From positions 186,327 to 210,326 of the forward strand of contig NZ_QOVA01000004.1 of assembly GCF_003332275.1 (NCBI RefSeq): a stretch of DNA of 24,000 bases. Direction: 5' to 3'. The DNA comes from Edaphovirga cremea (GTDB lineage Bacteria; Pseudomonadota; Gammaproteobacteria; Enterobacterales; Enterobacteriaceae). Under the pieces are notes generated by a model, which did no database searches, was not told the DNA's origin, and saw only the letters and a program-made list of their open reading frames with translations. The position numbers were made by a program, and so were the translations under genes. Below are positions 1 to 24,000 of this stretch, in pieces (within the stretch, counting starts at the first letter, position 1; the number at the start of each line of letters is the position of its first letter).

Positions 1-58
1 TGACCTGAAAGAAAAAATGCAGAAAGTGATCCGTTGTGTAAGCGCTTTTCCTACACAA

Positions 59-1411
59 TTATCTCATGGTAACGAATTCTTCAGCGGCAGTCGGGTGGAT
101 CGCCACGGTGTTGTCGAAATCTTTCTTCGTCGCGCCCATTTTTATCGCTACGGCAAAGCCTTGCAGGATCTCGTCCATGCCGAAACCGATGCCGTGCAGG
201 CCAACGATTTTCTCTTCTTTGCCGACACACACCAGTTTCATGCGGCAAGGCTGACGGTGCTGCGTTACTGCGCTGTACATGGCGGTAAAGGATGACTTAT
301 AGACTTTGACTTCATCGTCACCGAATTTCTCTCTGGCTTGCGGTTCTGTCAGGCCAATAGTGCCGATCGGTGGATGGCTGAACACCACGGTCGCGATGTT
401 GCTGTAGTCCAGATGTTCTTCGGGTTTGTTGTTGAACAGGCGCTCAGACAGGCGGCGTCCTGCGGCAACGGCCACCGGGGTCAGTTCAACCGCACCGGTA
501 TTATCGCCAACGGCATAAATGCCTTTGACGCTGGTATTCTGATATTTATCAACGTCGATATAACCTTTGCTATTGGTTTTGACACCGGTCACGGCGAGAT
601 TGAAATTGTCGGTGGCAGGTTCACGACCGATCGCCCACACCAGGCAATCAACGTTGAACTCTTTGCCATTGTCGAGTTGCAGGGTCAGGCTGCCGTCGGC
701 ATTTTTCACGATGGCTTTAGGAATGGATTCGGTATGCAGCGCCGGGCCTTCGGTATTCATGACTTCGACCAGCGTTTCAACAATCATCGGGTCAAAGGTG
801 CGCAGCGGTGCATGCTTGCGCACGAACAGATGCGTTTCTGCACCCAGTGCGTTCAACACACCGGCGATTTCGACGGCAATATAACCTGCGCCGACAACCG
901 CAACGCGTTTTGGCATCGCGTCGAGATCAAAAAAGCCGTCTGAATCGATGCCGTATTCTGCGCCAGGAATATCCGGGTGGCTTGGGCGTCCGCCAGTGGC
1001 GATCAGAATATGATCGGCAGTAATTTTTTCGCCATTCACTTCAACGGTATGCGCATCAACAAAACGTGCAAAACCTTTAATCACATCCACTTTATTTTTA
1101 CCGAGTACGTTGTCATACGAAGTGTGGATGCGATCGATATAGGCGGTACGGTTGGCGACCAGTTTTTTCCAGTCAAAGGCATTTACGGTGGTATCAAATC
1201 CATAGTCTGGACCGTATTGGTGAATGGCCTCTGCGATCTGCGCCGCATGCCACATCACTTTTTTCGGTACACAGCCCACGTTAACGCAGGTGCCGCCAAG
1301 CTCTTTGGCTTCAATCAGCGCGCATTTCTGGCCGTACATGGCCGCCCGGTTGATCGATGCGATACCGCCGCTGCCACCGCCAATTGCCAGATAGTCGTAA
1401 TGTTTCGTCAT
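59..1411 (-). CDS. gor: Glutathione-disulfide reductase
   Basis: 450-aa ORF, collinear and near-identical to E. coli Gor as I recall it. N-terminus [19 protein letters not shown] (FAD GxGxxG), redox-active disulfide CVNVGC, C-terminus [12 protein letters not shown]. Confidence 0.97.
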
Positions 1412-1542
1412 CAGGGTTTTCCGTGAGTTGAGGATTCAGAAGAGGATAGAGTTTAACGCCAGATGCTGCATTGTCGCAAAGTTTGCATCAATGATTGTGA
1501 TAGGTGAAGGTAGCCGGAGCAGGACACCCCGGCTTGAACGGC

Positions 1543-2385
1543 TTATTCAGGAACAACCCATTTGACCAGGGTATGGCCTTTACCGGACGGAACCAGCACC
1601 TTGTGCAGCCAGGGCAGCACATTATTCATTTGTTGTTCCAGTTTCCACGGCGGATTGATCACAATCATGCCGGATGCGGTCATACCGCGCTGATCGCTGT
1701 CAGGACGCACGCCGAGCTCGATTTGCAGAATACGACGAATGCCCGTCGCTTCCAGTTCGCGGAGCATTTTCTTGATCTGTTGGCGCAAGACTACCGGATA
1801 CCACAACGCGTAGGTGCCGGTGGCAAAACGCTTATGGCCTTCCTGAATCCCTTTCACCACATCCTGATAATCCGTTTTCAATTCATAAGGCGGATCGATC
1901 AGTACCAGGCCGCGACGTGACAACGGAGGCAGTTGCGATTTCAACTGCTGATAGCCGTCGGCACGCAGCACTTTACTGCGATCGTCTTTGAGGAATTCAT
2001 TGCGCAGCAGCGGATAGTCGCTGGAGTGCAGTTCGGTCATATGCAGCTTGTCATACTCACGCAGCAACTGGCGGGCAATCAGCGGTGAACCCGGGTAATA
2101 GCGCAACGACTCGTTTCGGTTGAAATACTTCACTACACTCATGTAGGCGTTCAGTTCTTCCGGCACATCGTCGCGTTGCCAAATTTGAGCAATCCCTTCC
2201 AGATATTCACCGGTGCGCTCGGCATGCTCACCGCTGAGTTGATAGCGACCAGCGCCAGCGTGAGTATCCAGATACAACAACGGTTTCTCTTTTTCTTTCA
2301 GAGATTCGATGATCAAACTCAGGACGGTATGTTTCAGGACGTCGGCATGATTACCAGCATGGAAGCTGTGGCGATAACTTAGCAT
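1543..2385 (-). CDS. rlmJ: 23S rRNA (adenine2030-N6)-methyltransferase
   Basis: 280-aa ORF. MLSYRHSFHAGNHADVLKH N-terminus and LIDPPYE catalytic motif match E. coli RlmJ (YhiR). Conserved position between gor and prlC. Confidence 0.93.
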   Translation of the reverse strand: MLSYRHSFHAGNHADVLKHTVLSLIIESLKEKEKPLLYLDTHAGAGRYQLSGEHAERTGEYLEGIAQIWQRDDVPEELNAYMSVVKYFNRNESLRYYPGSPLIARQLLREYDKLHMTELHSSDYPLLRNEFLKDDRSKVLRADGYQQLKSQLPPLSRRGLVLIDPPYELKTDYQDVVKGIQEGHKRFATGTYALWYPVVLRQQIKKMLRELEATGIRRILQIELGVRPDSDQRGMTASGMIVINPPWKLEQQMNNVLPWLHKVLVPSGKGHTLVKWVVPE

Positions 2386-2577
2386 AGTGTTGTGTGCTTT
2401 CCGGTGTTATTGATGTTTACAGTAAAATCAGTAAGTTACCGAAAATTTATACTGTGTTGGTGAGGCAGTTCATGCGCTTTCCCTGGGCGCAAAAACGCTT
2501 ATGGCGGCCAGTATAAACTGTCTGGCGGCTAAAAAGTGAAAAGCGTGACAAATAGGCAGGCTAAAACATTCTCAATG

Positions 2578-2606
2578 TTGACAAACAGGTCGCCGGAAAT
2601 TTAACT
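2578..2606 (+). promoter_or_regulatory. Candidate sigma70 promoter upstream of prlC (TTGACA-N17-TTAACT)
   Basis: Read directly: TTGACA at 2578-2583, 17-nt spacer, TTAACT at 2601-2606. It lies about 180 nt upstream of the prlC ATG. Motif match only. Confidence 0.3.
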
Positions 2607-2688
2607 CCAAAGACTTCATTGGCAAGACGCACAACAGTTGAAAACCCACAGAAGAGAACGCGATCTTCTCTCATTAGGCATTTCCAGC

Positions 2689-2718
2689 CATTGATTTTCC
2701 CCTCTTTTGACCTCATGT
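2689..2718 (+). promoter_or_regulatory. Candidate sigma32 (heat-shock) promoter of prlC
   Basis: CATTGAT(T) at 2689-2695, 14-15 nt spacer, CCTCATGT at 2711-2718. This resembles the sigma32 consensus CTTGAAA-N13-15-CCCCATNT. prlC is a known sigma32 regulon member in E. coli. Motif match only. Confidence 0.35.
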
Positions 2719-2787
2719 TATTTATTCATCCGCATTCACGGCGTGCTGCGTGAGCTCCATGCCCAAAACGATAATCAGGACTGCCCT

Positions 2788-4830
2788 ATGACAAATCCGT
2801 TATTGACCCCGTTCTCCCTGCCGCCGTTTTCTGACATTCGTCCTGAACATATTGTTCCTGCTGTGAAGTCCGTTTTGGATGAAAGTCGCCAGACTATCGA
2901 AAAGGTCGTGGCACAAGGTGGGCCCTTTACCTGGGAAACCCTGTGCCAGCCATTGGCGGACAGTGACGATCGCCTGAGCCGGATCTGGTCGCCAATCGGC
3001 CACCTTAACTCGGTGAAAAACAGCCCGGAACTGCGCGTCGCCTATGAAGAAGCGCTGCCGTTGCTGTCGGAATACAGCACGTGGGTGGGTCAGCATGCCG
3101 GTTTGTATCAGGCTTACCGCGATTTGAAAGAGGGTGAGCATTTCGCCAGCCTCACTGCACCGCAGAAAAAAGCCGTAGAGAACGCCCTGCGTGATTTCGA
3201 GCTGTCGGGCATTGGCCTGTCGCCAGAAAAACAGAAACGCTATGGTGAAATCTCCGCACGTCTTTCCGAATTGGGTTCGACGTACAGCAATAACGTGCTG
3301 GATGCGACGATGGGCTGGAGCAAACTGATTACCGATGAAGCGCAACTCAGCGGTATGCCGGAAAGCGCGCTGGCTGCGGCTAAAGCCATGGCGCAAGCCA
3401 AAGAACAGGATGGCTGGCTGCTGACGCTGGATATTCCAAGCTACCTGCCGGTTCTCACGTACTGCGACAATCAGGCACTGCGTGAAGAGATGTATCGCGC
3501 CTACGGTACCCGCGCCTCCGATCAGGGGCCGAATGCCGGTAAATGGGACAACAGCGAAGTGATGGCCGAAGAGTTGGCACTGCGTCATGAGCTTGCACAA
3601 TTGCTGGGATTCAACTCTTATGCTGAAAAATCGCTGGCGACCAAAATGGCCGAAAGCCCGGCGCAGGTCATCGATTTCCTGAATGATTTGGCGAAACGCG
3701 CCCGTCCACAAGGTGAGCAGGAACTGGCTCAACTACAGGCTTTTGCAAAAGAGCACCACGGCGTAGAGACGTTGGAAGCCTGGGATTTAGCCTATTACGG
3801 CGAAAAACAGAAACAGCATCTGTTCTCGATCAGCGATGAGCAATTGCGCCCATATTTCCCGGAGCAGCGGGTATTGAGCGGTTTGTTTGAAGTGGTCAAC
3901 CGTATTTACGGTATCACCGCCAAAGAGCGTAAAGGTGTCGATGTCTGGCATCCGGAAGTGCGTTTCTTCGATTTGTTTGATGAGAGCGGTGATTTACGCG
4001 GCAGTTTCTATCTGGATCTGTATGCGCGTGAAAACAAACGCGGCGGTGCCTGGATGGACGACTGCGTGGGTAGCTTGCGCAAAGCCAATGGCGAACTGCA
4101 AAAACCCGTGGCTTACCTCGTCTGTAATTTCAACCGGCCAATCGGCGACAAACCGGCCCTTTTCACCCACAACGAAGTGACGACGCTGTTCCATGAATTT
4201 GGTCACGGCTTGCATCACATGCTGACCAAAATTGATACGGCTGGCGTATCGGGTATCAGCGGTGTGCCGTGGGACGCGGTCGAACTGCCGAGCCAGTTTA
4301 TGGAAAACTGGTGCTGGGAGCCTGAGGCGCTTGAGTTTATCTCCGGCCATTACCAGACCGGCGAACCGTTGCCGCAAGAGATGCTCGACAAATTGCTGGC
4401 TGCGAAAAACTATCAGGCTGCGCTGTTTATCCTGCGTCAGCTCGAATTCGGCCTGTTCGATTTCCGCATGCATTATGAATACGATCCGGCAAAAGGCGCG
4501 CAAATCTTGCAAACGTTGGCCGAGGTGAAAAAACAGGTCGCGGTGGTTCCATCGCCGAGTTGGGGCCGTTTCCCGCACGCGTTCAGCCATGTTTTCGCTG
4601 GAGGCTATGCGGCTGGCTATTACAGCTACCTGTGGGCAGAAGTCCTGTCGGCGGATGCTTTCTCGCGCTTCGAAGACGAAGGTATTTTCAACCGCGAAAC
4701 CGGGCAATCGTTCCTGGATAATATTCTGTCCCGCGGGGGTTCTGAAGAGCCGATGGAGTTGTTCAAACGCTTCCGTGGCCGCGAACCGCAACTGGATGCT
4801 ATGCTGCGCCATTACGGAATTAAAGGGTAA
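2788..4830 (+). CDS. prlC: Oligopeptidase A (M3 family zinc metallopeptidase)
   Basis: Start set at ATG 2788 (MTNPLLTPF...), where E. coli OpdA begins. The ORF-track start at 2707 adds 27 non-conserved residues. HEFGH zinc motif present; collinear with E. coli PrlC to the C-terminal HYGIKG. Confidence 0.96.
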   Translation: MTNPLLTPFSLPPFSDIRPEHIVPAVKSVLDESRQTIEKVVAQGGPFTWETLCQPLADSDDRLSRIWSPIGHLNSVKNSPELRVAYEEALPLLSEYSTWVGQHAGLYQAYRDLKEGEHFASLTAPQKKAVENALRDFELSGIGLSPEKQKRYGEISARLSELGSTYSNNVLDATMGWSKLITDEAQLSGMPESALAAAKAMAQAKEQDGWLLTLDIPSYLPVLTYCDNQALREEMYRAYGTRASDQGPNAGKWDNSEVMAEELALRHELAQLLGFNSYAEKSLATKMAESPAQVIDFLNDLAKRARPQGEQELAQLQAFAKEHHGVETLEAWDLAYYGEKQKQHLFSISDEQLRPYFPEQRVLSGLFEVVNRIYGITAKERKGVDVWHPEVRFFDLFDESGDLRGSFYLDLYARENKRGGAWMDDCVGSLRKANGELQKPVAYLVCNFNRPIGDKPALFTHNEVTTLFHEFGHGLHHMLTKIDTAGVSGISGVPWDAVELPSQFMENWCWEPEALEFISGHYQTGEPLPQEMLDKLLAAKNYQAALFILRQLEFGLFDFRMHYEYDPAKGAQILQTLAEVKKQVAVVPSPSWGRFPHAFSHVFAGGYAAGYYSYLWAEVLSADAFSRFEDEGIFNRETGQSFLDNILSRGGSEEPMELFKRFRGREPQLDAMLRHYGIKG

Positions 4831-4839
4831 TAGTGCCGC

Positions 4840-5586
4840 GTGAGCATCTGTTTATTATGTGAAGAAGGCGCCGACCCCGGCGCCTTATCGATTTTGGCCG
4901 CTCGCTGGCAGTTGGCGTCTGATGACAACGCGCTGATGGCGCTGGTATTGACGCCTGAACGGCTGGAGCTGCGCAAGCGCGATGAGCCGAAACTGGGTGC
5001 CATTTTCGTCGATTTTGTGACGGGTGCAATGGCGCACCGGCGGCGTTTTGGTGGCGGACGCGGAGAAGCGGTTGCCAAGGCGGTGGGTATTAAAGGCAGT
5101 TATCTGCCGGATGTGGTGGATGCTACCGCCGGATTGGGTCGTGATGCCTTTGTTCTGGCTGCACTCGGGTGTACGGTGCGTATGCTGGAACGTAATCCGG
5201 TGGTTGCCGCACTGTTGGATGATGGTTTGCAGCGTGGTTATCGGGATGCGGAGATTGGACCCTGGTTGCAGCAGCGTTTAACGTTATTGCACGCCTCCAG
5301 CTTAACGGCGCTGGCCGATATTGCACCTCGCCCGCAGGTGGTTTATCTGGATCCCATGTATCCCCATCGGCAGAAAAGTGCGTTGGTGAAAAAGGAGATG
5401 CGGGTATTTCAATCGCTGGTTGGGCCGGATTTGGATGCAGACGGTCTATTGGCACCGGCTCGCGCATTGGCGACCAAGCGGGTGGTGGTAAAACGCCCTG
5501 ACTATGCCCCTCCACTGGCCAACGTCCCGGCGCAAGCCGCAGTAACGACAAAATCGCACCGTTTCGACCTCTATACTCCGCTTTAA
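4840..5586 (+). CDS. rsmJ: 16S rRNA (guanine1516-N2)-methyltransferase
   Basis: GTG start 10 nt after the prlC stop, so an operon with prlC. 248 aa. Blocks [27 protein letters not shown] (SAM binding) and VVYLDPM match E. coli RsmJ/YhiQ. Confidence 0.92.
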
Positions 5587-5699
5587 AAACAGCCCGCAGA
5601 AATGTTGATTAGTGAGACCCGGGATTAGTCTTAGGTCGAGCTAAGTCAAACTATTGTCGTTTACTACTGAAATTGCACAACAAATCCTATACAAATTGG

Positions 5700-5731
5700 T
5701 TGATTTAACTTATAGATTCCAATTCTATACA
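5700..5731 (+). promoter_or_regulatory. Possible long-spacer promoter with internal palindrome upstream of the MerR-like gene
   Basis: TTGATT (5700-5705), 20-nt spacer, TATACA (5726-5731). The spacer holds the inverted repeat TATAGA-N7-TCTATA (5711-5729). CTATACAA also occurs twice (about 5686 and 5724). Long spacers with a central dyad are typical of MerR-type promoters. Speculative. Confidence 0.2.
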
Positions 5732-5755
5732 ATTTATCAATGCTTCGGAGAGTTT

Positions 5756-6598
5756 ATGTCGGCATACAGCATAGAAGTTATTGCCGGACTTTGTGGAGTG
5801 AATCCAGTAACACTGCGCGCATGGCAGCGCTACGGGTTACTTAATCCCGTTCGCAATGACAAGGGACAACGCTTCTACAACGACGAGGATCTGTTTCAGG
5901 CGCATCTTATTCTGGAATGGTTGTCGAAGGGAGTCCCCATAAATCAGGTCCGCGGCATTATCGCGGGTGAGGTTGATAATATTGAGTTGGGGTGGCAGAC
6001 GCAGAGAAAAGAGCTGTGTGAGCTGTTGGATCCCCCACAGCCAAATAAATTACGTAACCTGTTGTGGCGCTTTGGGCGTGAGTATCCGGGGCGGAATCTG
6101 GTCAATGATATATTGCGGCCGATACGCAAGAGTTTATCCTCAGCAAAACCTGCAGGGTGGCAACAGCAGGCGAGCGTGTTGGATTGCGCCATTATTGAAT
6201 ATGCCACGTTTGCGTTGACCACTGCGCGCAAGCATTCCGGTGCGAGGGTACTGTTGGTGGCGTGGAATAACCGCAGCAGCATTGAGCTGTGGTTGGAGTC
6301 CATCCAGTTGGTCAGTGAAGGGTTGCGCGTGGAGCTGATTCCACACCCGGTATCCTGGCCGGATTTGACCCAATTCGAGATGGATCATTATCTGCTCTGG
6401 TCGGACAAACGGCTGAGCGAGGTACAGCAAGCGCTATTCGATGACTGGTTGAAGCAAGGTCTGCCGGTAATGTTGGTAGGTAAAGTCACCCAATTGAAGA
6501 AAAAAGCCGCCACCCGAGCCGTTGCCCAACGGGTTGGCAAGCTGGTGACCGACGGATTGAGAAGGGAAGCGCAGTCGTCCCCGCAATCTGAAACCTGA
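5756..6598 (+). CDS. MerR-family transcriptional regulator, MlrA-like (N-terminal HTH plus about 200-aa C-terminal domain)
   Basis: Start chosen at ATG 5756, preceded by GGAGAG. The ORF-track TTG at 5654 adds 34 residues of AT-rich leader. YSIEVIAGLCGVNPVTLRAWQRYGLLNPVRNDKGQRFYNDEDL is a canonical MerR HTH, closest in my memory to MlrA (YehV). Confidence 0.75.
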   Translation: MSAYSIEVIAGLCGVNPVTLRAWQRYGLLNPVRNDKGQRFYNDEDLFQAHLILEWLSKGVPINQVRGIIAGEVDNIELGWQTQRKELCELLDPPQPNKLRNLLWRFGREYPGRNLVNDILRPIRKSLSSAKPAGWQQQASVLDCAIIEYATFALTTARKHSGARVLLVAWNNRSSIELWLESIQLVSEGLRVELIPHPVSWPDLTQFEMDHYLLWSDKRLSEVQQALFDDWLKQGLPVMLVGKVTQLKKKAATRAVAQRVGKLVTDGLRREAQSSPQSET

Positions 6599-6662
6599 GC
6601 GCCGCCAGATCGTGTTCTAGAAAAATTGCTTATAAAATAATGTCTTGGCAGAGACAGAAATG

Positions 6663-6694
6663 CCCGCCAGTTTTAATGGCGGGCGTTTTGTTTA
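6663..6694. terminator. Bidirectional rho-independent terminator shared by the MerR-like gene and uspA
   Basis: GCCCGCCA (6663-6670), loop GTTTTAA, TGGCGGGC (6678-6685), then GTTTTGTTT on the plus strand. An A/T-rich tract precedes it (AGAAAT, read as ATTTCT on the minus strand). It lies between convergent stops at 6598 and 6723. Confidence 0.75.
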
Positions 6695-6722
6695 TCGGGC
6701 TATTCCCTCAGGAGAGGCTGAA

Positions 6723-7160
6723 TCAGTCGTCATCTTCATCTTTCAGCGGCACAATCAACATATCGATATGTACCGTGTTGATTAACTGGCGAGCTGAAGA
6801 CATCAGCTTGCTCCAGAAATCCTGATGGTGTCCGCATAGCACCAGGTCCACATCGTATTTTTTAATCGCATCTACCAACACTTGAGCCAAATCCCCGCTT
6901 CCACTGAGTGTTTCAGAGATCGGGTAGCCAGCATTCTGCGAAAGTTCGGTCAGCGCGTGATGGGTCTCTTCTGAAATACGTTTCTGCATGTCACCAAGAT
7001 TGACATCAATCAGACCGGTATACAGATCGGAATAGTTAACATCGACGTGGATCAGGGAAACTTTGGCATTGTAAGGTCTTGCCATTGAAACCGCTTTTTC
7101 CACCAGGATCTTGCTTTCCGGGGACAGGTCAACAGCAATAAGAATGTGCTTGTAAGCCAT
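6723..7160 (-). CDS. uspA: Universal stress protein A
   Basis: 145-aa ORF, almost identical to E. coli UspA ([17 protein letters not shown]...[23 protein letters not shown]). AAGGAG Shine-Dalgarno 8 nt upstream of the ATG. Confidence 0.97.
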
Positions 7161-7731
7161 AAGAATACTCCTTCCATAAAGTCGTTAAAAAATTGCGAAG
7201 TAAATGTCGTAACGATGTTGTCTGATTCTAACATTCAGCAATGCAATTGAAGTGTCGTTAGGATCACAACCTCCCAACACAAACTATAAGCCCTTCATAT
7301 CTCTTCTTTTGTTTTACACCCTGTAAAGGGGAAATCCAATAATTACCGTCACAATATCGCGATCAGCCTACATTTGCGCAGGCATCATTAAGTATAGCTT
7401 TCTAAATGAGCGCCAGGTGAAACCTGCAGTTTTTGACCGGGTACTGAGTGCAACCGCATTGTGTACACGGATGTCATTGACAGAATGAATAACAGGATGT
7501 AGTGATAAATTATTAATCGCCCTCTCTCTTTCTCGTTTAGTTTTCTACACTGAATAATGAGTGAGTGAATTGCGGGGTATAAGCAGGCGCTTGCGAGTGT
7601 TGAAAAAAGAGTTGCAGGGGGTGGGTGATGGTAGCCCTGGTGGTATCGGGCACGTGAGGCAGAGGTAGGCGTAGAAGCCGCGGGTGGGAGAGGGTGTTAC
7701 CCGCAGGCCGTATTGCCTTAAGGGGGGAAGC

Positions 7732-8067
7732 ATGATCAGTACTGTTGCGCTGTTTTGGGCTCTGTGTGTGGTATGCGTGATTAACATGGCGCGTTACTAT
7801 TCTTCTTTGCGGGCGCTGCTGGTGGTTTTGCGGGGGTGCGATCCACTGCTATATCAATATGTTGATGGTGGGGGATTCTTTACTTCGCATGGTCAACCCA
7901 GCAAGCAGATCAGGCTGGTGCGTTATATCTTTTCCCAACGCTATCTTGATCATCACGATCCGGAATTTATTCACCGCTGTGCACGCGTAAGGGGGCAGTT
8001 CGTTCTGACCAGTGCGCTGTGTGGGTTGGTGGTCATCAGTCTTATGGCGATGATGATTTGGTACTAG
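7732..8067 (+). CDS. uspB: Universal stress protein B (small membrane protein)
   Basis: Start at ATG 7732 ([15 protein letters not shown]...), giving 111 aa as in E. coli UspB. The ORF-track start at 7684 adds 16 residues. Purine-rich SD (AGGGGGGAAG) upstream. Divergent from uspA as in E. coli. Confidence 0.93.
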
Positions 8068-8086
8068 TCTGGCGACAGACGGGCAG

Positions 8087-8118
8087 AAAAAAGGCGGCTC
8101 CTGATTGGGCCGCCTTTT
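8087..8118. terminator. Bidirectional rho-independent terminator between uspB and pitA
   Basis: A-run (8087-8092), GGCGGC (8093-8098), 10-nt loop, GCCGCC (8109-8114), T-run (8115-8118). It lies between convergent stops at 8067 and 8159. Confidence 0.7.
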
Positions 8119-8158
8119 GCTATCTAACTCCCTACAACCTATCTGCTTCTGATCACAA

Positions 8159-9658
8159 TCAGATAAATTGCAGTGAAATCCAATACAGCACGCCAGAAAG
8201 AACGATGGAAATTGGCAGGGTCAGTATCCAGGCCAACAAAATGTTCTTCACGGTTTTGCTTTGTACGCCCCCACCATCAACAATCATAGTCCCGGCAACG
8301 GCAGAAGAGAGTACATGGGTAGTGGATACCGGCATACCCGTATAACTGGCTACACCTATGGAGATGGCCGCGGTCAACTGGGCAGATACGCCCTGCGCGT
8401 AGGTCATTCCTTTCTTGCCAATCTTCTCACCGATGGTGGTTGCAACACGTTTCCAACCCACCATGGTACCCAGCGACAGTGCCAGCGCAACGGCAACGAT
8501 GATCCAGGTTGGTGCGTACTCAACGGTTTCCAGCAGATCGCTACGCAAGTCATTCAGGAAGCGCTGGTCTTCTACTGAGGTCTCCGGCAGCTTGGCGGCT
8601 TTCTCTGCGGTATCCGCAACGCACATCAGCAAGCGGCGCATATGGTTGCGCTGATCAACTGTGAGTTCGCTGTAACTTTGCAGATTGGCCAGCAACGCCT
8701 GGGCTTTGCTTATGGCAATCCCGGCACGTGACGTATCACAATGGAACTCGGCCGGAGTATCCGGAGTTGTTTCTTCCGGAGTAGGGACCAGCGGAGTCTG
8801 TGCAATAACGTGCGGCAATGTTTCAGTGTGGCGTTGATAAAATTGCTCAAGATGGGTGACAGCATCGCGGGTGCGTGTGATGTCATAGCCAGTCGCATTC
8901 ATATTGAGCACGAAACCCGCAGGTGCCACGCCAATCAATACCAGCATAATCAAACCAATACCTTTCTGACCATCATTGGCACCGTGAGAGAAACTCACAC
9001 CAATGGCAGAAAGGATCAGTGCGATACGGGTCCAGAATGGCGGTTTACGTTTACCGTCAATCTTTTCACGTTCGGCGGGTGTCAAATGTATACGACGACG
9101 TTTTTTCGTACTGCTCCAGAAACGGCGCAGCACAAACACCATCAAGCCTGCCACGGCCATACCCACCAGTGGAGAGATGAGCAATGACAGGAAAATAGCG
9201 ATCATTTTCGGTACGTTCAACGCATCCACCACTGAACTGTCAGTCATGATTGCATTGGTCAAACCGATACCGATGATTGCACCAATCAATGTATGGGAGC
9301 TGGACGCCGGCAAGCCGAAATACCAGGTTCCCAGATTCCAGATAATCGCCGCCAGAAGCATGGAAAAGACCATGGCCAGGCCGTGAGCGGAACCCACATT
9401 AAGTAAGAGATCGGTCGGTAATAAATGGACGATGGCGTAGGCAACACTCAAACCGCCGAGCATTACGCCAAGAAAGTTAAAGACCCCAGCCATAACGACC
9501 GCAACTTGCGAACGCATGGCACGAGTATAAATAACAGTCGCAACCGCGTTGGCGGTATCGTGGAAACCATTGATGGCTTCATAAAACAACACGAACAACA
9601 GCGCGAGTACTAGTAACAGGCCGGTTTGGAAATCCAGCCCAGCGAACAGATGTAGCAT
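8159..9658 (-). CDS. pitA: Low-affinity inorganic phosphate transporter (PiT/PHO4 family)
   Basis: Start at ATG 9658 ([13 protein letters not shown]...), giving 499 aa as in E. coli PitA. The ORF-track start at 9781 adds 41 non-conserved residues. Motifs [12 protein letters not shown] and [10 protein letters not shown] present. Confidence 0.95.
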
Positions 9659-9972
9659 AAGCGTTACGCCAGTTTGTGGACATGAACGCGGCGCATTATC
9701 CGCGAGAATAGGGTGCGTGGAAAAGCAAAATATGACCTTTTCTTGACATAAGTTATGATGGAGGGCTCTCCTTATGGTCATTAATGATTAAAAATCATAA
9801 GGTTAATGGCATTTACGTAAACTAACAATTTCTTACTATGGCGTGAAGAGAGCGCCCGATTTACAATCGGCCGCCAAAATGGCGCAAGAATTCGCCTTAT
9901 ATAGGGTTTAGCACATAACTGAACAGTTAGCGTAACGCCCAAAGTATGATGATTTTATGGAGGAGAGACCGG

Positions 9973-11172
9973 GTGGAACAGTTTGATGTGGTAGTCATTG
10001 GTGCGGGCGCAGCCGGGATGTTTTGTGCCGCGCAGGCAGGTCAGGGTGGCTGTCGCGTCCTATTGTTGGACAACGGTAAAAAAGCCGGACGGAAGATTTT
10101 GATGTCGGGCGGCGGTCGGTGCAATTTCACCAATATGTATGCGGAACCGGCAGCCTATATCTCCAATAATCCCCATTTCTGCAAGTCCGCCCTGGCGCGT
10201 TATACCCAATGGGATTTCATTGAACTGGTCAGTCGCTATGGCATTGCCTACCACGAAAAAACCTTGGGCCAACTTTTTTGCGATGAGTCGGCCCAACAGA
10301 TTGTCGATCTCTTGCTAAAAGAGTGCGAACTGGGGCAAGTCACGCTTCGCCTGCGCAGCGAAGTATTGGGCGTGGAAAAAACGGAAGACGGTTTTCTGCT
10401 GACCGTTAATGGTGAGAAAGTGAGCGCTCGCTCACTTGTAGTCGCTGCAGGTGGACTCTCCATGCCAGGTCTGGGCGCGACCCCATTCGGTTACAAGCTG
10501 GCAGAACAGTTTGGCCTTAAGGTGCTGCCAACGCGTGCCGCCCTGGTGCCTTTTACGCTGCATAAACCGCTACTTGACCACTTGCAGACGCTTTCTGGCG
10601 TTTCGGTGCCTGCTGTCGTGACGGCTGAAAATGGGGTGACCTTCAAAGAGAATATTCTTTTTACCCATCGCGGCCTGTCTGGCCCGGCTATTCTCCAGCT
10701 TTCCAGCTACTGGCAGCCCGGTGAGTATGTGAGTGTTAACTTACTTCCAGGCGTCGATCTGGAGGCATTTATCAACGCTGAGCGCGTCGCGCATCCCAAT
10801 CAGAGCGTCAAGAATACGCTGGCACAAAAGCTGCCCAAGCGGTTGGTTGAATGCCTGCAAACGCTGGGACAATTACCTGATGTGACATTGAAACAGCTCA
10901 ATGTCCCGCAGCAGGTGGAGTTGATCGATACGTTGCAACAATGGCGCGTCCAACCAAACGGCACGGAAGGTTATCGCACGGCGGAAGTGACTCTCGGTGG
11001 TGTGGATACGCGCGAGCTGTCGTCCAAAACCATGGCTGCGAATCAGGTTCCGGGACTCTATTTCATCGGCGAAGTGGTAGATGTGACCGGCTGGCTGGGA
11101 GGATATAACTTCCAGTGGGCGTGGAGCTCCGCCTGGGCCTGTGCGCAGGCATTGGTTTATGAAAATAGGTAA
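9973..11172 (+). CDS. yhiN: FAD-dependent oxidoreductase, YhiN/HI0933-like flavoprotein
   Basis: GTG 9973 preceded by GGAGGAGAG aligns with the E. coli YhiN N-terminus (M/V-E-x-FD-hhh-IGAGAAGMFC). The ATG at 9946 is an alternative start. C-terminal GEVVDVTGWLGGYNFQWAWSSAWACAQ matches the family. Double stop TAATAA. Confidence 0.85.
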   Translation: MEQFDVVVIGAGAAGMFCAAQAGQGGCRVLLLDNGKKAGRKILMSGGGRCNFTNMYAEPAAYISNNPHFCKSALARYTQWDFIELVSRYGIAYHEKTLGQLFCDESAQQIVDLLLKECELGQVTLRLRSEVLGVEKTEDGFLLTVNGEKVSARSLVVAAGGLSMPGLGATPFGYKLAEQFGLKVLPTRAALVPFTLHKPLLDHLQTLSGVSVPAVVTAENGVTFKENILFTHRGLSGPAILQLSSYWQPGEYVSVNLLPGVDLEAFINAERVAHPNQSVKNTLAQKLPKRLVECLQTLGQLPDVTLKQLNVPQQVELIDTLQQWRVQPNGTEGYRTAEVTLGGVDTRELSSKTMAANQVPGLYFIGEVVDVTGWLGGYNFQWAWSSAWACAQALVYENR

Positions 11173-11217
11173 TAAAATCAAAAAAATAACGAGCCTAGGG
11201 CGCTAATGTTTTACTAC

Positions 11218-11249
11218 TTATTCATGCATCCCGCAGGATGCATGAATAA
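11218..11249. repeat. Perfect inverted repeat (14-bp stem, 4-nt loop) at the core/island junction
   Basis: TTATTCATGCATCC-CGCA-GGATGCATGAATAA read directly. No T-tract on either side, so it is not a canonical intrinsic terminator. It lies between convergent yhiN and the kinase gene. Confidence 0.85.
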
Positions 11250-11253
11250 CGAT

Positions 11254-11337
11254 CATTTGGAAATTATTAGTGCTCAGTTGGAAACCAATAACAATCAGTT
11301 GGAAATTAATGGCAATCAGTTGGAAATCAACTGAACC
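11254..11337. repeat. Four tandem 21-bp repeats (core CAGTTGGAAA / TTTCCAACTG)
   Basis: Units at 11254-11274, 11275-11295, 11296-11316 and 11317-11337. Plus-strand cores are CATTTGGAAA, then CAGTTGGAAA three times. The last unit encodes the final residues of the kinase. The kinase stop (11316-18) spans the unit 3/4 junction. Confidence 0.85.
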
Positions 11338-12815
11338 ACGACAAGTCTTCCGCCCTCCTCGGCTGACAGCACAAATTGGAGGCCATCAGTCAGGGCAAGC
11401 TTATCCCCCAGATCAATCTTTCGTTTCTCTGGCAGCACCATCAGTCCGTCAATTCCTTCATTCACCAGCCACCACTGATCCTGATGGAAAAGAAAATAGC
11501 CCACCCGTTTTTTTTGTTCCGCGGTGGTTCTTTCATTCGGGGCAATTAACCTGTTTACATGCCACGCATAAAGCGATTGCCCGCTCCATACCATCAACCG
11601 GTGATCATCAGGCCGGAAACTTCCCGTTTTTCTCGATGAATACAGATTAAGAATCGGCAATTTTCCGGTGTAGGGCGTCCCGCAGTAGGGACAAACAGGT
11701 TGGGTTTTCCCGGAGAAAACGTACCATTTTTGCTCGCAGGTCGGGTTCTGGCAGGGCTGGATCAGGTCAACGGTTTTGACCAGCGCACTTTCCCACTCGT
11801 CAGCCGTCGGGCGTTTGGCTGGTTCATGCAAACCGGTAATAAACGCTTTCTCAAAAAGAGGCGTCAGATAGGGTCCGACGATGGTGTAAGGGATTTTCTG
11901 CGGATTAGCCCAAGGTAAAGAGGACGGACTGACCTGATTGAGTTTCACGGCGTTACTGTGATCGGTGGGATGCTCAATAAATAGCGCCTTTTCGCCCATC
12001 GAAAGCGCCTCATCACGCATCTCGTCATCCATATCGTGGATTTTCCCGCCGCGTAATGGATGGCGGTAAAAGAGGTACATATAGATGAGTACCGAGAGGG
12101 CGTGTCTGTCCGTCGTTATGCTCGGCAATATCCTCTGGCTGTCTTCCTTCAACAGGTGAGTGGTCTTCACCACTTCTGGCGCGATGAAATCCGGTGTTCC
12201 GACAACGTCCGGCGGATATTTACCCGGAACCACCAGGCCATCAATATCTATAATGCAGGCATGCCCCTGTTCTGGGTCAATCAGGACGTTTTTATAACTC
12301 AGATCGCTGTGGCACAGCCCAGCAGCATGCATGCGACGCACGGCGCGGGTTAACAGCAGGCACACCTTGAGGTAGTTGAGAATATTGCCGCGTTCCCTCG
12401 GGTCCAGAAACTTGTTTTGGTTATTCGCGCTGGCAAACCATTTTCCCTCTTTTTCACGGCCCTTGATCCCGAGGAAGTCGTCGTTTTTAGAACCGTACTT
12501 AAAGAAAAAGTGGCTTTGATACGTCGGCACCACGATACCAATTTTACCGTTGTGCTCAACGACACTCGTAGGCCAGCAGAATAACTCTTTCCAATATTCG
12601 CCGCCCGCCTGCTCAAAAATATTTTGGCGGTAGCGGCCTGTGATCATCGCGACGCGTTCTTTCGCCTGATCCGTTTGCGGCTTTTTATAGAAAGCGACGA
12701 CATAGGTTCTATCCGGAGAAAAGTAGACGTCCTTCATCGAACCGGAGCCGATAATCTCATCAACATACTGGACGGTTTCACCATCCTTTGTCGTGCAGGT
12801 AATAATATTTGCCAT
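11316..12815 (-). CDS. Eukaryotic-like Ser/Thr protein kinase with C-terminal Zn-ribbon and FHA-like domain (TerY-P triad kinase)
   Basis: Gly-rich loop IGSGSMKDVY, VAFYKK lysine, catalytic loop CHSDLSYKNVLI, DIDG (DFG equivalent), PDFIAPE (APE). C-x4-C-x14-C-x2-C Zn ribbon. C-terminus LVNEGIDGLMV...IDLGDKLALTDGLQFVL is FHA-like. ATG 12815 chosen; GTG 12824 is an alternative. Confidence 0.85.
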   Translation of the reverse strand: MANIITCTTKDGETVQYVDEIIGSGSMKDVYFSPDRTYVVAFYKKPQTDQAKERVAMITGRYRQNIFEQAGGEYWKELFCWPTSVVEHNGKIGIVVPTYQSHFFFKYGSKNDDFLGIKGREKEGKWFASANNQNKFLDPRERGNILNYLKVCLLLTRAVRRMHAAGLCHSDLSYKNVLIDPEQGHACIIDIDGLVVPGKYPPDVVGTPDFIAPEVVKTTHLLKEDSQRILPSITTDRHALSVLIYMYLFYRHPLRGGKIHDMDDEMRDEALSMGEKALFIEHPTDHSNAVKLNQVSPSSLPWANPQKIPYTIVGPYLTPLFEKAFITGLHEPAKRPTADEWESALVKTVDLIQPCQNPTCEQKWYVFSGKTQPVCPYCGTPYTGKLPILNLYSSRKTGSFRPDDHRLMVWSGQSLYAWHVNRLIAPNERTTAEQKKRVGYFLFHQDQWWLVNEGIDGLMVLPEKRKIDLGDKLALTDGLQFVLSAEEGGRLVVVQLISN

Positions 12816-12845
12816 AAAAATCACCAGTATTTGATACCAACGCGC

Positions 12846-14432
12846 TTACCAGGAGATGATGATCGTCCGGTCATCGTGATTCCCAGGCGAGAAGAAGTTC
12901 AACCACTCTGTCAGACGCTCCGCCGCAAGTGCGTCATCGCTCAGACACGGGGAAATCTCCGTAATCAATGCATCCCATTTATCCGCTGATTGCAGACCAT
13001 TGTCAGTCTCAAACAGCGGATCGGACACGCCATCGGTCATCAGTATCAGATGAGAAATATCCTTCCACTTGCCGATAATGATGCGCTTATTGAAATCCGC
13101 ATCCTTTACGGCGTCATTATCCAGAAAACGAGTTTGTCCGGCATATTCGCCACTGTCAGGCGTCCCAAGCAATCGGACTCTCCCGGCAGGGCCATATGCG
13201 GCAATGGCACCGTCGCCCATCCAGAATGAGGCGGCAAACAGGTCATCGCCGGACCTGAACGAGAGGGTGGCCAAAAGGGTAGTCGAATACGATTTTACTG
13301 GCTCATTGGCCTCAATCGCTTCGCTGTTCAGTTTGTTGACGGCAAGCCGTGCCGCTTTATGAAATAAATCGCCAAAGAAGGGGCCGACGGCTCGTTGCGA
13401 CTCGCTATCCCATTTATCGATCAAGGATTCTATTGGCAGGTCGTGTTCGCCATTCAACTGTTTGACCAGATAGTCCCCGACCGTCTTTGTCACGATTCGC
13501 GAACCTTCACGGGAGTTTTTCGCGCTCCCGGCTCCGTCGGCGACCAGCAGTACGCTCCAGCCATTCCCGGCATTGTGTGAGATAAAAAAGTCATCGTCGC
13601 GGAAGGAGCCAACATGCTCATGCGAGCGCCCCCGGCGACTGGCTGCTGCAATTCTAACCCCGCCGTCGACAATCATTTTGCTATCAATATTTGATTTGTA
13701 ATATCTGTCATCAGTCGGGGGATCGATGATTTTCCATAAACTGCGTGGATCAGGGTTCACAATAAGCAAAACAGCGGTGGTGTAGGAGATAGTTGGGTAG
13801 CAGGACCACGTAACACTCATCTCAATATCGCCACTTTTGGTTGGTGTTCCCGCAAGTGTTGAGGTGATGGGATCAAATGCAATCCCGATATCTTCTGGCA
13901 GGGAGACGCCCTGAATGGTGGCCGGGGTGCCATTATCCAGCATTATGTCTATTTCAGAGTGAAAGGGGATACCGACCCGGGCATTGGCGATATTGATTTT
14001 TGCCATTGGCTGACGGTGTTCAGGTACTTGCGTTGTCACTGGGCTACCCTCCAACGGGACTTGACCGGGTTTTAACGGGGGTGCCGCCATCGCTGACAGC
14101 AGTGTTTCCTCTGACTCGGTCTTTGCCGCCAGATCGTCAATAGCCTGCTGATTCTCTTCAGCGATATTCTGCCCCGCGCTGGCGTCGATCTCTTCAGGAT
14201 CAACGGGTGGCTCCTGAACGTTTTGCAGATCGTCAGGATCGGATAAATTCACCTCCGCTGCAGGTGTGGTTTTTTCTGTTTTAATGATAATTTTATTGAC
14301 GACTTCCTGAAGCAGATCGTCAATTTCAGTATCTTCACAGAGTGCGGTCAGGGTGGAATCAGGAATTGAAATGTTTCTCTCCTGAAGGAGACTCTTCAAC
14401 GCCGTTATGTTCCGGGCGGTTTTTGTTTCCAT
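12846..14432 (-). CDS. PP2C-family Ser/Thr phosphatase with long N-terminal extension (TerY-P triad phosphatase)
   Basis: C-terminal half has PP2C motifs: RRGRSHEHVGSFRDDDF, LLVADGAGSA, LILMTDGVSDPL, GNHDDRTIIISW. The N-terminal about 257 aa has an acidic/Pro-rich linker and an Ig-like segment (LPEDIGIAFDPITSTLAGTPTKSGD). The start codon overlaps the upstream stop (TAATG). Confidence 0.85.
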   Translation of the reverse strand: METKTARNITALKSLLQERNISIPDSTLTALCEDTEIDDLLQEVVNKIIIKTEKTTPAAEVNLSDPDDLQNVQEPPVDPEEIDASAGQNIAEENQQAIDDLAAKTESEETLLSAMAAPPLKPGQVPLEGSPVTTQVPEHRQPMAKINIANARVGIPFHSEIDIMLDNGTPATIQGVSLPEDIGIAFDPITSTLAGTPTKSGDIEMSVTWSCYPTISYTTAVLLIVNPDPRSLWKIIDPPTDDRYYKSNIDSKMIVDGGVRIAAASRRGRSHEHVGSFRDDDFFISHNAGNGWSVLLVADGAGSAKNSREGSRIVTKTVGDYLVKQLNGEHDLPIESLIDKWDSESQRAVGPFFGDLFHKAARLAVNKLNSEAIEANEPVKSYSTTLLATLSFRSGDDLFAASFWMGDGAIAAYGPAGRVRLLGTPDSGEYAGQTRFLDNDAVKDADFNKRIIIGKWKDISHLILMTDGVSDPLFETDNGLQSADKWDALITEISPCLSDDALAAERLTEWLNFFSPGNHDDRTIIISW

Positions 14433-15472
14433 TAACCTTTCCCTCGGCTGACATCAAAATCTGACTTACCGCTATTCTCACTGAAGGAGATATTTTTATC
14501 ACACCACGGACAGATCACCGTTTCTGGCCCATTGATACAGAGTAATTTCCCGCATGAACACACGGCAAATGCCGTGGCATTGCCACAATGAGGGCAACCC
14601 GGGGCGCCGTGCAGCTCGCTGGTATTCACCTGAATAGTGGAGGCTGACTCATCGCTCCAGGCAAAATATTCATCATCTATTGGAAAACAGCCTGTCAGAT
14701 TAAAACCATGGATATTGAGTTTGAAGTCCAGCGACGAGAGATTGACATTCGGACGTTCATACTTCATCAGATACGGGCGTCTGGATTTGTTGCAACGGCC
14801 TACAAACGTGACGCAGGATTCATCATAAGCCCGGGTTACCTCATCCTTCGCCAGCCTGACAATATGATCGGTTTTACTTAAAAGAGGCGGGGACTCTTCG
14901 CCAACGCTGCGGCTATGCGCCACCACGGAGGCTGTTATCCATTTGATGAAGCGGGTGAAATCCCCTTCCTGTGCTTCGGTAAAGAGCAGCACGTTTTCCG
15001 TCAATTGGCGCAGGATATTCAGGTCGGCTGATGAGCCCAACCCAATCGCTATCATATTAACCTTACGGGCATAATGTTCCTGCCAGCGTTTTATATCTGG
15101 TGCAACATCGTCCGTTGGACGACCATCGGTCAGGAGATAAACGACGGGTTTCCAATCCCCTTTACGCTCTGCGGTGGTTTTCCTGACCTGTCGATCAATT
15201 TGCTGGGATAACACATTCAGCGCACTCCCCAGGCTGGTGCCACCGCCAATGGGCAGGCGAGGAGGATAGAAAGCGGCAACCTCAACCAATGGCACGATCG
15301 TTTTTGCAACACCCGCAAATGCAATGACAGAAATCCAGGCCGTCTCCAGCGCGTGGGGATCCTTTTTCAAATCATTGACGATCATTTGCAAGCCGTCATT
15401 CATCTTCTTCAGATTTTCCCCGATCATGGACTCGGAACAGTCGAGTACGAAGAAAATGGGCAGTCTTCTCAT
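14432..15472 (-). CDS. terY: TerY-like von Willebrand A (vWA) protein with Cys-rich Zn-ribbon C-terminal extension (terY3-like position)
   Basis: MIDAS motif LDCSESM, GGGTSLG, LLTDGRPTDD. Shares the MRRLP N-terminus and F(I/F)KW(I/V)(T/S)ASV block with the two short TerY paralogues. C-terminal C-x2-C-x8-C-x-C-x4-C-x8-C-x2-C cluster. Confidence 0.85.
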   Translation of the reverse strand: MRRLPIFFVLDCSESMIGENLKKMNDGLQMIVNDLKKDPHALETAWISVIAFAGVAKTIVPLVEVAAFYPPRLPIGGGTSLGSALNVLSQQIDRQVRKTTAERKGDWKPVVYLLTDGRPTDDVAPDIKRWQEHYARKVNMIAIGLGSSADLNILRQLTENVLLFTEAQEGDFTRFIKWITASVVAHSRSVGEESPPLLSKTDHIVRLAKDEVTRAYDESCVTFVGRCNKSRRPYLMKYERPNVNLSSLDFKLNIHGFNLTGCFPIDDEYFAWSDESASTIQVNTSELHGAPGCPHCGNATAFAVCSCGKLLCINGPETVICPWCDKNISFSENSGKSDFDVSRGKG

Positions 15473-15541
15473 AACAAAACCCTCATCAAGCGTTCATTCC
15501 TTTTAACATGACGTGGTGTGTACCTGGCCAGCTAACAGTAG

Positions 15542-15572
15542 AGGCAAAGCCCCTGGTTTCGGGTCTTTGCCT
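15542..15572 (-). other. Stable intercistronic hairpin between terY and the TerY-P triad (no U-tract)
   Basis: On the minus-strand RNA: AGGCAAAG-A-CCC-GAAACCA-GGG-G-CUUUGCCU (8 bp + 3 bp around one mismatch). It starts 5 nt after the terY stop, within a 105-nt gap. The following sequence is not U-rich. Confidence 0.5.
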
Positions 15573-15577
15573 GTTGA

Positions 15578-16216
15578 CTACAGTACCAGCTGTATTTCAG
15601 GCGGTGGTGGCGGGAGATTCTCTTGTCCAGATGTCACGCCTGCACTGGAACTTCCTGATGAAACACTTGCCGAGACCCATTTGAAGAAGCCGGAAAAAGC
15701 GGTTGAATCCAGCGTCTCAAGCGCGACAACCTGTGATGTCAGTTGCTTAAGATGTTCATGTTTGGCTTTCGGACCGACTGCACACGCGATTATCGAGCCA
15801 AACGCGCGCTTTTTGACTTCCTTAATGGCTTCGCCATAGGCGTAGGTGTCTGATGGCGTGCCGTCGGTCATGAGGAAGACCAGAGGACGCCAGTCGCCTT
15901 TTTCATCGCCATCTGAGCGTTTGATGTCCCTGTCTACGCAGTGGAGAAGACATTCAAGTGCGGCACCGGTAAATGTTCCACCTGCACTCGGAACGGTGAT
16001 GTCAGAAAACTGAAAATCTTCGAGCGCGGTGAGCGTAATAAATTCGCGGGCTTCGTTGTCAAAGGTAATGATGGAGATATGTACACTTTCTAACGCGTAG
16101 GGATCCTGTCTCAGGGCGCTCAGCATGGCCAGAATGCCCACATTAACCGCATGTATGGACTCACCACGCATCGAGCCTGACGTATCGATCAACAGATAAA
16201 CCGGTAACCTTCTCAT
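15578..16216 (-). CDS. terY: TerY-type vWA protein (212 aa; terY2-like position)
   Basis: MRRLPVYLLIDTSGSM (DxSxS MIDAS), GGTFTG, FLMTDGTPSD, KGDWRPLV, FFKWVSASV. The start abuts the terX stop (TAAATG). C-terminal PPPPPEIQLVL. Confidence 0.9.
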   Translation of the reverse strand: MRRLPVYLLIDTSGSMRGESIHAVNVGILAMLSALRQDPYALESVHISIITFDNEAREFITLTALEDFQFSDITVPSAGGTFTGAALECLLHCVDRDIKRSDGDEKGDWRPLVFLMTDGTPSDTYAYGEAIKEVKKRAFGSIIACAVGPKAKHEHLKQLTSQVVALETLDSTAFSGFFKWVSASVSSGSSSAGVTSGQENLPPPPPEIQLVL

Positions 16217-16858
16217 TTAGATGTAACCTTTCAGATGAGTGACGAACGTATCTGATTCTGAAGGTTCTCCAATAGCGTTCAGTTTCCAGCCGGAATCCTC
16301 TCTGACCAGCTCAGCAAAGAGCATGGAACACTGATTATTAAACGCAGGGCCGCCTGACAGATCAAACCGTGCCATTTCGACATTTTTGGCATCGACCGCT
16401 CTGATGTAGGCATTCTGGACTTTGCCAAAATGCTGCTGAAGTTCGCGTCCGTTATAGATCTGGACAATAAAAACGATTTTTTCGTATTTCGGATCCAGTG
16501 TATTCAGATGGACAATGATTTGTTCGTCATCGCCGTCACCTGCGCCGGTGCGGTTATCACCCGTGAGCCAGATTTTGCCGGATTTGTGTTTGAGACTATT
16601 AAAAAAAATGATATCGCCATTCACAAGGGTAGATCTGCCATTTTCCACATCACCCAGATCGGTGACTTTCCCTTGCGCATTACACAGAAAAGCACTCACA
16701 TCGAGATCGTACTCAGCGGCTTTTTTGCCGAATAATCCCCCCATGAATCCTTTCTTCTCTTCATTGATGTCCCAGCCCAGGCCAATCGTGACAGAGGAGA
16801 GATCGAATTCATTTTTCCTGAGGCTGACTCCTTGCCCTTTACGCAAACTAACTGACAT
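16217..16858 (-). CDS. terX: TerD-family stress protein (TerX by position between terY genes)
   Basis: MSVSLRKGQGVSLRK...IGLGWD N-terminus and Ca-binding signature GDNRTGAGDGDDEQI, typical of the TerD/TerZ/TerX family. AAGGAG SD in the 20-nt gap upstream. Confidence 0.88.
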   Translation of the reverse strand: MSVSLRKGQGVSLRKNEFDLSSVTIGLGWDINEEKKGFMGGLFGKKAAEYDLDVSAFLCNAQGKVTDLGDVENGRSTLVNGDIIFFNSLKHKSGKIWLTGDNRTGAGDGDDEQIIVHLNTLDPKYEKIVFIVQIYNGRELQQHFGKVQNAYIRAVDAKNVEMARFDLSGGPAFNNQCSMLFAELVREDSGWKLNAIGEPSESDTFVTHLKGYI

Positions 16859-16878
16859 AACTACTCCTTGGTTATGAT

Positions 16879-17517
16879 TTAGAGAACCACATTTACTTCT
16901 GGTGGCGGTGGAGGTAAATCATCCAGCCCGATAACCTCTTTTTTACCGGACTCCACTTTCTGACTTCCTACGGAAATACTGGCAGAGACCCATTTGAAAA
17001 ACGCCTTAATGGATGAGGAGTCCGCTGTATCCAGCTGAAGAACGATTTCAGTAATTTCTTGCAAAACTTTCGTTTCGGCGGCATGCCCTGCGGCACAAGC
17101 CACGACAACGCCTGTGCGTGCCGCTTTGAAGGCACTGACTCCCTGGCGGTAGTCATCCGTCGGTGAACCATCGGTCATGATGAATACCAGTGGACGCCAG
17201 TCACCTTTTGTCTCGGCGGTGGTTTTCTGTACTTCGCGTTCGATACAGGCTGAAACCAGAGACAGGGCTTCACCCAGGGCAGTGGTGCCCCTCGCCACAA
17301 GGTCGGGTAATTTGAAATTGAGGAGGTCGGTCAGGGGAACGGCCTGGCGAGCGGCGGTATCAAAAGTAATAACAGAAACATAAGCTGTTTCAAGCGCGTA
17401 GGGATCTTGTCGAAGCGTCGATAACAACATTTGAACGCCGTTTTTAACGGCTTCAATCGGCTCGCCTGTCATCGAGCCCGATGTGTCAAGTACCAGATAG
17501 ACCGGGAGTCTTCGCAT
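16879..17517 (-). CDS. terY: TerY-type vWA protein (212 aa; terY1-like position next to terW)
   Basis: MRRLPVYLVLDTSGSM, GTTALG, FIMTDGSPTDD, KGDWRPLV, FFKWVSASI. C-terminal PPPPPEVNVVL. Confidence 0.9.
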   Translation of the reverse strand: MRRLPVYLVLDTSGSMTGEPIEAVKNGVQMLLSTLRQDPYALETAYVSVITFDTAARQAVPLTDLLNFKLPDLVARGTTALGEALSLVSACIEREVQKTTAETKGDWRPLVFIMTDGSPTDDYRQGVSAFKAARTGVVVACAAGHAAETKVLQEITEIVLQLDTADSSSIKAFFKWVSASISVGSQKVESGKKEVIGLDDLPPPPPEVNVVL

Positions 17518-17573
17518 GTAATTTCCCTACTATTATTAGTGGTGATATTTTTGACATAATAATTCATTTGGTC

Positions 17574-17603
17574 GTTATCTCAACAGAAATAGCAAGAGGT
17601 CAA
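17574..17603 (-). promoter_or_regulatory. Candidate promoter for the terY-terX-terY(-triad) unit
   Basis: Minus strand TTGACC (17603-17598), 18-nt spacer, GATAAC (17579-17574). It lies downstream of the terW terminator and about 55 nt upstream of the terY ATG. Weak -10; motif match only. Confidence 0.25.
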
Positions 17604-17649
17604 CGGTTCGAAACAGGGAGTATTGCCGAAGTAAAAGGGGTAACTGAAA

Positions 17650-17703
17650 GGAAAAGCAAAAGAAATCAAGCCGTGCCTGAATACAAGGATCCCTGCACGG
17701 GCT
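17650..17703 (-). terminator. Probable rho-independent terminator after terW
   Basis: Minus-strand RNA: AGCCCGUGC...GCACGGCU (8 bp with one bulged C, 18-nt loop), starting 8 nt after the terW stop. It is followed by UGAUUUCUUUUGCUUUUCCUUUC. The large loop lowers confidence. Confidence 0.5.
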
Positions 17704-17711
17704 ATTGGATT

Positions 17712-18185
17712 TTACACCCCTTTCTTTCTGGTCGGGAGGCCGCTTATCAACGTATCAATACAATTGATCACCAGCATTTCAACGGCCTCACTCCGGGTGG
17801 TGCCACTCAGCCGGGACAATTTATCTATCTTGCGCAAGGCTGACATTTTCAGTGAAAGCGAAACAGCCTTCTTTTTATCTTTATCCAGAATAACCCTGCT
17901 GACTATTTCACCTGTTTTAATCTCTGCGTTGGCAGTAAGCGCTTCACTCATGCGGCGTAATGTTTTTTTATCAAGCTGGCCGGGGGTAACGAGCTGATAA
18001 GAGTGTGTGGCCTTGCTGTACTTTATTTCCGCAGAGTAGGAGTCTCTGAGCTCCTTCAGGGCCCGGGTTAATGTCGGCTCTGAACAGTCAAGCGACGAAA
18101 TAATTCGGGTTGCAGAAACCGGTTTTCCTGAGCCCAGAAGATTTGCCAACGTGAAGATTCGGGCCTGTCGCGTACTGAGTTGCAT
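17712..18185 (-). CDS. terW: TerW, winged-helix DNA-binding regulator of the ter cluster
   Basis: 157 aa. MQLSTRQARIFTLANLLGSGKPVSATRIISSLDCSEPTLTRALKELR is a DeoR/HTH_11-type wHTH. Size and position (between terY and the biosynthetic genes) match terW of R478/O157-type ter clusters as I recall them. Confidence 0.8.
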   Translation of the reverse strand: MQLSTRQARIFTLANLLGSGKPVSATRIISSLDCSEPTLTRALKELRDSYSAEIKYSKATHSYQLVTPGQLDKKTLRRMSEALTANAEIKTGEIVSRVILDKDKKKAVSLSLKMSALRKIDKLSRLSGTTRSEAVEMLVINCIDTLISGLPTRKKGV

Positions 18186-18258
18186 AATTAGTTACTGCCT
18201 GCATTTATGTTCAATGGTTCTATGGACTGAAAGATAAACATGACAACCTCCAGTTCTT

Positions 18259-19206
18259 TTACGTAACCGTCATGAGGCGGACACCATTTTGCGCCTGCTC
18301 CGCAGAGATACCGTAAACCTGTGCACGAGCGAGGATCCCTGAGGCCCAGCGCCGGTGGGTTGCGGGTTCACACATGGCTCCCTGTGATTTAAAGACCGCC
18401 TGAGTGGAGTTCAGGATCCGCAGTGCGTCAGCATAGTCGATCGACGAGACCATCAGGGCCTGCTCTATTTTACTGATTTGATTAGGGTGAATGGCAGTTT
18501 TCCCCACCAGCCCGTGCGCCATATCCAGCGCCAGCTCCCTGTCCATAATCTGATGGTCGTCGATATGCTCACAGACCGGCGCAGTCAGGGCAAAATCACG
18601 GGAGGCAAAAATCGCCACCAGCATTTTGATCACATAACCCATCGGTCCGTCATACAGGGTGAAGTGACGTGTCCTTCTGAGGGAAATGACATTCATTAGG
18701 TCGTTGCCCCCAATGCGTAACGCAATAATCCGCTGGTGGCAGGGATGAGCCTGAAGCGCAGTCGCGAGTTCGCGCATTTGCACGACGTCGAAAACCTCTT
18801 CGGTTTCCAGTGTCGGCATTATACAAAGCTGGGTATCCCGAACAATCTCCCACCAGCCAGGCAAGGAGGCCAGTGTGAATTTCGGCAGTACCAGACCGTC
18901 TATAGGACTCAGGTCCATATTGGCGGCCAGCATTTGCCCCATCTCTATGTGTCGCGGGCGAACAAACACCAACGGCCAGTGGCTGTTGCCGTTGTTGGCC
19001 TTCGCCTGGGCAAGGATTGCCAGGAGTTCACGCAGATTGCTCAACGCAGTGGGGATATCGGATTCACTCACTGCGTCTTCGAGACAGATAACCAGGGAAC
19101 GCAATCCGTCAATTTTGTTGTTCAGAATTGCCTCGGCAATGTCTGTACGGGTCGCGGGCATATATAACGTTGCACCCAGATGCCATGGGGAGAGCCGTTT
19201 ATTCAT
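18259..19206 (-). CDS. HpcH/HpaI aldolase / citrate lyase beta (CitE)-like lyase
   Basis: 315 aa. ICLEDAVSE (metal-binding E/D), LRIGGNDL, GKTAIHPNQI, all characteristic of the CitE/HpcH TIM-barrel family. The start overlaps the upstream stop (TGATG). Confidence 0.85.
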   Translation of the reverse strand: MNKRLSPWHLGATLYMPATRTDIAEAILNNKIDGLRSLVICLEDAVSESDIPTALSNLRELLAILAQAKANNGNSHWPLVFVRPRHIEMGQMLAANMDLSPIDGLVLPKFTLASLPGWWEIVRDTQLCIMPTLETEEVFDVVQMRELATALQAHPCHQRIIALRIGGNDLMNVISLRRTRHFTLYDGPMGYVIKMLVAIFASRDFALTAPVCEHIDDHQIMDRELALDMAHGLVGKTAIHPNQISKIEQALMVSSIDYADALRILNSTQAVFKSQGAMCEPATHRRWASGILARAQVYGISAEQAQNGVRLMTVT

Positions 19207-20291
19207 CAGTGCACCTTTTTGATAATAGTGACCGCACGGTATTGACCTATATCGTCATCAACTTCAGTAATGGCGATGCCTTTTTCACGGGCGAGATAGA
19301 CCAGCAAAGCCACGTCAGGATCATTGACGGACCGCACAAGAACATGGTCAGGAACGCGTCGCAAGACAGCCCGTGTTGCCTCTGCAATGCCCGGCTTGAT
19401 TCGGTTGATGCTGGTAATCTGATACCTGCTCGCCAGGGCGTCGATCACATGTTCACTCTGTTTTTTAAGATACGCTTTCTGTCGCGGATCCCATTCACTG
19501 GCCGCGATGTGCGAGAGGTTTAATGTGTCACGGAATTCCGTCACCTTGTCGACCATTTTTCGGCTGCATTCGTACTGAAGGAGGTGGTCGCAAATGACGC
19601 AGCCGTGCAAACCTTCCGACGACCAGATTGAGCGCGAAATCAAACCAGAGACCGGAGCCCCCATGATACCGAAAGGTATTAACCAGTCATCATCACTGGC
19701 AGCGAGCCAGGAGCATCCGCAGGGATCAGCCAGCACAACCAGGCGGGGCTGGGCAGGGTAACCGGGACGATCCTTCAGGGAGCGGATCAGTTCACCCGTA
19801 ATCGCTCCCTTTCCCGTCCAGCCATCGACAAACACAATGCCTTCTGTGCCATGACGTTTTTCAATCCAGTCCAATGCTATCGTATCAATACCACGGTCAC
19901 GAATGATACTGATACCATAGTGATAGGATTCCTTGCCCATCGCGCGCAGCGTCTGGTGAAGCATTACGCCAAGGGGCACGCCGGCACGAACAAGGCTCGT
20001 CAGCACCACCGGCGTGTTACCGAAGCGCTGGATCAGCGCCTTAGCCAGCATGACCACTTCTTTTGCCAGGCGTTCAGAGCCGAGCGTCAGCGCCTGTGCG
20101 AATAAATCCAGATGCCATGCTGTCGGTTCCGGTTCCTGACTCAACATGTCGGAATAATGCCGTGCACCTGACTGAATGAGCTGTTCCTTCAGCGCCACTG
20201 GGGTCATTTCGATTTCCACCGGGTTAAGCAGAAAATGGACATCTTCGGGCAGGTACGAACCTGAAAAAGGGATGTAATCACGGTCGCGCAT
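19206..20291 (-). CDS. Ter-associated phosphoribosyltransferase-like protein (PRTase_1/StiP-type) with C-terminal PELOTA/L7Ae-like domain
   Basis: Start set at ATG 20291 (MRDRDYIPF...), with GGAG 9 nt upstream and 1 nt after the HAD stop. The ORF-track start at 20357 would overlap HAD by 65 nt. Divergent PRPP loop IVFVDGWTGKGAITG. The C-terminal tail VLVRSVNDPDVALLVYLAREKGIAITEV resembles Pelota/L7Ae-fold modules. Confidence 0.72.
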   Translation of the reverse strand: MRDRDYIPFSGSYLPEDVHFLLNPVEIEMTPVALKEQLIQSGARHYSDMLSQEPEPTAWHLDLFAQALTLGSERLAKEVVMLAKALIQRFGNTPVVLTSLVRAGVPLGVMLHQTLRAMGKESYHYGISIIRDRGIDTIALDWIEKRHGTEGIVFVDGWTGKGAITGELIRSLKDRPGYPAQPRLVVLADPCGCSWLAASDDDWLIPFGIMGAPVSGLISRSIWSSEGLHGCVICDHLLQYECSRKMVDKVTEFRDTLNLSHIAASEWDPRQKAYLKKQSEHVIDALASRYQITSINRIKPGIAEATRAVLRRVPDHVLVRSVNDPDVALLVYLAREKGIAITEVDDDIGQYRAVTIIKKVH

Positions 20292-20292
20292 A

Positions 20293-21066
20293 TTATTGTT
20301 CTCCGAAAATTTTGCTGGTGATTTTCTCAGCGAACTGGCTCTGACGGGGTAAGCCATACCATGTGCAGAGTTTCATAAAGCGATGATCGCTCAGACTGTC
20401 ACCCAACCCGATAACGGGAAAAACACCCCGTTCTTCGCGAAGTTTATTCAGCAAATAAGTCACGGCCAAACCTTTTTCTACCGGTACCGGCAGCCAGGCG
20501 ATATTGTTGCTGTTGCGGTGAATATAAAAACCGTCGGTTGAGAAAATCTGCTCAATTTCATCACCAATGGCATATAACTCATCGAGTCTGGTGCTGTCCC
20601 GATGCTTCATGACCAGATAAATCGGCGTATCGTTATATTCGTAGTTTATCCGCGCCCATCCATTGATATTCCTTGCTTCCATTAACTCGGTAATCTGACG
20701 CTGCATGGAAATGAGTTTCTCTGCGTAAGGCTTCAGGCTCTCCAGCATCAGCGTTTTCCACCCTTCATCAGGCTGGTTCTGAGCATTGAGAATCACTGCA
20801 CCATGTGTCGTCACCGACCATGAGCGAAAGGGAATGGTAACCCGTCTGATCTCCTCGGTTCCCCGGGCGGTCACCGGGATAAGTTCTGCCTGCTCCAGCA
20901 TCCAGTCCACCAGCATGGATTGTTCTTCAGTCATGAAACTGCGCGGTTCCATGCTGCGATCCAGTGCGCCGGTACGGAAGGGGTCAAGCCGCAGCTCATC
21001 CACCATTTTTCGCCGTGTCTGAAAAAGGGTATCGTCCAGGTCGGAAAAAATGACGGGTTTATTCAT
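20293..21066 (-). CDS. HAD-superfamily phosphatase
   Basis: Start at ATG 21066 (MNKPVIFSDLDDTLF), overlapping the upstream stop by 8 nt (ATGAATAA). The ORF-track TTG at 21081 is less likely. HAD motifs I DLDDT, II VTARG, IV GLGDSLSD. Confidence 0.8.
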   Translation of the reverse strand: MNKPVIFSDLDDTLFQTRRKMVDELRLDPFRTGALDRSMEPRSFMTEEQSMLVDWMLEQAELIPVTARGTEEIRRVTIPFRSWSVTTHGAVILNAQNQPDEGWKTLMLESLKPYAEKLISMQRQITELMEARNINGWARINYEYNDTPIYLVMKHRDSTRLDELYAIGDEIEQIFSTDGFYIHRNSNNIAWLPVPVEKGLAVTYLLNKLREERGVFPVIGLGDSLSDHRFMKLCTWYGLPRQSQFAEKITSKIFGEQ

Positions 21067-22201
21067 AGCAAACGATCTCAATAGAAGGAGCCACTTTACT
21101 TAGCGCCTCCAATAAAACAGGGTCGACACTTTCTTCCGGCGTTTCAATGCATAACAGGATGCGGTCAAAACGCTGATGTGCGACGTTATAAACAAAATTA
21201 GGGATGCCGAGCCCATAGTTGTCGGTGAACGCAATGGCGGACTGGATGGCAAAACCCGTCGCAATCGGAGAACGGGTCGTCGAACTGTATTTTACGTCCG
21301 CCCCTTGCTTCTCCAGACGCTCAGCCAGTAAAAACGGTTCCCAGACAAATTCGCCGGTTCCAAGTACCAGTAACTTTTCGCCAGCCTCAACGTGAATGGA
21401 TCTGCCCAGATCGCCTGCTGGGGCTGCCATGCCGAGTCGTCCCCAACTCTGCCTGCCGGTGACAGGGACGTTTCCGGACGCGGTGACGTTGACCTGCGGC
21501 ATGATGGGAACAGGGGCCGCCGGATTTCTTTCCCAGTGCCAGTCGCCCTGAACCAGCGAAACGGTTTGCACCGGCAGGGGACATAGCTCGGCGATAGCGT
21601 TGCCACTCCAGTCGGTCAATGTGACGGCAATAACCTGTCGAATATGTTTCAGTCCGGCCATATCGCGTAATGCGGCGAGCAAATTAATGCAGGTATTCCC
21701 CGTGGTGGCCTCATCATCGATCAGAACAACGGTCTGCGCCTCAAGCACACGACGGCGAAGCTCGGTATCGCCAGGTAAGTAGATGAGGTGATCTGTGGCA
21801 TGACTGTGGTCTTCTTTGAATTCGCACAGAAGATCGCCTTCCACCGGATGACGGGTGGAGGTCAGAAAGACAGGATCAGCAACCCGCGGCCTGACTTCGT
21901 CAAACACACCGGCCCCCAACCCTACCGCGGTTTCTGCCATACCAATAAACAGCACCGGACCTTCAGGAATCGAGGGGATCTGTTCGGCCAATTGCCGATA
22001 TATCGACCGCATCACATGCGGGGATACCGGGATATGCCTGCCAAGGACTTTACTGACGAACAAAAATGCGCGTTTGGGATTGCGTCGTTCTGCAATATCA
22101 AACAGGTCATCAAGGGAGATCTCCCCCCTGGTTGGGGTCACGCTCAGGGTTCCGCATGAGAGTATACGGCGGTAGACAGGATGGTCGGTAGAGATGTTCA
22201 T
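21059..22201 (-). CDS. Ter-associated type-I phosphoribosyltransferase (PRTase_2 plus C-terminal TRSP-like domain)
   Basis: 380 aa. Canonical PRPP-binding loop VVLIDDEATTGNT. The N-terminal half is PRTase-like; the about 150-aa C-terminal domain is of unknown function. The start is 6 nt after the ATP-grasp stop. Confidence 0.85.
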   Translation of the reverse strand: MNISTDHPVYRRILSCGTLSVTPTRGEISLDDLFDIAERRNPKRAFLFVSKVLGRHIPVSPHVMRSIYRQLAEQIPSIPEGPVLFIGMAETAVGLGAGVFDEVRPRVADPVFLTSTRHPVEGDLLCEFKEDHSHATDHLIYLPGDTELRRRVLEAQTVVLIDDEATTGNTCINLLAALRDMAGLKHIRQVIAVTLTDWSGNAIAELCPLPVQTVSLVQGDWHWERNPAAPVPIMPQVNVTASGNVPVTGRQSWGRLGMAAPAGDLGRSIHVEAGEKLLVLGTGEFVWEPFLLAERLEKQGADVKYSSTTRSPIATGFAIQSAIAFTDNYGLGIPNFVYNVAHQRFDRILLCIETPEESVDPVLLEALSKVAPSIEIVCYE

Positions 22202-22207
22202 GGTGAC

Positions 22208-23272
22208 TTATTCCTGCTGAAGAAGGTTGGTGAGCGTCGGGTCGTAGCTGATGACGTCGGTAACGGAACGGACCATCGCCGGGGAAAATGCACTGCTGGC
22301 CTCATCCGCGATATCCTGCTGGCTCATGAGACCCAACTGGCGCATGGCGAATAAGCCTGGCAGGTTAACGCCACTGTAGCGGGTATAGCCAATGCCACCT
22401 GATGGTCGCATATTGATTTCGAGCAGAACCGGTTGCCCGGATGCGTTGTTACGGGTCTGAACATTCACCAAACCATCTGCCTGCATCACTTCTGCACAAG
22501 AAATCGCCAGTTCATAAGCCTCCCCGGCGTTTTCCAGATATTGAAATGCGCCCTCTTTACGGCGGGCTACCGCGGCCAGTACTTTGCCTCGTTCAACGAG
22601 CATATCGACAGAGTACTCGGGGCCAGACAGATAAGGCATCAGCACCAGGGGCTCAAAGATCCCTGCCTGTTCAAGGGCAGAGATATACAGGTGAGCGTTC
22701 ACCTTGCGGCTGTCCGGGTGAGTGAATGCCGCCATCGGTGAAACGGTCTCATCAAACCGCCAGAACCCCATACCATAAATCCCCCTGACAGGTTTTATGC
22801 ACATTGGTTGTGTCCCAAAGGGAGAAAGGGCGAGCAGACGGCGTAATTCATCCACGGACTCCACGAGAATAGACGGCACGACCGGCAGCCCTTTTTTCTC
22901 CATGAACTGGGCGAAACTCACTTTATCATCTGCCAGTTCACATTGTGGCGCGCCAATGGCCCCGGTCGTCAACTTCGCACCGGAGTTTTCAATCTCCTGG
23001 CGGTGAGATTCGAACCATAGGCAGTTACGACCGGTGTGGATGGCCTGAATACCGAGTTGGTCGACGATCGACAGAATAAAAGAGAGGCGTTGATCGTCTT
23101 CTTTCGGCTCAAGAAGAGAGTGATCAGCCTGCGACAGAATTTCATTACGCTGATTGCGATGAGAGGCAATAACGCTAACGTCCGCCCCTTTTTTTTGAGC
23201 AAAAGCTTTAATTCCCTGAATGATATCTCGCTGGGAAGACAGTCCTTCCATGAGCCAAATTTTATGCGTCAT
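22208..23272 (-). CDS. ATP-grasp family ligase
   Basis: 354 aa. CIKPVRGIYGMG (ATP-binding Lys/Gly loop), SGPEYSVDML, LLEINMRPSGG (Mg/ATP E-x-N motif). First gene of the minus-strand biosynthetic unit. Confidence 0.85.
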   Translation of the reverse strand: MTHKIWLMEGLSSQRDIIQGIKAFAQKKGADVSVIASHRNQRNEILSQADHSLLEPKEDDQRLSFILSIVDQLGIQAIHTGRNCLWFESHRQEIENSGAKLTTGAIGAPQCELADDKVSFAQFMEKKGLPVVPSILVESVDELRRLLALSPFGTQPMCIKPVRGIYGMGFWRFDETVSPMAAFTHPDSRKVNAHLYISALEQAGIFEPLVLMPYLSGPEYSVDMLVERGKVLAAVARRKEGAFQYLENAGEAYELAISCAEVMQADGLVNVQTRNNASGQPVLLEINMRPSGGIGYTRYSGVNLPGLFAMRQLGLMSQQDIADEASSAFSPAMVRSVTDVISYDPTLTNLLQQE

Positions 23273-23324
23273 CGGTATAAATTCCCGTCTTGGGCTGAGT
23301 AGTTAAGTGAAGAGAACTGCAGTG

Positions 23325-23353
23325 AGTCTATGTACGTAAATTTTGCATGTCAA
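23325..23353 (-). promoter_or_regulatory. Candidate sigma70 promoter of the ATP-grasp...terW operon (TTGACA-N17-TAGACT)
   Basis: Minus strand: perfect -35 TTGACA (23353-23348), exactly 17 nt of spacer, TAGACT (23330-23325). It lies about 50 nt upstream of the ATP-grasp ATG. Motif match only. Confidence 0.45.
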
Positions 23354-23366
23354 TCATATTATGATT
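23352..23366. promoter_or_regulatory. Perfect 7-1-7 palindrome AATCATA-T-TATGATT overlapping the -35 (candidate operator)
   Basis: Read directly. Its last two bases are the first two of the minus-strand TTGACA. The related palindrome ATCATGAT plus ATGATT lies at 23522-23535, in the terZ-side promoter. Confidence 0.4.
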
Positions 23367-23506
23367 CCTCTGTCACGAAATTCAAATTTCACAAAATTGT
23401 AATAATCTCACGACAAAAATCGCCAAAGTCTTGAAGATTGAGAAAATAAAAACCGTTTAATATCAATATATTGTATGTATTGTAAAAATAACCATCAAAA
23501 ATGGCC

Positions 23507-23534
23507 TTGATCGAGAACTTCATCATGATATGAT
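23507..23534 (+). promoter_or_regulatory. Candidate sigma70 promoter of terZ (TTGATC-N16-TATGAT)
   Basis: TTGATC 23507-23512, 16-nt spacer, TATGAT 23529-23534, about 68 nt upstream of the terZ ATG. The spacer and -10 contain the palindrome ATCATGAT (23522-23529). Confidence 0.4.
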
Positions 23535-23602
23535 TTTTTTGTTCACGGGTTTTGGTGTAAAAAGTGTTGTTCTTTTCAATACCTCTTTTAAGGAATTCAA
23601 AT

Positions 23603-24000
23603 ATGGTTTCATTAAGGAAAAACGAAACGGTATCGCTCAGCAAACAATCTTCTGCCCTGAGCCAGCTTCAGTTTGGTCTGGGTTGGGATCCGATTAAGAA
23701 AAAAGGATTATTTGGCGGTCTTTTTGGCGCAAGCAGTTCCATTGACCTCGACGCAGGTTGTGTATTGCTGGATAAGTCCGGGAATAAAATCGATACCATT
23801 TGGTTCCGTAAACTCAAGTCCGACTGCGGCTCCGTTGTACATAGCGGCGACAACCTTACCGGTGAAGGTGACGGTGATGATGAAGTCATCCGCGTCGACC
23901 TGAACCGTTTACCCCAGAATGCCGAGTATCTGGCATTCACGGTAAACAGTTTCCGCGGTCAGACATTCAATGACGTTGATAACGCATTCTGCCGCGTGGT
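23603..24000 (+). CDS. terZ: TerZ (TerD-family tellurite/stress resistance protein), 5' partial, runs off the window
   Basis: Not in the ORF track because no stop falls inside the window. My translation from ATG 23603 (AAGGA SD 8 nt upstream): MVSLRKNETVSLSKQSSALSQLQFGLGWDPIKKKGLFGGLFG...GDNLTGEGDGDDEVIRVDLNRLPQNAEYLAFTVNSF. That is a TerD-family N-terminus with the Ca-binding GDNxTGEGDGDDE motif. Called terZ from its divergent position. Confidence 0.9.
   Translation, partial: MVSLRKNETVSLSKQSSALSQLQFGLGWDPIKKKGLFGGLFGASSSIDLDAGCVLLDKSGNKIDTIWFRKLKSDCGSVVHSGDNLTGEGDGDDEVIRVDLNRLPQNAEYLAFTVNSFRGQTFNDVDNAFCRV

Follow-up and report, generated by a model that had tools for sequence, protein, structure and literature searches.

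Three neighbouring genes in a 24,000-nucleotide stretch of Edaphovirga cremea DNA (contig NZ_QOVA01000004.1, positions 186,327 to 210,326 of the forward strand; hereafter the window) had been proposed to encode a TerY-P triad consisting of a vWA protein, a PP2C phosphatase, and a Ser/Thr kinase, and to represent a candidate anti-phage signalling module. This proposal raises the question whether the locus belongs to the phage-tested TerY-P defence systems or is a functional part of a tellurite-resistance (ter) cluster. Gene structure, domain identities, conservation of catalytic residues, and a fixed synteny were established by the analysis described here.

Organization of the six-gene unit

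All three predicted ORFs were present, co-directional on the minus strand, and assigned by ORF calling and Pfam to a vWA protein with a TerY_C domain (14432..15472, 346 aa), a PP2C phosphatase (12846..14432, 528 aa), and a Ser/Thr protein kinase (11316..12815, 499 aa when translated from ATG). As predicted, the vWA stop codon and the PP2C start codon overlap in the sequence TAATG at 14434..14430; a TAATG or TGATG overlap is kept in most enterobacterial loci, and the two genes are translationally coupled. An alternative kinase start is a GTG (11316..12824, 502 aa); the distance from the PP2C stop to the kinase start is 21 nt (GTG) or 30 nt (ATG), as originally given. The ATG at 12815 seems to be the likelier start, since it is preceded by the Shine-Dalgarno-like sequence GGTGA and the orthologues all align from residue 1 of the ATG version.

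The triad had also been described as a module set apart from the upstream terY by 105 nt. The gap is indeed exactly 105 nt long (15473..15577); the triad itself is not a separate module but always forms the 3' half of a ter operon of six genes. The upstream half, on the minus strand as well, encodes a TerY vWA protein (16879..17517, Pfam VWA), a TerX protein of the TerD family (16217..16858, Pfam TerD), and a second TerY vWA protein (15578..16216, Pfam VWA). The order terY-terX-terY-vWA/TerY_C-PP2C-kinase was kept in 80 genome loci, wherever flanking DNA was available, and these loci span Enterobacterales, Acinetobacter, Chromatiaceae, Burkholderiales, and Desulfuromonadaceae. Ter-cluster neighbours of the six-gene unit encode PRTase_2, StiP, HAD-like, HpcH-type C-C lyase, ATP-grasp-like, and TerW proteins, and the other flank of the triad is formed by the core genes gor, prlC, pitA, and a yhiN-like gene. 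On Enterobacter and E. coli plasmids, the same arrangement was found beside terZABCDE or terW.

A consensus scan revealed a promoter-like site upstream of the first terY (17556..17583, minus strand; TTGAGA-16-TATTAT, 10/12), which is probably the promoter of the six-gene unit. In Pectobacterium, a TerW site precedes terY1 of a described "terY operon" (PMC7843439). In the 105-nt gap preceding the triad, the consensus scan detected no minus-strand promoter-like site. The gap does contain the strong hairpin noted earlier, which is located directly after the stop codon of the upstream terY (15536..15572, minus strand) with the stem GGCAAAGACCC...GGGGCUUUGCC. Its folding energy of -18 kcal/mol (z = -3.98) was matched by 1 of 200 shuffled sequences; the gap as a whole is not unusually stable (z = -1.75). 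Because no T-run follows the stem in the window, the hairpin is not a canonical intrinsic terminator, nor did terminator calling pick it out. An Rfam search of the whole window gave no known RNA, hence the hairpin is not a known RNA element. In most enterobacterial loci, the same place is taken by a hairpin whose stem sequence differs, and a T-run often follows it. The hairpin was also considered as the mark of an independent transcription unit. This idea was rejected: with neither a promoter-like site in the gap nor a T-run in the window, the triad is more probably reached by read-through or controlled by attenuation than transcribed as an operon of its own. Owing to the conserved hairpin, the triad may be expressed less strongly than the structural TerY/TerX genes; for Edaphovirga cremea, attenuation is uncertain, again for want of the T-run. 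Furthermore, a perfect 14-nt inverted repeat (11218..11249; arms 11218-11231 and 11236-11249, 100% complementary) lies between the convergent kinase and yhiN-like genes and is probably a bidirectional terminator ending the operon.

Domain architecture and catalytic residues of the triad proteins

The first protein of the triad consists of a vWA/MIDAS domain (approximately aa 1-190, 15472..14903; Pfam VWA, 3.9e-14) and the Cys-rich metal-binding domain TerY_C (aa 217-346, 14824..14435; 1.4e-53, full model covered). The predicted MIDAS motif DCSES was found in the translation in conserved columns. Residues D11, S13, S15, T79, and D116 of the MIDAS as well as nine cysteines (C227...C324) are at least 95% conserved among 75 orthologues. 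The length of the protein is 344-357 aa in most of 73 loci, with one protein of 327 aa and one of 341 aa.

The PP2C protein, which is 100% identical to an Edaphovirga cremea protein, comprises an N-terminal helical segment (approximately aa 1-55), a hypervariable acidic/Pro-rich linker (approximately aa 56-118), an Ig-like domain of the He_PIG type (approximately aa 143-225, 14006..13758), and the catalytic domain (aa 262-528, 13649..12849; Pfam PP2C_2, 5e-48 at aa 267-512); it also carries an LKPGQxP motif. A precomputed PF05345 He_PIG match exists for one PP2C homologue (P0037). A Pfam search with the N-terminus gave nothing useful at E ≤ 10, and no PDB sequence matched the protein at E ≤ 0.01. 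The motifs ADGAGS, MTDGVSD, and HDDRT are present in the translation as predicted, and alignment of 29 homologues revealed that metal-binding residues and catalytic motifs are invariant; the linker is unalignable and very variable in length.

The kinase domain comprises aa 1-345 (12815..11781) and was recognized by Pfam as Pkinase (1.4e-10); a search with the N-terminus at E ≤ 10 yielded nothing useful. An AlphaFold2 model (pLDDT 96.9, pTM 0.95) gave Foldseek matches to CaMKII, PhK, and GSK3 kinases, confirming the protein-kinase fold. The predicted motifs HSDLSYKN, DIDG, and APE were confirmed, and the catalytic residues lie in conserved columns (H169-S-D171...N176, D190-I-D192-G, A212-P-E214, and R335). 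Among 95 kinase representatives, D171 is conserved in 85, N176 in 78, D190 in 72, and D192 in 82, and the APE motif is nearly invariant. The protein is a Hanks-type, non-RD kinase without Ser/Thr in the activation segment. The canonical ATP-anchoring lysine of strand beta3 (VAIK) is missing and its position is occupied by A41; a conserved lysine, K28, is found at the third-Gly position of the G-loop. In the kinase family, K28 occurs with a non-Lys residue at position 41 in 64 of 65 cases, and G28 occurs with K41 in 13 of 16. This covariation suggests that the ATP-site lysine has moved into the glycine loop, in a WNK-like manner, rather than that function was lost. With catalytic and MIDAS residues kept, all three enzymes look catalytically competent, in agreement with the original prediction. 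The kinase subgroup with the canonical lysine was considered as a defence-linked one and rejected: the three contexts examined were Ter-linked or among housekeeping genes, and the Pfam annotations of the neighbours revealed no recognisable defence genes.

C-terminal to the kinase domain, a C4 zinc ribbon (aa 352-382, 11762..11670), whose four invariant cysteines match the C4 zinc ribbons of COX5B and eS31, is followed by an FHA-like beta-sandwich (aa 385-499, 11663..11319). A model of the C-terminal 154-aa segment reached a pLDDT of 96.6, and its top 50 Foldseek matches in the PDB were all FHA domains (probability 0.87-1.00, at least 0.96 for the top 44; E 2e-3 to 4e-2; target-normalised TM mostly 0.4-0.6 for isolated FHA domains). 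The segment is thus predicted to form an 11-stranded, FHA-like beta-sandwich, although the likeness in fold is modest (E 2e-3, target-normalised TM 0.5-0.6). Among candidates for the canonical phosphothreonine-binding residues (Gly-Arg, Ser-x-x-His, and Asn), only H74 and N107 of the 154-residue segment (H419 and N452 of the kinase) are near-invariant, and the sequence alignment gave no conserved candidate at the places expected for the Arg and the Ser. Pfam did not detect an FHA domain in the kinase C-terminus at E ≤ 10, and a sequence-profile search of the PDB with the C-terminal alignment found the zinc ribbon and no FHA-like domain. Rigidly packed on the kinase, zinc ribbon and FHA-like domain would probably serve docking or the reading of phospho-peptides.

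Two known kinase systems show local likeness to the triad kinase. Its best PDB sequence match is PknG, and a weak, non-significant second segment (i-Evalue 30) aligned CPYCGTPY of the kinase with CPYCGSPY of PknG; GarA-type FHA domains were among the best fold matches of the C-terminal domain. In PknG, unlike the triad kinase, the Cys-rich segment is N-terminal of the kinase domain, and GarA is a separate protein, whereas the FHA-like domain of the triad is fused to the kinase. WNK kinases also carry a lysine at the third-glycine position of the G-loop (GRGSFKTVY in WNK1, GSGSMKDVY in the triad kinase), and the beta3 position is Ala or Cys in the triad kinase family as in WNK kinases. This resemblance looks convergent; the family contains both lysine arrangements, which covary. 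The ter-linked kinases, with a relocated lysine and with zinc ribbon and atypical FHA-like domain held rigidly against the kinase domain, might be a bacterial counterpart of WNK, an idea that we regard as quite improbable. If it were true, the kinase itself could sense an ion, by analogy with WNK1, whose remodelled active site binds chloride, and the triad would be an ion or metal sensor of the Ter system, not a mere relay; it could also be the switch, triggered by infection, that underlies the phage inhibition long known for ter plasmids.

Relationship to ter-linked and phage-tested triads

The domain matches together with the operon layout identified the genes as the ter-linked TerY-P triad (PMC11090510), as had been proposed. 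This ter-associated triad was derived from comparative genomics (Anantharaman, Iyer & Aravind 2012, as cited in PMC11090510) and is a predicted metal-sensing phospho-switch of Ter systems (PMC11090510). All of its features were found in the window, namely a vWA protein with MIDAS and TerY_C, an adjacent PP2C gene, a zinc-ribbon kinase, and a co-directional, ter-linked operon; the window genes are an orthologue of this classical, already described triad. The latter is exemplified by triads on E. coli and Enterobacter plasmids and, on plasmid P1927 of K. pneumoniae, by the "terY-C" region (terY-CYXYW-ZABCDEF; PMC12054061). Gene order and position after terY-terX-terY are the same; the window triad is chromosomal and not plasmid-borne as the classical plasmid triads are, and otherwise nothing essential differs. 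Compared with other genera (51-63% identity), its PP2C linker is a variant of its own.

The kinase is 83-89% identical to its enterobacterial orthologues and 65-89% identical across proteobacterial orders and classes. Distant relatives with 37% identity were again encoded in vWA-PP2C-kinase triads, the one from Heliorestis inside a TerD cluster. A megablast search with the 4.4-kb region matched no E. coli genome, and its sole matches, at 74.7%, were to the kinase in three Enterobacter plasmids; therefore, kinase orthologues were counted by protein-level or distant searches. Among 72,556 plasmids, 2332 from Klebsiella, E. coli, Salmonella, and Enterobacter carried one; among 5426 complete E. 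coli genomes, 388 did.

It is correct that a three-gene TerY-P system was reported to protect against T7-like phages (PMC7699616; bioRxiv 10.1101/2022.08.12.503731). The phage-tested modules were classified as "TerY-P-like", since in their kinase fusion an OB fold takes the place of the zinc ribbon (PMC11090510). The original prediction had itself suggested a PADLOC search and stated that an absence of hits to the three ORFs would refute it. When this search was run, none of the window proteins matched the models for TerY (PDLC02224), PP2C (PDLC02222), and STK_OB (PDLC02223) even at E ≤ 10. As a positive control, we used the triad of E. coli G3/10 (L082, 7200-10459), which had been cloned as a homologue of the Gao system; it matched TerY at 3.5e-173, PP2C at 5.6e-108, and STK_OB at 9e-265. 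STK_OB was matched by 0 of 95 diverse relatives of the window kinase. BLASTP of the window triad against the G3/10 triad gave nothing significant. A profile comparison related the two kinase cores (probability 75%) and yielded nothing for the kinase C-terminal halves and a probability of only 9% for PP2C. NCBIfam gave no specific model for either triad and so does not discriminate between them; the PGAP product names of ter-linked and G3/10-type triads differ.

Both systems consist of three co-directional genes for a vWA protein, a PP2C-like phosphatase, and a Ser/Thr kinase, and both are presumed phospho-signalling modules. The G3/10 proteins comprise 277, 239, and 561 aa as compared to 346, 528, and 499 aa in the window. 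Unlike the window protein, the G3/10 vWA protein has no Pfam TerY_C match, and the kinase C-terminus of the phage-tested type is an OB fold, whereas that of the window kinase is a zinc ribbon with an FHA-like domain. Furthermore, the G3/10 system is located in a defence island beside type I R-M genes, the window triad in a ter cluster, and the G3/10 type is rare (5 of 5426 E. coli genomes as compared to 388 for the ter-linked kinase). By these sequence comparisons, the window triad is not a member of the phage-tested TerY-P family, and the claim that the locus is that defence system was not upheld. The name TerY-P covers two unrelated-looking gene families, with phage data only for the rare OB-fold kind; to call ter-linked triads anti-phage systems on the strength of the name would be mistaken.

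Proposed function and alternatives

The best explanation, which we hold to be fairly probable, is that the three genes close the six-gene unit of a chromosomal ter stress cluster and constitute the classical TerY-P switch, a cytoplasmic system for reversible Ser/Thr phosphorylation. Its most likely function would be the regulation of the TerY/TerD stress complex. The non-RD Hanks-type kinase would be the writer and the PP2C phosphatase, with its Ig-like domain and variable linker, the eraser. The vWA/TerY_C protein, by its intact MIDAS and Cys-rich zinc domain, probably couples the switch to the state of a metal or ligand and to its TerY (vWA) and TerX (TerD-family) neighbours. The triad enzymes may act on each other or on Ter proteins, and the output would be regulation of the ter stress response. 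Phenotypes reported for ter include resistance to tellurite, zinc, colicin, and phage; in the searchable literature, we found no experiment on these three genes. Thousands of clinical plasmids from Klebsiella, E. coli, Salmonella, and Enterobacter carry the ter cluster, which was linked to virulence of K. pneumoniae and to weak phage resistance (PMC12054061). Within the cluster, only the kinase/phosphatase/vWA triad is obviously a signalling component, and the anatomy added here (a non-RD kinase with relocated lysine, zinc ribbon, and FHA-like domain, the variable linker of PP2C, and the conserved hairpin preceding the triad) is a basis for concrete mutants and binding assays.

The triad could alternatively be an autonomous anti-phage system of the TerY-P type of Gao 2020, which senses infection and blocks phages, for example T7-like ones, by kinase/phosphatase signalling. 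The shared domain superfamilies and gene order, the protection by TerY-P systems against T7-like phages or Autographiviridae, and the frequent occurrence of zinc-ribbon-kinase triads as passengers of CoCoNuT/McrBC restriction systems (PMC11090510) are consistent with this explanation, and the hypervariable N-terminal linker of PP2C might fit diversifying pressure. We nevertheless consider it unlikely: the PADLOC models are unmatched at E ≤ 10, whereas the control gave 1e-108 to 1e-265, BLASTP and profile comparisons with G3/10 relate no more than the kinase core, and the kinase ends in a zinc ribbon and an FHA-like domain and not in an OB fold. Moreover, in 80 loci the triad was never found apart from terY-terX-terY; its neighbours are core genes and not a defence island with type I R-M genes as for G3/10, and the NCBI pipeline names the two kinds of triad differently. 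The kinase identity of 65-89% across orders and classes is also unusually high for a defence gene.

A role in phage inhibition only within the whole ter cluster, with the triad as a sensor or regulator that switches on TerZABCDE/TerY/TerX when infection perturbs ions or the envelope (the old IncHI2 "Phi" phenotype), appears somewhat unlikely. The strict linkage of the triad to ter genes and the 2332 plasmids with orthologues agree with such a role, as do reports that the ter cluster inhibits phages and that deletion of terC weakens phage resistance of K. pneumoniae (PMC12054061). The terC effect was, however, small (plaque size and late growth differences; PMC12054061), and transposon work, as cited there, assigned the phenotypes for phage, colicin, and tellurite to terZ, terC, and terD and in part to terA, rather than to the triad region. 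Finally, the absence of the canonical beta3 lysine (A41) and the degenerate HxD/DxD motifs of some family representatives could indicate catalytically dead scaffolds or decaying genes kept by linkage. This appears highly improbable, as the window kinase keeps all other catalytic residues, with the conserved G-loop lysine K28 covarying with the absence of K41, the residues of PP2C and of the MIDAS are kept throughout, and none of the ORFs is truncated, with strong conservation even between orders and classes.

A phosphorylation switch in the ter cluster would resemble the threonine phosphorylation pathway of the H1 T6SS in P. aeruginosa, where all four kinds of domain (Hanks kinase, PP2C, FHA, and vWA) recur and form a reversible phospho-switch. 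There, the kinase PpkA with its vWA domain, the PP2C phosphatase PppA, and Fha1 control a multiprotein apparatus. This likeness would be one of function only, not of evident orthology. Unlike the H1 T6SS pathway, the triad has no T6SS genes nearby and all its proteins are predicted to be cytoplasmic; furthermore, its FHA-like domain is fused to the kinase and its vWA domain resides in a separate protein.

Gene layout and genomic setting

The triad consists of three minus-strand genes encoding a vWA/TerY_C protein (14432..15472, 346 aa), a PP2C phosphatase (12846..14432, 528 aa) and a kinase. The kinase gene spans 11316..12815 when read from an ATG (499 aa) and 11316..12824 when read from a GTG; the ATG is more probably the start, because GGTGA stands ahead of it and every orthologue aligns with that version from its residue 1 onwards. 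Pfam identified VWA (3.9e-14) and TerY_C (1.4e-53) in the first protein, PP2C_2 (5e-48) in the second and Pkinase (1.4e-10) in the third. The original prediction, which had read these genes as a candidate anti-phage TerY-P module, was sound as an observation; its interpretation was only partly borne out. All junctions were as it described: the vWA stop overlaps the PP2C start in TAATG (14434..14430), the PP2C stop and the kinase start are 21 nt (GTG) or 30 nt (ATG) apart, and 105 nt separate the triad from the upstream terY. Every motif quoted was also found, in columns conserved in orthologue or family alignments. The hairpin in the 105-nt gap is real (-18 kcal/mol, z = -3.98); the entire gap is not unusual in folding (z = -1.75), and in the window no T-run was found 3' of the stem.

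Conservation was determined from the best 80 loci of a kinase-based genome scan comprising more than 586 species. The order TerY-TerX-TerY-vWA/TerY_C-PP2C-kinase was kept in these loci wherever the DNA sufficed, and was seen in Enterobacterales, Acinetobacter, Chromatiaceae, Burkholderiales and one Desulfuromonadaceae MAG. The kinase was the most conserved of the genes (65-89% identity) and PP2C the least (33-63%). In most loci, the length of vWA/TerY_C was 344-357 aa and that of PP2C about 400 to 670 aa, a spread caused by variation of an acidic, Pro-rich linker. Most enterobacterial loci retained a TAATG or TGATG overlap of vWA stop and PP2C start; furthermore, most had a stable hairpin immediately after the terY stop, with differing stem sequences and in many cases a T-run thereafter. 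This recurrence suggests an internal terminator or attenuator which lowers expression of the triad relative to terY-terX-terY. A promoter-like site precedes the first terY; none was found in the 105-nt gap. Kinase orthologues were present on 2332 of 72,556 plasmids, chiefly of Klebsiella, E. coli, Salmonella and Enterobacter. Of 5426 complete E. coli genomes, 388 had them, mainly in plasmid-borne form. The triad is a common, well-sampled gene set.

On the 5' side of the triad, the same strand encodes, in order of transcription, ATP-grasp-like, PRTase_2/TRSP, HAD-like, StiP/PELOTA and HpcH-type lyase proteins and TerW, followed by TerY, TerX (a TerD-family protein) and TerY. These genes constitute a ter cluster's accessory half. 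The PRTase_2/TRSP and StiP/PELOTA labels are backed by Pfam, and the ATP-grasp and HAD labels come from reading of the sequences and from the annotation given to a homologous gene on a plasmid; the HpcH-type lyase gave a weak NCBIfam match to a RipC-type C-C lyase, below cutoff. The end of the window (23389-24000) lies just beyond the ATP-grasp-like gene (22208-23272). By analogy with related plasmids (L001), in which terZABCDE begins divergently at the corresponding point, the core ter genes probably lie just beyond the window.

In the opposite flank (1..11172), the genes code for a disulphide oxidoreductase of the glutathione-reductase type, RlmJ, an M3 oligopeptidase, RsmJ, a regulator resembling MlrA, a Usp protein, a transporter of the PitA type and a flavoprotein resembling YhiN. 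We take this gene set to resemble the core E. coli gor-prlC-pitA-yhiN neighbourhood; the cluster is therefore chromosomal, with the kinase as its final gene. PP2C is 100% identical to an Edaphovirga cremea protein. A perfect 14-nt inverted repeat is located 3' of the kinase gene. Additionally, a 21-nt unit recurs about four times in tandem at 11245-11328, each copy ending in a variant of TTTCCAACTGA, the final kinase codons (Ser-Asn-stop). The copies extend across the stop codon of the kinase, where the ter cluster borders on the core yhiN-like gene, and a Yersinia pestis locus (L034) likewise repeats the end of its own gene. The repeats may have arisen by slippage or may be left over from an insertion or recombination site.

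Anatomy of the three proteins

The kinase was modelled by AlphaFold2 from an alignment of 95 representatives of its family (pLDDT 96.9, pTM 0.95). Residues 1-345 match eukaryotic-type kinases (CaMKII, phosphorylase kinase, GSK3), with H-S-D instead of H-R-D in the catalytic loop. The activation segment, GLVVPGKYPPDVV, contains neither Ser nor Thr, which speaks against regulation through phosphorylation of this loop. In beta3, Ala stands in place of the canonical lysine (A41, codon 12693-12695), and a lysine occupies the third-glycine position of the G-loop (GSGSMK28DVY, codon 12732-12734). K28 was found in 65 of the 95 representatives (alignment A1), 64 of these 65 having A, C, Q, G, L, Y or S at position 41; another 16 had G28, 13 of them with K41. 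As judged from this alignment, the lysine swap covaries in the kinase family, K28 going with non-Lys 41 and Gly28 with Lys41. The K28/A41 arrangement mirrors that of eukaryotic WNK kinases. For the choice of a 'K-to-A' mutant, the relevant residue is K28, not K44 or K45.

Residues 352-382 form a C4 zinc ribbon with four invariant Cys, the profile of which matches the COX5B and eS31 zinc ribbons; its CPYCGTPY aligns with CPYCGSPY of PknG in a weak, non-significant segment. Residues 385-499 (window 11319-11663) were modelled separately (pLDDT 96.6), and the top 50 PDB matches were all FHA domains, including APLF, Pml1, GarA, Rv1747, OdhI, PNKP and Rad53 (probability 0.87-1.00, E 2e-3 to 4e-2; target-normalised TM mostly 0.4-0.6 against isolated FHA domains). 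Only one His and one Asn are near-invariant here. The canonical phosphothreonine-binding Arg and Ser were not evident in this region, and the C-terminal domain, predicted from the model, is therefore called FHA-like. Sequence models did not detect it at these residues, and a published description of the triad's kinase mentions the zinc ribbon alone and no FHA-like domain (PMC11090510).

Product names of the kinase orthologues from plasmids and E. coli genomes (H9-H56, L083) are inconsistent, among them 'lipopolysaccharide kinase InaA family protein', 'helix-hairpin-helix domain-containing protein' and 'DNA-binding helix-hairpin-helix protein with protein kinase domain'. Pfam supported only Pkinase, plus a weak Kdo match, and found no helix-hairpin-helix domain in the kinase; these public names are probably misleading.

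From its N- to its C-terminus, PP2C comprises a helical segment, a hypervariable linker, a conserved LKPGQxP motif, an Ig-like domain assigned from a precomputed He_PIG Pfam match in one homologue, an NPDPRSLWK motif and the PP2C domain, in which the metal-binding motifs are invariant. The linker (aa 56-118, window 14079-14267) was acidic, Pro-rich and unalignable in the PP2C alignment A2; its length varied widely among genera, and the remainder of the protein was highly conserved. In vWA/TerY_C, the MIDAS residues D11, S13, S15, T79 and D116 and nine Cys of TerY_C were kept across 75 orthologues. No signal peptide or membrane segment was seen in the proteins on reading their sequences by eye.

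Relation to the phage-tested TerY-P system and proposed role

A PADLOC search had been proposed with the original prediction as a check on the anti-phage assignment. At E<=10, vWA and PP2C had no match in PADLOC-DB and the kinase had generic kinase matches only; the PADLOC models for TerY-P missed all three ORFs, an outcome that the original prediction had itself named as refuting it. As a positive control for these models, we located in the chromosome of E. coli G3/10 the TerY-p system that the supplement of bioRxiv 10.1101/2022.08.27.505566 lists as a cloned homologue of the Gao system. Its three genes (277, 239 and 561 aa) adjoin a type I restriction-modification system, and their products match PADLOC TerY (3.5e-173), PP2C (5.6e-108) and STK_OB (9e-265). 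STK_OB had no match among 95 diverse kinases related to that of the window (0/95). BLASTP revealed no significant similarity between corresponding proteins of the two triads; profile comparison related the kinase cores alone (probability 75%, E 2.5e-5) and found nothing for PP2C against the G3/10 PP2C (probability 9%). PGAP labels the G3/10 genes 'TerY-P anti-phage system ...' and gives the ter-linked genes generic names only; in E. coli, few genomes carry the Gao-type locus (5 of 5426). We conclude that the two kinds of 'TerY-P', ter-linked and phage-tested, have domain superfamilies and logic in common but constitute separate families, and that phage data for one are not transferable to the other.

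In the G3/10 locus (L082, 7200-14399), TerY-P is situated directly upstream of the M and S subunit genes, with an IS5-family element and a YagK/YfjJ-domain gene on its own upstream side, a typical mobile defence-island context.

The kinase family comprises 345 clusters at 50% identity (E<=1e-30), mostly full length. Remote family members that have the canonical lysine (about 37% identity) likewise occur in vWA-PP2C-kinase triads, in Heliorestis within a TerD, PRTase_2 and C-C-lyase cluster and in two other genomes alone among housekeeping genes. In these three contexts, no recognisable defence genes were seen in the neighbours' Pfam annotations; zinc-ribbon-type triads have been reported inside CoCoNuT/McrBC systems (PMC11090510). 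The ter-linked triad is strictly co-inherited with two further TerY vWA proteins and one TerD-family protein, and we consider a stand-alone defence role for it improbable. It possibly has a part in the modest inhibition of phages that ter clusters show (PMC12054061); one orthologue-bearing plasmid belongs to Klebsiella sp. P1927, which is probably the K. pneumoniae P1927 of that study.

By its sequence, the operon-embedded triad combines a kinase and a PP2C, both seemingly active, with a vWA protein of intact MIDAS. We are inclined to favour a phospho-switch that serves the Ter complex by reversible Ser/Thr phosphorylation: the kinase would write the phosphate, its FHA-like and zinc-ribbon module would dock on or read a partner, PP2C would erase the phosphate, and vWA/TerY_C would tie the switch to a metal or ligand state. 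The locus in the window is orthologous to a gene set that is very common and has been described before; useful here are the distinction of the ter-linked from the phage-tested family and two predicted structural details of the kinase, the relocated lysine and the FHA-like domain.

The C-terminal tails of the two short TerY paralogues (15581-15622 and 16882-16923) are near-identical, ENLPPPPPEIQLVL and DDLPPPPPEVNVVL, and their conserved poly-proline end might serve in docking.

Follow-up and report, generated by a model that had tools for sequence, protein, structure and literature searches.

The locus at 18259–23272 of the window (the whole 24,000-nt stretch of DNA that was analysed) is read here as a copy, on a Yersiniaceae chromosome, of the biosynthetic operon associated with ter genes, and this reading, taken together with the proposed route to a ribosyl metabolite, is reasonably probable. 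The Ter-associated module was already described in 2012, and the window copy is another instance of it, not a new system; its closest named relative is Yersinia entomophaga. An earlier note on this DNA credited the module to Anantharaman, Iyer and Aravind (2012), correctly so as relayed by PMC11994780, PMC8115787 and PMC7824862. The published prediction is that a nucleoside-like metabolite is formed by the PRTases and the HAD enzyme and is sensed by TerD/TerB (PMC7824862, PMC11994780).

By ORF listing and sequence reading, five intact genes were found on the minus strand. Pfam searches, and for the third gene a PDB match, identified them as an ATPgrasp_Ter gene (22208–23272, 354 aa), a PRTase_2+TRSP gene (21059–22201, 380 aa), a HAD-IIB phosphatase gene (20293–21066, 257 aa), a StiP (formerly PRTase_1)+PELOTA_1 gene (19206–20291, 361 aa) and a CitE-like C-C lyase gene (18259–19206, 315 aa). 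A 6-nt gap (22202–22207, TAA gtcacc ATG) separates the ATP-grasp and PRTase_2 genes, the PRTase_2 and HAD genes overlap by 8 nt (ATGAATAA, 21059–21066), the HAD and StiP genes are parted by 1 nt at 20292, and the StiP and lyase genes overlap by 1 nt (TGATG at 19206). All four junctions were thus as the earlier note had described them. Its five domain assignments agreed with Pfam and with the fold and profile checks, and the catalytic motifs that it quoted for the five proteins were all present in the translations, on columns invariant across phyla.

The ORF lister gave longer starts for two of the genes, TTG at 21081 for HAD and ATG at 20357 for StiP, but the shorter starts were preferred because four observations supported them. 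Nearly all of 120 StiP homologues were 357–361 aa long; the E. coli RefSeq calls gave genes of 774 nt and 1080 nt, whose junctions again were an 8-nt overlap, a 1-nt gap and a 1-nt overlap; independent calls at a 98–99% identical locus (L083) gave 354, 380, 257, 361 and 315 aa with identical junctions; and the Shine-Dalgarno-like sequences GGAG and AGGTG lie 9 and 5 nt ahead of the short HAD and StiP starts, respectively.

Junctions of ≤10 nt recurred across 80 loci of many phyla (PRTase_2/HAD in 55/72, HAD/StiP in 55/76 and StiP/lyase in 48/72), so the tight junctions are no local accident. The ATP-grasp/PRTase_2 junction was this short in only 10 of 42 pairs of the same set. Among 48 well-flanked loci (Proteobacteria, Melainabacteria, Myxococcota, Planctomycetota and others), PRTase_2 was present in 46, HAD in 47 and the lyase in 46, and the ATP-grasp gene in 30. 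The evolutionary, coupled core is therefore PRTase_2-HAD-StiP with the lyase usually next, and ATP-grasp is a facultative, loosely attached member. The five-gene unit of the earlier note was accordingly borne out for this core, usually with the lyase, but not for ATP-grasp as a fixed member. The annotation of the Ter cluster of the jumbo phage vB_AbaM_ME3 listed no module enzyme other than PRTase_2, HAD and StiP, which are accompanied there by vWA, membrane and TerD-like genes.

In the window itself, the view that the five genes form one coupled unit was supported by a single upstream sigma-70-like promoter, by terminator-like sites not exceeding shuffle expectation, and by RNA-seq of Pectobacterium versatile, in which the equivalent genes were treated as a five-gene operon (PMC7843439). 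The promoter was located by a consensus scan at 23325–23353 on the minus strand (TTGACA, 17-nt spacer, TAGACT; 10/12 matches), some 50 nt ahead of the ATG at 23272, and its TTGACA recurred together with CATAGACTC blocks in most of 12 aligned Enterobacterales intergenic sequences. A palindrome scan detected AATCATATTATGATT at 23352–23366, which abuts and overlaps the –35 hexamer, is an exact match to ATCATAnTATGAT and is the best conserved block of this alignment. A second copy, ATCATGATATGAT (23522–23534), with one mismatch to the pattern, lies towards terZ in the divergent region, within the conserved block ATCATATCATGAT, found in 11 of the 12 sequences. These two conserved palindromes around the promoter region are probably TerW operators, a putative assignment made from the sequence; palindromic TerW sites were proposed in the equivalent Pectobacterium intergenic region, where PhoP co-regulates the orthologous operon with terZABCDE (PMC7843439). 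TerW would repress the operon by binding to the palindrome.

The neighbouring genes belong to the Ter system. A terW-like winged-helix regulator gene (17712–18185, minus strand), whose product is 74% identical to E. coli TerW and gave weak HTH matches, lies 73 nt downstream of the lyase gene; terW directly follows the lyase in 14 of the 48 well-flanked loci, all from Enterobacterales. Divergently, the start of terZ (TerD family; 23603–24000, plus strand) was found, with an ATG at 23603 encoding MVSLRKNETVSLSKQ and a frame continuing past the window edge. At the L083 locus, the order beyond the terZ start is TerD-TerD-TerB-TerC-TerD-TerD. Further downstream, on the minus strand at 11316–17517, lie Ter accessory genes for vWA (TerY), TerD-family (TerX), vWA, vWA+TerY_C, PP2C phosphatase and Ser/Thr kinase proteins, labelled from the window ORFs and translations and by Pfam on the matching L083 genes. 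TerD-family genes were present within 10 kb in 41 of the 48 loci, which confirmed the association of the module with ter genes; its co-occurrence with the TerY/PP2C/kinase triad, also raised earlier, was weak (5–7/48). Besides ter genes, the recurrent neighbours were TerC-like DUF475, TerD-trypsin fusions, AIM24 and Na/Ca exchangers, and no further biosynthetic enzyme recurred among them.

Some database records of such genes are labelled 'adenine/guanine phosphoribosyltransferase', 'carbamoyl-phosphate synthase large chain' and 'citrate lyase subunit beta', as would be expected for ordinary nucleotide-salvage and citrate-lyase housekeeping genes that lie together by chance. Distribution and family assignment refute this explanation, to which we give virtually no weight. 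An equivalent locus was found in 1016 of 5426 complete E. coli genomes (about 19%), on islands and plasmids, and terABCDE in 1014 of them; it was also found in about 2,500 plasmids, and phage copies were rare (2 distinct phage sequences in 50,697 records). The Pfam families are dedicated to the Ter-associated module, NCBIfam housekeeping equivalog matches were all far under cut-off, and the gene order beside ter genes is conserved across phyla. No model in PADLOC v2 matched any of the five module proteins.

The PRTase_2+TRSP protein matched PF15609 (5e-61) and PF12500 (2e-23) in Pfam. Its AF2 model (pLDDT 75.6) showed an N-domain matching APRT, UPRT, HGPRT and XPRT structures with probability 1.0, and the PRPP loop, D162-D163-E164...G168-T170, was invariant. 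The fold of this domain and of the StiP N-domain is common to type I PRTases (APRT, HGPRT, UPRT, OPRT) and PyrR, and the PRPP loop of PRTase_2 is canonical, as in type I PRTases. Unlike in these enzymes, however, a TRSP domain is added in PRTase_2 and a PELOTA domain in StiP, the sequence similarity is limited to the PRPP loop at E of 0.007 or worse, and the distribution of the module is accessory, not housekeeping. For the TRSP domain (about residues 276–378, alpha/beta), neither structure nor sequence comparison gave a relative in the PDB.

The StiP+PELOTA protein matched PF11202 (8e-88) and PF15608 (1e-27) in Pfam. RefSeq and the description of Pfam PF11202 use the name 'cysteine protease StiP family protein', which derives from Reichert et al. 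2013, who, as cited in PMC11994780, reported the Acinetobacter baylyi family member as a protease that is required for both tellurite resistance and normal morphology. The window protein is a full-length match to PF11202 and so belongs to the same family, and Acinetobacter loci (L034) carry the same ATP-grasp/PRTase_2/HAD/StiP/lyase module. Nevertheless, the protease assignment conflicts with the fold, the residue conservation and the natural fusions found here. In the AF2 model (pLDDT 81, pTM 0.86), the N-domain matched HGPRTs and the C-domain L7Ae/Snu13/15.5K, each with a probability of about 1.0, and a protease fold was absent from the matches of the structure search. There was no conserved cysteine across 59 diverse members; the best column held Cys in only 41 of them and Ala, Thr or Val in the others. 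The label is hence unsupported. D156, G157 and W158 were invariant across phyla, and the invariant residues mapped to the PPi and PRPP loops, VDGWTGKG of StiP aligning with VDDEASTG of PRTase_2. Natural fusions were found as PRTase_2-TRSP-StiP-PELOTA and HAD-StiP-PELOTA. It is very improbable, in our judgement, that StiP is a cysteine protease and the cluster a proteolytic stress-response unit.

The StiP loop carries one acidic residue where type I PRTases carry two, and because of this StiP may bind rather than catalyse. PyrR is a PRTase fold that doubles as an RNA-binding regulator, and it matched the PRPP loop of PRTase_2 weakly in sequence. StiP-PELOTA might likewise work on or through RNA, either as a PyrR-like regulator that would bind RNA once the product of the module fills its PRTase-fold pocket or as an enzyme phosphoribosylating the 2'-OH of RNA or nucleotides. 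Such a role, which we regard as possible but unlikely, would suit the non-canonical PRPP loop, the match of the C-domain to K-turn-binding proteins (weak by sequence), and the PELOTA-domain residues K299, E304, R307, R311 and R312, which are invariant or nearly so. These basic residues could, however, equally bind ribose-phosphate. Neither an Rfam family nor a structured leader was found at the module, where about 50 nt are left for the inferred 5' UTR and 0–6 nt for the internal junctions. StiP is always embedded between phosphatase and lyase, and fusions of it to PRTase_2 or HAD are frequent; metabolic assembly therefore fits better than an RNA role.

The HAD protein matched, over its full length and with 34% identity, the 'Trehalose phosphatase' of P. 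aeruginosa (PDB 6D3V/6D3W/6CJ0, E=6e-40). The two share the HAD catalytic motifs, and the motif residues D9, D11, D12, T66, K198, D223 and D227 were invariant. According to work attributed to Cross et al. in 2018, the P. aeruginosa homologue reportedly hydrolyses trehalose-6-phosphate (T6P) in vitro and is said to have been studied as a stand-alone trehalose enzyme. A related extrachromosomal P. aeruginosa enzyme was assayed as a TPP and used in inhibitor work (PMC6838324). Weak family matches also pointed to sugar-phosphate HAD-IIB enzymes, S6PP and MPGP, of which S6PP was the only, sub-threshold, match in the Pfam search. Still, it is quite improbable that the HAD protein is a genuine T6P phosphatase and the module part of trehalose or sugar-phosphate stress metabolism. 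There was no Trehalose_PPase (OtsB) match in Pfam and no OtsB structure at E<1 in the PDB. Since by Pfam both the window protein and the crystallised enzyme fall outside the OtsB/Trehalose_PPase family, the natural substrate may be a compound other than T6P; in vitro, promiscuity is common among HAD phosphatases. The TreYZ and TreS routes to trehalose bypass T6P. It is by these routes that P. aeruginosa trehalose is described as made (PMC7549927). Among the recurrent neighbours in 80 loci there was no T6P synthase, and the HAD gene is locked between two PRTase genes and sometimes fused to one. On plasmid CP109686.1, the gene for a protein 99.6% identical to the crystallised enzyme itself lies between PRTase_2 and StiP and adjoins TerD/TerB/TerC genes, a Ter-module context that was not mentioned in the consulted papers citing the P. 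aeruginosa enzyme. The earlier statement that no substrate, product or phenotype had been shown stands for the product, none being reported in the literature searched; for substrate and phenotype it was too strong, given the enzyme crystallised as trehalose phosphatase (6D3V/6CJ0) and the reported A. baylyi StiP phenotype.

The lyase matched PF15617 (C-C_Bond_Lyase, 1e-110) in Pfam. Its profile, built from 47 homologues, matched citrate lyase 3QLL of Yersinia pestis over the full length (5e-17), and also acyl-CoA lyase beta chains, malyl-CoA lyase and CLYBL. HpcH aldolases matched at about 6e-4 only, so that of the earlier label 'HpcH/CitE-like' the CitE half was upheld and the HpcH half was not. 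The CitE motifs LED(43-44), PK(108-109), E134, GGxD169 and KxxIHPxQ(236-243) were invariant, with E43, D44, K236, H240, P241 and Q243 on invariant columns. The window lyase shares the TIM barrel of the CitE-like acyl-CoA lyases (3QLL, malyl-CoA lyase, CLYBL, CitE), with LED, PK, the metal-binding Glu/Asp and KxxIHPxQ. It nevertheless forms a separate Pfam family, and its NCBIfam scores were far under the cut-offs for RipC (40 vs 375 bits) and CitE (16 vs 443 bits). No conserved CoA ligase or transferase was found near the module, unless ATP-grasp plays that part. The ATP-grasp protein matched PF15632 (ATPgrasp_Ter, E=1.4e-39), and its profile from 29 homologues matched the CPS-like ATP-grasp 2PN1 (2e-18), the CPS large subunit, the L-amino-acid ligase BL00235 and PurD; K117, K160, E219, D223, E285, N287 and R289 were invariant.

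From these assignments we infer every step of the chemical route proposed here. PRTase_2 would use PRPP to ribosylate a nucleophile, giving a 5'-phosphoribosyl compound. The PRTase-like domain of StiP might add a second ribosyl-phosphate, or hold a ribose-phosphate intermediate via the PELOTA domain, and HAD would strip the 5'-phosphate to release the riboside. The non-sugar part would be made or decorated by the CitE-like lyase through CoA-thioester chemistry and, where present, by ATP-grasp through acyl-phosphate chemistry. The product could be a diffusible signal or effector, read by the membrane-associated TerD/TerB/TerC proteins in envelope, xenobiotic or phage stress. To make E. coli K-12 resistant to tellurite, terZ-F are sufficient (PMC8115787), and the module is therefore not needed for tellurite resistance in that setting.

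Compared with the known Ter-associated modules, the window copy differs in details only. It is chromosomal, in a Yersiniaceae genome, and adjoins yhiN; it is without the DUF4236 gene that lies between lyase and terW in E. coli and Enterobacter plasmids; and at the DNA level it is about 68% identical to the E. coli and plasmid copies, so that megablast finds nothing. At the level of organisation, the known modules (E. coli O157-type tellurite island, IncHI2, Klebsiella ter plasmids and Pectobacterium versatile OA04_37930-37890) agree with the window copy in their five Pfam families and in the order and strand of these; all of them diverge from terZABCDE and have terW downstream. The Pectobacterium versatile module has the same layout as the window (PMC7843439). 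The genes of the E. coli tellurite island follow one another as in the window, with identical junction geometry, and the module proteins share 62–77% amino-acid identity with those described here.

The five minus-strand genes at 18259-23272 encode an ATP-grasp protein, a PRTase_2-TRSP protein, a HAD, a StiP-PELOTA protein and a lyase, and judged by their sequences they are almost certainly another copy of the known Ter-associated biosynthetic module. By Pfam search of the called ORFs, the ATP-grasp protein (22208-23272) matched ATPgrasp_Ter (PF15632, E = 1.4e-39, over the gathering score), the PRTase_2 protein (21059-22201) matched PF15609 (5e-61) and a C-terminal TRSP domain (PF12500, 2e-23), the StiP protein (19206-20291) matched PF11202 (8e-88; the StiP family was formerly named PRTase_1) and PELOTA_1 (PF15608, 1e-27), and the lyase (18259-19206) matched C-C_Bond_Lyase (PF15617, 1e-110). 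The sole Pfam match of the HAD (20293-21066) was S6PP, which was sub-threshold (16.5 bits vs a cut-off of 20.3 bits). Each Pfam family matched by the ATP-grasp, PRTase_2, StiP and lyase proteins was created for this gene neighbourhood. Together with structure and profile searches, these matches confirmed the domain calls of the earlier note, and the catalytic motifs it described as intact were indeed so, with no variation across phyla in the catalytic residues of any of the five families. The ATP-grasp profile was nearest to CPS-like ATP-grasp domains, an L-amino-acid ligase and PurD, and scores against the NCBIfam housekeeping equivalogs (CPS-like, RimK, CitE, RipC, MPGP) were all far under cut-off. 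The alternative that these are ordinary purine/pyrimidine salvage or citrate lyase enzymes with housekeeping distribution was ruled out by these family scores and by an accessory distribution, since islands and plasmids carrying the module were detected by blastn in only 1,016 of the 5,426 complete E. coli genomes; the reading of a dedicated module therefore stands.

With megablast the region had no match in either the E. coli genomes or the plasmids, so the more sensitive blastn was needed. With it, the module was also found at ∼68% DNA identity in 2,497 plasmid records (Klebsiella, Escherichia, Enterobacter, Salmonella, Pseudomonas and others). In the same E. coli genome set terABCDE was present in 1,014 of 5,426, and ter genes accompany the module on IncHI2 plasmids, Klebsiella virulence-type plasmids and the E. 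coli O157-type island. In the tellurite island of E. coli the module genes are ordered as in the window, with terZABCDE diverging from them and terW downstream, and the proteins are 62-77% identical to those of the window. E. coli and Enterobacter plasmid copies carry a DUF4236 gene between the lyase and terW (L001, 9732-10940; also the loci L017, L052 and L062), whereas the window lacks it and the lyase-terW spacing is 73 nt. The window is chromosomal, its left half being gor-rlmJ-prlC-rsmJ-uspA-uspB-pitA-yhiN. Among named relatives, Yersinia entomophaga comes closest (86% and 82% identity). In the metagenomic copy L083, which has the full terZABCDE, the ter island is 98-99% identical, but its flank consists of ABC transporter genes and not yhiN (window 9946-11316 vs L083 17513-21086). 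Such a near-identical island with a different chromosomal flank in a close relative suggests that the ter island moves.

In the window, terZ starts at 23603 on the strand opposite to the module, and 16217-16858 holds a TerD-family gene. The region after terW (11316-17517) encodes TerY (vWA), TerD-family, vWA and vWA+TerY_C proteins, a PP2C phosphatase and a Ser-Thr kinase. None of the five module proteins matched a PADLOC v2 model, and in the 11316-17517 set the kinase alone was matched, weakly.

The five consecutive genes and each junction described earlier were borne out by reading of the reverse strand. The ATP-grasp and PRTase_2 genes are separated by a 6-nt gap (TAA-gtcacc-ATG, 22202-22207), PRTase_2 and HAD overlap by 8 nt (ATGAATAA, 21059-21066), HAD and StiP are separated by 1 nt (TAA-t-ATG, 20292), and StiP and the lyase overlap by 1 nt (TGATG, 19206). 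A mechanical ORF list offered longer alternative starts for HAD (TTG, 21081) and StiP (ATG, 20357). Sequence comparison identifies the short starts as the right ones, because StiP homologues are nearly all 357-361 aa, the E. coli genes as called in RefSeq agree in length and also show the overlap/gap/overlap pattern, independent gene calls in L083 (354/380/257/361/315 aa) give identical junctions, and Shine-Dalgarno-like sequences (GGAG and AGGTG) lie upstream. Among 80 fetched loci, junctions of ≤10 nt were found for PRTase_2/HAD in 55 of 72, HAD/StiP in 55 of 76 and StiP/lyase in 48 of 72, and for ATP-grasp/PRTase_2 in only 10 of 42. The coupled operon claimed earlier is thus upheld, in that stop and start codons overlap or abut and the pattern is conserved among relatives; translational coupling is predicted from this layout. 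Terminator-like sites showed no excess over shuffled sequence.

A sigma-70-like promoter (TTGACA-17-TAGACT, 23353-23325) was found ∼50 nt upstream of the ATP-grasp gene. When the regions between the divergent terZ and ATP-grasp genes of twelve Enterobacterales were aligned, two palindromes of the form ATCATAnTATGAT stood out as strongly conserved, and they are shared across Enterobacterales families. One copy (23352-23366, with an exact match at 23353-23365) abuts and overlaps the -35 hexamer of this promoter, and the other (23522-23534) has one mismatch. They were found by a custom scan and the cross-species alignment, a generic inverted-repeat tool having missed them. Palindromic sites protected by TerW have been described at the corresponding positions in E. 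coli and Pectobacterium (PMC7843439), and the two window copies are probably TerW operators; the simplest reading is that TerW occupancy would repress the module promoter. The five uncharacterised genes of Pectobacterium versatile are reported to form an operon that PhoP represses together with terZABCDE (PMC7843439).

To survey the neighbourhood, 59 diverse StiP proteins (33-56% identity) served to fetch 80 loci on one-genome-per-species contigs from Gamma-, Beta- and Alphaproteobacteria, Desulfovibrio, Melainabacteria, Myxococcota, Planctomycetota and Campylobacterota, and the ORFs were scored with the window proteins and E. coli Ter proteins. The order PRTase_2 > HAD > StiP > lyase was almost universal. 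Among the 48 loci flanked on each side by 8 kb or more, HAD was present in 47, PRTase_2 and the lyase in 46 each, and ATP-grasp in 30. TerD-family genes occurred within 10 kb in 41 of the 48, TerB in 24, TerC in 23 and TerW in 14. The expected co-occurrence with ter genes was therefore found, and far beyond chance: TerD was observed in 85% of loci vs a percent or two expected per 20-kb window, on a rough reckoning from a handful of TerD genes among thousands. Co-occurrence with the TerY/PP2C/kinase triad was weak, at 5-7 of 48 distant loci. Other recurrent neighbours were TerC-like DUF475, TerD-trypsin fusions, AIM24 and Na/Ca exchangers; around distant copies the partners were of Ter type only, with no further recurrent biosynthetic enzymes.

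The composition of individual loci varied around this pattern. PRTase_2-HAD-StiP-lyase stood beside ter genes with no detectable ATP-grasp in Xenorhabdus and Erwinia (L008-L012, L056), as well as in many Burkholderia and Sphingomonadaceae loci, and in the Melainabacteria loci L065, L066 and L071 the lyase was followed by an additional HAD and a pair of ATP-grasp genes.

A search of 1.84 billion representative proteins gave 883 StiP clusters, among which natural fusions of the forms PRTase_2-TRSP-StiP-PELOTA and HAD-StiP-PELOTA exist. The fusion proteins listed are P0218, P0232, P0240, P0244, P0267 and P0220 (720-921 aa) and P0139 and P0166 (∼630 aa), with the HAD part confirmed for P0139. These fusions indicate, at the sequence level, that PRTase_2, HAD and StiP may work as a physical unit. 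StiP was found in only 2 distinct phage sequences of 50,697 records. In the Ter cluster of jumbo phage vB_AbaM_ME3 (L085, 5168-8059), the module enzymes annotated are PRTase_2, HAD and StiP only, with no lyase or ATP-grasp annotated, and the cluster adjoins vWA, membrane and TerD-like genes; it is a minimal version of the module. The evolutionary core of the module consists of two PRTase-fold proteins and a HAD phosphatase, to which the lyase is nearly always attached, the ATP-grasp being facultative. The minimal set for reconstitution is accordingly PRTase_2, HAD and StiP, with the lyase and ATP-grasp as add-ons. The 509-aa StiP variant P0176 was examined as a lyase fusion and is not one.

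In the PRTase_2-TRSP model (pLDDT 76), the N-terminal domain matched APRT, UPRT, HGPRT and XPRT with a probability of ∼1.0. Its PRPP loop is canonical, VLIDDEATTGNT, with D162, D163, E164, G168 and T170 invariant. For the TRSP domain (residues ∼276-378) no structural or sequence relative was detected; invariant R255, E284, R310 and D327 are ascribed to it. A conserved E-x-H-S-H motif was also observed in PRTase_2 at residues 130-134 (E130, H132 and H134 invariant, S133 nearly so).

The AF2 model of StiP (pLDDT 81, pTM 0.86) matched in Foldseek hypoxanthine-guanine PRTases with its N-terminal domain and L7Ae/Snu13/15.5K RNA-binding proteins with its C-terminal domain, both with a probability of ∼1.0. 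The StiP loop, VDGWTGKG vs VDDEASTG in PRTase_2, has a single acidic residue and departs from the two-acid canonical form. In a weak profile-profile alignment (E = 0.017), used solely for placing the PRPP loops, the invariant residues of StiP fall on the PPi and PRPP loops of PRTase_2. As summarised in PMC11994780, Acinetobacter baylyi StiP was reported as a protease required for tellurite resistance and normal morphology (Reichert 2013). Acinetobacter loci bear the full module (L034). Among 59 diverse StiP members no conserved catalytic cysteine was found, the best column being Cys in 41 and the other columns in ≤17, and the confident Foldseek matches, all HGPRT-type PRTase or L7Ae-like, included no protease fold. 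Given the PRTase and L7Ae-like folds and the loop-aligned invariant residues as well, the "cysteine protease StiP" assignment appears poorly supported by sequence and model. The propagated label hides a second PRTase, and the name is now spreading into interpretation: a 2025 Bacillus altitudinis study counted "only three of the five" module genes in its strain (PMC11994780), because StiP, annotated as a cysteine protease, was not recognised as the second PRTase.

The L7Ae-like fold of the C-terminal domain is also what speaks for the main rival to a biosynthetic role, an RNA-directed or PyrR-like regulatory function of StiP-PELOTA. However, Rfam gave no match in the whole window at gathering thresholds or in 17400-24000 at permissive thresholds, so no riboswitch or leader points to a metabolite, and StiP is fused with the metabolic enzymes PRTase_2 and HAD; we consider the regulatory function unlikely. 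Under the preferred biosynthetic reading, StiP would be the second PRTase of the pathway.

The HAD motifs are invariant across phyla, and in 47 of the 48 well-flanked loci the HAD gene was found between PRTase_2 and StiP. The protein matched P. aeruginosa structures annotated as "trehalose phosphatase" (PDB 6D3V/6D3W/6CJ0, E = 6e-40). The gene of the crystallised protein (99.6% identity) was located at 10992-11750 of L002, the P. aeruginosa plasmid CP109686.1, between PRTase_2 and StiP and beside TerD, TerB and TerC genes. By this gene context, the structurally characterised P. aeruginosa "TPP" is identified as the HAD of the Ter module. Hydrolysis of trehalose-6-phosphate (T6P) was reportedly attributed to this P. 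aeruginosa homologue by Cross in 2018. The extrachromosomal P. aeruginosa enzyme was assayed as a trehalose phosphatase (PMC6838324). The window HAD, for its part, had no match to Trehalose_PPase (OtsB, PF02358) or to any OtsB structure at E < 1, and no T6P synthase (OtsA) was found among the recurrent neighbours in 80 loci. Since the HAD is not of the OtsB family and has no accompanying T6P synthase, since trehalose in P. aeruginosa is described as made by TreYZ/TreS (PMC7549927), and since the HAD gene is locked between the PRTases and sometimes fused to them, it is doubtful that the trehalose assignment reflects physiology. One enzyme of the pathway thus already has a crystal structure, filed under another function.

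The lyase had been called HpcH/CitE-like. A profile of 47 diverse lyases matched the CitE-family structure 3QLL at 5e-17 over the full length, and also acyl-CoA lyase beta chains, malyl-CoA lyase and CLYBL, whereas HpcH aldolases were matched at only ∼6e-4. The CitE signature motifs are invariant in the family. The CitE half of the call was thus retained and the HpcH half dropped; the lyase is assigned to the CitE type from its sequence, and its family membership suggests that it may act on a CoA thioester.

As relayed in PMC7824862 and PMC11994780, the 2012 Anantharaman model has PRTases and a HAD making a signal for TerD/TerB that derives from a nucleoside or nucleotide, the version with five genes has in addition a second PRTase, an ATP-grasp and a TIM-barrel enzyme, and the favoured predicted product is a pyrimidine-derived ribonucleoside. 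In Klebsiella work the cluster was still "putative biosynthetic", and terZ-F alone gave tellurite resistance (PMC8115787). The earlier statement that no substrate, product or phenotype had been shown holds for the product, of which no report was found in the searched literature, but is too absolute for the rest, as a HAD structure exists and a StiP phenotype has been reported. In the general chemistry that we propose, PRTase_2 would ribosylate some nucleophile with PRPP, StiP would perform a second PRPP-dependent step or hold a ribose-phosphate intermediate with its PELOTA domain, and HAD would take off the 5'-phosphate. The CitE-like lyase and ATP-grasp would make or tailor the aglycone by thioester and acyl-phosphate chemistry, and TerD/TerB would read the product. 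We give this chemistry an even chance. As the identification of the module is close to certain, identification and chemistry taken overall are somewhat favoured.

The window presents no new system, and the question is no more testable here than with the E. coli, Klebsiella and Pseudomonas copies. The by-products of the analysis are the crystal-structure link, the evidence against the names "cysteine protease" and "trehalose phosphatase", the three-gene core, the CitE-type lyase assignment and a conserved operator-promoter arrangement with putative operators. Identity of the product would explain the phage, colicin and stress resistance of Ter systems. A more specific and distinctly improbable proposal, taken as one joint claim, is that the core trio, with CitE-like CoA-thioester and ATP-grasp acyl-phosphate chemistry, builds a previously undescribed PRPP-derived messenger. 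It might be a di-ribosyl riboside, or else a nucleotide or CoA-like compound with an O- or N-linked ribosyl group. The acceptor would be a ribose 2'-OH, belonging to a nucleotide or to the end of an RNA and presented by StiP through its L7Ae-like domain, and TerD/TerB would read the messenger and switch a TerC membrane response in phage or envelope attack. Such a messenger would be unlike the NTP-cyclase messengers of CBASS, CRISPR type III and Thoeris.
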